Counted from the first letter of the stretch, positions 1 to 64,000 are shown. The stretch: DNA of 64,000 bases from Prorocentrum cordatum (GCA_963575745.1 CAUYUJ010000303.1:248001-312000); one strand, 5' to 3'. Numbers and translations are program-made. Notes: generated by a model from the sequence alone, not told the origin.

Positions 1-2
1 TG

Positions 3-1176
3 CAGGGTACCACTACGGGGATCTTCCATTGGATCTCCAAAGTATACCAGCACTTTCTGCTGGAGGGCATAGAAGAGCTGACGACATTCAACAAGGTCTC
101 CATTAATGCCCATCATCCAGCCCTCACAGCGCTCCTATCGTTCGACAGAGACTGTGAGGAACAGCACGGATCACCAGGAATCCATCTTTGGCAGGAGCCG
201 GTGGCAACTCCTGCTGCGCCTGGCCAGGCTGAACCAGGCGCTGCCATGCCCGACGCTCCCGTCGAGATACCACAGGACCCAGGCAGTGTTGCTTCGGCAG
301 CACCAGACCCAGAAACGATAGTGCAGGTCCTGGCACAGCAGAAGAAGCTCGACCGCACGGAGGGTGACAACGAGACTACCCTCCAGGCCGAAGCTGCGCG
401 CATCCGCGCAGAGTTGGCCAAGACTTGCGGGAACCTAGACGTATCGGATATCGGATCGACTGAAAACACTGGATTGCCCGGCGATGGGTTGTCGCTCATT
501 GAGATCCAGGGGGTCGGACGATCGGTCGCTTCCCGTGCCGCCGCCGAGCTTAATCGAGATGCAATGAACCAGCTCGGTCATTCTTGCTTCTGGAGCCGGT
601 GGCAACACCCGCTGGGGCAGCCATGGGGATCTCGTTTCGACCGGGGCCCCTGAGTCACTCCAGCATGACATCCCTCGATGCAGCACTTGCAGTCGCTTCC
701 TGTCCCTGGGCGTTGTTACTGACAATGGCACTCTGTTTGACATATGCTGGCAATACAGCACCTCTGCAGGTGCCACAGGAGTTGGCGGCGCTGGGGCTGC
801 CGACCTTGCGCACCTGCAGGAGCTCAACCAGTGAGTCAGGAACGACCTGTCCCACAACGAGGTGGCCCGCCTCATCGCAGAGTGCACGAAGATCTACACC
901 GGGGGGCAGCGTTCGGCTATCAGTGAGCAGCGTAATAAATTGAGGACAGTGGCGAAGAAGGCCGAGGAGAGGTACAATCGGTGGTGCGATGCGGGTTGCC
1001 CACCTGCCCGCTTTTGCCGGCTCGTGGGAGAGCCCGACGACAACGGCCCATTGTACCACCCCCACCGTAACGTCCTTCAGCGCTTCCTCGATGAATCTCG
1101 ATTCCACCGCCAAATGACCGGAGCCCGTGCGGCTATCGGCAAGGTGCCCTGGACCGAGGATGACATACATGTGTGA
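3..1176 (+). pseudogene. Partial coding remnant of unknown function, truncated by the window start and frameshifted (possibly TE-derived)
   Basis: Frame open from 3 to 653 (QGTTTGIFHWISKVYQHFLLEG...). Overlapping protein-like ORFs at 584-943 and 862-1176 suggest two frameshifts. Followed by a short spacer and a (CA)n tract. No motif recognised. Confidence 0.35.
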
Positions 1177-1438
1177 GGCTTGCAATATTCTCTATTCGCA
1201 GCCAAACACTTGGCCTCGCTGGTCGTAGGAATTTGAGGTTAAATGGAGGTAGAATGGCCAGAAGCACTACGCAAGAACGCGGTCTGGTCACGACCGCAGT
1301 TCCCCGTGGGGGCGGCACTTATGACCGGGCCACGCGTCGGAATCTTGCCAAAGCTGCCTGTGTCGGACCTGCCCTGGGATCAAATCGCCATGGGGGGAAG
1401 GGCTCAGGGGTGGGAACCGATCCTGATACCCCCCCCCC

Positions 1439-1464
1439 ACACACACACACACGCACACACACAC

Positions 1465-1495
<31 letters not shown>

Positions 1496-1532
1496 AACAC
1501 ACACACACACACACGCACACACACACACACAC
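1439..1532. repeat. (CA)n microsatellite
   Basis: Directly visible. Confidence 0.97.
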
Positions 1533-1718
1533 GATGCCATGACGCCGCCGCCTCGCGCTGACCCTGGCGACACTGCTGGTGCCCGCGCCACCAGCGCGCT
1601 GGCAGCGATGCCCGCTGGGCGGCGCGGCGACGCCGCCGCCGCCCCGCACCCGAGCGGCTGGCAGCCGGCCGGCAGAAGCGCTGGCGCCCGCGCCCCAGCG
1701 ACGCCCCCGCGGGCCTAG

Positions 1719-1910
1719 CGGGCGCGCACCGCCGACGAGTACGCAGCGCACTGGCGCCACAACCTCGAGGGCAGCCGGTGGGGCCCCAGGTGCTGGAGCT
1801 ACCACAACAACTTCTGGATGTACATCGCGGAGAACAGCGATGAATTCGTGTGCATCCGCGACCTGCAGTGCAATCCTCGATTCTACAATTGGCACGCGCG
1901 GACCGCGCGG
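1719..1910 (+). CDS. Candidate isolated exon (64 codons, RARTADEYAAHWRHNLEGSRWGPRCWSYHNNFWMYIAENSDEFVCIRDLQCNPRFYNWHARTAR)
   Basis: Strong GC3-rich codon pattern, bounded by AG (1717-1718) and GTAACT (1911-1916). Absent from the ORF track. Confidence 0.4.
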
Positions 1911-4900
1911 GTAACTTGGAATCCACTGCCCCTCTGTTGTGAGGCCGTTGTATAGGAGAGGGAACAGATGACAGAGTGTTTACACAGTTTTGAGGAAGTA
2001 GTGAATTCAGCATGGGTCCGGCTTGAAGTGCCTCGAAGAAAGCGCGCGCACCCGAATCGCAGACATATGGATGGCTATATGCGGGCCCAGGACACTTTGC
2101 TTCCCGTCGTCGTCCTCGCCCTTGCCCCGTTCCCCTTCCTTTCCCCCCTCCCCCGGATGGTGTCGAAAGCGTCCGCGGCTCGGGCGGGGGAGAGCCCTTT
2201 CCCACTTCCTTCATTATTCCTCGTTCCTCTTTGCCTCCCTGCTCCACCATCCGTCGTCCTACCTCGCCCGCCCTCCTCGTTCGAAAAGTGAAGTCCCTGG
2301 CGCCGCGTGCCCGCGTCAGCGGTAAATGCTTTTTCGATATCCGAGCACAGCGGCGCAACCAAACAGAGGGGATTGCCAATGCGAGATTTCGGGGCGCACC
2401 CAAAATGCGGGCGGCACGGCCGCCGAGCACAGTCGCATCGCTAACATGTAAATTACAGGTGCCTGCGGCAAGGTCCGCCCCCCCTGCCAGAGCAGTGATC
2501 TATATGGCGACGCGTGGAGCTTTGACTGTTAAGAGGTCCTTGACATGTGACATCTCTCATGTTTTCGGATTGCTGCGCGGCATTTTTTTGGATCCTTCGA
2601 GGCCTTCTGGGCCGTCTTCGGGCCGTTTGGGGCCGCTTTGGCGCCGCGTTGCACCGCGGCCGCCCTGGGCCAGGGAAGCGTGTATTTGCGGCTCTTTCGG
2701 GGGCGCCCTGGGCCGGGGAAGTGTGCATTTGCATCCCCCCCCCCCAGCGGGGCATGTCGACCTCAGTTCTGGGTTGGCAAAGTCGGGGCGCCCTCGAGGT
2801 GGCGAGCGTTCACCTTCTCGAAATACACAGATTAAGGTGTGATCTGTGTACACAGCTTGTGTCTTCAACTGTGTATTTTTGTGTGTGGGCCCGCTGTTTA
2901 CACAGATCGTGGTGCGACCTGTGTACACAGATCTCCTTCCCATCCGTGTATTTGGAGTGTGCCCCTCGCGGGTGGTGTTGAATGGACGGGAACTTTCGCG
3001 TTTCTCTTCCGGCTGGTCCAGGGGCGGCGTCGTGCGCGGTCGAAATACACAGTTCGTGTCTCCAGCTGTGCATTTGTTGCGCGCCTCTCGCTGGAGTGGT
3101 CACTGGGCGGGAGTTTCCGCGGGTCTCCTTGCTGGTCCAGGAGGGGGCCGTGGTCTGGGCACGCAAAGGCGCGGGGGGGTGGGGATGGTGGGCTGTGGGA
3201 AGGAAGGGGTTCGATAGGAGGGGTGGCCGAGGGGCCAAGGATGAACGGGGCTGGACGAGAGCGGAGGAAGAGAGCCCAGGAGGATTTGCATCATCGGCGT
3301 CAGCATCACGAGGGCGATGGAGGTGGGGGAGGGCAGAAATTGGGGGCATGATGTGCACTAGGGCGTAGAGGATGGGAGGAGGACAGGCATGTGAGCGATG
3401 GGGGAACGAATCCGGCGCAGGAGGACGACGAGGAACGACGTGAATTGACGCATGGGGGGGGCAGTGTAGATGAAGGGCATGATGAGGACCGGGGCAATCG
3501 GAGGGGCATGAGGAGGGTGGGGCCGCAGCGAAGGGATATTTGGAAAAGGCGAGGGATGGGGCATGAGTTCGAAGCGGGCGCCAGCTAACGATTAGCTGAG
3601 CAGTGTTTTGCGTGTCCGCGCACCCCCAGAGCACAGTGACTGGTCGCAGAACTTCATGATCTGGGTAATCGTGCGCTTCGTGCTTCCAGGCCAAAGGCTC
3701 GAGTCCGCGACGCCCGTTGGCGTCGCGATGATGCCGCCCCGATCTGCCAGACCGCATATGCACAGATGCGCAGAATATGTGTTGCAACGTTTGTTTCATG
3801 ACCCTCTCTATATTAACAGACCCACGTTGGAACCCAATGGGTATCCTATACGACGAGCTTCACTGGCATCGATGGCCACCGTGTTTGGGCCAGTGAGTTC
3901 TACCCGCGCGGCAGTGCTCAGTAATTCCGGGCGCAAGGCCCACTGCTCGAGTTTGCCTGAACTTAGTCTTTACAGAGTTCGCCTCGAGCAGTAAATACAC
4001 AACCTTTTGGCACTTCGCGATCTACGACAAGTGGCTTCTTATACACATCTTCGTGATGTCCGAGGCGCGCCCCATATGGGGCTCTGCTGAGGAAACCCAC
4101 CCAATGCAGAATTTGCGTTTGAAGCTTTTCGTGTTCTTCAACACGACGCTGAATTCACGTTGACTGCGTGAATCTTCTGTGCGACAGCTTCCGCATTACA
4201 GACGACGAGACTTAGAGTATGATCCTGTACCCAGCTTTAGTTTGAGGCTGGTGGCAACGCCCGCTGTGTCCTTCCTGTGCAAACATGGCTGGACGCAGCG
4301 GCTTTCGATGTGGTTCTAATTTGTTCAGATCCTCTTGCCCCGCTCACCCGTGCCCCATTCCTCTCCACCCTCGCGCGCCGAAGCGTTTTTGGGGGGCGCG
4401 CCGAAGGGCGCCAAAGTGTGTTCGGAAAGGATTATGGACACTTGGGTGCTCCGTCGTCCTCGCCCTGCCCGTTCTCACCAGCACGGGCTCTACAAACTTC
4501 TGCGCGCTGCTGATGTGTTCGGGACGTAGCAGAGGCGCTACGTACATTTGCGCCCTGCTACTTGTGCACTTCGAGGAGTAAGAGGGTGACGGGTTATTTC
4601 TTCCTTTTCCCGAGTCCTGCCCGAACGGGCGGGATTCGGGACGGGGTGTGTGACAGGAACCCGTCTCATACCCTCATCTCTACTCCTCACTCGCTTGTTT
4701 GCTCGCCTGATTGGCTCAAGGTACTGGAAGAGACCAGGACGCTGGTCGCGCAGGGGGAAAAGATCCTTATCTGTCCCTCCTTCCTCTACCTACGGATCAG
4801 GGGTTCCGTACCTTTGTACTCTAACCCCATACACAGAAACGGCACCTTCGTCCTCGCGTCGTGTAGTTTTGTTCCTGAAGGTTGCGTTCACCATAGCTTG

Positions 4901-5224
4901 CGACCCATGTGTTTCTTTCGCCAAGTTGCCAGGATCGGGTTCGCGGCCCAGCAAACGAAATTATATTTTCGCTTCAGAGTTCAGGTTAATTTTGAAGGTT
5001 GTGTTTCCGCGGCCGCGTCTCGCTTCAGCTCGGACGTGTGTTTCTCAGACATTGCCGGGTGCCCGGCAGAAGTGGGACGCGGTGCTTATCGCGCGCGAAA
5101 GGGCGAATTGCGGTTCTCGCCGCGGTTCCGAGGAGCAAGAAGTCATGATCCCCCAATCAGTGCATACATTGAAAGGGGTCCTAGCGGATATTGGGGCGAG
5201 AAAGTACCGGGCCGCTTTCGGAAG

Positions 5225-5540
5225 GCGGCTGGGTTTCCGGGTTCCGGGTTCCCGGGTTTCCGATTCCGGGTTCCAGGCAGATTTCGGTGGGCGGTGGGGT
5301 TCCCGGGTTCTTGGACTTTTGGTCGATCGTTTTATCGATCGGTCTCACCATCGATCTTATTATTCATTTTTCCAACGATGTCACGATCGATCTCGCAATC
5401 GATCTCATTATAGATCGCACAAGCGATGTTACGATCGATCTCATTATCGATGTCATTGAATCGACTTCACGATCGGTCGCACGATCGACCTTACAATCGT
5501 TTTCACAATCGATTCCACCATCGATCCCACAATCGATATT
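5225..5540. repeat. Low-complexity GGGTTCC tract followed by an ATCGAT/TCGATC-rich degenerate repeat
   Basis: Directly visible. Confidence 0.8.
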
Positions 5541-5662
5541 GGATATTCTGGCATATTGGAGCGCATCTTGAGTCCACCCTATCATAGCATCGTCCTCGCC
5601 CCAACAGCGCTGCGCTGGCTTCTGTTGAGCAGCGAGTTCCTACAGGCGGCCCGGATTAGTAC

Positions 5663-5798
5663 GTCGACCCTGCTAAGTCAAGGGTACCTTTGTGTCTTGT
5701 GTCTCGCGACCCATGCTTCCTACATTCCTGTGGCAATGTGGCCCTCGGAAAGGGTCTTGTGTCCTCTCGCGTGTCCTGTCCAATCGAGTCCGACTGTA
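5663..5798. repeat. Dispersed repeat, second copy at about 59691-59824
   Basis: Shared block ...gggtcttgtgtcctctcgcgtgtcctgtccaatcgagtccg... Confidence 0.85.
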
Positions 5799-5907
5799 AG
5801 GCGCGGCGACCACTGTTTGTTCGCCGAGTCCTTTGCATCGAGGCGCGCTCCCGAGAGATCAATCCGCTGCGTTCGCTCGGGCGCTGCGCAGATGCTCCCT
5901 GAGAGCT

Positions 5908-6052
5908 CCAGGAGGGGAAAAACACACAGACACAATTAATCGTCGACTCCCAGGAAAATACGGGAAGTGGGGGGGAAGACACAGACCCAAAACATATGGG
6001 AAAACATAGGAAATCTTGTCACTCGTGTGTATCTATTCGTGCGTCCCTGGGC
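5908..6052. repeat. Dispersed repeat, diverged copy at about 54403-54568
   Basis: Shared caggaggggaaa...taatcgtcga...gggaagtggggggg...atcttgt...gtgcgtccc scaffold. Confidence 0.7.
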
Positions 6053-6159
6053 TCCTTGAGAGCTGCGTTCTCGCATGGACGCGGCGAACGTTCCCCGGTC
6101 GCTGGGAGGTTGGCCGCGGACCGCTGGCACGCTGGCACGATCGAGCTGGGCAGCCTGAC

Positions 6160-6285
6160 ATCCTCCTCCTCATCCGCCTCCTCCTGGTCCTCCTCCTCCT
6201 CCTGGTCACCTCCTCTCCTCCTCCTCCTCCTCCTCCTCCTCCTCCCTCCTCCTCCATTCCTCCTCCTCCTCCTCCTCCTCCTCCT
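6160..6285. repeat. (CCT)n microsatellite; similar tracts at 7740-7910, 33640-33888 and 58686-58835, and (GGA)n at 37075-37200 and 52180-52275
   Basis: Directly visible. Confidence 0.95.
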
Positions 6286-6376
6286 GCGTGGGGCATGGGC
6301 GGAGGCAGGCCGAGCGCCTCGAGGAAATGAGAGGGTGCCTCGAGGAGGAAGCAGTACTTTTGTGGTGGACGATCAG

Positions 6377-6539
6377 TGGAGAGGAAGCATGGTGCCAAGT
6401 AATTTCCAGATGTCCACATCATGTTTTAAACATGTAAAAACATGTTTGAAATATGTTTAGAACATGTTTCCGACATTTTAAACGCACTTTAAATTCAATG
6501 ACAGGATTGTTAGGGTGTCCATTGTCGTGGCATCCACAA
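6377..6539. repeat. AT-rich dispersed repeat, second copy at about 53684-53844
   Basis: Shared tggagaggaagca...taatttccagatgtc...aaattcaatga.aggattgttagggtgtccattgt. Confidence 0.85.
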
Positions 6540-8156
6540 CCATACAAGAGGCTGTTGCCGGCGGCTTTGCGGCGCTGGGAGCTTGCATCCGCAAAATGGC
6601 CACGACTCGACGCTGCAGTGAAGGCGGGTTGGTTTTTCGCGATCCGAGGTCTGCGGACGAGGACGAGCGTGACTTCTCGGTTGACGTTGAGCGATTAGAA
6701 GACCGGGCAGGTGGTTACGGGTACAAATGTTCAAGGGCCCACGCATGCGCACACTACAAATCCATATCAGCGTCATTGAAGCTTGGATCGCAAATCCGTT
6801 GTGGTGTGGTGTTGGATTGCAACATGGTTGCTGACATCCACATATGGTTACCTACGCACTCAGGTGTGGTAGCCGACCTACGCAAGCCCACATCGCAACC
6901 AAATGAAGCATGACATCGGCACCACATGTGAATTCCATCGACCAGTCCGGGACGAGCATCTGAGGACATGTCCCGCAAAGATGTATGATGCAGCAGAACA
7001 CGAAGCCCTCCACTCTTGCCTGATCGTTGAGTCAGCACGTGCGCGAAGCTGCGGGGTTCCTTGTCTTTGCCATTGACCTCCCTGGAAGAAGTCATATCCC
7101 CTTGCCCACCCCGATTCCTGACGTCGGATTTTTCCACAACCTGGCTCCCCAGAGGTCTCGACCCCTTCCCCTGGAGTAGCTTTTCACCCTGGCTCGTTTC
7201 TGTTGACAGTCGTGGGGGCCGAAAATTGCCGAAACCTTCCGTCGGGGCTTCTGCTGTCAACTCGAGGGGTCTGGGTCCCCGTTCGAACATCTACCATTTG
7301 ACCTGTTCACGCGGTGCGTTCTGGTCAGAATTCAATGAGGAATCCGGCCGCGGCGACGAGGGGCCCCCCGGGGGCTCAGCAAGAGCGAAAACAAAGGAAA
7401 AGTTCGACGGAACCTCGTGAATTCCAGCGGGCCCTTGGCGTTTCGCAGTGGGGCGGGGGGGGGCGGCAAATGAGAAGGCGGGTGGGGGGGGTCGAGGATT
7501 GCAGGAACCAGCACCTGAAAAGGCTGGGGCCCCGAAGGTGCACGAAGGGTCCCCCATTGATCGCGCGCGCCGCCGCGGCCCGCAGGCCGGACCGCTGGGG
7601 CGAGCTCGCCCGAAGGGGGCCGCGGCCAGGCTGGCCTGTGATCTCGGCTCGGCGGGGCGCCGCGGCTGCCGGGTCCGAGCGCGCCGGGCTCGCCCGCGCG
7701 TCGTCTCCTCTGGGGGCGGTGCGCGGAAGGGGGCAGGGCTCCCTCCTCCTCTTGGGGGGGGGGCTCCTCTCCCCTCCTCCTCCTCCTCCTCGCTTCCTCC
7801 TCCTTCCTCCTAACTCCTCCTCCTCCTCTCTCTCCTCCTCCTCCTCTCCCTCCCTCCTCTCCTCATCCTCCTCCTCCTCCTCCTCCTCCCCCTCCTCCTC
7901 CTCCTCCTCCACAATTCCACCATACTTATACTTATCTTCTCTCTCCCCTCACTCTGTCCTGAGAGTCTCCCGTCCTCTCCGCGCATTATGGTTTTACTCG
8001 TGATTTCATGTATTTGCTCGTTCCTATATTTTTCCCTACCTAGGCTCTGCCTAGAAGGGTTCTTACTCTCTTAGCTTAAAGGGGCCGGGCAGTGCAACAC
8101 GCCCCGGGCGGTTCCCCCAGTCCCCTGGGAGCGGTTCCCCCCAGTCCCCTGGGAGT

Positions 8157-8570
8157 TTTAGCTTTAGCTTTAGCTTTACCGGTAGCTTAGCGTTAGCTTA
8201 GCATTAACTTAGCTGTAGCTTAGCTTTAGCTTAGCGTTTCGCTTAGCTTTTCGTTTAGCGTTTAGCTTAGCTTTAGCTCAGCTTGAGCTTAGCTTGAGCT
8301 TAGCTTGAGCTTAGCTTTAGCTTAGCTGTAGCTTAGCTTTAGCTTAGCTTTAGCGTAGCTTTGACTTGGCTTTAGCTTAGCTTTAGCTTAGCTGTAGCTT
8401 AGATTTAGCTTAGCTTTAGCTTAGCTTTAACTGAGCTTTAGCTTAGCTTTAGCTTAGCTTTAGCTTAGCTTTAGCTTAGCTTTAGCTTAACTTTAGCTTA
8501 GCTGTGGATTCGCTTTAGCTTAGCTTTAGCTTAGCTTTAGCTTAGCTTTAGCTTAGCTTTAGCTTAGCGT
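8157..8570. repeat. (TTAGC-TTTAGC)n 11-bp satellite
   Basis: Directly visible. Confidence 0.95.
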
Positions 8571-9095
8571 TACTGTTACTACTAATGCTGCTTTCCTAGG
8601 GGTTCCAACTCCTAGGTAGGGTCGCACTGGGATAATTTTTTCATTCCGAACGTTTCTGGTTCTTCCAAAACTGGTGCTCCCGCTACAGGGCCGCCCTCAT
8701 TTCCGCGCTTTGGTCAGTCAAAATCATGCTCCCGCTGCTGCGCTGGCCTCGTTCACTCCAAGGCATCAGGTGCCATGCCACGGCATGCAATGCGATGCTG
8801 TGTTGTGCACCGCTGTGCGATGCCATGGTATGTGTTGCTATGCTTTGTGATACAATGATGCAATGCTGCAATGCTTCACTACGCAATGCCACGCCATGCT
8901 ATGACATGTTATGTATTGCCGTGCTCTTGTACATGTCATGCTTTTAAATCCATCCGGTACCCTCTTGGGATCATTGCCCTGCTCGACATCCGACTGTGCA
9001 AACCGATCGGAGACATCTGTGAGGGAGTGCTAGAACGCCAGATGCGACGCTAGCGCACCTAGCTTGTTCTCCCCCCCTCCCCCTCCTCCCTTCTC

Positions 9096-9807
9096 TGGCG
9101 GTGCGCACAAGGGGGTGGAGTGAGGAGGGAGGGCTTCTTAGAAGGAGGCTGCTTCTTAGAAGGCGGCGGCCTCACATCTGTAGATGGGGCCCGCGCCTTC
9201 TAAGAAGCAGGGGTGCTTCTACGAAGCCCTCCCCCCTCCCCCCACCCCCCTCTGCGCGTGGCTCCCTCCTCCCCATCCCCCCTCCCGCCCACCAGCAGGG
9301 CACCGCGGCGTGGCGGGCAGGGCGGGGACACCCCCATCGGCAGGGGAGGGCGGCCCAGGCCCTCTCTAACCTCCAGCATGGGAGCCCTCGGAGTTCCTTT
9401 CGCTGGTGCTTGAGAGTCGGGCAAGTTGCATTCAGCCACGCGCAGAGGAGGGTGGGGGGAGGGGGGAGGCCTTCTTAGAAGCACCTCGGGTCGGGCGGAG
9501 GGGGGGATTGGGAAAGGGGGGGTTACGAAATTTGCTGCATGCAGCTGGTTTCGGCCTCACCGAGGGGCCCATTCCTCGATACATAGCCGCCTCCGGCGCC
9601 GGGAGGCGCCGGGAAAATCAGCTACGTGAGCTGATTCTCAAACCCCCTCTTTGCTATCCCCCCTTTCGCCCGACCCGATCTTAGAAGCACCCCTGCTTCG
9701 TAGAAGGCGCGGGCCTTGTCTATATATGTAAGGCTGCCGCATTCTAAGAAGCAGCCTCCTTCTAAGAAGCCCTCCCTCCTCACTCCACCCCCTTGTGCGC
9801 GCCGCCA
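9096..9807. mobile_element. Foldback/MITE-like element with about 125-bp terminal inverted repeats and nested internal inverted repeats
   Basis: 9096-9221 is a near reverse complement of 9682-9807. Inner inverted pairs at 9212-9263/9434-9485 and at the two ends of 9486-9678. Confidence 0.75.
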
Positions 9808-10269
9808 ATGCATGGAGGGCACGACGACGACCGCCAATGACCGGGCACGACGGCCGCTGGCTGCGCGCCGCTCCACGACGGAGGCTTAGCCATCTCGTGC
9901 CATTGCGAAGCCTTACGGCCAGCGCCGCCGACCTTGAAGGGGCGGAAACTCCCCCTGGACATGGCCCCCCGCTGAGACCCCGGGCGAAGGCGGCGCTCTG
10001 GCCCAGAACCGCCCCCCCACCCAACCACAGGCAGGACCCCGCCCCTGGATCCCCGCTGGCGACCCCCACGCTGGGACCCGCCAGGACACGGCAACCGCTG
10101 GTTTCGCCGACGGCTGGTTTCGCCCAGTTGGTTTCGCCCGGCTGGTTGCGCCGCCCAGCGAAACCACGTGCCTTCGGCGAAACCAGCTTCCGTCGGCGAA
10201 ACGAGCTTCCGTCGACGAAACCAGCTGCTGTCGGCGAAATCAGTTGCCGCTGGCGAAACTGCCCGATAC

Positions 10270-12585
10270 GACCCGCCCGACCCGGCCCGCCCGCCCGACC
10301 CGGCCCGCCCGCTAGGGTTCGCGCGCGTTTGGTCGAGCGCGCCCCGCACTTTAACGCCCCGCCCGCCCGGCCCGACGCGCCCGATAGGGTTCGCGAGTGC
10401 TGGGTCGAGCGCGCCGCGCATTCCAGCGCCCCGCCCGCTCGACCCGACCCGCCCGTCAGAGTCCGCCTGGCCCGACCCAGCCCGCCCGCTAGGTTCCGCC
10501 TGCCCAACCCGACCCGCCCGCCAGGGTTCGCCCGTGTTCGGTCGAGGGCGCCCCGCATTGTAATGCCCCCCCCGCCCGGCCCGACCCGCCTGTTAGGGTC
10601 CGCCCGCCCGACCCGGCCCGACCCGCCCGCTAGAGTCCGCCGCCCGACCCGAGGCGCCCGTTTGGGTTCGCGCGCGTTCGGTCGAGCGCACTTTGATGCC
10701 CCGCCTGCCCAACCCGACCCGCCGGTTAGGGTCCACCCGCCCGGGCCGACCCGAGCCGCCCGCTAGGGCCCGCCCGGCCCTACCCGACCCGACCGCCCGA
10801 CACGGCCCGCCCTCTAAGGCCCGCCCACCCGACCCGACCCGACCCGCCCGCTAAGGCCCGCCCGCCCGACCCAAGCCGCCTCGTTAGGGCTCGCGCGTGT
10901 TCGCGGGAGTGCGCAACAATGTTTAATGTCCTGCCCAACCAGATCCGACCGTCAAGGTCTGCCCGCCCGACCCGACCCGACCCGCCTTCCCGCCCGCTAA
11001 GGCCCGCCCGCCCGACCCGACCTGTCCGGCACGGTTCGCGCGCGATCGGTCGAGCGCGCTCCGCAGTTTCATGGCCCGCCCGCCCGGCCCGACGCGCCCG
11101 TGGCGGTCCGCCCGCCCAACCCGACCTGGCCCGCCCGCGACGGTCCGCCCGCTCGACCCGAGCCGCCCGCAAGGTTTCGCGCGTGCTCGGTCGAGCGTGC
11201 CACGCACTTGAATGTCCCGCCCGCCCGACCCGACCCAAGATCAGGGTCTGCCTGCCCGACCCGAGCCGACCCGCCCGCCCGACCCGACCTTCCCGGCTGG
11301 GTTCGCGCGTGCTTGGTCGAACGCGCCACGCACTTCAATGTCCCACACGCCCGACCCGACCCGCCCGTCAGCGTCCGCCCGGCCCGGCCCGACCCGCCCG
11401 TTCGGGTCCGCCCGCCCGACCCGACCCGCCCGTCAGGGTTCGGGTGGAGCGGGCCAGGTCGGGCGGGCGGGACTTTTAAGAGCGGGGTCCGCCCGACCCG
11501 ACCTGGCCCGACCGCCCGATCCGACCAGCCCGTTAAGGCCCGCCCGACCCGACCCAACCCGACCCGTCCGCCAGGGTCCGCCCGCCCGACCCAATCCGCC
11601 CCAGTAGGGCTCGCACGAGTTCGCGCGAACGCGCCCCAATGTTTGCCCCGCCCGACCAGATCGGACCGTCAGGGTCCACCCGCCCGACCCGACCCGACCC
11701 GCCCGCTAGGATCCGCCCGCCCGACCCGACCCGCCCGTTACAGTTCGAACGTGCTTGGTCGAGCGCACCCTCATGTTCATGCCCCGCCCGACCCGACCCG
11801 CCCGCGCCTTGAGGGTCCGCCCGCCCGATCCGACCCGCTCGTTACGGTTCGCGCGTGTTTGGTCGAGCGTGCCCCTTTTTTTCAAAAGTCCCGCCTGCCC
11901 AACCTGACCCACCCGTTAGGGCCCGCCCGACCCGACCCGACCCGCCCGCAAGGGTCCGCCCGCCCGACCCGACCCGACCCGACCGTTAAGGTCCGCCGCC
12001 TGACCCGAGCCGCCCCGTTAGGGCTCGCGCGCGTTCGCGGGAACGCGCCCTGATGTTGAATGCCCCGCCCGACCCGATCCGACCGTCAGGATCTGCCCGA
12101 CCCGTCCCGTCCCGACCCGCCCGCTAAGGTCCGCCCGCCCGACCCAAACCGTTTCGTTAGGGCTCGCGCGTGTTCGCGGGAACGCGCCCTCATGTTTAAT
12201 GTCCCGCCCGGCCCGATTCGACCGCCAGGGTCCGCCCGCGTGACCCGACCCGACCCGGCCCGCTAGGCGCCGCCCAGCCGACCCGACCCGCCCGTTACGG
12301 TTCGCGCGTGCTTGGTCGAGCGTGTCCGACCCGACGCGCCAGCGCCCTTCAGGGCTGCCCAACAATATTTCGATGTCCCCCCGACCCGACCTGCCCGCGC
12401 TCTTTAGGGTCCGCCCGCCCGACCCGATCTGACCCGCCCGTTAGGGTCCGCCCGCCCGACTCGCGACCCGCTCGTTACGATTCGCGTGTGTTCGGTCGAA
12501 CGCGCCCCACACTTTAAATGTCCCGCCTGCCTGACCCGACCCGCCCGTTGGGGTTCGCCCGTTTGGGTCCACCCGACGCCCGACG
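10270..12585. repeat. Complex GC-rich (CCCGA/CCCG)n satellite with higher-order ttagggtccgccc / ggttcgcgcgtg units
   Basis: Directly visible; paralog at 37543-38030. Confidence 0.92.
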
Positions 12586-12587
12586 CC

Positions 12588-12697
<110 letters not shown>

Positions 12698-12921
12698 ACG
12701 GCGATGCCGACGGCGACGACGGCGTCGGCGAAAACAGCGCGGGCGAAAGCAGCCGACGGCGAAACCAGCGCCAGCGAAACCAGCGCCAGCGAAACTAGCG
12801 CCGGCGAAACCAGCGCCAGCGAAACTAGCGGGGCGAAACCAGTTCATTCCCCGGGGCACCGGGGTGTTGCAGCATTCTGACCCGGGACCAGCCCCCCACC
12901 CCTTGGGACCCGTTGGGGCTA

Positions 12922-13064
12922 AGTCGGGCCTGTCTTTTTACACGGGGAATACTCAAGAAATAGTCAGGGGACGCTGTTTTAACTATGTTTGAGCTTTTTG
13001 GGAATATTTGGAGGGTACTTGTATGTTTCGTCCAAAATCTGCCTGCAGCGGGACGTGCCCGACC
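12922..13064. mobile_element. MITE-like element (TIR RGTCGGGCMYGTC..., TA flanks); uninterrupted paralog of the retrotransposon target
   Basis: TA|agtcgggcctgtc ... gacgtgcccgacc|TA. Confidence 0.7.
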
Positions 13065-13578
13065 TAACGCTGGGGCCCTGGGGGAAGGCGGCATTCTGAT
13101 TGGGAGTTCCCCCCCACCACCACAGGCGGGGCCTTCCACGGGACCCCCGCGGGCGACCCCCCCGGGGACCCGCCGAGAACTCGGGGGGGGGGCGGCATTC
13201 TGACCAGGACCCCCTCCCGCGCCCCCCTTCCCCTCGTCAGGGGAGGGGAAGAGGGAATGACATCGATTCAGCTACGACGCTTATTCTCTACAGCTGTGTC
13301 CGAGAGCTCGGGCCTCTTTGTTTTCGTCGTCGTCGTTCGTTCGTTCGCCGTTCGTCCTCCCCCTGGCCGTCCTGTCCCTGCCCTGGACTCCTGGACCCAG
13401 CCCTCCCCAGCTACCCTCGCTCTCCCCCTGGCCGCCCCCCTGGCCTTGCCCGCTGTGTTCTGCAGCTCGGAAGCCCCTCCTGAAGGAAGGGGGCAGGAGC
13501 CTCCTGTCCTTCGCGGCTCCCTGGTGCAAGAACCAGGGCACGCGCGCCGTTTGTTTGTACTATTGAACAAGAGGGGAC

Positions 13579-13614
<36 letters not shown>

Positions 13615-13822
13615 AAGCTGAAAAGCGTGTCACGCAAGCCGAAGGGTCGGCGGATTTTGGAGGGCATCTTGCCCTGGGCCCGCCTTGGAGCCCTTTGGGT
13701 CTGTCTTGGAAGCTCCAACCCCTTTCGAAACCTCGGTCCACACCCTATGCGGAGGGACTGCCCCAGATAGAACGCGTCACCCCCTCGTCCGTCCTGGGCC
13801 CTTTGGAGTACCTCTTGGATTA

Positions 13823-13979
13823 AGTCGGGCCTGTCCCTCTGCAGGGGGGCTATTCAATAATAGTCAAAAAGTCCGGGGACATGTTTTAAACACAGTACTG
13901 TTTAAAGCATACTGGGAGTATGTTTTTAGTATGTTTAATGTGTCGCCCAAGATCCGCCTGTAGGGGGACATGCCCGACT
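13823..13979. mobile_element. MITE-like element, same TA-flanked family
   Basis: agtcgggcctgtccctctgcag ... ctgtagggggacatgcccgact. Confidence 0.7.
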
Positions 13980-14059
13980 TCACTCTTGGGCGATCTTGCG
14001 GCCGTAAGGACCCATCGAAAGCGGGAAAACGACACAACCCAAATCAGTGAGATCTTCCG

Positions 14060-14110
14060 TCCGCAGCCACTTTGGCTCAAGGCATTTTCGGATCAAGTTT
14101 GCGGTCCAAG
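14060..14110 (+). other. Genomic DinoSL spliced-leader relic (20/22) followed by one or two older relict SLs
   Basis: tccgcagccactttggctcaag + gcattttcggatcaag + tttgcggtccaag versus DCCGTAGCCATTTTGGCTCAAG. Confidence 0.9.
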
Positions 14111-14178
14111 GCAAACGCCGAAAACTACACACACCTTGATACTTTCAGACCTCATTCGTACAAGTTCGGATCTGGCTG

Positions 14179-15714
14179 ATGAGCATGCTAGTGAAACTCG
14201 CCACCGCGTTTTTGGTAGTCTCAGGGGCAAACGGAAAGGACTTCGACTCCTGCCTGATGCAGCTGGCTGCAAGCCCGACTCAGGCTACAACCGTCGAGCG
14301 GCCGCTCGCGGATACCTATGCTCAGTCCTGCCAGTCAACGAATTATGGTACCCAGCAGGTTTTGGTCACCAAGCGCTACTCCGACGGCTGGTGCGGTACT
14401 CGATACTCGTTCCTGCAATTCAGCGTTCCTTGCGATGCTCAGGATGCAACGCTCCTGCTGTGGCCGACTGACTATGCTGCTGGTACCTTTCCAAAGGTGG
14501 CCGTCTTCACGGTGCAGAACGCGTGGTCGGAAAGCACCACTATTTGGTCCAACCACCCTGGTTGGCAGGAGCAGGTTTGCGATTATCAGGCATACCCAGG
14601 CCCAGTCGGGCAGGCGTTCGCATGCACCGTTCCACAGGCGAAACTCGCCGGTAAGAACACCATCTCGTTTGCGTTGGTTGCAGAATGGATGTGGGCGGGG
14701 GGGGCAGTAGTTCTTGGTCTCGCGAAGCCCTCGACGAGAGCACCAGACCGTCGCTGGTGTTCCAGTGTCCTACTGCAGCACCCACGACGGCCCCGACGAG
14801 CAGCCCGACCTCGTCCCCGACGCCCAGTCCGACGAGCAGCCCGACAAGCAGCCCGACCTCCAGTCCGACCGCGTCCCCGACGTCCAGTCCGACGAGCAGC
14901 CCGACCTCCAGTCCGACCTCGTCCCCGACGCCCAGCCCGACGCCTTCGCCGACTGCGGCCCCGACGAGCAGCCCGACCTCCAGTCCGACCGCGTCCCCAA
15001 CGTCCAGTCCGACGAGCAGCCCGACCTCCAGTCCGACCTCGTCCCCGACGTCCAGTCCGACGCCTTCGCAGACTGCGGCCCCGACGAGCAGCCCGACCTC
15101 CAGTCCGACCGCGTCCCCGACGTCCAGTCCGACGAGCAGCCCGACCCCCAGTCCGTCCTCGTCTTTCCCAGGGACGGTGGTGACGAGTTCGGCCGTTGGC
15201 GATCTCCATATGAAGAATGTATACGGCGAGCGTTTTGATTTTGATGGCGCCAGGCAACCATGTTCTTATCAACATCCCTCGTGGAGAGCGCGCTGAAAAA
15301 GCATTGCTTCGCGTGCAGGCCGATGCACGCCGATTGGGTAAACAGTGCACGGATCTATACTTCCAAGATTTGAACGTGACCGGATCTTGGGCAGAGGCAG
15401 AACAAGTCGGAGGTTTTCATTACAGCGCATCGCAGAGCGAGGTTGAGGCTCCTAAGTGGGTTATTTTGGGTAAGATAGAGCTGAAGGTCGTTCGCGGGCA
15501 TACGGACGGCCGCACGTCGTACTTGAACGTGTACGTCAAGCATTTAGGCCGAGCTGGGTTTGCTGTCGGAGGTCTTCTAGGCGAGGACGACCACAGCGAC
15601 GCGAGCACGCCAGAGGCTGGGTGCGTGGAACTTGTGGATCTACAGGATCTGCAAACGTTTCGGACTGGCAGTGGCTCCCGACCAGTCTCGACTGCAGAGG
15701 CAACATACGCTTAA
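14179..15714 (+). pseudogene. Frameshifted paralog of the secreted DNRLRE/CBM96-like + PT-repeat + GDPH protein
   Basis: Near-identical to 47036-48634, but with +2 G in the G-run at about 14697-14704 and +1 T at about 15240. Both indels are in homopolymers and could be read errors. Confidence 0.8.
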
Positions 15715-15835
15715 GCTTGTTTTCCAGCAGGTGTCCTTGTTGTTTCAGTTGCGCAGTAGTTTATGAACAGCGAGGCTGACTGACTTGGATATCAGGAACT
15801 GTTCATCGCAAGACACTTTTGCAATCGAGGAAATG

Positions 15836-16120
15836 ATTCACTGCGTGGAGCACCCCATATGTGCATCTATTCGCATGGACCTGTCCGCCGTGAGTGTCTA
15901 GGCGCAAGAGCTTTCGAATATAAACGGGTTTCAGTCGTGACGGTCTGGACATGAATCTAATTGCGAATGAATTGGAGTGTGAATGAGCCTCAGTAGTACG
16001 AGCGCGTCTTGCGCATGAGCCTGGGGCCTCCTGAAACCTACTGGGGCTTCCTGGGGCCTCCAGGAGCCTCTTGGGGCCTCCTGGGACCTCCCAGGGAGGT
16101 TTCGTGCCCCAGGAGAGGCC
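15836..16120. repeat. Dispersed repeat (attcactgcgtggagc...), second copy at about 31715-32005
   Basis: Near-identical sequence; matching shadow ORFs 15803-16123 and 31322-31894. Confidence 0.9.
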
Positions 16121-16375
16121 CAATGTATGATCCCGGGCTCCAGGCCCACGGGCCCCCCTCCCAGATGGTATGGTCCCAGGATTCCTCGGGCCCCCCCCGC
16201 GCCCCCCCCAAGATGAAATTCGGCTGATTCTCGATCTGTTTTGGACTAGAGCGTGATCCAGTCTGTTCGAGGTGAACCCATTTCGCCTGATTCACGATTT
16301 CGTTTAGACCAGAACGTGATCTGGTCCAGCAGACCTCTTCTTCGTCACAATGGTCTAGATCGGGATCTGGCCCCT

Positions 16376-17587
16376 CAAGGCCTGTCCAAGGCTGGGGGAT
16401 CCTCTAAGGCCTGTCCAAGGCTGGGAGATCCTCTAAGGCCTGTCCAAGGCTGGGGGATCCTCTAGGGCCTGTCCAGAGCTGGAGAATCCTCCAGAGCTTG
16501 TCCAGGCCTGGGGGATCCTCCAGGGCCTGTCCAGGGCTGGGGGATCCTCTACGGCCTGTCCAGGGCTGGGGGATCCTCCAGGGCCTGCCCAAGGCTGGGG
16601 AATCCTCTAGGGCCTGTCCAGAGCTGGGGAATCCTCCAGGGCCTGTCCAGGGCTGGGGGATCTTCTAGGGCCTGTCCAGAGCTGTGTCCAGGGCTGGGGA
16701 ATCCTCTAGGGCCTGTCCAGGGCTGGGCGCTGGGGAATCCTCTAGAGCCTGTCCAGAGCTGTGTCCAGGGCTGGGGAATCCTCTGGGGCCTGTCCAGGGC
16801 TGGGCGCTGGGGAATCCTCTAGGGCCTGTCCAGTGCTGGGGGCTGGGGAATCCTCCAGGGCCGCGCCAGGGCTGCCTGGGGCCGCGCCGGGGCTGGGGAA
16901 AATCCTTTAGGGCCGCGCCAGGGTTGGGGAATCCTTCTAGGGTCGCGCCAGGGCTGGGGAATCCTCTAGGGCCGCGCCAGGGCTGGGGAATCCTCTAGGG
17001 CCGCGCCAGCGCCAGGGCTTGGGAATCCTCTAGGGCCGCGCCAGGGCTGGGGAATCCTCTAGGGCTGCGCCAGGGCTGGGGAATCCTCCAGGGCCGCGCC
17101 AGGGCTGGGGAATCCTCTAGCCGCGCCAGGGCTGGGGAATCTTGCGCCAGGGCTGGGGAATCCTCTAGGCCGCCAGGGCTGGGGAAAATCTTCAGGGCCG
17201 CGCCAGGGCTGGGGAATCCTCTAGGGCCGCGCCAGGGCTGGGGAAAATCTTCAGGGCCGCGCCAGGGCTGGGGAATCCTCTAAGGCCGCGCCAGGGCTGG
17301 GGAAAATCTTCAGGGCCGCGCCAGGGCTGGGGAATCCTTTAGGGCTGCGCCAGGGCTGGGGAATCCTCTAGGGCCGCGCCAGGGCTGGGGAATCCTCTAG
17401 GGCCGCGCCAGGGCTGGGGAATCCTCCAGGGCCGCGCAGGGGGGGGAGTCCTCTAGGGCCGCGCCACCGCTGTGGAATCCTCTAGGGCCGTGCCAGGGCC
17501 GTGCCAGGGCTGCCTGGGGCCGCGCCAGGGCTGGGGAATCTTCTAGGGCCGCGCCAGGGCTGGGGAATCCTCTAGGGCCGCGCCAGG
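16376..17587. repeat. About 29-30-bp minisatellite (gggctggggaatcctctagggcc[tgtcca|gcgcca]) with two subtypes
   Basis: Directly visible; unit switches from cctgtcca to ccgcgcca near 16860. Confidence 0.95.
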
Positions 17588-17590
17588 ACT

Positions 17591-19110
17591 GGCCCATCCT
17601 CCGCGAAATGCGCGCGCGGACTCGCGACTGGACACGGAAACGGTACTTGCAATGGGCCGTTTGGGAGGGGGAAATTAAGGGTTTCTTTTCTGATTTTTCT
17701 GGTTTCGATTTTTTCCCTTGTGTCCAACCTGTCCTCCGCGAAATGCGCGCGCGGACGCGCGACTGGACGCGGAAACGGTACTTGCAATGGGCCGTTTGGG
17801 AGGGGGAAATTATAGTTTTTTCTGATTTGTCGGGTTCCGAATTTTTCTCTTGCTTCCGACCCATCCTCCGCGAAATGCGCGCGCGGACGCGCGACCGGAC
17901 ACGGAAGCGGTATTTCCGGCCGTCTGGGAGGGGGATTTTTTTTTTCTTTGATTTTTCGAGTTCCGAATTTTCCTATTGTTTCCGACCCGTTCTCCGCGAA
18001 ATGCGCGCGCGGACTCGCGACTGGACACGGAAAAAGGTACTTGCAATGGGCCGTTCGGGAGGGGGAAATTAAGGGCTTTTTCTGTTCCGGTTTCGATTTT
18101 TTCCTTGTGTCCAACCCGTCCTCCGCGAAATGCGCGCGCGGACGCGCGACTGGACACAGAAACGGTACTTGCAATGGGCCGTTTGGAGGGGGAAATTCTG
18201 TTTTTTTTTTTTTCTGATTTGTCGGGTTCCGATTTTTTCTCTTGTTTCCGACCCATCCTGCGAAATGCGCGCGCGGACTCGCGACCGGAAAAAAAAATCT
18301 GATTTTTCGGGCTCCGAATTTTCCTATTGTTCCCGACCCGTTCTCCGCGAAATGCGCGCGCGGACTCGCGACTGGACACGGAAACGGTACTTGCAATGGG
18401 CCGTTCGGGAGGGGGAAATTAAGGGTTTTTTTCGGATTTTTCTGGTTTTCCTTGTGTCCAACCCGTCCTCCGAGAAATGCGCGCGCGGACGCGCGATTGG
18501 ACACGGAGACGGTACTTTTAATGGGCCGTTTGGGAGGGGGAAATTAGGGTTTTTTTTCTGATTTTTCTGGTTACGATTTTTTTCCTGTTTCCGACATCCT
18601 CCGCGAAATGCGCGCGCGGACACGGAAACGGTATTTCTGGCCGTCTGGGAGGGGGAAAATATGTTTTTTGTTGCCTTTGCTTTTTCGGGCTCCGAATTTT
18701 CCTATTGTTTCCGACCCGTTCTCCGCGAAATGCGCGCGCGGACTCGCGACTGGACACGGAAACGGTGCTTGCAATAGGCCGTTTGGGAGGGGGAAATTAT
18801 GTTTTTTTTTGTTTTCTGATTTTTCTGGTTTCGATTTTTTTCTTGCGTCCAACCCGTCCTCCGCGAAATGCGCGCGCGGACGCGCGACTGGACACGGAAA
18901 CGGCATTTGCAATGGGCCGTCTGGGAGGGGGATCTTGTTTTTCAATGTTCTTTTTGTTCGGGTTCCGATTTTTCTCTTGTTTCCGACCCGTGTTCCGCGA
19001 AATGCGCGCGCGGATTTGCGATTGGACACGGAAACGGTATTTTCATTGGGCCGTCTTGGAGGGGGATTTTTTTTGTTTTTTTGGGTTTGAGGGCGTTTTT
19101 CTTTTGAGGG
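17591..19110. repeat. About 110-135-bp tandem repeat (ccgcgaaatgcgcgcgcggac.cgcgactggacacggaaacggta...)
   Basis: Roughly a dozen units; same family at 26110-26640. Confidence 0.93.
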
Positions 19111-19149
19111 GGTGATGCAATTTATTATTTGTGAATTGTTCTCCCGTCC

Positions 19150-19670
19150 GTTCAGATTTGAGATCGGTCCGTTCTAGATCGTGAATCGGTCCAGTTTAGA
19201 TCGTGAATCGGTTTGTTTTGCCCTCTCGAATCTGTCTGTTTTAAATCGTGAATCGGTCCGTTTCCGAATCTTGAACCAGTCCGTTCTAGATCGCGAATCG
19301 GTCCAGTTTAGATCGTGAATCGGTCTGTTTTGCCGTCTTGCATCTGTGTGTTTCAAAATCGTGAAACGGTCCGTTTCTGAATCTTGAACCAGTCCGTTCT
19401 AGATCGTGAATCGGTCCAGTTTAGATCGGGAATCGGTCTGTTTTGCCCTCTCGAATCTGTCTGGTTTAAATCGTGCATCGGTCCGTTTCCGAATCTTGAA
19501 CCAGTCCGCTCTAGATCGTGAGTCGGTCTGATTCGGGATCTTGAATCAATCGATGCCCAGGGATTTTCAAAAACTATCCTGGGATCACTTTGGGGAATCG
19601 ATTCCCAGGGATTCTGGCGGTGATCACGGGATCCTTTTCGAATTCCTGGGGATCGATTCCCAGGGATTCC
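19150..19670. repeat. tagatcgtgaatcggtcc short-unit repeat followed by atcgattcccagggatt units
   Basis: Also at 26690-27000, 27780-27940 and 28800-29090, partly in inverted orientation. Confidence 0.9.
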
Positions 19671-19674
19671 GAGG

Positions 19675-20440
19675 GTGGTGTGTGTGTGTGTGCGGTTTGG
19701 TGGTGGTGTCCCGTGGTGTTTCGTGATGCGTCGTGGTGTCTCGTGGTGCTCGTGGTGTCTCGTGGTGCCTCCGTGCGTGTGGAGTGTGCGTGGTGTAGTG
19801 TGGTGTGGTGTGGTGTGTGTGAGGCGTGATGTGTTTTGGTGGTGGTGGTGGTGTGTGTGTATTTGTGTGTGTGTGTGTGTCTGTGTGTGTGCCTGTGTGT
19901 GTGTGTGTGTCAGTGTGTGTATATGTGTGCGTGTCTGTGTGTGCGTCTGTGTACGTGTGTGTGTCTGTGTGTGTGTGTCTGTGTGCGTGTGTCTGTGTGT
20001 GTCTGTGTTCGTGTGTGTCTGTATGTGTGTGTGTGTGTCTGTGTGTGTGTGTCTGTGTGTGTGTGTCTGTGTGTCTGTGTGTGTCTGTGTGTGTGTCTCT
20101 GTATGTGTGGTGTGTGTGTGTCTGTGTGTGTGTGTCTGTGTGTGTGTGTCTGTGTGTCTGTGTATGTGTGTGTCTGTGTGTGTGTCTGTGTGTGTGTGTC
20201 TGTGTGTGTGTGTCTGTGTGTGTGTGTGTCTGTGTGTGTGTGTGTCTGTGTGTGCCTGTCTGTGTGTGTGTGTGTGTGTCTGTGTCTCTGTGTGTGTGCG
20301 TGATGTGATGTGCTGTGGTGCATCGTGGTGTCCCGTGGTGCCCCGTGGTGTATCGTGGGTTCTCGTGGTGGTCGTGGTGTTTCGTGGTGTCCCCGCGCGC
20401 GTTGCTTGTGCGTGTTGTGGTTTGGTGTTGTGCGTGTTAG
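19675..20440. repeat. cgtggtgt repeats enclosing a compound (GT)n/(GTCT) microsatellite
   Basis: Directly visible; shorter paralog at 27000-27340. Confidence 0.95.
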
Positions 20441-20519
20441 TGATGAGGGGGTGCCCCTTTCACAGAGGTTTCACAGATCTCCGTTCTGGTCAATATCCTA
20501 GGAGGCCTCTAGGAGGCCC

Positions 20520-21100
20520 CCAGGGGGCTTTGGACAGGTTTTTGAACAGGTGTTTGAAATGCTTTAGAAAGGCTTCTCCTGAGAGGCTTTTGACAAGGCT
20601 TCAGAGATTTTTGTTTTTCTTTTAAAAAAAGAAAAGGCTTTTGAAAAGGCTCCTGAGAGGCTTTTGAAAGGCGCCTGAGAGGCTGTTGAGACGCTTTTGA
20701 AAGGCTTCGGAGAGGCTTTTGAAAAGGCTTCTGAGAAGCTTTTGACAGGCTTCGGAGACGCTTTTGAAATGCTTCTGAGTGTTTTGAAATGCTTTTGAAA
20801 AGGCTTCTGAGAGGCTGTCGAAAGGCTTCTGAGAGGCTTTTGAGAGGCTTTTGAAAAGCTGTTCAGAGGCTGGCTTCTGAGAGGCTTTCGAAAAGCTGTT
20901 GAACGGCTCCTGAGAGGCTTTTGACAAGCTTCTGAGAAGTTTTTGGCTTGCTTTTGAGAGGTCTTTGGCTTGCGTCTGAGCGGCATCTGAAAGGCTTTCG
21001 AAAGGCTCCCGGGAGGCTTTTGAAAAGTTGTTGAACGGCTTTTGAGAAGTTTCGGAGAGGTGTCTGAGAGGCTTCTGAGAGGATTTTTAAAGGCTCTCGG
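20520..21100. repeat. gagaggcttttgaaaggcttct degenerate minisatellite
   Basis: Directly visible; paralog at 27425-27680. Confidence 0.92.
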
Positions 21101-22334
21101 GGAGGGTACCCTTATGTTGATCGTGTTTGTTGAATGTTCTTGTGCATCCTGGGTCAGGGTACCCTCCGATGTTCTTGAGTTTGGCCTCTTCGCTCTCTCG
21201 TTCTCAGAAGGCAGGGGTTCGGGGTTCCTGGTTCGGCTACGTACGTGCGTCCGCGGGGTCGGCAAAAAGACCCTTCTGCGTTCTTTGGTTCCGATGTCAC
21301 GGTGCGGCCGCTGGCAGCCGCGCGCTCGTTGATGATGGTGGCGCGGAGGCGATACAGCTCGTTACGCTACAGACATCCTCGCAACTCTGGGCTCCGAGAT
21401 GCCGTTCGGGATGAAGAGGAGGTGGGGGAGGAGGAGGAGGAGCAGGAGGAGAAGGAGGAGGAGGCATGTTTGAACATGCCATGCCAGCCCGCACTGGACG
21501 GGCACGCAATCTGCCTTGGAAACCGCAGTGGGTCCAAAAACCCTGTTTGGGGATACTGCACTTTCGGCTATAATTTTTGTCGCTGGCCCGCCCAGTTTTC
21601 CATTTTACCCTGTCGCCGATCATTGTTTTCATTTTGATTTCAGCCTTCATTGATTTCGGCTTCCTGGTACATTGAGATCGATACACTCAGCATTGCACTT
21701 GCCCGCCACCCAATCAGGTGTTTTTGAAAATGCTGCCATGCGCTACAGCTCTATATTCCTTTTGGGGCTCGTGGGTCGATCATGTTTCTGCGTGAGGAGG
21801 GTTCCGATTTGGTTCAGGAGGACGCTTGCTGGCCGCCAAGATAACCCCTCGGTGGCCCAAGACGTTCCAAGATGTTTCAAGGCGGCCCCCAGGGGCCACA
21901 AGGTGCCCCAGTGGAGCTCCCCAAAGGCCCCCCACAATCACCCCAGAGAGCCATAGACGCAAAAGCCATTCAGGTTTCTACATGCTCGGTAAATCTCGCG
22001 TCCTTCTCCTTCGGATTGCGTCGGGAGAGCTTCACATGGCCCCGAGGTTTTAGACGGCCCCACAACTTCGAAGAAGAGCCCAAGAGGGCTCCAAGCGGGC
22101 CCCAAGACCTTCAAGGCAGCCCGACCAGGAAGACCCCCAAGAGGCCCCTACACTCAGGCGAGATCGTGCCGTGTTCTCCCGCCAACCGCAGGTGGGTCAT
22201 GTTACGTTTGCGTTTGTCGCCACGGCGGCGGGTTGCTGGTCTTTTTGGTTTGCCCGCTTCTGGCGACCCTGGGGCCCTGAGGACGGCCCCCTGGGAGCCG
22301 AAATCGTGCCCGAAACGTCGTTGTTGTTTCTGCC

Positions 22335-22371
22335 GCCGCCGCAAGTTTAGCTCATGCCGGTCTGGCTCAGG
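22335..22371 (+). other. Highly degenerate tandem DinoSL relics upstream of the sulfotransferase
   Basis: gccgccgcaagtttagctcatg (16/22 to DinoSL) + ccggtctggctcagg (11/15 to CCATTTTGGCTCAAG), 77 nt before the ATG. Confidence 0.5.
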
Positions 22372-22447
22372 GAGGCCTCGCTTCCTTCAGGTGAGAAGGC
22401 GCATTCAGGTGACCTGCTGACAGCATGCGGGCGCGAATCTGACCAGC

Positions 22448-23654
22448 ATGTCGAAGACTCCCATGACTCTGCCGAGAAGGCTTGGATTGTTATTCGAATT
22501 GCCCACGCTTTGTATCATTATCGTGACCATGGTTGCACTTTCTTTGCCACTGGTGGTTGCCCTGCGAGGCTGGCAGGGATGGAGCCAGACGATTACCAGT
22601 CCATCCGGTCACCAGGCGCGTAGCGGGGCCCTTGGGAAAGCCGACCGCTCTGATCCATATCGGGCCGCCCAAGACGGGGACGACGTACATCCAAAGGGTC
22701 CTGATGGCGTCGCGGGCCAAACTCCTCGGAATGAATATGGTGTATTACGTGCCGCCGGTGGAGGGACGTCACCAGCCAGCGCATCATTTTCTTTTGCATC
22801 CAGAACGAGACGAGACCGCAATGACAGCCTTCAAGGATAAGCTCAGCGAGGCAGTGGCTAAAGGCCAGCACGTGATCGTCAGCTCCGAGGCGCCTTCCCT
22901 CATGAGTCCAAAGTTGATGTCGTCGCTGAAATCTTTATTTCCGAAGTTTAACATCAAGGTGGTGCTCACTCACCGGCCATTCCTCGGTCGGGAGTGGTCT
23001 CAGTACAAGCAACACCTCAAGCAACACAACCCCCGCCAAATCGGCGTATCGTTCGCCGAATTTTATGGGAAGGTATCCCGATCAGAGACAGATGGCACAG
23101 ATTTCTGCGGGCGTGTCGCCAGCAAGTATATTCAAGAATTTGGCCGTGACAGCGTTTTCATATTAGATTTTCTGGGGGCACAGAACGACGGCGACATTGT
23201 GAATATGCTGCTGTCTGCCGTCGGTTTACCGACTTTCGAGGAGCCGCTCGAACAAGTCCCCAACGGGCCAGCATTCACTTCCGACCAGGTTGTTTATTTC
23301 CAAATGTGGCACTTACTCGGGGAATACATGCGCGAGCATCACCATTGCCAATTGGAGGCGCCGCCGAGGCAAGAGCTCGTATACAAGGTTGATGCGATGT
23401 TCAAGCACCACACCATGCCGAAGAAGTGTTTGGACATGGAGCCGATGAAGAAATCTGCACTCAAAATGGATGCCAATTTCCGAGTTGCGTTTGGAGACCG
23501 CATTTTGCACTTCCGCCCAGATTTGTCAGATAATGAGACTACACATTTCAAGCGGATCTGCGAGCTAGACCACCAGATTGTCAGGATAGACTGGAATGAT
23601 GCGTTCGAGAAGCACGCCGAAACTCTTTTGAGCAACTCATGCCAGAAGCAGTAG
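22448..23654 (+). pseudogene. Intronless type II membrane (Golgi-like) PAPS-dependent sulfotransferase with one frameshift near 22625
   Basis: N-terminal TM (LCIIIVTMVALSLPLVVAL) in ORF 22448. HIGPPKTGTT (5'-PSB loop), VIVSSE and HR...SQYKQ (3'-PB-like) in ORF 22533-23654. Confidence 0.8.
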
Positions 23655-23950
23655 AAGCGGTGACCAGATCGAGTTGCACCTCAGGAGCGTCCGGTCGAGT
23701 GCAGCTGGAGGAGCCCCCGAAAAATCGGAATGAGAATTCATAGATTCTTCGGGTTTGCGCCACATCCGCCGACCCCTTAATTGAAGTCAATGATCAGATG
23801 GTTCGAAACCGTTTGGCGGTCGTTTTGGGGTTGTTGTCGGGTTTCCCGGGAGCTCTTCGGGGCCTGAGGGGGGCATCTTTGGGGCTGTTCGGGCTACTCC
23901 TGGGCTTGTCTTCGAGCTCTCTTGGGCTTCTTTGGGCTCTCTGGGCTCGT

Positions 23951-24720
23951 CTTGACGACCTCAGAAGCTCCCTAGACCGCCCCAATACGGCCCAGGACGC
24001 GCTCCAGAGGGCCCCAATACAGCCCCAGAAAGCTCCAGGACGGCCCACGAAGGGCCCAAGACGGCCCAAGAGAGTCCCCAAGACGGGCCCGAGAGGGCCC
24101 CAGAGGAGGAAGCCACCATCGAATTCCAAGCTTTCGACCCCAAGTGGCTCCAGGAGGCGCCAAGAAGCCCCCAAGAAGCGCTCGGAAGGTTTTTTTTGTT
24201 ATGTTTTTTTGCATTCTCGCTGTTTCGTGTTTCTGGCGCACCGCCCAAGAGGCTCCCAAAACCGCTCCAGGACGGCCCAAGAGGCTGCCAAAAGAACCCC
24301 AAGACGGCCCGAGAGAGCCCCGAGACGGCCCTAGAGCCGCCCAAGACGGCCCAAGAAGGTCCCAAGAAGGTCCCCAAAGGACCCAAGAGAGGGAACGCGA
24401 ACCGAAAAATCAAGCTCTCCGCCCCGAGATGCCCCCAAGAGGCCCCAAGATGCCCCCAGGAAGCCCCCAGGAGGCCCCAAGAGGCCCCCAAGAGGCCCGA
24501 GAGGCCCCAAGAAACCCAAAAGAGGCTCCAAGAGGCCCCAAGACGGCACCCAAAAGGCTTCAAAACTCTAAGAGGCCCCCGAAGACGTGCCAAGAAGGTC
24601 CCATGACGACTTCAAGAAGGAGTCCAGGATGCTCCGAGGAGGCCCCAAGAGACCCCCAAGAGAGCCCAAGAGGTCTCCAAGAGGCCCCCAAGCGACCTCA
24701 AGCAGCATCCAGGAGGCCTT
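23951..24720. repeat. ccccaagaggc-type low-complexity repeat family (also 28194-28390, 52290-52545, 61650-62140, 62650-63075, 63725-64000)
   Basis: 23951-24155 is nearly identical to 28195-28390. Confidence 0.88.
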
Positions 24721-25251
24721 GTAAGTCCATCAGGGACGTATCGATCATTTGCTTCACGTGTCATAGTGAAATGGAGAGTCGAACATGGCACATGTGAGTG
24801 AGAGCAGCCTGCGGTTGCCAGGACGTACTGCCCGAATGTCCGTGCTCAGTTTTAACTCCGAATGTCCGTGCTCAGTTTTAACCCCGATTCTGTGCAGCAT
24901 GTTTGACACAGATATGATGTTTACCCTTTCTGGGCCAAAATGCTGCCGCCGGTGCAAGAGAATCCAGTGACGTGTACAAAGTGCACGTAGAAGGTAACTG
25001 CGCTTCGATATAAGCTGTTTTCGGCCCGTGAAGGCCGCAAAGTTTACGGCAGTAATGTATCACCCACAGCCGCGGAACAGAAGAAGCCGGTGCACCCGGC
25101 ACCCGGCACCCGGCACCACCAGATCAGAACCTGCCTGGTGCCAGTGATATAACCTTTAGCAACGCTCTCGGCCGTCGGGCGGGCAACCGCACAATAGTCG
25201 GAGCGAGTTACTGCAGTAGCAAGCACGACAGTGGAGACGGGAGCGAGGGCT

Positions 25252-25273
25252 TCCGTAACCATTGTGGCTCAAG
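25252..25273 (+). other. DinoSL relic (20/22) with no recognisable gene downstream
   Basis: tccgtaaccattgtggctcaag. Confidence 0.8.
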
Positions 25274-25631
25274 ACGCGCCTCAGTGCACCCAGTCTGAGG
25301 CCCTACCAGGAAAAACGAACTCTGCTGGTCATCACTGTCATCGTTGGGAGTCCGCCGCGCGACTCCGGCTGTCGGGGATGGCGTCTTCCAGTGCGGGGCC
25401 GGGTGATGCGATCGTCTTTCTCCGCCGGGCCTCCCCAAACCCAGCCACGCGCTCCAACAGCCAGTTGACGAAGCATGCGGAACACCCCAGAAGCTCCTCA
25501 GATGCCGTCGCGCGCCTGTGCTTGATAGCGTTGTCCAAGATTGTCCAGCGCCCCCCCGGCCTGGGCTAGAACATGAGCTAGAACCGGAGCGCGCGCGATG
25601 GTTCTAGCCCAGCGCATTCGTAGCGTGGCTC

Positions 25632-25885
25632 GGGCGTGTGTTTTGGCCAAGTACTCATTCTGGCTGGCCAGCCTCGCCTGCCGCATTCTAATTGTTCTTT
25701 TTGCTTGATCAGCGCGCGTTTGGTGCGTTGATTGGCGGTTGGCGCGTATCTTGCGAACACGCTGCGGGCGTGTGTATTGGCCAAGCACTCATTCTGGCTG
25801 GCCAGCCTCGCCTGCCGCATTATAATTTTTCTTTTTGCTTGATCAGCGCGCGTTTGGTGCGTTGATTGGCGGTTGGCGCGTATCT
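25632..25885. repeat. Two-copy direct repeat, period about 134 bp
   Basis: 25632-25751 matches 25766-25885. Confidence 0.9.
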
Positions 25886-26109
25886 GGCGCGTATCTGAAA
25901 TTTCGAACCCTCCGCCACGAGCGGGCCCTCGAGGCCGCAGCAGGTACCCAGGAGGCCCCCAAAGGATCCAACAGAGGCCCCGAGGGCCCCCCCCACGGCC
26001 CACGAGCGGACACAGGAGACTTCAGTATTCGCTCCACGAGGCCCTCGAGAAGCATGCCACGAGACCCCGCGTTACAGGTATCTAAGAAGCCCCTGGCCCA
26101 AAACTCAGC

Positions 26110-27680
26110 TACGGTACTGGGAGGGGGAAATTATGGGCTTTTTCTGATTTTTCGGGTTCCGCTTTTTTTTCCTGTTTCCGACCCGTCCTCCGCGAAAAGC
26201 GCGGTCGGACGCGCAACCGGCCACGGGAACGGTATTTGCAATGGACCGTCTGGGAAGGGGGAAATTAAGGGCTTTTTTTGATTTTTGGCGTTCCAACTTT
26301 TTTTCCTGTTTCCGACCCGGTGCGAAATGCGCGCGCGGACGCGGGACTGGACACGGAAACGGTATTTGCAATGGGCCGTTTGGGAGGGGGATATTTTTTC
26401 TTTTTTTTTCTTCTTTTTGTTTGATTTTTCGGGTTCCTCCGCGAAATGCGCGCGCGGACGCGCGACTGGACACTGAAACGGTACTTGCAATGGGCCGTCT
26501 GGGAAGGGGAAACTATTGTTTTTTTGTTGATTTTTCGGATTTCCCTAGTTCCGATGTTTTTTTGTGAAATACGCGCGCGGTCGCGCAAACGGGCACGGAA
26601 ATGGCGCTGGGTATAGGCCTCTTGGGAATGGGACGTTTTTCTTTTGAGGGGGTGGTGTTGTTTATTATTTGTGCATTGTTCTTCCGCGCGTTCAAATTTG
26701 AGATCGGTCCGTTCTGGATCGTGAATCGGTCCGGTTTAGATCGTGAATCGGTCTGCTTTGGCCTCTTGAATCAGTTTGTTTTAAGCCGTGAATCGGTCCA
26801 TTTTCGAATCTTGAACCAGTCCGTTCTAGATCGTGAATCGGTCCGTTTTGGAATCTTGAATCAATCGATCCCCAGGGATTTTCAAAAGCGATCCTGTGAT
26901 CACTTTCGGAATCCCTCGGAATCGACTCCCAGGGATTCTGGGGGTGATCCCGGGATCCCTTTTCGAATCCTTGGGAATCGATTCCCAGGGATTCCGAGGG
27001 TGGTGTGTGTGTGTGCGGTGTGGTGGTGGTGTCCCGCGGTGTCCCGTGGTGTCTCGTGGTGCGTCGTGGTGTCTCGTGGTGCTCGTGGTGTCTCGTGGTG
27101 CCTCCGTGCGTGTGGAGTGTGCGTGGTGTAGTGTGCTGTGGTGTGGTGTGTGTGTGTGTGTGGCGTGGTGTGTTTTGGCGGTGGTGGTGTGTGTGTGTGT
27201 GCGTGATGTGGTGTGCTGTGGTGCATCGTGGTGTCCCGTGGTGCCCCGTGGTGTATCGTGGGTTCTCGTGGTGGTCGTGGTGTTTCGTGGTGTCTCCGCG
27301 CGGGTTGCTTGTGCGTGTTGTGGTTTGGTGTAGTGTGTGTTAGTGATGAGCGGGTGCCCCTTTCACAGATGTTTCACAGATCTCCGTTCTGGTCAATATC
27401 CAAGGAGTCCTCTAGGAGGCCCACAGGGGGCTTTGGAAAGGTTTTTGATCAGTTTTTGAAAAGCTTTTGAAAAGGCTTCTTCTGAGAGGCTTTTGAACGG
27501 CTTCAGAGAGGCTTTTTTTGACTAGGCTTTTGAAAGGCTTCTGAGAGGCTTTTGAAAGCCGCCTGTTGGGACGCTTTTGAAAGGCTTCTCGGAGAGGCTT
27601 TTGAAAGGCTTCTGGGAAGCTTTTGAAAGGCTTCTGAGACGCTTTTGAAATGCTTCTGAGAGGGTTTTTAAATGCTTTTG
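26110..27680. repeat. Shorter copy of the composite satellite cassette seen at 17591-21100
   Basis: Same four repeat types in the same order with conserved unique linkers. Confidence 0.9.
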
Positions 27681-29113
27681 AATCCACCCGAATCCTCCCA
27701 AGTCATCCCAAATCCACCCAACCCCTCCCTAAATTTCCAAAATCCACATATGTCCCTTCAAAAACACCCGAACACGTCGACGAGACAGGTCCGGTCCATG
27801 TTAGATCGTGAATCGGTCCGTTTTGGAATCCTGAATCAGTCCGTTTTGGGATCGTGAATCAGCCCTTCCGGACCAGATCGCGATTTGGTCCGACCGACCT
27901 GCAGACAAGACGAGTTTTGCCCGATTCACGATTCAGAATGGGCTCCCAGAAGCCCAACAGGAACCCCCACGTAACTCGCAAGACCCCACCCCCCGACGCC
28001 TCCCGAGACGCCCAAAAGGTTTCCCAGACAGCCCCAGATGCAACAACAAAAATGATACCGGAGAAAACCCCCAATCAGATTTGTGTTAGGGCTATAGAGC
28101 TATTGGGCTATAAGGCTATACGGCTATCGGGCTGTAGGGCTATCGGGCTATAGGGCTATAGGACTGTGACCTATAGGGCCATAGGGCTATAGGGCTTGAC
28201 GACCTCAGAAGCTCCCGAGACCGCCCCAATACGGCCCAGGACGCGCTCCAGAGGGCCCCAATACAGCCCCAGAAAGCTCCAGGACGGCCCACGAAGGGCC
28301 CAAGACGGCCCAAGAGAGTCCCCAAGACGGGCCCGAGAGGAGGAAAGCCACCATCGAATTCCAAGCTTTCGACCCCAAGTGGCTCCAGGAGGGCGGCGAG
28401 CAGCACATGCACGGCCAACACAACCCACTGCCATCACGGACAGCATGGCCAGCACGGCCACCACGGCAACCGTCGTCACGGCCACCGCGGTCTGACGCGG
28501 CCACGGACACGGCCGCGGCAGACCACGGCGGCGGCCACGGCCAGCACGGCAGCCACAAGCACGGCCTGCAGCGTCCACGGACACGGCCGCCAGCACTGTT
28601 GGACATGGCGTTGAGCCACTGCGTCGCGCAAGCAGGGGGGAGGAAGAGGAGAAGGAAGAAGGAGGTGAGGAGAAAAAGAACACACCCAAATTCTTCCAAA
28701 TCCACCCGAATCCTCGCAAGCCCCCCCAAATCCACCCAACTCCCCCCGAAACGTCCAAAACATCCACATACGGCCCTTCAAATACACCCGAACACGTCGA
28801 CGAGATCGGTCCGTTCTAAATCGTGAATCGGTCCATGTTAGATCGTGAATCGGTCCGTTTTAAAATCCTGAATCAGTCCGTTCTGGAATCGTGAATCAGC
28901 CCTTCCGGACCAGATCGCGATTTGGTCCGACCGACCTGCAGACAAGACGGGTTTTGCCCGAATCACGATTCAGAATGGACCGATTCCCGATTTAAAACGG
29001 ACCGATTCCGGATCCAACAACGGACCGATTCACGATCCAGAATGGACTAGATCGCGATCTAGTCCATTCTTAGATCATGAATCCGGCCCATGCCGGACAG
29101 GTATGGTCCCAGA

Positions 29114-29557
<444 letters not shown>

Positions 29558-29819
29558 CTCTGAACCACCACAGCACCACACCACATCCACAGGGGGGGGC
29601 AGGGGGGCACCGCAGCGCAGCACCACGCCACGCCCACCTCTGAACCACCACAGCACCACACCACATCCACAGGGGGGGGGAGGCGGGCACCGCAGCGCAG
29701 CACCACGCCACGCCCACAGGGGGGGGCGGGGGGGCCCATCGCTCGGGGGGGAGGGGGGGGGCCCAATGGCATCAGCATTGGGGGGGGGGGCCCAAGCCCT
29801 GGACCATATATATGAGCAG

Positions 29820-30520
29820 ACGTACACAAAACATTGCGGATTGGAGCCACAGGAGAATGGCAATCTATAGGAACACAAGTAAAACACCAAGGATTCGTGC
29901 CCCAGGAGAGGCCCAATATATAGGAACATAAGTAAAAACGATAGGGTTGTGTACGCAGGAGAAGGGCAACATGTAGAAACAGACGTATAACATCAAGGAT
30001 TCGTGCTGCAGGTGAGGCCCAATCTATAGGAACAAAAGTAAAAGTATATGATTGTGTACGCAGGAGAAGGACAATCTGTAGAAACATAGTACAACATCAA
30101 GGATTCGTGCCCCACGTGAGACCCAATCTATAGGAGCATACGTAAAACACACATGGGATTGGAGCCACTCCTGTTGCCTTCTGAGGCATCCTGCTCCTGC
30201 GGCCTTTCGGGGCCTCCTGTTGCCTTCCGAGGCCTCCTGGCGCGTCCTGTGGCCTCCTGGGGCCTCTTGTGGCGTCCTGAGGCCTCCTGGAGCTTCCTGG
30301 GGCCTCCTGGAGCCTCTTGGGACATCCTGTGGCCTCTTGGGTCTTTCTGTTGCCTCCTGATGCCTCCTGGGACCTCATGTGGCCTCCTGGGGCCTGTTGG
30401 AGCCTCCTGTGGCATCCTGAGGAGAATATGTGCCCACGAGTCTGGCCACCAACACAAGCAAACCGATCGAGGCATCCTCGGAATCTGGCCCACCTGGGGG
30501 GTGACACTGAGCGCCTCGCT
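29820..30520. repeat. About 650-700-bp direct repeat, second copy at about 32025-32720
   Basis: Shared caatctataggaaca / aaggattcgtgc blocks; identical shadow ORF ends. Confidence 0.9.
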
Positions 30521-31420
30521 CGAGGCATCCTGCAAATCTGCTCTCCAAGCGAAGGATGTTGGGACAGAAAACAGGCAAACCGCATGAGACATCCCCACAA
30601 AACGGCCGCGAACGGGACCATCGGCGGCTCCCTTTGGGGGTGCTGAAACCAGCGCCTCGCTCGAGGCATCCTCCAAATCTGCTCTCCAAGCGAAGGATGT
30701 CGGGACAGAAAACAGGCGCACCGCTTGAGACATCCCCACAAAACGGCAGCGAACGGGACCGTGTAATACCTTTCGGCAGTTCCCCTTAGGGATGCTGAAA
30801 CCAGCGCTCCGCCTGAGACATCCTTTAAATCTGCTCTCCCGGCGATGTTGGGGCAGAAAACAAGCAATCCGCTTGAGACATCCCCACAAAACGGCAGCGA
30901 GCGGGACCGTGTAATACCCCTCGACGGCTCCCCTTAGGGGTGCTGAAACCAGCGCCTCGCTCGAGACATTATCCAACTCTGCTCTCCAAACGAAGGATGA
31001 TGGGACAGAAAGCAGGCAATCCGCTTGAGACATCCCCACAAAACGGCCGCGAACGGGACCGTGCAATACTTCTCGGCGGCTCCCCTTAGGGTTGCTGAAA
31101 CCAGCGCTCCGCCTGAGATCCCCCAAACCTGCTCTCCAAGCGAAGGATGTTGGGACAGAAAACAGGCAAACCGCTTGAGACATCCCCACAAAACGGCCGC
31201 GATCTGCGGCTCCCCTTAGGGGTGCTGGAACCAGCGCTTCGCTTGAGACATCCTCCACATCTGCTCTCCAAGCGAAGGATGTTGGGACAGAAACAAACCC
31301 GGCGAACCGCTTGAGACTTCCTTACAAAACGGCCGCGAACGGGATCGTGCAATTCCCCTCGGCGGTTCCCCTTGGGGGTGCTGAAACCAGCGCCCCGCTT
31401 GAGACATCCTCCAAATTTGC
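30520..31420. repeat. About 150-bp satellite of the GAGACATCC family
   Basis: Repeated ccgcttgagacatccccacaaaacggc. Confidence 0.92.
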
Positions 31421-31449
31421 TGTGTGTTGAGTAAGGCAGGCAATGAGAA

Positions 31450-31630
31450 GGCCTGAGTATGAGTAAGTCTGGGTATGAGTGAGTCTCAGCATGAGTAAGT
31501 CTGAGTATGAGTAGGTCTGAATATGAGTAGGTCTGAGTATGAGCAAGTCTGAGTATGAGTAGGTCTGAGTATGAGTAAGTCTGTGTATGAGTACGTATGG
31601 GTAAGTCTGTGTATGGGTAAGTTTAGGTAT
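31450..31630. repeat. tgagtatgagtaagtc-type minisatellite (also 33050-33520, 34640-34885, 35615-35760)
   Basis: Directly visible. Confidence 0.9.
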
Positions 31631-33889
31631 GAGGAGGAGGAGGAGGAGAAGAAGAGGAAGGAGTAGGAGGCGTCCAAGCACTAACAATAATCCCATCTTA
31701 GAATATGGGGAATTATTCACTGCGTGGAGCTCCCCATATGTGCATCTATTCGCATGGACCTGTCCGCCGTGAATGTATAGGCGCAAGAGCTTTCGAATAT
31801 AAACGGGTTTCAGTCGTGACGGTCTGGACATGAATCTAATTGCGAATGAATTGGAGTGTGAATGAGCCTCAGTAGTACGAGCGCGTCTCTGCACATGAGC
31901 CTGGGGCCTCCTGGGGCCTCCTGAAACCTACTGGGGCTTTCTGGGGTCTCCAGGAGCCTCTTGGGGCCTCCTGGGACCTCCTAGGGAGGTTTCGTGCCCC
32001 AGGAGGCCCAATATATAGCAAACGACGTACATAAAACATTGCGGACTAGAGCCACAGGAGAAGGGCAATCTATAGGAACACACGTAAAACACCTAGGACT
32101 CGTGCCCCAGGAGAAGCCTACTATATAGGAACATTAGTAAAACATGTAGGATTGTGTACGCAGGAGAAGGGCAACATGTAGAAACAGACGTATAACATCA
32201 AGGATTCGTGCTGCAGGTGAGGCCCAATCTATAGGAACATAAGTAAAAGTATATGATTGTGTACGCAGGAGAAGGACAATCTGTAGAAACATAGTACAAC
32301 ATCAAGGATTCGTGCCCCACGTGAGACCCAATCTATAGGAGCATACGTAAAACACACATGGGATTGGAGCCACTCCTGTTGCCTTCTGAGGCATCCTGCT
32401 CCTGCGGCCTTTCGGGGCCTCCTGTTGCCTTCCGAGGCCTCCTGGCGCGTCCTGTGGCCTCCTGGGGCCTCCTGGAGCCTCTTGGGACATCCTGTTGCCT
32501 CTTGAGTCTGTCTGTGGCCTCCTGATGCATCCTGGGACCTCATGTGGTTTCCGGGGGCATCCTGGAGCTTGTTGAAGCCGCTTGTGGCATCCTGAGAAAC
32601 ATCTGCGCCCACGAGCCTGGCCATCTAAACAGGCAAACCGATCGAGACATACTCAGAATCTGGCCCACCTGGGGGGTGAAAATGAGTGCCTCGCTCGAGA
32701 CATCCTCCACATCTGCTCCGACAGCGAAGGATGTTGGGAAACAGGCAAACCGCTTGAGACATCCCCACAAAACGGCCGCGAACGGGACCGTGCAATACCC
32801 CTCGGCGGCCCCCCTTAGGGATGTTCAAATGAGCGCCTCGCTCGAGACATCCTTCAAATCTGCTCCGAAAGCGAAGGATGTTGGGACAGAAAATTACTCG
32901 ACGCGGGGCTCCCCATATGTGCGTCTCATTCTCTTGGTACGTCTTTCTGTTGATATCTGTCAATGAGCGCCTGTGTGCGAGGGCGAACCGCTCGCTCGAG
33001 ACATTCCCACCGTCTGCAAGCATGAGTGCGACCAATAGCAAATCTGAGAGCGACTGATTCGGAGTGTGAGTTTATATGGGTGCGATTGAGCCTGGGTTTG
33101 AGTGGGTATGCGTGTGAGTAAATATGAGCGCGAGTGCGTCTGTGTACGAGTGGGTCTGAGTATGGACGAATCTGAGTGTGAGCCAGTCTGTGATTGAGCG
33201 GATCGTAGCATGATGAGTCTGAGCATGAGTGAGTCTGGGCTTGAGTGGTTCTGAGTGTGATAAAAAGTGTGTGTGTGTGTGTTAATGAATCTGAGTGCGA
33301 GTGAGCCGAGTGTGATTGGGTACGGAAGTGAGGCAGTCTGAGTGTGAGTCGGTTTGCGTTTGAGCGGACCGAAGGATGGTGAGTCTGAGCAGGAGCGAGT
33401 CTGAGTATGAGTGGTTCTGAGCGTGAGTCTGAGTGTGAGTAAGTTAAGTATGGATATGAGCGAGTCTAAGTGCGAGTGAGCCTGCGTGTGACTGAGTCTG
33501 AGTACGAGTGAGTATGAAAGCAGAAGGGTAAAGGAGAGCGGAGAGCAAAGGAGAGGGAGGCGGAAGCGTTTGAGTAAAACCTAAAGCTTTGGAACATCGA
33601 ACCTCGATCGTCTGGCCCTGGCTACTCGAGTTGCCCACGTCCTCCTCCTCCTTCTCCTCCTCCTCCTCCTCCTCCTCCTCCTCATCATCATCATCATCAT
33701 CCTCCCCTTCCTGCTTCTGCTCCTACCGTGTTCATGCTGTTCTCCTCCTCCTCCTCCTCCTCCTCCTCCTCGTCCTCGTCCTCTTCCTCCTCCTCCTCGC
33801 TTCCTCCTTCTCTTCCTCCTTCTCCTCCTCCTCCTCCTCCTCCTTCTCCTCCTCTCCTCCTCCTCCTCCTCCTCCTCCTCCTCCTCCTT

Positions 33890-35608
33890 GGGAGTGCTGA
33901 AACCAGCAAATCGCCTGAGACATCCTCCCAAAAACTATCAGAAAACGACAGATGCCCAGCATCATAACTGCCAAACCGCCTGAGACATCCCCGCAACCTG
34001 GGCGCGAACGTCCTCCAAATCTGCTCCGAAAGCGAAACATGTTGGAAGAGAAACTGGCCAAACCGCCCGAGACATCCCCACAAAATCCTGCGAAAGGGGC
34101 CGAGAGAAATACCTCCCCGCCGCTCACCTTAGAGTGTTGAAACCAGCGAATCGCCTGAGACATCCTCCAAATCTGCTCCGAAAGCGAAGGATGTTGGGAC
34201 AGAAAACAAGCAAACCGCTGAGACATCCCCACAAAATCCCGCGAAAGGGGTCGAGTGAAATAACCCCCCGCCGCTCCCCTTAGGAGTGCTGAAACCAGCG
34301 AATCGCCTGAGACATCCTCCAAATCTGCTCCGAAAGCGAAACATGTTGGAAGAGAAACTGGCCAAACCGCCTGAGACATCCCCACAAAATCCCGCGAAAG
34401 GGCCGAGTGAAATAACCCCCCGCCGCTCCCCTTAGGAGTGCTGAAACCAGCGAATCGCCTGAGACATCCTCCAAATCTGCTCCGAAAGCGAAACATGTTG
34501 GAAGAGAAACTGGCCAAACCGCTTGAGACATCCCCACAAAATCCTGCGAAAGGGGCCGAGTGAAATACCCCCCCGCCGCTCCCCTAGGAGTGCTGAAGCC
34601 ACAGAATCGCCTGAGACATCCTCAACATCAGTGTGTGTGTGAGTCATCCGATGAGTGGAAGTGAGTGTAGTGAATGTATGAGTACAAGTACGAGTGAGTC
34701 TGAGTGATGAGTGAGTCTGAGTGATGAGTGAGTCTGAGTGATGAGTGAGTCTGAGTGATGAGTGATGAGTCTGAGTCATGACTGAGTCCGGGTGATGAGT
34801 GAGTCTGAGTGATGAGTGAGTCTGAGTGATGAGTGGGTCTGAGTGATGATCGAGTCTGAGTGATGAGTGAGTGGGTCTGAGTGAGAGGAGTGGTGTGTTC
34901 TCTCTCCTCCGGCGCGGTCCGCCAATAACAAGAACCCCATACTTAGGATATGGGGAACAAGCAAACCGCTTGAGACATCCCCACAAAACGGCCGCGAACG
35001 GGACCGTGGAATACCCCTCGGCGGTTCCCCTAGGGACGTGAAAATGAGCGCCTCGCTCGAGACATCCTCCAAATCTGGTCCGACAGCGAAGGATGTTGGC
35101 ACAGAAAACAAGCAAACCGCTTGAGACATCCCCACAAAACGGCCGCGAACGGGACCGTGCAATACCCCTCGGCGGCTCCCCTTAGGAACGTGAAAATGAG
35201 CGCCTCGCTCGAGACATCCTCCAAATCTGCTCCGAAAGCGAAGGATGTTGGCACAGAAAACAAGCAAACCGCTTGAGACATCCCCACAAAACGGCCGCGA
35301 ACGGGACCGTGCAATACCCCTCGGCGGCTCCCCTTAGGAACGTGAAAATGAGCGCCTCGCTCGAGACATCCTCCAAATCTGCTCCGAAAGCGAAGGATGT
35401 TGGCACAGAAAACAAGCAAACCGCTTGAGACATCCCCACAAAACGGCCGCGAACGGGACCGTGCAATACCCCTCGGCGGCTCCCCTTAGGAACGTGAAAA
35501 GGAGCGCCTCGCTCGAGACATCCTCCAAATCTGTTCCGAAAGCGAAGGATGTTGGCACAGAAAACAAGCAAACCGCTTGAGACATCCCCACAAAACGGTC
35601 GCGAACGG
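33890..35608. repeat. Two arrays of 151-152-bp satellite units (34010-34620 and 34957-35608), each unit with two GAGACATCC motifs
   Basis: Shadow ORFs end at 35030, 35182 and 35334 (152-bp period). Confidence 0.95.
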
Positions 35609-36169
35609 GGCGTGTGTGAGTCTCAGCATGAGTAAGTCTGAGTAGGAGTAGGTCTGAGTATGAGCAGGTCTGAGTATGAGTAATTTTGCGTGTGAGTAAG
35701 TCTGGGTATGAGTAAGTCCGAGTGTGAGTCAGTCTGTGTATGAGTGAGTCTGGGTATGAGGAGGAGAGGGGAGGAGAAGAGGGAGAAGGAGTAGGAGGCG
35801 TCCAAGTAATAACAAGAACCACATCTCAGGATATGGGGAATAAGAGGAAGGCGAAGGAGGAGTAGGAGGCGTCCAAGTAATAATAAGAACCCCATCTTAG
35901 GATATGGGGAAAAATCAGTGAGACCTTCCGTGTTTCGAAGCTGGTGGCCTCTCGGGGCCAGCCTGGGGAGCCCCTCCACGTTGGCCCGAGGTGGTCATGG
36001 AGCTTAGGTCGGGCATGTCCCCCTAGAGGCCGATGTTCGACGAAAAAATTGAAACACTCATAAGATAATTGAAACAGGTTGGAAACATCCGACTTTTTCC
36101 CCAAACAGCTTGCTGAACGGGGTGCTGTTGTGATAGACGCTAACTCTGGCCGAGGGAATTTAAAGCAGA

Positions 36170-37360
36170 GACGTCCTCAACAAAAATTAGTGGTCCGGGC
36201 CGTTTCGCCTGAGACATCCTCGCAACTCTCGTTTCTGAGTTGCCCGGGATTGGGCGTTTCGCGTGAGATATCCTCCAATCTCTGAGTTCCCAGATGCCGC
36301 GCAAGAGGTTGTCTGGCCCGTTTCGCCTGAGACATCCTCGAAACTCTGAACTCCCAGATGCCACGCGAGAGGTGTCCGGACCTTTTCGCCTGAGACATCC
36401 TCCAAACTCATTGAGCTCCCAGATGCCACGCGAGAGGTGGTCCGACCCGTATCGCCTGAGACATCCTCCAAACTCTGAGCTCTGAGATGCCGTGCGCGAG
36501 GTGGTCAGGCGCGTTTCGCCTGAGACATTTTCGCAACGCTGAGTTTTGAGATGCCGCGCAAGAGGGGCCCGGGACAGGCCCCAGGGGTCCCCAGGAGATT
36601 CCCAGGAGGCTCCTAGGAGGCCCCAGGAGGCCCTCTATCAGAACGTGTGAAGTTAATGCACATCCGGTGTCGATTCGTTGATTTTTTCTGCTCTTGTGGC
36701 CCCTCCCCCCCATTTTGGGGGGGCCCAGACGGCCACATGTTAGATGTTCTCCCCTGGGAGCCCCAAGAGGCTTCAGGAAGCCCCAGGTGGGGTCCAGGAG
36801 GCCACAGGAGGCCCAGGAGGAAGCCCCAGGAGGTCCCCAGGAGGTCCCCAGGAGGCCCCAGGAGGCTCCAGGAGGCCCCCGCAACTCGGAGCTCTGAGAC
36901 GCCGCGCTCGAGGTGGCCCTGCCCGTTTCGCCTGAGACTTCCTCGCAGCACGTTTCGCCCGAGACATCGTCGCAACTCTGGGGTCCGAGATGCCGCGCGC
37001 GAGGTGGTCCAGCCTGTTACGCTGGAGACATCCTCGCATCTTTGGGCTCCGAGATGCCGTTCGGAATGAAGAGGTGGAGGAGGAGGAGGAAGAGAAGGAT
37101 CAGGAGATGGAAGGGAGAAGGAGGAGGAGGAGGAGGAGGAGGAGGATGTGGATGAGGGAGCAGGCAGGAGGAGGGGAGGAGGAGAAGGAGGAGGGAGAAG
37201 GAAGGGAGTTGCAGGAGAGGACCTAACAGGAAGCGAGTGTGACGTGGACTTGTCAGAACGTGTGCGAGAGGTTGTCTGGCCCGTTTCGTTTCAGACATTC
37301 TTCCAATACTGAGCTCCAAGATGTCGCTCGCGAGGTGGTCCGGCCCGTTTCGCCTGAGAG
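36170..37360. repeat. About 60-bp gtttcgcctgagacatcctc...gagatgccgcgcgagaggtggtcc repeat family (inverted relics at about 62340-62630; copy at 21336-21420)
   Basis: Directly visible. Confidence 0.85.
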
Positions 37361-38044
37361 TGAGTGCGTCTGCGTAGGAGTGAATCTTAACGAAGAATAC
37401 GGAGACGCAATCGACCTTGGGAACCGCAGTGGGTTTGAGAACCTTGTTTGGGGATACTACACTCCGGCTATAAGTTTTGACTGCTTTTGAATCGTCCTCC
37501 TGTAGAGGGACGTACCCAACTTAACACTGAACCTCCAAAAGGCCCGCCCGACCCGACCCGACCCGCCCGCCAGGGTCCGCCCGCCCGACCCGACCCGACC
37601 GCCCGACCCGACCCACCCGTTAAGGTCCGCCTGCCCGACCCGACCCGAGCCGCCCGCTAAGGTCCGCCCGCCCGACCCACACCGCCCCGTTAGGGCTCGC
37701 GCTTGTTCGCCGGAACGCACCCCAATGTTTAGTGTCCCGCCCGACCCGATCCGACCGTCAGGGTCCGCCCGCCCGACCCGACCCGCCCGTTACGGTTCGC
37801 GCGTGCTTGGTTGAGCGTACCCAACATTTTGATGCCCCGCCCGACCCGAGCCGCCCGCGCCCTTTAGGGTCCGCCCGACCCGACCCGCCTGTTACGGTTC
37901 GCGCATGTTCGATCGAACGCGCCCCACATTCTAGATGTCCCGCCCGCCCGACCCGACCCGCCCGTTGGGGTTCGCCCGCTCGGGTCCGCCCGCCCAGCCC
38001 GACCCGTCTGCTCGGGTCCGACGCCCGACGCCCGACGACGACGA

Positions 38045-38090
<46 letters not shown>

Positions 38091-38404
38091 AACGACGACG
38101 ACGACGACGACAGCGGCGGCGGCGGCGCCAACGGCGATGCCGACGGCGACGACGGCGTCGGCGAAACCAGCGCGGGCGAAAGCAGTCGCCGGCGAAACCA
38201 GCGCCAGCGAAACCATCGCCAGCGAAACTAGCGCCGGCGAAACCAGCGCCAGCGAAACCAGCGCCAGCCAGCGAAACCAGCTCATTCCCCAGCGCACCCG
38301 GGGGGTGCAGCATTCTGACCCGGGACCACCCCCCCACTCCCTGGGACCCGCTGGGGCTAAGTCGGGCCTGTCCTTCTACAGGGGGAATACTCAAAAGATA
38401 GTCT

Positions 38405-38679
38405 TTCTAGGGCTCAGAGGGGGAAGGGGGCCAGCTTACTTTATCCTCTAGAGCTCCCTACAAAGAGTGATGCCACGCCAATGGATATCTACACACGTAT
38501 ATACCGGCCACGCTACAAAGGAGGCGATGCCTCTATGACACAACCTGCAAACATCATCTTTTTTGGTCGCTGACGAGGGGCCAACAGGCCTTAAAGAGCT
38601 GTGTGCACGTGTCTGGATGCAGCTGGGCGGCAGACGACTCGGGCACCTGAGTCCACGGCCCTGCACAGAAACGTCACCA
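38405..38679 (-). repeat. Split direct repeat B2 (3' terminus of the element)
   Basis: Near-identical to 38855-39130. Confidence 0.95.
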
Positions 38680-38722
38680 CGAATAAGACTTTCTCCAACA
38701 CTGCAAGGTGGAGGGGTGGGAG

Positions 38723-38854
38723 GAGCCCAAATGATTACAAAGCAAGGATCGTGCCGTGACAACGTGACGATCGGCAGAGCTGGAGAGGAAGCGGCCACCC
38801 CATACAGACCCCTTTCTAAAGCGAGCCCGGGAAAACATGTTCTGAAAACTCATA
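38723..38854 (-). repeat. Split direct repeat A2 (internal)
   Basis: Matches 45864-45996 (gatcgtgccgtgacaacgtgacgatcggcagagctggagagga...tgaaaactcata). Confidence 0.95.
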
Positions 38855-39130
38855 TTCCAGGGCTCAGAGGGGGAAGGGGGCCAGCTTACTCTATCCCCTA
38901 GAGCTCCCTACAAAGAGTGATGCCACGCCAATGGATATCTACACACGTATATACCGGCCAGGCTACAAAGGAGGCGATGCCTCTATGACACAACCTGCAA
39001 ACATCATTTTTTCTGGTCGCTGACGAGGGGCCGCAAGGCCTTAAAAGAGCTGTGTGCACGTGTCTGGATGCAGCTGGGCGGCAGACGACTCGGGCACCTG
39101 AGACCAGGGCCCTGCACAGAAAAGTCACCA
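38855..39130 (-). repeat. Split direct repeat B1 (internal, abuts A2)
   Basis: Near-identical to 38405-38679. Confidence 0.95.
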
Positions 39131-39172
39131 GCCCTGGAGAGAACGCATGTCTGGGGTCTGGCGTCAGCCGCA

Positions 39173-40351
39173 TCACTTTCCTTTCTGTCTGCGCTTCTGA
39201 CGCTTGACTCGGGCACTCCGATCAGATCTCCGAGGCTCTTCCTGCACCGCTGGCGTGCAGGACGGTGGGTCGGTCTCAGGACGGGCGCCAGGACGATCGA
39301 TCATCTTCTTGAGCTGCAGCGCCATGGCGGACCTCAGGGACCCGTCGCTGTCCTGCGGCGCCATTTCGAGAGCGTCCAAGAGGCCCTTCACCGGGTCGTC
39401 CCAGAACTCCTTGCCCCGCTTGGCTACGTCCTCGCCTGCCTGCGCTCGATGCCGAACGAGGTCGTGCAGCATTGTGTATCGCTGCACGGCCGCCGCGGAC
39501 CTCCAGCGACCGCGACGTCGGGTGGCCTCGAGCGTGAAGCCGCTCTCCACGTAGTCCGACGCGCCCGAGTGGCGAAGCCCGTGCGGAGGTCCGCACCACT
39601 CAAGGCCCGACGCCGCCAGGGCCTCCCACCATCTCTTGCGGAAGGTGGCCGGCGTGAGGGGGAACACCAGATCCCCGTCCGCCGCGACGTCCACCGCGGC
39701 CTGCAGGAGGGCCATCACGAAGCCGAGCCTCACGATCACCCCCTGGTCGCTGCCCGTCTTGACCGTCTCGCCACGAGCCCGAACGCCAAGGGCCAGACTT
39801 GCGCTCACTCCATCAAAATGCATGTCCTCTGTCCGCAAGAGGCTCCAGTCCTGCTCCCTCATGCAGCAGTCGAAAGACAGCAGCACCAAGATGGATTCGT
39901 ACAGCCTCCCGTGGTGGATCATCCAAAGTGCTATGCAGCCGATCGTCGCGCGAGCCAACGGCTTGCCCTCGCCCTGCGCAGCCATTCTCAGCCACGACTT
40001 GAGGGCTCGCGCCGCCTGCGGCATCCTGTCGCGGTGATCCTCGTAGACGTGCAGGAACCCGAAGAAGACGGCGTCGCCCACGCCGACGCTGGACCGGTGA
40101 AGGTAGCACAGCGAGGACAAGTAGTTGGCCATGGCCGTGCCCCACTCGGCATACGTGTCGAAGGGCGCCTGCCCTCGCTCCACGCCCTGCAAAAAGTTCC
40201 GAACTTCCTTGACGTAGCGCCTGTTGGCGTTGTCGTCGACTGCGTGGACGCACAGGCGCTTGGCCAGCTGCGCCCGAATAGAGGCGGCGTGGCCCCGCGC
40301 TCGGGCCCCCCTCCCTGCCGACGGAGGCGGGGTCCCGCCCCTCCACCTGGT
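39173..40351 (-). CDS. Tyrosine recombinase of the retroelement (start codon uncertain; frame open back to 40351)
   Basis: Catalytic R (CMREQD), K (ETVKTG), HxxR (HGLRH), W (RGRW) and Y (VQRY); overlaps the 3' end of pol. Confidence 0.92.
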   Translation of the reverse strand, partial: TRWRGGTPPPSAGRGARARGHAASIRAQLAKRLCVHAVDDNANRRYVKEVRNFLQGVERGQAPFDTYAEWGTAMANYLSSLCYLHRSSVGVGDAVFFGFLHVYEDHRDRMPQAARALKSWLRMAAQGEGKPLARATIGCIALWMIHHGRLYESILVLLSFDCCMREQDWSLLRTEDMHFDGVSASLALGVRARGETVKTGSDQGVIVRLGFVMALLQAAVDVAADGDLVFPLTPATFRKRWWEALAASGLEWCGPPHGLRHSGASDYVESGFTLEATRRRGRWRSAAAVQRYTMLHDLVRHRAQAGEDVAKRGKEFWDDPVKGLLDALEMAPQDSDGSLRSAMALQLKKMIDRPGARPETDPPSCTPAVQEEPRRSDRSARVKRQKRRQKGK

Positions 40352-43300
40352 CTAGCTCGCGCCAGCCCTCTCCTCGACGGCTCGCCCAGCCTCGGCACCA
40401 CTGGCGAGCTGCGCCACGATCGCGACGAGGGTCGCCAGTGGATGGCATCGTGCTCGCCGCCCTGGCCCCGCAGCCGCCTGAAGGCCGCTCGCGGGGTGGG
40501 CAGCCCCCGAGCGAGGTGGCCCTGGACGGCGTCGGCCGCGGCGCCCGTGGATCCCCCTCGGGACGGACCGCCCGCAACGTTCGACTCGGAGGGAACCCAG
40601 CGCAGGCACAGCCTGATCCCGCAGGCGAGCTGGACCGCGGCCGCCATCCTGCATAGTCGCAGCAGCTGGTGCGAAGACGCCCTGCCCTTGCCGAGGGCGC
40701 CGACCACCGCCAGCGAGTCCGTGAAGCCCCGGACGCAACGAGTCCACGAGCGACTGCTCCGGGCCAGGTGGCGCAGCACCGCCAGCGCGCCTCTGCCCTC
40801 CAGTGCGTTGTTGTGCTCGGCCCGCCCCCACTGGCCTGCGGAAGCGGTGGCCCAACGATCGGGGTCGAGCCGCTCCGCCTGCAGGGGCGGCGCGGGCTGC
40901 TTCGCCGCTCGCCTCAGGTGCTGAGGCAGGGGCCGAAGGACTCCAGGCGGCGCGGCGGCTCGGGCCACCTCCACGATGGCCTCGCAGAGGGCCTGCGGGC
41001 ACGGGCAGGCCAGCTTCGTCCACTTCGTTCCGCACGCCGCGTCGCCTCGCAGGATCTGGTGCGGTAGCCCCGTCGCTGAGCAGCGCGAGGACGCGCCCGT
41101 GCACCTCCTTGCGACCATCAGCAGCTCCCGACACGACGTCAGGATCTTCGTGGGCTTCTTCCAGGACGTGCTTAATTGGCAGTAGTCGACCTCCAGCGCG
41201 CAGACGCCGCCCCTGCCGGCAAGCGCCTGCATCTCGGGCAGGAGCCAGATGAGGCTGTCGATCGGGTTCTCCAGCGCGAAGAACACTCCCGGCGTCGGCG
41301 CAAGCAAGCACGCCTCGATCGCGACCAGCGCCATCAGCGAACCGCCCTTCACTTTCCTGCGGTCCGCCCTCCCAAGACCCGGGACCCCCCACAAGTGGGA
41401 AGGCGTCCGAAGCCTCGGAGTCCTGGCTCGCGAGAAGGTGGAGCACGGCGGACCTGCGAGGATCCACCAGAACTCGCCCTTCCTGAGCTTCAGCATCAGC
41501 CTCGCGATGGCGGGCTGGTGCAACAGGTCGAACTGGGGCCCGTTGTCGATCTCGCCTGCCTCGGCCCAGGTAGGAACCCCCACGCGGAAGCACTCGGCCA
41601 GAGCGCCCGCCCCAACGAAGAGCTCCGCCATGCTGGGACGACCCGTCACTCTGAAGCCAGTCGCCGCATCCGCGTTCTCTTGGAACAGGTCGCCCTTCGA
41701 GCGCTCCTGCCGCTCCTGCTCCGAGCACGCCGTGTCCACCTGCACCCCCCAGCCCTGATGTCGGGCCCACTTGGCCTCGGACCTGAGCGCATCGGGCGCC
41801 GCCGCCGTCGACGTCACCACGCAGCCGCAGTTGCCGGCATCCGTCATGCGCGCCTGCGAGTGCCAGCCCAGCGACAAGTCCGAGCAGAAGAACACGGAGA
41901 GCGCGGCCAGGCCGCGCAGCTCGGTGATCACGTCCGCCCACAGCCGCCGCGGACGAAGACGGTCCTCGGCAGGTGGGTCCACGCGTAGATGACGCGCGGG
42001 ATGGCGAAGGCCGCGCGCGCGCGAGCATCGTGGCCCACGCCCAGTGCCCCATGACGACCTCGACCAGCGCGGGCGAGGCCACCTCCTCCAGGGTGAGGGC
42101 CTCGGCAGCGAGCACCAGGTCCTTCAGCTTCTCGTCCTTCACGCGAGACCTCAGGGAGACCGGGTCGATGGTGACTCCTAGCTGTTCGGGAAGACCGACT
42201 CCTTGGCTCTCCTTGTGCACTGCCAGACCGCGCGATGTCACCGCGCTCCTCGCCCGACCTGCCACTTCGTCGAGCCCCGGGTCGTCCGATCCTTCGCCGA
42301 TCAGATCTCCGCCATAGTCGTCGACGTAGAGCCAGTACAAAAGCTGGTGTTCGGCGAAGCTCGGGGCGGGGCTGCCGTGCTCCACGCGGCCCGCCCCCTC
42401 GGACCCTAGGTCGTCGAAGCAGTCCATCAGCGCGGTGCGCGCGAGGAAGACCGCCCAACTCCAGCCCATGGGGGCGACCGCGCAGGCGATTCCGACGGCC
42501 CCCCCTGGCGGCCGCGGCAGCGATGCGCCTCGCTGCTGTGCGAACTCTCAGAGGGGGCACGGATCCACCCCATCCAAAACAAAGTAGGAGTACAGCTCGG
42601 GAATCTTCTGCAGCCTGTAGAACATCACTGGCACGCCCCCTTGGAACGTCAGGAACTGCTGGCCCCCCAGGATGTCGGGCCCGAGGTCGATCTCCGCGAG
42701 CGCCGCAGGCGAGCCCAGCGAGACCCAGGGATGGTCTCTGAAGTGCAGGTTGACTCGGCTGGCATCCCACACCAACCGAGACAACACCTCCCGCTTTGCC
42801 TTTTCCTGCGACACCTTCTTGACCACGGTGAAGACTGACAGCTTCTCGCGCGCGTCGTCCACGTAGGTGGGCATGTTCGATTCCCACATATTCAGCGCGA
42901 GCTCCAGCCTGGTCTGCCCGTGCTTGAGCTCCGGCGCCTCGTACGGTATGATCTTGTTGTAGGCTTGCATGTCGATCTCGCCCTCCGACTTCAACATCAG
43001 CCTCCCGGGCTCTTCGAGGTAGGCCTTCGCCGTGACAACCAGCTTCTTCGCGCTGACCCCTCGGGGCCCCTTCGGAGGCATATCGACTTCGTTGACCCGC
43101 AGCGGACACAGGGCACCCCTCTGCAGTCGCTCCCCCCCTTCCCTCTCCGAGGCAGAGCCGCTCCCATAGCCAACTGGAAGCTCCTCGCCAAAGCAGCGCA
43201 AAACCGCTCTGCCGTCGTCGGTGGATCCCCAGGTCGCTCTCCGACTCTGCTCGTTCCATATCCTCCTGACGATCTCCTTCTGCAAAAACGAGGCCTGGCT

Positions 43301-43555
43301 CCAGGGGCACTCCGTCGCCACCTTGGTCCAGTCCTTCAGCTCCTTGAGGTGGCTTCGGCTCAGACTCGGGAGAGCAGCAACGGTCCGACACGACCTGAGC
43401 CACGTGACCCGCAGCTTGCCCTCGCTCATCCCCCCGCCGATAGCTCCGCCCCAACTCGCCGGCGCATAAGGCAACGTTCCAAGCAGGTCTCGATGTTGCC
43501 GAGGTCGCCCCGAACCAAGCCCGGGGGGCCCCCTGCCCTGGTCCCCGCCTGACAT
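39988..43555 (-). pseudogene. pol: reverse transcriptase, then RNase H with a nested MTase; frameshifts at about 42550-42500 and 42010-41980
   Basis: RT motifs FTVVKK, RLVWDASRVN, PMGWSWA and YVDD (42317-42328). RNase H motifs TDA (41836-41844), HNNALE, TDS and WVPSESN. Confidence 0.9.
40955..41631 (-). CDS. C5 cytosine DNA methyltransferase-like domain, in frame within RNase H
   Basis: Motif I ELFVGAG, FDLL, motif IV AGPPCSTFS (GPPC 41443-41454), motif VI FALENP (ENP 41263-41271), C..WKKPT, and motif X-like CPQALCEAIV. Confidence 0.85.
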
Positions 43556-44697
43556 CTAAACGACGAACTGGTGCGCGACCTGGCCGAGAGGGCACGTGCA
43601 AAAAAGCCCTCCCGTCGTCAAAGTCGAAACTGTTGAGCACAGGCTCTGGTTCGCGGTCGCTCAAGTGGGCGGACAACGCTGAGCCCTCGAGACCAAGAGC
43701 ACGCGCAGAGCTGCCAACCACAGACGATGAAGTAGAACACCAAGTGCTCCAGGTAGAAAGGTCGATGACGAGCACGCCCAACAAGAGCACCACGAAGAGA
43801 GTCCTGACGAGAGAGGACCTCGACCGATGCACGGGTGGTTTGTCGGCTTTGAACCGCCCCCCCACCAAGGGGCGGCTAGACCTTCACTCGTCCTTCGCGG
43901 CAGACTCCGAGACTGACCCCAAGTGCTTCTGGAAGAGCGCCTCCCTCTTGAGCTTCTCGGTCACCTCGTCGTCCGCCGCGTCGATGTCGTTCTCGGAGCG
44001 GTCGAGACGGGAGTACTGCTCAGCCAGCGCCCAGTCGACGTTGCTCCGCCAATTGGCCCCCGTCTGATTCTATGGGCGCAGCCAGTCCTCGCGCCGCTGC
44101 ACCTTGTCGAACGCCTCGTCAGGCTGTAGATGCGGAGGCAGATCAGCTCCGCCGTTCGTGAGTTGATCACGGTGCCCGGCGGGCCCGTCTCGAGCATACA
44201 TGGTCGGGGACCGTACCCATGACCGTGACCTCCGCCGCCGCGCTGCAACTCTCGAGCTCCTTGCTGCGCAGCCACTCACGCAGCTCCGCCTGCGCCGTGC
44301 GGTCACTCCTGTAGAGACGTGTCAACACCTCAGGAGCGACGCGAGTGCGGACCTCCCCCACGCCCACCACTTCAAAGCCGCCGCCCGAGGAAGGGGACGG
44401 CGAAGGTGCTGACGATCCACTCCCTCGTGTAGCCCGTGAGCTGTCCATCTCGACGATCATCCCGTGCTCTCGGAGCTTCCGCAGTAGTGTATCGATCTGA
44501 CCCCGCGATGGCTCGATGAACTCCTCCTCGCGCCTCGAATTGGCTGTGTCGGACCGACTCGATCTCGGAGAACGCGGAGTCGTGGCGCGGTCGCCCGTCT
44601 CGAAGCGCACGCCGCCAGAGGGACCCCCAGGAGGAGTAGCCTTCAACTCTCGGATCTAGTCAGCAAGCAGCGGCATCTGCTCCTGTCCCGTCAAGAT

Positions 44698-44862
44698 TCA
44701 GAGCGCGAATTACCTACCCCGCTTTCGCTTCCAGGCAAAACCAAGCCATACCACGCGCCTCCTCGTCAAGCGGCGAGAGCAGTACAGGCTGCAATTTGGC
44801 ATCGTTTGGTATCTCTTGGAAGCGAGGGTGGGCAAAAGCGAGGTAGGTTTGTTTTCCCCTTA
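44698..44862. mobile_element. 165-bp MITE with degenerate TIRs (about 31 bp) and 5-bp TSD AAGAT
   Basis: AAGAT at 44693-44697 and 44863-44867; acctacc.cgcttt.gc at the same offset from each end; excision restores ELMRTILTGQEQ. Confidence 0.8.
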
Positions 44863-44995
44863 AAGATGGTCCGCATCAGCTCCGTGGAGGTCGGCTCCTC
44901 ACCCGAGCCGGTGTCCGAGGCCGCGGTGCCCTTGGCCCGCACGTCGCCGCCTTCGCTGCCCGACCCGTCGTAGTCCGACCCCGCGTCAGCCGAGC

Positions 44996-45176
44996 CTGGG
45001 TAGTCGAAGGCCAAACTGTCGGATTGGATTGGGCCCCAGGGGCCAATCTGGCCCGGCCAAACTGGATAATTTGGGTTATTCGCCAGACTGGATTCGCGTT
45101 GGTTCCCTCGCCAGATTGCCCCCGTTTGCCAGATAGGGCCTGCCAGATTGGCGCCAGATTGGTTTCGACTACCCAG
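44996..45176. mobile_element. 181-bp MITE with TIR CTGGGTAGTCGAA and 5-bp TSD CGAGC
   Basis: Perfect 13-bp TIR extending imperfectly to about 24 bp; CGAGC at 44991-44995 and 45177-45181. Confidence 0.88.
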
Positions 45177-45863
45177 CGAGCTGGCGCTGGCGTACAATCC
45201 CCATATGACGAGGCCGCCGATGCCAAGGGCGATCGAGTAGAAGCCCAGCTCGCCCGCCTCGTGCATCTCGAGCATGCTGCTCTGGATGTCGCCGAAGTGC
45301 TCGAGCCACTTCCCCGCCCTCCTGGTTCGTGTGCTACGCGGCCTTCAGCCACTCGCACACCCCCGGGCAGTGCCAGAGCCGCCAGAAGACCACGGCTGAT
45401 CCCGCCATAGGCCCCCGGCTCCGACGAGCCCAGGCCCACAGTCCAGCAGCCGTCATCGCCTCGACAGCCCCGAACTTCGGGAAGAGCGAGAGTCGCTTGC
45501 CTCCGCCCTTCTTCGGTCCAGGCTTCTTGGGGGCTGTCTTGGTGACTCCGTTCATCCTGTCGATCAGCCTGGCGCTCGCCTGCTTGGCCTCCTGCTTGTC
45601 ATGTGCGCAGCTCCGCGACCTCCTCGACGTCAGTGCCTTCGTCCAGCACCAGCCGATCCTGGAGGCCCAGGAGCACGCACACTACCCAGAAGAACGTGGT
45701 GCCCCGCCACACCGCCGTGGTGGCGCTGAGGGCACCGCCCTGCGGCCGAAGCCCGCGCGAAGTGCGCCAGCTGGGCGCAGCTGCGCCCCAACGCCGAGGG
45801 CGATGGGCGCTCGCGGGCCCTCGGGAGGAGGCGCGGGCGCTGGCCACGAGCCTCGAATCCCTC

Positions 45864-45996
45864 GAGCCCAAGTGACTACAAGCCAAAGATCGTGCCGTGA
45901 CAACGTGACGATCGGCAGAGCTGGAGAGGAGGAAGCGGCCACCCCATACAGACCCCTTCTAAATCGAGCCCGAGAAAGAATTTTTGAAAACTCATA
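45864..45996 (-). repeat. Split direct repeat A1 (5' terminus of the element)
   Basis: Matches 38723-38854. Confidence 0.95.
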
Positions 45997-46915
45997 GGGG
46001 GCGTTGTTTTTACTATTTTTTGAGTTTTTTGGGAAAATTTGGTGGGTATTTGTATGTTTCGTCTAAAATCTGCCTGCAGCGGGACATGCCCGACCTAGCG
46101 CTGGGGCCCCGGGGGAAGGCTGCATTCTGATTGGGAGCTCCCCACCACCACAGGCGGGGCCTTCCCCTGGACCCCCGCGGGCGACCCCCCGGGGACCCGC
46201 CGAGATTTGGGGGGGGGGGGGGGGCAGCATTCTGACCAGGACCCCCTCCCGCGCCCCCCCATGCCCCTCGTCAGGGGAGGGGGAAGAGGGAATGGCATCG
46301 ATTCAGGTACGACGTTTATTCTCTTGCACAGCTGTGTCCGGGAGCTCGGGCCTCTTTGTTTTCGTCGTCGTTCGTTCGTTCGCCGTTCGTCCTCCCCCCT
46401 GGCCGTCCTGTCCCTGCCCTGGACTCCTGGACCCAGCCCTCCCCAGCTCCCCTCGCTCTCCCCCTGGCCGCCCCCTCTGGCCTTGCCCGCTGTGTTCTGC
46501 AGCTCGAACGCCTCTCCGGAAGGAAGGGGGCAGGAGCCTCCTGCCCCTCGCGGCTCCCTGGTGCAAGAGCCAGGGCACGCGCGCCGCTTGCTTGTACTCC
46601 AGATTTCGTAATAAAGGGAGGGGGGTCTCATTTCGGGGCGGGTCTCTTCCAGGCTATCTTGGAGGGCCTGGGGGGTCTGGGGACGATGTTTTGGAGGGTT
46701 CTCCCACGGGGGGGGTCTGAAATGGAAGTCTGGGGACATGTTTTAAAACAGTACTGTTTAAAACATGTTGGGAGTATTTCTTGAGTATGTTTAATGTGTC
46801 GCCCAAGATCCGCCTGTAGGGGGACATGCCCGACTTAACTTTTGGGCGATCTTGCGGCCGTAAGGACCCATCGAACGGGGGAAAACGACACAACCCAAAT
46901 CAGTGAGATCTTCCG

Positions 46916-46966
46916 TCCGCAGCCACTTTGGCTCAAGGCATTTTCGGATCAAGTTTGCCGCCCAAG
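46916..46966 (+). other. DinoSL relic (20/22) plus older relict SL(s)
   Basis: tccgcagccactttggctcaag + gcattttcggatcaag + tttgccgcccaag. Confidence 0.9.
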
Positions 46967-47035
46967 GCAAACGCCGAAAACTACACACATGTTGATACCT
47001 TCAGACCTCATTTCGTACAAGTTCGGATCGGGCTG

Positions 47036-48634
47036 ATGAGCATGCTAGTGAAACTCGCCACCGCGTTTTTGGCAGTCTCAGGGGCAAACGGGAAGGACTT
47101 CGACTCCTGCCTGATGCAGATGGCTGCAAGCCCGACTCAGGCTACAACCGTCGAGCGGCCACTCGCGGATACCTATGTTCAGTCCTGCCAGTCAACGAAT
47201 TATGGTACCCAGCAGGTGTTGGTCAACAAGCGCTACTCCGACGGCTGGTGCGGCACTCGATACTCGTTCTTGCAATTCAGCGTTCCTTGCGATGCTCAGG
47301 ATGCAACGCTCCTGCTGTGGCCGACTGACTATCCTGCTGGTACCTTTCCAAAGGTGGCCGTCTTCACGGTGCAGAACGCGTGGTCGGAAAGCACCACTAT
47401 TTGGTCCAACCACCCTGGCTGGCAGGAGCAGGTTTGCGATTATCAGACATACCCAGGCCCAGTCGGGCAGGCGTTCGCATGCACCGTTCCACAGGCGAAA
47501 CTCGCCGGTAAGAACACCATCTCGTTTGCGTTGGTTGCAGAATGGATGTGGGCGGGGGGCAGTAGTTTTTGGTCTCGCGAAGCCCTCGACGAGAGCACCA
47601 GACCGTCGCTGGTGTTCCACTGTCCTACTGCAGCACCCACGACGGCCCCGACGAGCAGCCCGACCTCGTCCCCGACGCCCAGTCCGACGAGCAGCCCGAC
47701 AAGCAGCCCGACCTCCAGTCCGACCGCGTCCCCGACGTCCAGTCCGACGAGCAGCCCGACCTCCAGTCCGACCGCGTCCCCGACGTCCAGTCCGACGAGC
47801 AGCCCGACCTCCAGTCCGACCTCGTCCCCGACGCCCGGCCCGACGCCTTCGCCGACTGCGGCCCCGACGAGCAGCCCGACGAGCAGCCCGACCTCCAGTC
47901 CGACCGCGTCCCCGACGTCCAGTCCGACGAGCAGCCCGACCTCCAGTCCGACCTCGTCCCCGACGTCCAGTCCGACACCTTCGCCGACTGCGGCCCCGAC
48001 GAGCAGCCCGACCTCTAGTCCAACCGCGTCCCCGGGCCCGACGTCAAGTCCGACGAGCAGCCCGACCTCCAGTCCGTCCTCGTCTTTCCCAGGGACGGTG
48101 GCGACGAGTTCGGCCGTTGGCGATCCCCATATGAAGAATGTATACGGCGAGCGTTTTGATTTGATGGCGCCAGGCAACCATGTTCTTATCAACATCCCTC
48201 GTGGAGAGCGCGCTGAAAAAGCATTGCTTCGCGTGCAGGCCGATGCACGCCGATTGGGTAAACAGTGCACGGATCTATATTTCCAAGATTTGAACGTGAC
48301 CGGATCTTGGGCAGAGGCAGAACAAGTCGGAGGTTTTCATTACAGCGCATCGCAGAGCGAGGTTGAGGTTCCTAAGTGGGTTATTTTTGGTAAGATAGAG
48401 CTGAAGGTCGTTCGCGGGCATACGGACGGCGGCACGTCGTACTTGAACGTGTACGTCAAGCATTTAGGCCGAGCTGGGTTTGCTGTCGGAGGTCTTCTAG
48501 GCGAGGACGACCACAGCAACGCGAGCACGCCAGAGGCTGGGTGCGTGGAACTTGTGAATCTACAGGATCTGCAAACGCTTCGGACTGGCAGTGGCTACCG
48601 ACCGGTCTCGACTGCAGAGGCAACATACGCTTAA
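47036..48634 (+). CDS. Intact intronless secreted protein (532 aa): signal peptide, DNRLRE/CBM96-like beta domain, (PTSS/PTAA)n mucin-like linker, C-terminal GDPH (VWD-like) domain
   Basis: MSMLVKLATAFLAVSGANG signal; ADTYV...TNYG...RYSFLQF...ATLLLW...[30 protein letters not shown]. The ORF track starts it upstream at a TTG inside the SL. Confidence 0.85.
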   Translation: MSMLVKLATAFLAVSGANGKDFDSCLMQMAASPTQATTVERPLADTYVQSCQSTNYGTQQVLVNKRYSDGWCGTRYSFLQFSVPCDAQDATLLLWPTDYPAGTFPKVAVFTVQNAWSESTTIWSNHPGWQEQVCDYQTYPGPVGQAFACTVPQAKLAGKNTISFALVAEWMWAGGSSFWSREALDESTRPSLVFHCPTAAPTTAPTSSPTSSPTPSPTSSPTSSPTSSPTASPTSSPTSSPTSSPTASPTSSPTSSPTSSPTSSPTPGPTPSPTAAPTSSPTSSPTSSPTASPTSSPTSSPTSSPTSSPTSSPTPSPTAAPTSSPTSSPTASPGPTSSPTSSPTSSPSSSFPGTVATSSAVGDPHMKNVYGERFDLMAPGNHVLINIPRGERAEKALLRVQADARRLGKQCTDLYFQDLNVTGSWAEAEQVGGFHYSASQSEVEVPKWVIFGKIELKVVRGHTDGGTSYLNVYVKHLGRAGFAVGGLLGEDDHSNASTPEAGCVELVNLQDLQTLRTGSGYRPVSTAEATYA

Positions 48635-48848
48635 GCTTGTTTTCCAGCAGGTGTTCTTGTTGTTTCAGTTGCGCAGTAGTTTATGAGCAGCGAGGCTGAC
48701 TGACTTCGATATCAGGAACTGTCCATCGCAGGACGCTTTTGCAATCGAGGAAAAAATCAGTAAGACCGTCCGTGCTTCGAAGCTGGTGGCCTCTCGAAGC
48801 CAGCCTGGGGAGCCCTTCCACCTTGGCCCGAGGTGGTCATGGAGCTTA

Positions 48849-48998
48849 GGTCGGGCATGTCCCCCTACAGCCGATGTTCAACGAAACATGTGAAATGTTC
48901 AAAATAAGCAAAACTGATCAAACAACTATTAGAAACATCTTCCCCGACTATTTTTTACTATTTCTGAATACTCCTCCTGTAGAGGGACGTGCCCGACT
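48849..48998. mobile_element. MITE-like element, TA-flanked family (further copies at 49061-49212 and 58342-58500, partial at 36007, split copy 38360..46095)
   Basis: TA|ggtcgggcatgtccccctacag ... ctgtagagggacgtgcccgact|TA. Confidence 0.7.
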
Positions 48999-51900
48999 TA
49001 ACACTGGGCCTCCAAAAGGAGTTCGAGTAGATCTGGAGGCCTTTTGGATGCCCAGTGTTAGGTCGGGCACGTCCCTCTACAGGAGGACTATCCAGAAATG
49101 GTCAAAACATAATATGGGGAAGGTTTTCCTAGCAGTTGTTGACCAGTGTTCGCTATTTTTGAATATGTTTTAATGTTTCGAGAAAAATTTGCCTGTGGAG
49201 GGACATGCCCGAGCGCGTCCCACCTTGGTGGCTATTTTGGAGACCGCCTCGCCTTGTCTTGACCTGCCGAAGCCAAGACGGGGGCCATACACGCCGATGT
49301 TGTTGCCGAGGAGCGGTTTGGCACAGATGCCCCCCGTGAGGACCCCCAAAGCGCCCCCAGCATCGTTCAGCACATCGCGAAGGCCTAGCCGAACCACCTG
49401 TGCTTGGCGCCGCGCTGGTCGCAAGGCTGCCCGCAGGAGGGCTCATCGGGCTCCAACTGGCCCCCGGAGAGCGGCAAGAGAGCCCCAGAGGGGGCCCCGA
49501 CAGAGCCCCAGCAGGGCCACAAGGGTACCCAAAAAGGGCCTTATCGAACGAGTTCCAGCGGGTCCCCCGCAACTCTCGAATTCGACGCACCGTCCCAACA
49601 ACTTGGTTCTCAAATATGCCCTGGGCGTTTCTCTCATACTGGTTTCGTGTTGGCGTGTTGGGAATCATGCGTGTAGGGGTCTTTAGATTCCAACAGCGCG
49701 GTTCAACATTGCTGTCTACCACATCCTCAGTTCCTTCTCCCTGCGTCCGGTCCCCCCTGCATTCTTATTCTGATATGGTTGCTCTTCTTTGGACGTCGCT
49801 GCTGACTGGTCGCTGGGCCTCCGGGCGTGTGCCGCGCCGGTGTCAGACCGGTGTTAGGACGTTGTTTGGGCCTCTTTAGCTCTGCGCTCTGCGCGCGGAG
49901 CGGGAGGATGGGGGGATAGCAGGAACGGGAGAGCGGGAGCGAATACGGCAGTGAAGACGAGGAGTAGCCTTTGACAAGAAAGCGAGCAACGCTGAAAGAA
50001 TACAGATCCACAGCGGCGGGCTTGAAAAAGCTCAGAACACGGTAAGACACGCCAACACTACTTGGCGTGTTGTTGTATCGCTTTTAGCGCGTCACGAGCC
50101 CAAAGTGCAAAACGGTATCAAAACGCCCAAGGCGCTTTTGAGAAGCCCAACAGAGGAGGCGTTGCGGCGTGTGGTAGGGGCAGGGATTACGCCCACCCTG
50201 GAGGGAAAGAAGGGGCTGTAATAGCTACAGCGCAAAATCACATGCGTCCAGAGGGTTGTGGGCACTTCAGGAGAACCACGGCTTATTACGAAGACGCCAG
50301 TGTCAAACAGGAGGCGCCCAGCTAAAACGAGATTTTTGTTTTTTCTCCGGAGATATAGTTGAGGATGGAAGCTTGAGTTTTGGGTTGGCTTGCCCTGGGG
50401 GTTTTCAGAGCAGCATTGGCAAGCAATCACGCCAGCGTTTTGGTTGGGCTCCCATTGCCATCCAACCTGAAGAGCAAAGCCCATAAAGGGCTGGCAGAGG
50501 CCTTGGAAGTGGCACCTGCGCTGCGCGCTATGGCACTGACAGGGTGCCCAGCTGGTATGGCAGTCGCAGCACCAAGAGTATCGACACCACGCAGTAGGAT
50601 ACTCCAGCAGGCACTTGGTAGGTCCGCCACTCGGGGGACCACCCGCGTATGACGAATCGGACCTGTCGCCAGAACAAATCCCGAGACGCTAGCATCGGGA
50701 TGTTCTTGCACGTCTGTCCAATATCATCCCTGCCCGTGTGCATGTATCTCGGAGATCTGAATTCAATGGCATCCCCATTCCGGGTCTAATTCCCGAGTAT
50801 CCGAAGTTCATTTCGACAGCGCGTTAAGATGCAAGTACACGTTTCATGCGTTTGGTTTCGGGGGCACATTATGTTGTATATGTTTGTTGCCGGGGGTTGG
50901 CGGACCCGGGTGGTTCCATAGTTGCGAATAACAGTAGTCGTCACGATCAGGCCATGATAGATACGTTGTCGTGATCTCGATATTATTGTCAAGTGCAGGC
51001 GCGTAGATCTAGCTCAGAGGTGTCTCATCAAGGAGGAGCGGAGCGAAATGATAGATATTTGGTTGGCAGGGGGAGGTGGGCAGGGGTGGGCGTAAGATGC
51101 AAATGTCCTGTCGCCGTGTTCGATCTCCCATCAACTCCACTGGCCGCGGCATCATCGACCTCCAGCTGTCCGCGTCTACGTTTGAGGTTGTGGTACGTCC
51201 CGCCCTGCCTGCCCTTGTATCAATAGCCTTCCAACGCCCATGTAATCGTTGCGTCGCTCCTCTTCTTTTCACCTTCGCGGAGTTCCTGAGAGCGGGAGGG
51301 TTGGTGTGTGTGTGCACGATCGTGTTTGGACGGTCAGCGGGGAGTCAGCGGAGATTTGCCGCTGCCACGGCAAAATTCGTTCATTTCAAAATGCTGGTCC
51401 GTCAGATGGTAACGCCCCAGCAACATCTGGGATGGGACTCTTCGGTACGGACATGTCAGCAGAAGGCCGTGAGGCTTCCATGATGGGTTGGTTCGCAGTA
51501 GGGAGTGTTGTTCTCTGCAGCAGACTGCCAGCGTGAGTGCCAGGAACGCTTTCGTGCGATGACGCACCTGTACTACCGGGACTTGACCATTGCTGCTTGC
51601 ATGTTTTTTGTTCTGGCAAGCAAGAGCAAACGCACGAGCAGAGATTGGAGAATGAATGTTTCGCAAACCCATGTTCCATCATTCGCATTCGGCGCTTGGA
51701 GATCTCGAGGATATGCACCTGCGATCCTGTTCCGAACGTGTCGACCACACCTCCGCATGAGCGTAGCATGCTTTCTGCCCCAACACTGGCTGAGCGGGAT
51801 TGCCCGTTGATAACGTACCATTGTAGTGACGGAAGGTCGCGAAAGTTTGATTGATGTAGGAGAATAGCGAACGTAGTACCGAATACTTTCAGGTGGGCGC

Positions 51901-53004
51901 TGTAACACGGCAGATCCTTGCGCCAGTTTTTGGATTGATGGCAACCGATTGCGAATGAGAGGTTTGAGGTTGTAGAGGCAGTCAGTATTCAAATGATCAT
52001 GTCAGATGTCTCGTAATGCCAGGATGCAGCGGGGGCCGTCATCGTCTATGACTGCACAGACGCTCATTCGCAGGCTGCTACTTTGAAGGAGGTATGCATG
52101 CTGTGTTTCGCCTCGGTGCACTCTAGGAGCACATCGGATTAATCCACACCCCGTGTCATATCCGCTTGATGAACAGGATGAGGAGGAGGCGGAGGAGGAG
52201 GAGGAGGAGGAGGAAGAGAAGTAGTAGAAGCAGGAAGGAGGAACAGGAGGAGGAGGAGGAGGAGGAGGAGGAGGGCAAGCACAAGGTCCAGAGGTCTCTT
52301 GGATGCCTCTCGGAGCCTCTTGGGGTATCTCTTGGGCGATTCTTGGTGGCCTCTTGGGACGTCTTGGGGGTCTCTTGGCGATCCTGGGGGGCTCTTCGGG
52401 GTCTTGGGTGCCTCGGGGGGGGCATATTGGGGCCGCTGAAGGTCTTCTTGGGGGCCTCCTGGGGGCATCTTGGGGTCCTCTTGGGGCCATCTTGGGGCCA
52501 TCTTGGGACCTCTTGGTTCCTCCTGGGCGCTTCTTTGTGCCATCTTGGAGGAGATCTATCAAAGAAGAGCGGAGCTTCAATTAGGGTTGCCCCCCCAGGA
52601 GGCCAAAATGGGACCAAAACCATAGTAAAATCAATGAGTTTGGCTTCCTCGCCGAGGCCGTTTTGGACGCTCTGACCGCTCGCGCCCCCCCCCGTCCAGG
52701 TCCACGGGGAGGGGTTAGGGGGATGGGTAAACCCCTCCCCGAAGCGGAAGAAGGAGGGGTGGAAGAGGAAACGCCCTAAACCACCGACGCCCAGAGGGCT
52801 GGTGGGATTCCCCCCTGCTTTTGAGACGCGGGGGGGCGAGACTGGACCCCCGGCCCCTCCCCCCTGGGATCTGCGTTTACTCCCCCCCACCTCCCCCTAA
52901 AGCGCCGGCGAAGGAGAGAGGATTCAATACCATTCCCGCCCTCCCTTTGGCGGCGGACGGAAGGGGACGGGATGCACTGCGGCGCATGGGAGGGGGTTCG
53001 GGGG

Positions 53005-53660
53005 CTAGGATGAGAGTGTTAGGGGTTTGAGGATGTGGGCTTGGGGGGCAGTGCTTAGGGTTTGGGCGTTAGGATGTTTGGATCTGGGGTGTTAGGGTGT
53101 CAGGGCTAGGTTTATCCCTTAGATCTAAACTTCGGAGGTTAGAGTGAGGTAAGAAGTGGACATGGGAGCAGGGGGTATTCTTCGGGTTGCTGCATCTTGA
53201 TAGGCCCTTATGGTTTCATGGAGCTAGGGTGAAGGACCGGTCGTTAGGGCTAGATTTAGTGATCAGGTTTGCAGGTGTCAGGGTGTAGGGTTAGTGTTTA
53301 GGGCCAGGGTCAGGGTGTCAGGGCAAGTGATTAGGACCAGGATGTAGGGGACAAGGGTTGTAAGGTCAGCGCGTCAGGGTTCAGAGTTGAGGTTTAGGGT
53401 TGGGCATAATGGGTAGGGTTCGGATGTTCGGGCTTAGCTTGGGCTTACGACCAGGCGTAGGGGGGGGGGGTAGGATCAAGGCTTTAGAGATTGAGGTTCG
53501 TGGTTATGACTAGGATTCGTGCTTCTAGTCAGGGCTCAGGGTTTTACGGGGTCCGGGGTGAAGTTTGGGTGTTGGGCGCAGGTTGAGTGCCTTAGGTGTC
53601 AGGACGTCAGGGTTAAAGTGTACGTCAGTGTTTTGGGGGTGTCAGGGTTGAGGTTTAGTT
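53005..53660 (+). repeat. Degenerate telomere-like (TTAGGG/TTTAGGG/TCAGGG) tract
   Basis: G/T-skewed tract with ttaggg at about 53019, 53055, 53093 and 53244, and tttaggg at about 53297 and 53393. Confidence 0.55.
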
Positions 53661-55809
53661 CTCAGGTTGTGGAAGTCGATTAATGGAGAGGAAGCAGATT
53701 ACCAAATAATTTCCAGATGTCTAAAACATGGTGTTAAACATGTTTTCACCACGTAAAAACATGTTTAGAACATGTTTCCTACATTTTAAACACATTTCAA
53801 ATTCAATGATAGGATTGTTAGGGTGTCCATTGTGGCATCCACAATTCTCAGGGCTCCTGCTTTGGGTCGCGGTCCGGCCAGAGGGTCAGGGTGTCAGGGT
53901 TCGGGTATTGGGGCCAGGGTTCAGGGGTCAAAGAAGGGAACGACGAGGCTCAGCTGCGAGAACAAGAGAGCGGGGGGAGCGGGGGGGGTCCCAGCCTCCT
54001 GCCCGAAACGGAGGGGGGAGCGTCTTCCTTCAGGCAATCGCAAACATGGATCACGGGGGCGTGGATTAGCGACGGGTCCCGCTTCCATGGGACGTCGCGG
54101 AGTTCCGCCGCCGAGCGAGGCGGCACCGGCCGCACTTGGGGGGAGGGCACCTCCCCCGATCCATGGATTTGGCGACCTCGCGCCAAATCCATGGATCGCT
54201 AATCCTCCGCCCTCCTATGGAGGGCGGAGGATTAGCGAAATCGCAAAATCCATGGATCGCTTGGTGCGCCCCCGATGCCCCCCCCCTCCCCCTCGCCCTC
54301 CTCTGGAACGCAGGCGGGAGGGGGTGGGGGGGAGCCCGGCGGCGTGTCGGACAGGGGCGGGTGGGGCGTCCCGGACGACGGGCCGGCGAAGTGACCAGAG
54401 AGTCAGGAGGGGAAACACACCACAGGCACAAATAATCGTCGATCACCCGGAAACGATTGGAAAATATGGGAAGTGGGGGGGGGAAAGAGAGAACCCCCGA
54501 AAAGATTGGAAAATATATAGGGGATCTTGTGATTTGTGTGTGTGTATTTCTTTGTGCGTCCCAGGACCCCTGCAGAGAGTGGGGGTTCAACCCTCTTTCC
54601 CGTGGGGGCAGCTCGCGGCGCGCCCTCTCTATCCGAGCGCATGCTGTGAGGTGTCGTTGGCGTGACATCATGTTGTTGCACTGCAGCTCGGTGCGGCAGT
54701 CTGCTCCTGCTGCCACTCCACTGTCCTCACCATCCGGAATTATTTCCGTATTGCGACGGCGCCTCTTTCCTTATACCTTGTTATCGCGTTCTTCCCTTGC
54801 TCTTTCTCTCTCTCTCTCTCTTTCTCCATCTCTCTCCCTCTCTCGTCCGTTATCCGGTGTTTGCCGACATGGTGGCCTCGCAGTTGCGTAGGATTTTAAA
54901 TCGTTAGGCAGCCACCTGCTTGGGAATCGTGGTGGGCTCCTGATAATATTCAGGTCATGTCATTGAGAGTTTATCATTGTGCGTGGTAGTGGGTCGTTTC
55001 TCATTGAGTTCGTTACCTGCACAGCAGTTGTTGCAAACGGGTGCAGATTGATTCAAGGTGGCCGAAGGCTTCAGCTGTCCGCGCATTTCTTGGCCACGAT
55101 TTGTTAGGAACTACATCGGAAGAATGGATTCAAATCCAGCCCTGACATATGCTTCTAGTGAGTTGAATAGCTGAATGTTGTGCGCTTGGGCATACGATAA
55201 GCCACACTTGCTTACACTTGAGAAACAGGCGCTTGCGTCTTTCCCAGTCGGGCGCACAGTGTTCAATCCCGTTTTCACATACCCGAGTGCAGCATCACGG
55301 ACGGTCAGTTTCACGGCCGCGTGGATGCCGCATGTGTCAAGCTCGTGCACACCATCGCATGGACTCTGAAGAAAGAGGTTCTGTATGGTTCCAGGGCAGG
55401 GATTTCTGCATAATCACCGCCTGGCAGGTCGATGTTCGGGGACTTCGGCAGGCGGTGGGTATGGATGTATATGCCCCCCTCAGGGCCTGGACATATCTAT
55501 ATCCACCGCTTGCCGGGGTCCCCGAAGGGTTGTGGTTATGGATAGATCCCCGCCTCGCATGGTACCTTTCCCGGCTCTTTCTCTCTTGCATGAGGTTGTT
55601 GCTTTGTGATATGTCACGCATGCTGAAACCAGTTGCGATGGATGCACGAGCCTCAGCCCCCAGGGCCTGTGCCCCGACGGGCTTTCTCGGTGGTGGGGCC
55701 ACGCCGGGTCTGCCGGTAGCCACCGCTACGGGCACCTTCTCTGCGCCAATCTTCCGCGCTATCATTTTCAGACGAGACATGGTACCATAGAGCGAGTCGA
55801 GTCGAGTCG

Positions 55810-57385
55810 AGTTGAAGTTGTTTCCCTCGCCGCTTTGCCCCCCTTTCCACTCAAGAGCTGCGTCGAGCACTGGGCGCGCGAGCTGCAGAACAAGGGGGGG
55901 TGGCGAGGGTGGTCCGACAAAGTGTCCAAACGATACCTAAACGAGCCCCCTGGGGCTCCGGAGGGGCCCGAAAAGGGGCACGAAAGGAGACCGTTTCTGA
56001 CCCCCCAGTGATGACCCCCCCCGTTAAGCCACGCCGAATTGAGGTTGTTGCCCTCGCCGTTTTGCCCCCCTCCCGCTCCAGAGCTCCGTCGAGTACTGGG
56101 CGCACGAGCTGCAGAACAAGGGGGGGGGGGCGAGGGTGGTCCGAAAAGGTACCCGAACGATACCTAAACGAGCCCCTCTGGGGCTCCGGAGGGGCCCGAA
56201 AAGGGGCACGAAAGGAGACCGTTTTTGACCCCCCAGTGATGAACCCCCCGTTAAGCCACGCCGACTTGAGGTTGTTGCCCTCACCGTTTTGCCCCCCTCC
56301 CCGCTCCAGAACTGCGTCGAGTACTGGGCGCAGGAGCTGCGGAACAGGGGGGGGGGGGGGCGAGGGTGGTCGGACAAGGTACCCGAACGATACCTAAACG
56401 AGTCCCCTGGGGCTCCGGAGGGGCCCGAAAGGAAGCACGAAAAGAGACCGTTTCAGACCCCCCCAGTGATGACCCCCGCGTTAAGCCACGCCGACTTGAG
56501 GTTGTTGCCCTCACCGTTTTGCCCCCCTTCCCGCTCCAGAACTGCGTCGGGTACTGGGCGCACGAGCTGCAAAACAAGGGGGGGTGACGAGGGTGGTCTG
56601 ACAAGGTACCCGAACGGTACCTAAACGAGCCCCTTGGGGATCCGGAGGGGCCCGAAATACCGTTTCGGACCCCCCAGTGATGACCCCTCCGTTAGGCCAC
56701 GTCGGCTTCAGGTTATTGCCCTCACCGTTTTGCCCCCCTTCCCGCCCCAGAATTCCGTCGAGTATTGGGCGCGCGAGCTGCAGAACAAGGGGGGGTGGCG
56801 AGGGTGGTCCGACAAGGTGCCCAAGCGGTACTTAAACGAGCCCCCTGGGGCCCCCCCGAGTGATGATCCCCCCCCGTTAAGCCACGCCGACTTGAGGCTG
56901 TTGCCCTCGCCGCTTTGCCCCCCTCTCCCGCTCCAGAGCTCCGTCGAGTACTGGGCCTGCAGAACAAGGGGGGGGGGGCGAGGGTGGTCCGACAAGGTAC
57001 CCGAACGATACCTAAACGAGTCCCCTGGGGCTCGGGAGGGGCCCGAAAGGGGCACGAAAGGAGACCGTTTCTGACCCCCCCAGTGATGACCCCTCCGTTA
57101 GGCCACGCCGGCTTGAGGTTGTTGCCCTCACCGCTTTGCCCCCTTCCCTCTCCAGAATTCCGTCGAGTACTGGGCGCGCGAGCTGCAGAACAAGGGGGGG
57201 TGGCGAGGGTGGTCGGATAAGGTACCCAAACGGTACCTAAACGAGCCCCCTGGGGCTCCGGAGGGGCCCGAAACAGGACCCCCCGTTAAGCCACACCGAC
57301 TTGAGGTTGTTGCCCTCACCGCTTTGCCCCTCTCCCGCTCCAGAACTCCGTCGAGTACTGGGTGCACGAGCTGCAGAACAAGGGG
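55810..57385. repeat. About 190-230-bp tandem satellite, roughly 8 units (ccgttaagccacgccgacttgaggttgttgccctc...)
   Basis: Directly visible. Confidence 0.95.
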
Positions 57386-58207
57386 CCCTCCCAGGTCCGC
57401 ATCGCCGTGGCGGCCAACAAGTGCGCCCAGCGGCCGCTCTCTGTGGCTCGCTCCTTGCGGATGTTGCTGAATGCATCCCTGGCCCAGGGCGATCCCAGCT
57501 TTCCCAGGGAGGCGCAAATGTCATCGCGCCAACATCGCAGAGCGGATTTCGTTCGGAAAACGATAGGGTGGGCCCGGGGGTGTCCTGGAGAATTTCGTTC
57601 CGGATTTCTGGGTTCCTTTCGTGCGGAGTCAGATCAGGAAAGAAGACTTAAACAATCCACGCGAAAGTAACTTCGTTTTTCACTCGCCGTTTCGGGGTTT
57701 TGCATTTGCAAAATCCAAGCAACAATCCGCTGCAGCACGTCTGCAAGGTCGGTGTAGTGACAGATGGGTTTCAGAGCACCCCTCACGAGGCCCACAGGGT
57801 CCTAGCGGCCCCGAAATGGCCCGACATGTTGGGGCGGACCACTTCTGGCAACACCTCCGCTCGGGGAGAGGGGCATTTCTATCCAAGCGGCCCACGCCAT
57901 TCCGACGACTTCCTAAGAAGAGATGTGGTTTTCGATGCCATGTGTCTTGTTTGTTTCTCCGCGTCGTGTTGCCCGCGTGTTCATCGTTTTCCTTTTCCTC
58001 CTCCTCCGCGTCTGTTTTGGAGCTTCTTGGGGGCCTCTTGGAGTCCTCGGGGTTGGCCACTTGGGAGAGGTTTCCGGGGCCCTCGGTGGGAGCTTTTGGG
58101 GGGCCTCGGGGGGCATGTGGGGGTCTTCGGGGCCATACTGTGGGGGAGGGATCCCGGGCCGCCTTCGAGTTCCCCCTTCTGAGCCTCTCTTGGGTTTTTT
58201 TTCCCGG

Positions 58208-58338
58208 AGGCAGGAGAGGGGTGTGGCATAAAGGGGTGTGGTGGCAATGGTGAGTCTGGCGGTGTCATTTATCGTAGAAAGCATCTCGATTTCCACGATT
58301 GGCACCACACCCCATTATGCCACACCCCTTTCCTACCT
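58208..58338. mobile_element. 131-bp MITE-like hairpin with TIRs of about 41 bp
   Basis: aggcaggagaggggtgtggcataaaggggtgtggtggcaat versus the reverse complement of attggcaccacaccccattatgccacacccctttcctacct. Confidence 0.75.
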
Positions 58339-58341
58339 TTA

Positions 58342-58500
58342 AGTCGGGCCTGTCCCTCTACAGGAGGAAAATTCAAATATAGTCGAAAAATAGTCTGGCG
58401 ACGATGTGTTTTACTATTTTTGCCCATTTGGGGTTATTTTTTTATTGTAGTTTTTTGCATGTTTTGCCCAACGTCACCCTGCAGGGGGACACGCCCGACT
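58342..58500. mobile_element. MITE-like element, TA-flanked family
   Basis: TA|agtcgggcctgtccctctacag ... ctgcagggggacacgcccgact|TA. Confidence 0.72.
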
Positions 58501-60563
58501 TAGTCCTACCTCCAGATTTTTGGACGTCTTCGAGGCCTCCTTGGCAGCCTTGGCGCCCTCGTGGGCCATCCCTCGGCCATCTCGGGGGCCTCTTGGGTGG
58601 GTCTGGGGCGCCCCTCGGCCCGCACCGAGCTTTGGGCTCGACAAGGCGAGGGCGCGACAATCACGAAAACATAGATGGGACACACCTCATCCTCCTCCTC
58701 CTACTCCTCCTCCTCCTCCTCCTCCTCTTCCTCCTCCTCCTCCTCCTCCTTCCCCATCTCCCCCTGTTCCTTCTTTTCGCCCCCCCCCCCCTCCTCCTCC
58801 TCCTCCTTCTCCTCCTCCTCCTCCTCCTCCTCCTGTTTCGCCTCTTGAGGCTGGCTTGCGGGTCCTCTCGGGGCCCTCCTGGGGTGTTTCCGGGGCCTCC
58901 TGGGCCGTCTTGGATTTTCTTTGGGCCCTTCCTGCGTGTTAGAGCCCTTTTTGATCCATGTTAGATGGCGTCTTGGGCATCTCGGAGGCCACAGAGTGTG
59001 GATTTTGAGGCTTCGAGGGCCCCGGAGAACTGCTGACGAGTTCTTGGATTCCCCATCTTCTCACAGGATTTGGGGCCCCAGGGGAGTGGGAAAGGGAGAG
59101 GTGGACAGCGAACCCCTTGCAAGCGCGGCTCGGCGGACCTCTGCTTGGGAGGCAGCCGTTCCACTTCCCCGTCTGCATGGGAGGCATTTGATACTGGCAG
59201 GGACAAATCACGAATTGTCAGTTTAGGAACCCAGGCCTGTAGCTTTGCCAGCACCCAGGCCATTGCGCAGACCGGGACGCGCGCAGCAGTGTCATTGACG
59301 AGTCGACCATGGACACCCCTGCCCCCCGATTACCTTCGGCGAAGTTTCCCACTCGGCAGTCCCAAGTAACTAGTAACCAAACTCCCTCCTCGTTGTCCCT
59401 GGCGTCCTCCTTCCTGCAGCGTCTGTTCCAATTGAGGTCGACAGTTTCATCCATGGGCCCGATCAGATGAGACAGGAGAGGCCTCTGCTCTTTTTGTGAT
59501 TTGTCATCCCCGTTGCGACTGACAATACAGTGGGGGGCGCGCACCAAGAAACCATATGCTTTTCTCAGGGTATCCTGGGTTTCTTCGCCCCGCGCGCTGC
59601 GCGGCGACTTCCCGCGGCCGTTGTAGGATCTGCTGCGTTCAGAGTGCTCCAGATTTCTCTTCTGGTGCACTTCGCGCGCGGGTTTTCAGGGTCGACCCTG
59701 CCAAATCAAGGTACCCTTGTGTCCCATGTCTCGCGACCCGTGTTGCCAACATTCCTGCGGTAATGTGGCCCCCGGAAGGGTCTTGTGTCCTCTCGCGTGT
59801 CCTGTCCAATCGAGTCCGCCTGTATCGTATTATGTTCGTCTGCCCGACATCCTGCCAGGAGCGACGTGGAGACGAAGGCAGTCGACCCCAAGGGTATGAA
59901 GGCAGCCACCGGCTCTTTGATCGTGGCAACGTTCAGCCATCTCACCACATGAGGGAGTACGCCACATCCAACCCTTGGCATCGCTCGGACGTGTGAATTT
60001 GCTTTCTCGGCGAGGACCTTCGAGGAGCATCCTCGACCATCTGGCAAGAAGAGCACGCACGGAGCCGACAAATGCACGGGGAACGGACGTCCGAGCGACG
60101 GCAAGAGCCCGGTGTGGTCCACGGAGATCTCGTTCGGGAGGGGGGACAGCTGTTCTGTGGTTCGCAAGATACTCCTGAGCATACCCGGTTGCAGAGTCGC
60201 CGACGAATCATGAGCTTTCGTACTGCGGGGGGGGACCCTTGACACCCATTGTTGCCAGCCGCTTGTGATGGGGCCGCTTAGACGCGCCAGTTTCGAGTGA
60301 CCGTGGTATGGAATAGGATTTCTAGTCCCACCGCTTGAAGACAAAGCTCATAAGGCAATTCAACGAGCTGCACGGAAACCGACACCGCTCCCATCTCCTT
60401 TTTCTCGTTGCACCTCCTACGCGTGCGTATCCCCTCTGTCATATGTATGTCGGATTTGCTGAAATTCGGAGCCATGTTTGTCTATGTTTGTATGCAGGTG
60501 TATGCGTCGCTGTGTTGCCTGTGTCTGCTTCTGCTGACGTATGCATTCCGTTATGACGGTGCG

Positions 60564-60567
<4 letters not shown>

Positions 60568-60605
<38 letters not shown>

Positions 60606-60620
60606 CACTTACATATTCGT

Positions 60621-60669
<49 letters not shown>

Positions 60670-60673
60670 CATA
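60568..60673. repeat. (TC)n(TA)n compound microsatellite
   Basis: Directly visible. Confidence 0.97.
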
Positions 60674-60873
60674 TCCCGGGGGACGAGGCTGCCTGGACGG
60701 GCCAAAGGACCACGGGGGGCATGGCGTGTCACGGCCTCTGGGAGCGTTCACAGACGGCCCAGGGCAGTCCCGAAACGTGCTGAAAAGGGCTCCAAGAAGG
60801 CTCCGAGTCGGTCCAATGCAGCCCAGAGAGTCACAACCATCGCCCCAAGCCGCCCAAGATGGCCCCAAGGCGC

Positions 60874-60895
60874 TCCGTAACCATTTTGGCTCAAG
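60874..60895 (+). other. DinoSL relic (21/22)
   Basis: tccgtaaccattttggctcaag. Confidence 0.93.
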
Positions 60896-60969
60896 ACATT
60901 GTGGCAACTCTTCAGGAATAGGGAACATTTGGTTTGCGCCTATTGCTGCCGAGCCCCTGTTACTCCGCC

Positions 60970-61477
60970 GTTGCCGCAAAGCACGTCGTGGTGCTTGCGG
61001 GAGCGTTCGCCATCCTGCTCGTCGGCCGCGGCTGCGTTGCCGCCGATGACTTAGCCAAGACCTCGGAGGAACGCTGCCTGATGGAGGACGATTCGCACAA
61101 CTGCGACGACACGGGTGTCGGGCCCCAGCGAACCGCAAATCGCGAACATTTGGAAGGACGAGACGCCGTACCACAAACAATATGAGGAGGCGAGAGTGGA
61201 GGATATACCGATCGATTTCCAGAACCTCAGTTCCACCATGCATCGCCAGCATAAACATCCTGGCGACGTGCATCTCCGTTCCTCGGAGTGTGAGTTGGAG
61301 TGCCCTCAAGCAAACACTTACTGCTGCGTCGGGCCGGTTGTTTCTGGTTCGCGGGAGGTTCCAACTTGCTGTGTGGGTGGTAAGGTTGCTCCAGGATATT
61401 ATTGCGCATGTGGATATTGGGGCCAGTGCACAAGGGGGTATCGTTGTAGTAGTGACATGATATGTAGCCCGTGCTAG
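60970..61477 (+). pseudogene. Processed pseudogene of a small secreted precursor with a C-terminal 12-Cys domain
   Basis: Signal-like AAKHVVVLAGAFAILLVGRGCVAA with no ATG (GTT at 60970); probable 1-nt frameshift in the C-run at 61123-61126; ends CELEC...CC...CC...CAC...C...C...CSPC*. Confidence 0.7.
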
Positions 61478-62238
61478 CTCAATTGTCCTCTTCTGAATCC
61501 CGCTCGGTCTAACGTCCTGCCCGCTCGTACGATAACCCGCGCGCTCATTTTAAAGTCGCGTTCGCCGGGTCTGTCCGCCCGGCGCGACCCCAGCGAAGCG
61601 AGATTGGCAACGCGAGATGGGGGAAGCGAACCGTAAGGGCAACAACAAAAATGGCCCCATGGCGTCGCAAGAAGGCGCCAAGACGCTCCAAGGTGCCTCC
61701 CACAAGCCTATCAAAATGCCCCCAAGAGGGCAACACATTCCAATTCCGTTTGGGAACGTACACTTTTAGCAGAAGCACCTTTTCGCGTTTCCGACGCTCC
61801 AAACAGTCCAAGGAAGCCCCGAAGACCGCTTTAACGGAGCCCATGAAGGCCCAGCAGACCCCAAGACAACCCGAGAGGGACCCAAGACGGCCCAAGAGAC
61901 ACCCCAGAGGGCCCCAATACAGCTTTAAACGAGGGGGCCCAGACAGGGGATCCGAACGGACTTTCGGGGTCCTCGACCCCGAGAGGCCCCCAGGAGGCCC
62001 CCAAGAGGCGCCCGGGAGGCCCCCAAGGGGTCCCGAAGAGGCTCACGAGGGGCCCCCCAAAGCCCCCCAAACGGCCCCCAAGAGACACTGAACCGGGCCC
62101 CAAGAGCCTCGGAACTGCTTCCAGGATCTCCCAAGAGACTTGCCACGAGATTCGAACGAACTGTTCAGATGCTTCAATGAGGAGCGCCAGACGCCTCCAG
62201 GACGACCCCAGATGGCCAGTTGTCGTCGCCGAGTTCGT

Positions 62239-62282
<44 letters not shown>

Positions 62283-63295
62283 GTCATCGTCGTCGTCGTC
62301 GTGCGGAGGTGACATGACCACCTCAAATCATGACATCTCAGAGTCCACAGTTTACGAGGATGTCATAGGCGAACGTAGCTGGACCACCATAGGACAGGGC
62401 ATGAGGTCAGAATTGCAAGGATATCTCAGGCCAATGTGTCCTGACCACCTCAGCTCAGGGCATCTCGGAATCCAGGGTTCCCCGGATGTCCCAGGCGAAA
62501 GTGGCCGAGCCGCCATGGAGCGTGGTATCTCCTAGGTCGAGGATGTCTGAGGCGAAAGTGGACTGACCACCCCAGCTCAGGGCCTCTCGGATCCCAGAGT
62601 TTCGAGGATGTCCTAGGCGAAAGCGGCCGAATCACCAGGGGGAACGTAAAGAACGGCCCAAGACGCTCCCAAGCAGTCCACAACACCATGTGGACGGCTT
62701 TCCACGCTCCCAGGAGGCCTCCATAAGACCCCCATCGAGGTCCGAGAGGCGCCCCGGTAAAGCCCGAAGATGCCAAAATCGTAGATTTTGATTGTTGTTC
62801 TGTGTTTTGTGACCTCGCGTGTTCGAACTTCCAACAGGGCAAGACCACCCAGGACGGGTCCTAGACGGGCCCAGACAACTCCAAAATTGCCGAAGAGGCG
62901 CCCGGTACCGCGCCCCCCGGCCTCCCTGGGAGCTCCCAGAACTTTCCAGGACGCCCCAAGACAGCCCCAAGAACCCCTCATTATGCAAAAGAAAAGCCGA
63001 AGATGCTCTCAAACAGTCCAAAACAGTCTGCTGACGGCTCTCCAGACTTACGGGAGGCCTCCAGACGCCTCCAAGACATTGCATGAGAATTCTTTACGCT
63101 TCGCGTATCCCCACCAGCCCATCTCACAACAGTAACTCTTGCGAGGCATGCCGACAGTCGTGTGTTTCAGGCGTGTGTCCGCTTGCCCCCGCATGTCTCC
63201 CCTGTTCCTCCTTCCTCCCGCCTCCTTGTACATCCTCCTTGTGGGGGGAGCGGGAGAAGGACGAGGCGGAGGAGGAGGGAGAGAAATCGCTCCTC

Positions 63296-63720
63296 GTGGT
63301 TTGAGTCGTTTGGGGCTTCTCGTCCTGGTGTGAGTCGTTCGGGCCCTTTTTCCTGGTGTGAGTCGTTCGGGCTCTTCGTGGTGTGAGTCGTTCGGGCTCT
63401 TCGTCCTGGTGTGAGTCGTTCGGGTTTCTCGTGGTGTGAGTTGTTCGGGCCCCTCGTCCTGGTGTGAGTCGTTCGGGCCCCTCCTCCTGGTGTGACTCGT
63501 TCGGGCTCCTCGTGGTGTGAGTCGTTCGGGGCCCTCGTCGTGGTGTGAGTCGTTCGGGCTCCTCGTGGTGTGAGTCGTTCGGGCGCCTCGTCCTGGTGTG
63601 AGTCGTTCGGGCCCCTCCTTCTGGTGTGAGTCGTTCGGGCTCTTCGTGGTGTGAGTCGTTCGGGCCCCTCGTCCTGGTGTGAGTCGTTCGGGCTCCTCGT
63701 GGCGTGAGGCGTTCGGGCAC
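63296..63720. repeat. About 24-30-bp minisatellite (ggtgtgagtcgttcgggc...)
   Basis: Directly visible. Confidence 0.95.
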
Positions 63721-64000
63721 CTCGTCCCCTTTGGGGGCGTCTTGGGGGCCTCTTGGCGGCCCCAGGGGCTTCTAGGAGCGTCTTGGGTGCCTTGGGGGAG
63801 CCTCTTCGGGCCTCTTGGGAGCCTCTTGGAGGCCGTTTGGGGCGTCTTGGGGGCCTCTTGGCGGCCCCAGGGGCTTCCAGGAGCGTCTTGGGTGCCTCGG
63901 GGGAGCCTCTTGGGGCCTCTTGGTGGCCTCTTGGGGGCATCTTGGGGACCTCTTGGAGGCCTCTTGGGGGCCTCCTGGGGGGCCTCTTGGGGCCATCTTG

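What the first reader, a model, noticed from the sequence alone, without database searches (positions are those of the whole stretch)
40555..41850. C5 DNA methyltransferase inserted inside the RNase H domain of a tyrosine-recombinase retrotransposon
Seen: in one uninterrupted minus-strand frame (ORF 39988-41982) the first RNase H acidic motif (TDAG, 41833-41844) is separated from the rest (HNNALE about 40798-40815, TDS 40714-40722, WVPSESN about 40579-40599). Between them lie about 225 aa with ordered C5-MTase motifs: ELFVGAG, GPPC, ENP, C..WKKPT and CPQALCEAIV. Known: DIRS-order elements often carry an adenine-MTase-like domain after RNase H, and cytosine MTases have been reported in dinoflagellate retrotransposons. 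Inference: this is a domain-in-domain insertion rather than a tandem fusion, with KKPT where canonical motif VIII has RxR. That would tether methylation to the enzyme clearing RNA from nascent cDNA, so the circular intermediate could be methylated before YR integration (host mimicry or self-protection). I do not know whether this nesting has been described.
Basis: partly seen in the sequence, partly recalled or inferred. Interest (0 to 1): 0.92.

Follow-up and report, generated by a model that had tools for sequence, protein, structure and literature searches.

The report
Methyltransferase-like domain nested inside retrotransposon RNase H
A decayed copy of a dinoflagellate-type jumping gene carries a cytosine-methyltransferase-like domain spliced into a surface loop of its RNase H enzyme, an arrangement shared by many relatives that adds an unusual variant to the known methyltransferase-carrying retrotransposons.

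Summary
All the motifs sit at the stated coordinates, in one open minus-strand frame.

The locus is a 7.6-kb DIRS-like tyrosine-recombinase retrotransposon (38405-45996, minus strand) with A-coding-B-A-B repeats. An AlphaFold2 model (pLDDT 85.3) shows two folds:
- Residues 112-351 match DNMT3B/3A (Z 12.5) and M.HhaI (Z 10.9).
- Residues 39-472, skipping that insert, match a whole RNase H1 (Z 12.0, 116 of 133 residues, rmsd 2.6 Å).

Among 171 relatives, 25 complete and 14 partial proteins share the nested order. A sister family (78 complete, 24 partial) has a contiguous RNase H with a floppy loop at the same site and the same methyltransferase module at the C-terminus. The catalytic Cys and Glu of the methyltransferase and the RNase H DEDD residues are conserved across both families.

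Caveats:
- This copy is broken: an in-frame TGA, a frameshift, and the fourth RNase H Asp replaced by Gly.
- The methyltransferase domain falls below Pfam thresholds, and its activity is untested.
- DNMT-carrying DIRS elements in Symbiodinium are already published. I found no description of the nesting.

Verdict: new variant of a known kind.

The parts
45864..45996 (-). Terminal repeat A1, at the 5' end of the element in its own orientation
   Evidence: 89% identical over 135 nt to 38723-38854 (families D14 and D18)
40531..43555 (-). Pol coding region (RT, then RNase H with the nested methyltransferase-like domain), broken in this copy. ATG at 43553-43555, in-frame TGA at 42548-42550, net frameshift between 42017 and 41970.
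   Evidence: tblastn of the intact relative P0001: residues 21-523 map to 43501-42017 (frame -1) and residues 537-1030 map to 41970-40531 (frame -2). Stop codon and YVDD located.
42317..42328 (-). RT active-site motif YVDD
   Evidence: Translation of frame 43555-40352; aligned with the Y/F-x-DD column of relatives in A1
41743..41895 (-). RNase H N-module (residues 30-80 of the 476-aa stretch): strand beta1 with the first catalytic Asp (TDAG, D48), strand beta2, a short helix and a mini-strand
   Evidence: AF2 secondary structure E39-49, E54-60, H63-70, E78-80, with pLDDT 90-96. RNase H1 superpositions start at model residues 28-42. The module HMM hits the region just upstream of the RNase H C-module in 78 tandem-family proteins. 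D48 is invariant in 26/26 nested and 57/57 tandem proteins.
40930..41649 (-). Nested C5-cytosine-methyltransferase-fold domain (residues 112-351): motif I ELFVGAG, motif IV GPPC, motif VI ENP, WKKPT in place of motif VIII, and a short Cys/His-rich target-recognition region
   Evidence: VIA-align: DNMT3B 6u8p_A Z 12.5, rmsd 3.7, 193 aligned; DNMT3A 4u7t_C Z 12.5; M.HhaI 10mh_A Z 10.9. All listed Foldseek top hits are DNMT3A/3B/DNMT1/MET1/Dnmt2. Profile-to-PDB hits are weak but almost all C5-MTases. Motif conservation.
40555..40890 (-). RNase H C-module (residues 365-476): beta3, helix A with E395 (HNNALE), beta4 with D422 (TDS), two helices, beta5 (RWVPS). The fourth catalytic Asp is replaced by Gly (NVAGG, G471).
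   Evidence: AF2 secondary structure. BLASTP to P0008 626-738, E 2e-22. E395 36/36 and D422 36/36 in nested relatives; position 471 is D in 35/36 nested and 92/93 tandem relatives but G in the window.
39173..40351 (-). Tyrosine recombinase ORF (392 aa stop-to-stop) with the HGLRHSGA and GRW motifs
   Evidence: Pfam Phage_integrase, E 1.5e-08, 35.1 bits against a cutoff of 27.1. Motifs located. The same Pol-then-YR order is seen in the intact relative L001.
38855..39130 (-). Repeat B1
   Evidence: 95% identical over 276 nt to 38405-38679
38723..38854 (-). Repeat A2 (internal copy of A)
38405..38679 (-). Repeat B2, at the 3' end of the element

Best explanation
The locus is one full-length but decayed copy of a DIRS-like (tyrosine-recombinase) retrotransposon of dinoflagellate type, on the minus strand at 38405-45996. 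Its layout is A1, Pol, YR, B1, A2, B2.

The Pol polyprotein is RT followed by an RNase H. The excursion between strands beta2 and beta3 of that RNase H has been expanded by about 280 residues, which include a compact C5-cytosine-methyltransferase-fold domain of about 240 residues. The RNase H still folds as one domain around the insert. The first catalytic Asp comes from the piece upstream of the insert; the Glu, Asp and Asp come from the piece downstream.

This nested order defines an old, diverse family. A sister family keeps the same three modules in tandem order: RNase H N-part, RNase H C-part, spacer (in some members the recombinase), then the methyltransferase module.

Most likely mode of action (inferred, not shown): in intact copies the domain uses SAM and its conserved motif-IV Cys and motif-VI Glu to methylate cytosines of the element's own cDNA while it is still held by the RT/RNase H polyprotein. 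The circular intermediate would then be methylated before the recombinase integrates it. This is what de Mendoza et al. 2018 proposed for SymbioDIRS-Dnmt3.

The window's own copy can no longer do this. It has an in-frame TGA and a frameshift in Pol, and it has lost the fourth RNase H Asp.
For: Element:
- Phage_integrase hit, E 1.5e-08.
- A-coding-B-A-B repeats.
- RT YVDD motif.
- The intact relative L001 has the same order, nested Pol followed by YR.

Nesting:
- AF2 model, pLDDT 85.3, with the N-module at pLDDT 90-96.
- RNase H1 chains superpose over model residues 39..472 with 116 residues aligned of a 133-residue chain, Z 12.0, rmsd 2.6 (4e19_A), and 120 of 140, Z 11.3 (3u3g_D). The C-terminal piece alone (365-476) has only 112 residues and begins at beta3.
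- Control: the contiguous RNase H of the tandem-family protein P0008 matches the same chains with 122-125 residues aligned, Z 13.3-13.9. It has the same order of secondary-structure elements and a low-confidence loop at the insertion site.
- Module HMMs run over 171 proteins give 25 N-MT-C, 12 MT-C, 2 N-MT, 78 N-C-MT and 24 C-MT. The N-module HMM, built from nested members only, hits tandem members a median of 53.5 residues upstream of their C-module, with median i-E 7e-10 in that 171-sequence set.
- RNase H D48, E395, D422 and D471 are invariant or nearly so in both families.

Methyltransferase fold:
- DNMT3B and DNMT3A Z 12.5, M.HhaI Z 10.9.
- The 50 listed Foldseek rows are all DNMT3A/3B(/3L complexes), DNMT1, MET1 or Dnmt2.
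- 26 of 26 and 21 of 24 weak profile-to-PDB hits are C5-MTases, with motifs I to IV aligned.
- Motif IV Cys: 23/29 nested, 86/95 tandem, 18/18 other. Motif VI Glu: 24/29, 94/95, 18/18. Motif I F-x-G is conserved.

Single origin: nested and tandem proteins separate on one branch in the RNase H tree (SH-aLRT 68) and in the concatenated tree (SH-aLRT 89).

Host lineage:
- Named relatives come from Symbiodinium and Durusdinium.
- There are four DinoSL-like matches in the window against 0.16 expected (the motif was recalled from memory).

Published precedent: the isolated SymbioDIRS-Dnmt3 DNMT domains methylate CG de novo in yeast (PMC5890265, passages read).
Against: - Pfam finds no DNA_methylase in the window ORF at E<=1, in 16 relatives at E<=0.01, or in 8 named or gene-model proteins at E<=0.01. 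Only 6 of 48 members give weak hits, the best at E 0.022.
- phmmer against PDB sequences gave nothing. Profile hits are not significant on their own (best E 0.0082, DNMT2) and cover only motifs I to IV.
- Motif VIII (QxRxR) is replaced by W-x-K-x-T. Motif X is not canonical. Several nested-family members have LHLFSGxRRxGD in place of the glycine-rich loop.
- Generic Rossmann dehydrogenases score Z 8.4-9.7 against the same region, so the margin of the methyltransferase match is moderate.
- I could not inspect coordinates or PAE, so strand pairing between the two RNase H pieces is inferred from superposition ranges and aligned lengths.
- No activity, expression or methylation data exist for this family.
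- CpG observed/expected in the element is about 1.0, which gives no sign of methylation-driven decay either way.
- The methyltransferase-only tree needs two changes of architecture rather than one.
Confidence: 0.75

Rival explanations
1. The architecture is as described, but the nested domain is not a DNA cytosine methyltransferase in function. It would instead be an RNA m5C enzyme (Dnmt2-like, acting on the template RNA or a primer tRNA), or a non-catalytic nucleic-acid-binding or scaffold module that only keeps the fold.
For: - The best sequence-level PDB matches are DNMT2/tRNA m5C enzymes (E 0.02 and 0.0082).
- Motif VIII arginines are absent and motif X is non-canonical.
- Motif I is degenerate in part of the nested family.
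- The domain is below Pfam thresholds.
- The tested SymbioLINE-Dnmt did not methylate DNA in yeast, and its authors raised RNA methylation as an explanation (PMC5890265, passage read).
Against: - The structural best matches are DNMT3B/3A (Z 12.5), against Dnmt2 at Z 10.1 and 8.8.
- The catalytic Cys and Glu are kept in most members across about 30% identity, which argues for catalysis.
- The SymbioDIRS-Dnmt3 domains are active on DNA (PMC5890265), although identity with this family is unproven.
Confidence: 0.2
2. This is simply a member of the published SymbioDIRS-Dnmt3 elements, one of whose two published domain orders places the DNMT between RT and the Pfam RNase_H hit. The finding would then be already known apart from the unremarked detail that two RNase H strands lie upstream of the DNMT.
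For: The paper describes A-coding-B-A-B repeats, a DNMT within Pol alongside RT and RNase H, a separate recombinase ORF, and two coexisting structures with different domain orders and shuffled recombinase/Pol order (PMC5890265, section 6 read). I see two such families: nested with YR downstream, and tandem with YR between RNase H and the methyltransferase module in P0116 and P0172. Relatives occur in Symbiodiniaceae. The best structural match is DNMT3.
Against: - The published elements were found through PF00145 and cluster inside the Dnmt3 clade.
- This family gets no PF00145 hit at E<=0.01 in any of the 34 proteins scanned at that threshold.
- No DNMT3 appears among its sequence-profile PDB hits.
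- I could not see the paper's Figure 1e or its supplementary figures: the file was too large, and only three other supplementary files could be searched as text.
Confidence: 0.35
3. The nesting is an artefact: a second transposon or gene fragment landed inside this copy's RNase H, or the region is misassembled.
For: The copy is decayed and lies in a repeat-rich region.
Against: The same in-frame order N-MT-C is found in 25 complete and 14 partial proteins that are only 27-48% identical to the window and come from several independent sources. It is also found in an intact ORF on the metagenome contig L001. Both RNase H pieces keep their catalytic residues in these relatives.
Confidence: 0.02
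4. The domain is the usual DIRS adenine (Dam-like) methyltransferase, misread as a cytosine enzyme.
For: Canonical DIRS1-type Pol proteins carry a Dam-like domain after RNase H (stated in PMC5890265, and in the abstract and passages of bioRxiv 10.64898/2026.05.21.726589). The tandem sister family has its module at the same C-terminal position.
Against: - No Pfam Dam-family hit was listed. MethyltransfD12 matched 1 of 48 members at E 0.24.
- The motif order I-IV-VI, with P-C and E-N-P, is that of C5 enzymes.
- All top fold matches are C5 enzymes.
Confidence: 0.03

Closest known systems
SymbioDIRS-Dnmt3 retrotransposons of Symbiodinium (de Mendoza et al. 2018, Nat Commun 9:1341, PMC5890265)
   Same: - DIRS-like element with A-coding-B-A-B repeats.
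- A cytosine-methyltransferase-fold domain in the Pol polyprotein together with RT and RNase H.
- A tyrosine recombinase.
- Two coexisting domain orders.
- A Symbiodiniaceae host range.
- The proposed role of methylating the cDNA before integration.
   Different: The published domains are PF00145-positive and fall in the Dnmt3 clade. The domain here is below Pfam thresholds, has W-x-K-x-T instead of QxRxR, and has a short Cys/His-rich recognition region. In the parts of the paper I read (section 6, legends, passages), nothing says that the DNMT interrupts the RNase H fold. I did not see the figures.
Canonical DIRS1/PAT-like elements with RT-RNase H-(Dam-like) MT (Goodwin and Poulter 2004, as cited in PMC5890265; bioRxiv 10.64898/2026.05.21.726589)
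   Same: A tyrosine recombinase retrotransposon with split or inverted terminal repeats, and a methyltransferase carried in the Pol polyprotein. The tandem sister family places its module after RNase H, as DIRS1 does.
   Different: The methyltransferase here has a cytosine-C5 fold, not the Dam adenine type. In the window's family it lies inside RNase H rather than after it.
DNMT3A/DNMT3B catalytic domains (PDB 4u7t, 6u8p) and bacterial M.HhaI (10mh)
   Same: The fold matches: Z 12.5 for DNMT3B (193 aligned) and DNMT3A (200 aligned), and Z 10.9 for M.HhaI (204 aligned). Motif I F-x-G-x-G follows beta1, the P-C loop follows beta4, and E-N-x sits at the end of beta5. The recognition region is short, as in DNMT3.
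   Different: Identity is 11-13%. Motif VIII arginines are absent, motif X is non-canonical, and there are extra conserved Cys/His residues (C268, C294, H308, C333). No Pfam membership, and no regulatory domains.
Cellular and retroviral type-1 RNase H (for example Halobacterium RNase H1 4e19, human RNase H1 2qk9, HIV-1 RT RNase H)
   Same: A complete five-stranded fold with the DEDD residues in the family. Z is 10-12 for the split domain and 11-14 for the contiguous sister-family domain.
   Different: The beta2-beta3 connection is an excursion of about 75 residues in the sister family. It carries a whole methyltransferase-fold domain in the window's family.

Membership tests
DIRS-order (tyrosine-recombinase) retrotransposon | Encodes a tyrosine recombinase instead of a DDE integrase | tested here: met
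   Pfam Phage_integrase, E 1.5e-08, 35.1 bits against a cutoff of 27.1, in ORF 39173-40351. HGLRHSGA and GRW motifs present.
DIRS-order (tyrosine-recombinase) retrotransposon | RT and RNase H in a Pol ORF | tested here: met
   YVDD at 42317-42328. Collinear tblastn with the intact Pol P0001. RNase H fold Z 12.0. Pfam RVT_1 and RNase_H are themselves not reached in the window.
DIRS-order (tyrosine-recombinase) retrotransposon | Unusual terminal repeats (inverted repeats with an internal complementary region, or split direct repeats A1-B1-A2-B2) | tested here: met
   A1 45864-45996 matches A2 38723-38854 (89%). B1 38855-39130 matches B2 38405-38679 (95%). The order in element orientation is A, coding, B, A, B.
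Type-1 RNase H fold | Five-stranded mixed sheet with helices that superposes on solved RNase H | tested here: met
   4e19_A: Z 12.0, rmsd 2.6, 116 aligned, model range 39..472. 3u3g_D: Z 11.3, 120 aligned. This rests on a predicted model, not a solved structure.
Type-1 RNase H fold | Four carboxylates (D, E, D, D) | tested here: not met
   The window copy has D48, E395 and D422 but G at position 471. Relatives have D there in 35/36 nested and 92/93 tandem proteins. The family meets this feature; this copy does not.
C5 cytosine methyltransferase (Pfam DNA_methylase PF00145 / DNMT) | Reaches the Pfam gathering score | tested here: not met
   No hit at E<=1 in the window. 0 of 34 relatives at E<=0.01. 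6 of 48 at E<=1, best 0.022.
C5 cytosine methyltransferase (Pfam DNA_methylase PF00145 / DNMT) | Fold of the catalytic domain | tested here: met
   DNMT3B Z 12.5 (193 aligned), DNMT3A Z 12.5, M.HhaI Z 10.9, MET1 Z 10.4. Foldseek top E 5.3e-06, and all 50 listed rows are DNMTs.
C5 cytosine methyltransferase (Pfam DNA_methylase PF00145 / DNMT) | Motif I F-x-G-x-G, motif IV P-C (catalytic Cys) and motif VI E-N-V (Glu), in that order | tested here: met
   ELFVGAG, GPPC and ENP at residues 120-126, 177-180 and 238-240. Cys kept in 23/29, 86/95 and 18/18 relatives; Glu in 24/29, 94/95 and 18/18. The motif names and roles are from established knowledge of M.HhaI-type enzymes (recalled).
C5 cytosine methyltransferase (Pfam DNA_methylase PF00145 / DNMT) | Motif VIII Q-x-R-x-R and motif X G-N-x-V | tested here: not met
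   W-K-K-P-T at 274-278, with K276 kept in 23/29 and 93/95 and T278 in 24/29 and 93/95. The C-terminal helix carries (Y)P-x-x-L-C instead of GN-V. The canonical motif strings are recalled.
C5 cytosine methyltransferase (Pfam DNA_methylase PF00145 / DNMT) | SAM-dependent transfer of methyl to cytosine C5 | not testable with these tools
Published activity exists only for the SymbioDIRS-Dnmt3 domains (PMC5890265).
SymbioDIRS-Dnmt3 | DIRS-like structure with a DNMT in Pol, in Symbiodiniaceae | tested here: met
   named relatives.
SymbioDIRS-Dnmt3 | DNMT domain detectable as PF00145 and placed in the Dnmt3 clade | tested here: inconclusive
   PF00145 is not reached. The best structural match is DNMT3, but by a small margin.
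DIRS Dam-like adenine methyltransferase domain | Sequence match to a Dam-type or D12-type N6-adenine methyltransferase | tested here: not met
   Only 1 of 48 members matched MethyltransfD12, at E 0.24, and no Dam-family hit was listed. Fold matches are C5 enzymes.

The most novel reading that the evidence does not exclude
The nested domain belongs to a large, Pfam-invisible lineage of C5-methyltransferase-fold modules that dinoflagellate retrotransposons of at least three classes have recruited: DIRS-like (tandem and nested), Copia-like and LINE-like. In the nested DIRS lineage the module and RNase H would form one composite unit. That unit would methylate the nascent cDNA strand on, or immediately after release from, the RNA:DNA hybrid, so the placement itself would be functional and not just tolerated.
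Probability: 0.2. Interest if true: 0.8.

Novelty: new variant of a known kind. Interest (0 to 1): 0.58.

Why it matters
Retrotransposons that carry their own cytosine methyltransferase invert the usual picture of methylation as a host defence. So far they are known from a few lineages, all found through Pfam DNA_methylase.

This locus shows two new things:
- Such a domain can be threaded into a loop of RNase H without destroying either fold. This is a rare natural case of domain insertion into a retroelement catalytic domain, and a natural experiment on how tolerant RNase H is to insertion.
- A very large family of these modules (5510 database relatives of the query stretch at E<=0.001) escapes standard domain annotation. 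Surveys of transposon-encoded DNMTs in dinoflagellates may therefore be undercounts.

If the module is active, it gives a concrete enzyme to test the idea that cDNA is methylated before integration.

Tried and rejected
- Own-genome search: no genome is held for this window, so I could not count genomic copies or build a copy consensus.
- tblastn of the six element ORFs against the window found only themselves, so there is one copy in the window.
- phmmer of the stretch against PDB sequences gave 0 hits at E<=10.
- The search for homologous proteins gave little: 4 hits and 3 hits, because only the 8000 candidates sharing most words were scored. Only the alignment query gave named relatives.
- The listing of cluster members gave no source names for 10 clusters.
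- Supplements of PMC5890265: the supplementary-figure file was too large to read. The three readable files (peer-review file, a small PDF, a spreadsheet) contain nothing on domain order. I therefore could not see the published architectures or motif alignments.
- The search for related loci: alignment A1 had no sufficiently conserved stretch, and A3 matched no relative. Only P0145 as query returned loci, 3 of them.
- The look-up of sequencing runs returned one marine-metagenome DNA run holding 0.07 of the sampled words, and no RNA holder was listed. I did not lay it, so nothing follows about expression or about whether the stop and frameshift are real.
- The search of earlier findings returned nothing for this place.
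- CpG observed/expected is 0.98 in the element and 0.82 in the flanks. I draw no conclusion on methylation from this.
- ESM Atlas: the nearest clusters carry no common Pfam family, and one is automatically named a DNA (cytosine-5-)-methyltransferase family protein, score 0.95. This is a lead only.
- Four literature searches found no description of a methyltransferase nested in RNase H.
- Rejected readings: a TE-in-TE or assembly artefact, a Dam-like adenine methyltransferase, and a complete RNase H lying downstream of the insert. See the rival explanations.
Full report
**1. Observation**

The minus strand holds a stop-to-stop ORF at 39988-42123 (711 aa). Every motif is at the stated position:
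- TDAG 41833-41844
- ELFVGAG 41605-41625
- GPPC 41443-41454
- ENP 41263-41271
- WKKPT 41149-41163
- CPQALCEAIV 40972-41001
- HNNALE 40798-40815
- TDS 40714-40722
- WVPSESN 40579-40599

The stretch is not a chance ORF of GC-rich DNA. A full HMMER scan of 1.84 billion representative proteins gave 5510 relatives at E<=0.001, 1605 at E<=1e-10 and 83 at E<=1e-30. The best was P0001 (E 7.3e-91, 42% identity, query 17-476 in one piece).

**2. The element**

Self-comparison of 38000-47000 shows two repeat pairs:
- 38405-38679 matches 38855-39130 (95%).
- 38723-38854 matches 45864-45996 (89%).

Read on the minus strand, this is A1, coding, B1, A2, B2. That is the arrangement given for DIRS-like elements of Symbiodinium in PMC5890265 (legend of Fig. 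1e, read).

The coding part is as follows:
- Pol starts at the ATG at 43553-43555. It contains YVDD at 42317-42328.
- A 392-aa ORF at 39173-40351 matches Pfam Phage_integrase (E 1.5e-08, 35.1 bits, cutoff 27.1). This was the only Pfam family found at E<=0.1 in six ORFs of the element.

The copy is decayed:
- The intact relative P0001 aligns in two frames. Residues 21-523 map to 43501-42017 and residues 537-1030 map to 41970-40531, so there is a net frameshift between 42017 and 41970.
- The first frame holds a TGA at 42548-42550.
- Several conserved positions are changed in the window: G50 for Ser, C328 for Tyr, and above all G471 for the fourth RNase H Asp.

The window holds only this one copy, and no genome was available.

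**3. What the insert is**

Standard sequence tools are nearly blind here:
- Pfam gives no DNA_methylase, RNase_H or RVT hit in the window at E<=1.
- No DNA_methylase hit at E<=0.01 in 16 relatives, 8 named or gene-model proteins, or 10 further polyproteins.
- Among the 48 members of alignment A2, 6 give weak PF00145 hits (best E 0.022) and 10 give weak hits to the hepadnaviral RNase H model (best 2.5e-4).
- A profile of A2 against PDB sequences gave 26 hits at E<=10. All 26 are C5 methyltransferases (DNMT2, DNMT1, M.HaeIII, a prophage enzyme), with motifs I to IV aligned, but the best E is 0.02.
- A profile built mainly from proteins that carry the methyltransferase module alone or with the RNase H C-part (A5) gave 24 hits, 21 of them C5 enzymes, best E 0.0082 for DNMT2.

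The fold is clearer. An AlphaFold2 model made with 48 sequences has mean pLDDT 85.3.
- Foldseek against the PDB lists only DNMT3A/3B (and complexes), DNMT1, MET1 and Dnmt2 among its 50 shown rows. The top E is 5.3e-06, and 95 matches have E<=0.001.
- The Foldseek-independent aligner places model residues 112-351 on DNMT3B (6u8p_A, Z 12.5, rmsd 3.7, 193 aligned), DNMT3A (4u7t_C, Z 12.5), M.HhaI (Z 10.9, 204 aligned), MET1, Dnmt2, DIM2 and others.
- Generic Rossmann dehydrogenases follow at Z 8.4-9.7 in the same list.

The motifs sit where a C5 enzyme has them (motif roles are recalled knowledge of M.HhaI-type enzymes):
- F-x-G-x-G after the first strand.
- P-C after strand 171-176.
- E-N-P at the end of strand 234-240.

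Differences from canonical C5 enzymes:
- W-K-K-P-T takes the place of Q-x-R-x-R.
- The last helix carries (Y)P-x-x-L-C.
- The recognition region is short, with conserved C268, C294, H308 and C333.

**4. Is it nested?**

The same model answers this.
- RNase H1 of Halobacterium (4e19_A) superposes with Z 12.0, rmsd 2.6 and 116 aligned residues of a 133-residue chain, over model range 39..472.
- LC11 RNase H1 (3u3g_D) gives 120 aligned residues, Z 11.3.
- Every RNase H row in the list (human RNase H1, B. halodurans, HIV-1, foamy virus, HERV-K, MLV, CaMV) starts at model residues 28-42 and ends at 472-476.

The piece downstream of the insert has only 112 residues (365-476), and by the model's secondary structure it begins at beta3. 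So the first two strands must come from residues 39-60, which carry TDAG and have pLDDT 90-96.

Homology gives independent evidence. I cut three module profiles out of the nested-family alignment and ran them over all 171 proteins held at that point:

| Module order | Proteins |
|---|---|
| N-C-MT | 78 |
| N-MT-C | 25 |
| C-MT | 24 |
| MT-C | 12 |
| MT only | 21 |
| C only | 3 |
| N-MT | 2 |
| N-C | 2 |
| MT repeated | 1 |
| none | 3 |

In the 78 tandem proteins the N-module lies a median of 53.5 residues (range 29-122) upstream of the C-module, with median i-E 7e-10 (E-values are for this small set). In the 25 nested proteins the N-to-C distance is a median of 303 residues (277-372).

As a control I modelled the contiguous RNase H of the tandem protein P0008 (pLDDT 89.9, pTM 0.82).
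- It has the same order of elements as the window model.
- It has a poorly ordered loop between two mini-strands exactly where the window's family carries the methyltransferase domain.
- It matches the same RNase H1 chains (3u3g_D Z 13.9, 125 aligned; 4e19_A Z 13.3, 122 aligned).

The split domain therefore aligns almost as many residues as the unsplit one.

The four RNase H carboxylates are conserved on both sides of the insert:
- D48: 26/26 nested and 57/57 tandem.
- E395: 36/36 and 92/93.
- D422: 36/36 and 93/93.
- Position 471 is D in 35/36 and 92/93.

I could not inspect coordinates or PAE. Direct strand pairing is therefore inferred.

**5. Family and history**

The nested order is not peculiar to the window.
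- It is present in proteins 27-48% identical to the window, from ENA, JGI and Logan sources.
- It is present in an uninterrupted 939-aa ORF on the metagenome contig L001, followed by a recombinase ORF as in the window.

In trees of 74 proteins that have all three modules (24 nested including the window, 50 tandem; rows whose modules were less than about 80% covered were dropped):
- The two architectures separate on one branch in the RNase H tree (SH-aLRT 68).
- They also separate on one branch in the concatenated tree (SH-aLRT 89).
- The methyltransferase-only tree needs two changes.

This fits one rearrangement, of unknown direction, with the module co-inherited since then.

In the tandem family the spacer between RNase H and the methyltransferase module has a median of 425 residues. 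It matches the window's recombinase in P0116 and in both element copies inside P0172. In P0008, P0011, P0013, P0045 and P0055 no recombinase was detected in that frame.

Host lineage:
- Named relatives come from Symbiodinium sp. CCMP2592, S. microadriaticum, Symbiodinium sp. KB8 and Durusdinium trenchii.
- The window has four matches to a dinoflagellate spliced-leader motif against 0.16 expected (the motif was recalled from memory).

**6. Mechanism**

Shown:
- The fold, the motif order, conservation of the catalytic-type Cys and Glu, and a single RNase H fold built from two separated pieces.

Inferred:
- In intact copies the domain methylates cytosines of the element's cDNA while the cDNA is held by the polyprotein, before recombinase-mediated integration.
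- This is the hypothesis of de Mendoza et al. 2018 for SymbioDIRS-Dnmt3, whose isolated DNMT domains methylate CG in yeast (passages read).

Nesting is not required for tethering, since the sister family has the module in the same polyprotein. Whether the position in RNase H adds coupling to hybrid processing is open. An RNA-directed or non-catalytic role remains possible (about 0.2).

**7. Comparison and novelty**

The closest known system is SymbioDIRS-Dnmt3. It shares the repeats, a DNMT in Pol, the recombinase, two domain orders and the host group.

It may be the same family. However, the published domains were found as PF00145 and fall in the Dnmt3 clade, whereas this family is invisible to PF00145 and has no DNMT3 among its sequence-profile hits. 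I could not see the paper's figures or supplementary figures.

Four full-text searches and the passages I read in PMC5890265, bioRxiv 10.64898/2026.05.21.726589 (abstract and passages) and PMC12344493 (passages) contain no statement that a methyltransferase interrupts RNase H.

I rate it a new variant of a known kind, with interest 0.58. It is a real, conserved and structurally unusual domain insertion, and a large unannotated methyltransferase-like family. The general phenomenon is published, the function is untested, and this copy is dead.

Noticed in passing
Relatives P0174, P0175, P0183-P0185, P0189-P0193 (not in the window): The methyltransferase module HMM also hits long polyproteins of other retrotransposon classes.
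- Copia-like P0175: Pol_BBD, rve, SH3_retrovirus, the MT module at 1602-1854 (i-E 2e-38), then RVT_2.
- P0184, P0185, P0191 and P0193: the MT module lies upstream of RVT_2.
- 'Copia protein [Durusdinium trenchii]' P0189 and 'RE1 [Symbiodinium sp. KB8]' P0192 also carry the module.
- LINE-like P0174 and P0183: Exo_endo_phos, with the MT module at the C-terminus (i-E 7e-42 in P0174).
- P0190 combines zf-CXXC with the MT module.
None gets PF00145 at E<=0.01. PMC5890265 states that Symbiodinium Copia elements lack a DNMT domain. Some of these gene models may be chimeric.
   Followed up: partly
Window 14067-14081, 25259-25273, 46923-46937, 60881-60895 (+ strand): There are four matches (one exact, three with one mismatch) to a 15-nt core of the dinoflagellate spliced leader, against 0.16 expected by shuffling. 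The match at 46923 lies at the start of a long plus-strand ORF (46907-48634) that encodes Thr/Ser/Pro repeats. This suggests relict spliced leaders of retroposed genes. The motif was recalled from memory.
   Followed up: no
Window 36190-37360 and 37540-38010: Next to the element's 3' end there are degenerate tandem arrays: units spaced about 64 nt apart (families D3, D4, D6), GC-rich units (GCCCGACCCGAC-like; D5, D7, D12), and a (GAC)n microsatellite at about 38000-38190 (D2). ORF translations at 34432-35825 also show a peptide repeat with a period of about 152 nt.
   Followed up: no
Window 39988-40530 (minus strand): Homology to Pol of relatives ends near 40531, but the frame stays open for another 540 nt, to 39988. 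It overlaps the start of the recombinase ORF (40351 downward) in a different frame. Either the original Pol stop was lost, or the two ORFs overlap as in some DIRS elements.
   Followed up: no
Relatives P0116, P0172, P0194, P0008: In the tandem family, the spacer of about 425 residues between RNase H and the methyltransferase module is the tyrosine recombinase, in the same ORF, in P0116 and P0172. P0194 has a contiguous RNase H followed by Phage_integrase and no methyltransferase module. In P0008-like proteins the spacer is low-complexity with no detectable recombinase, so it may be an overlapping frame. I had no DNA to check this.
   Followed up: partly
Window 38405-45996 versus flanks: The element is more GC-rich (0.654) than its flanks (0.566 and 0.569). 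Its CpG observed/expected is 0.98 against 0.82 in the flanks.
   Followed up: no
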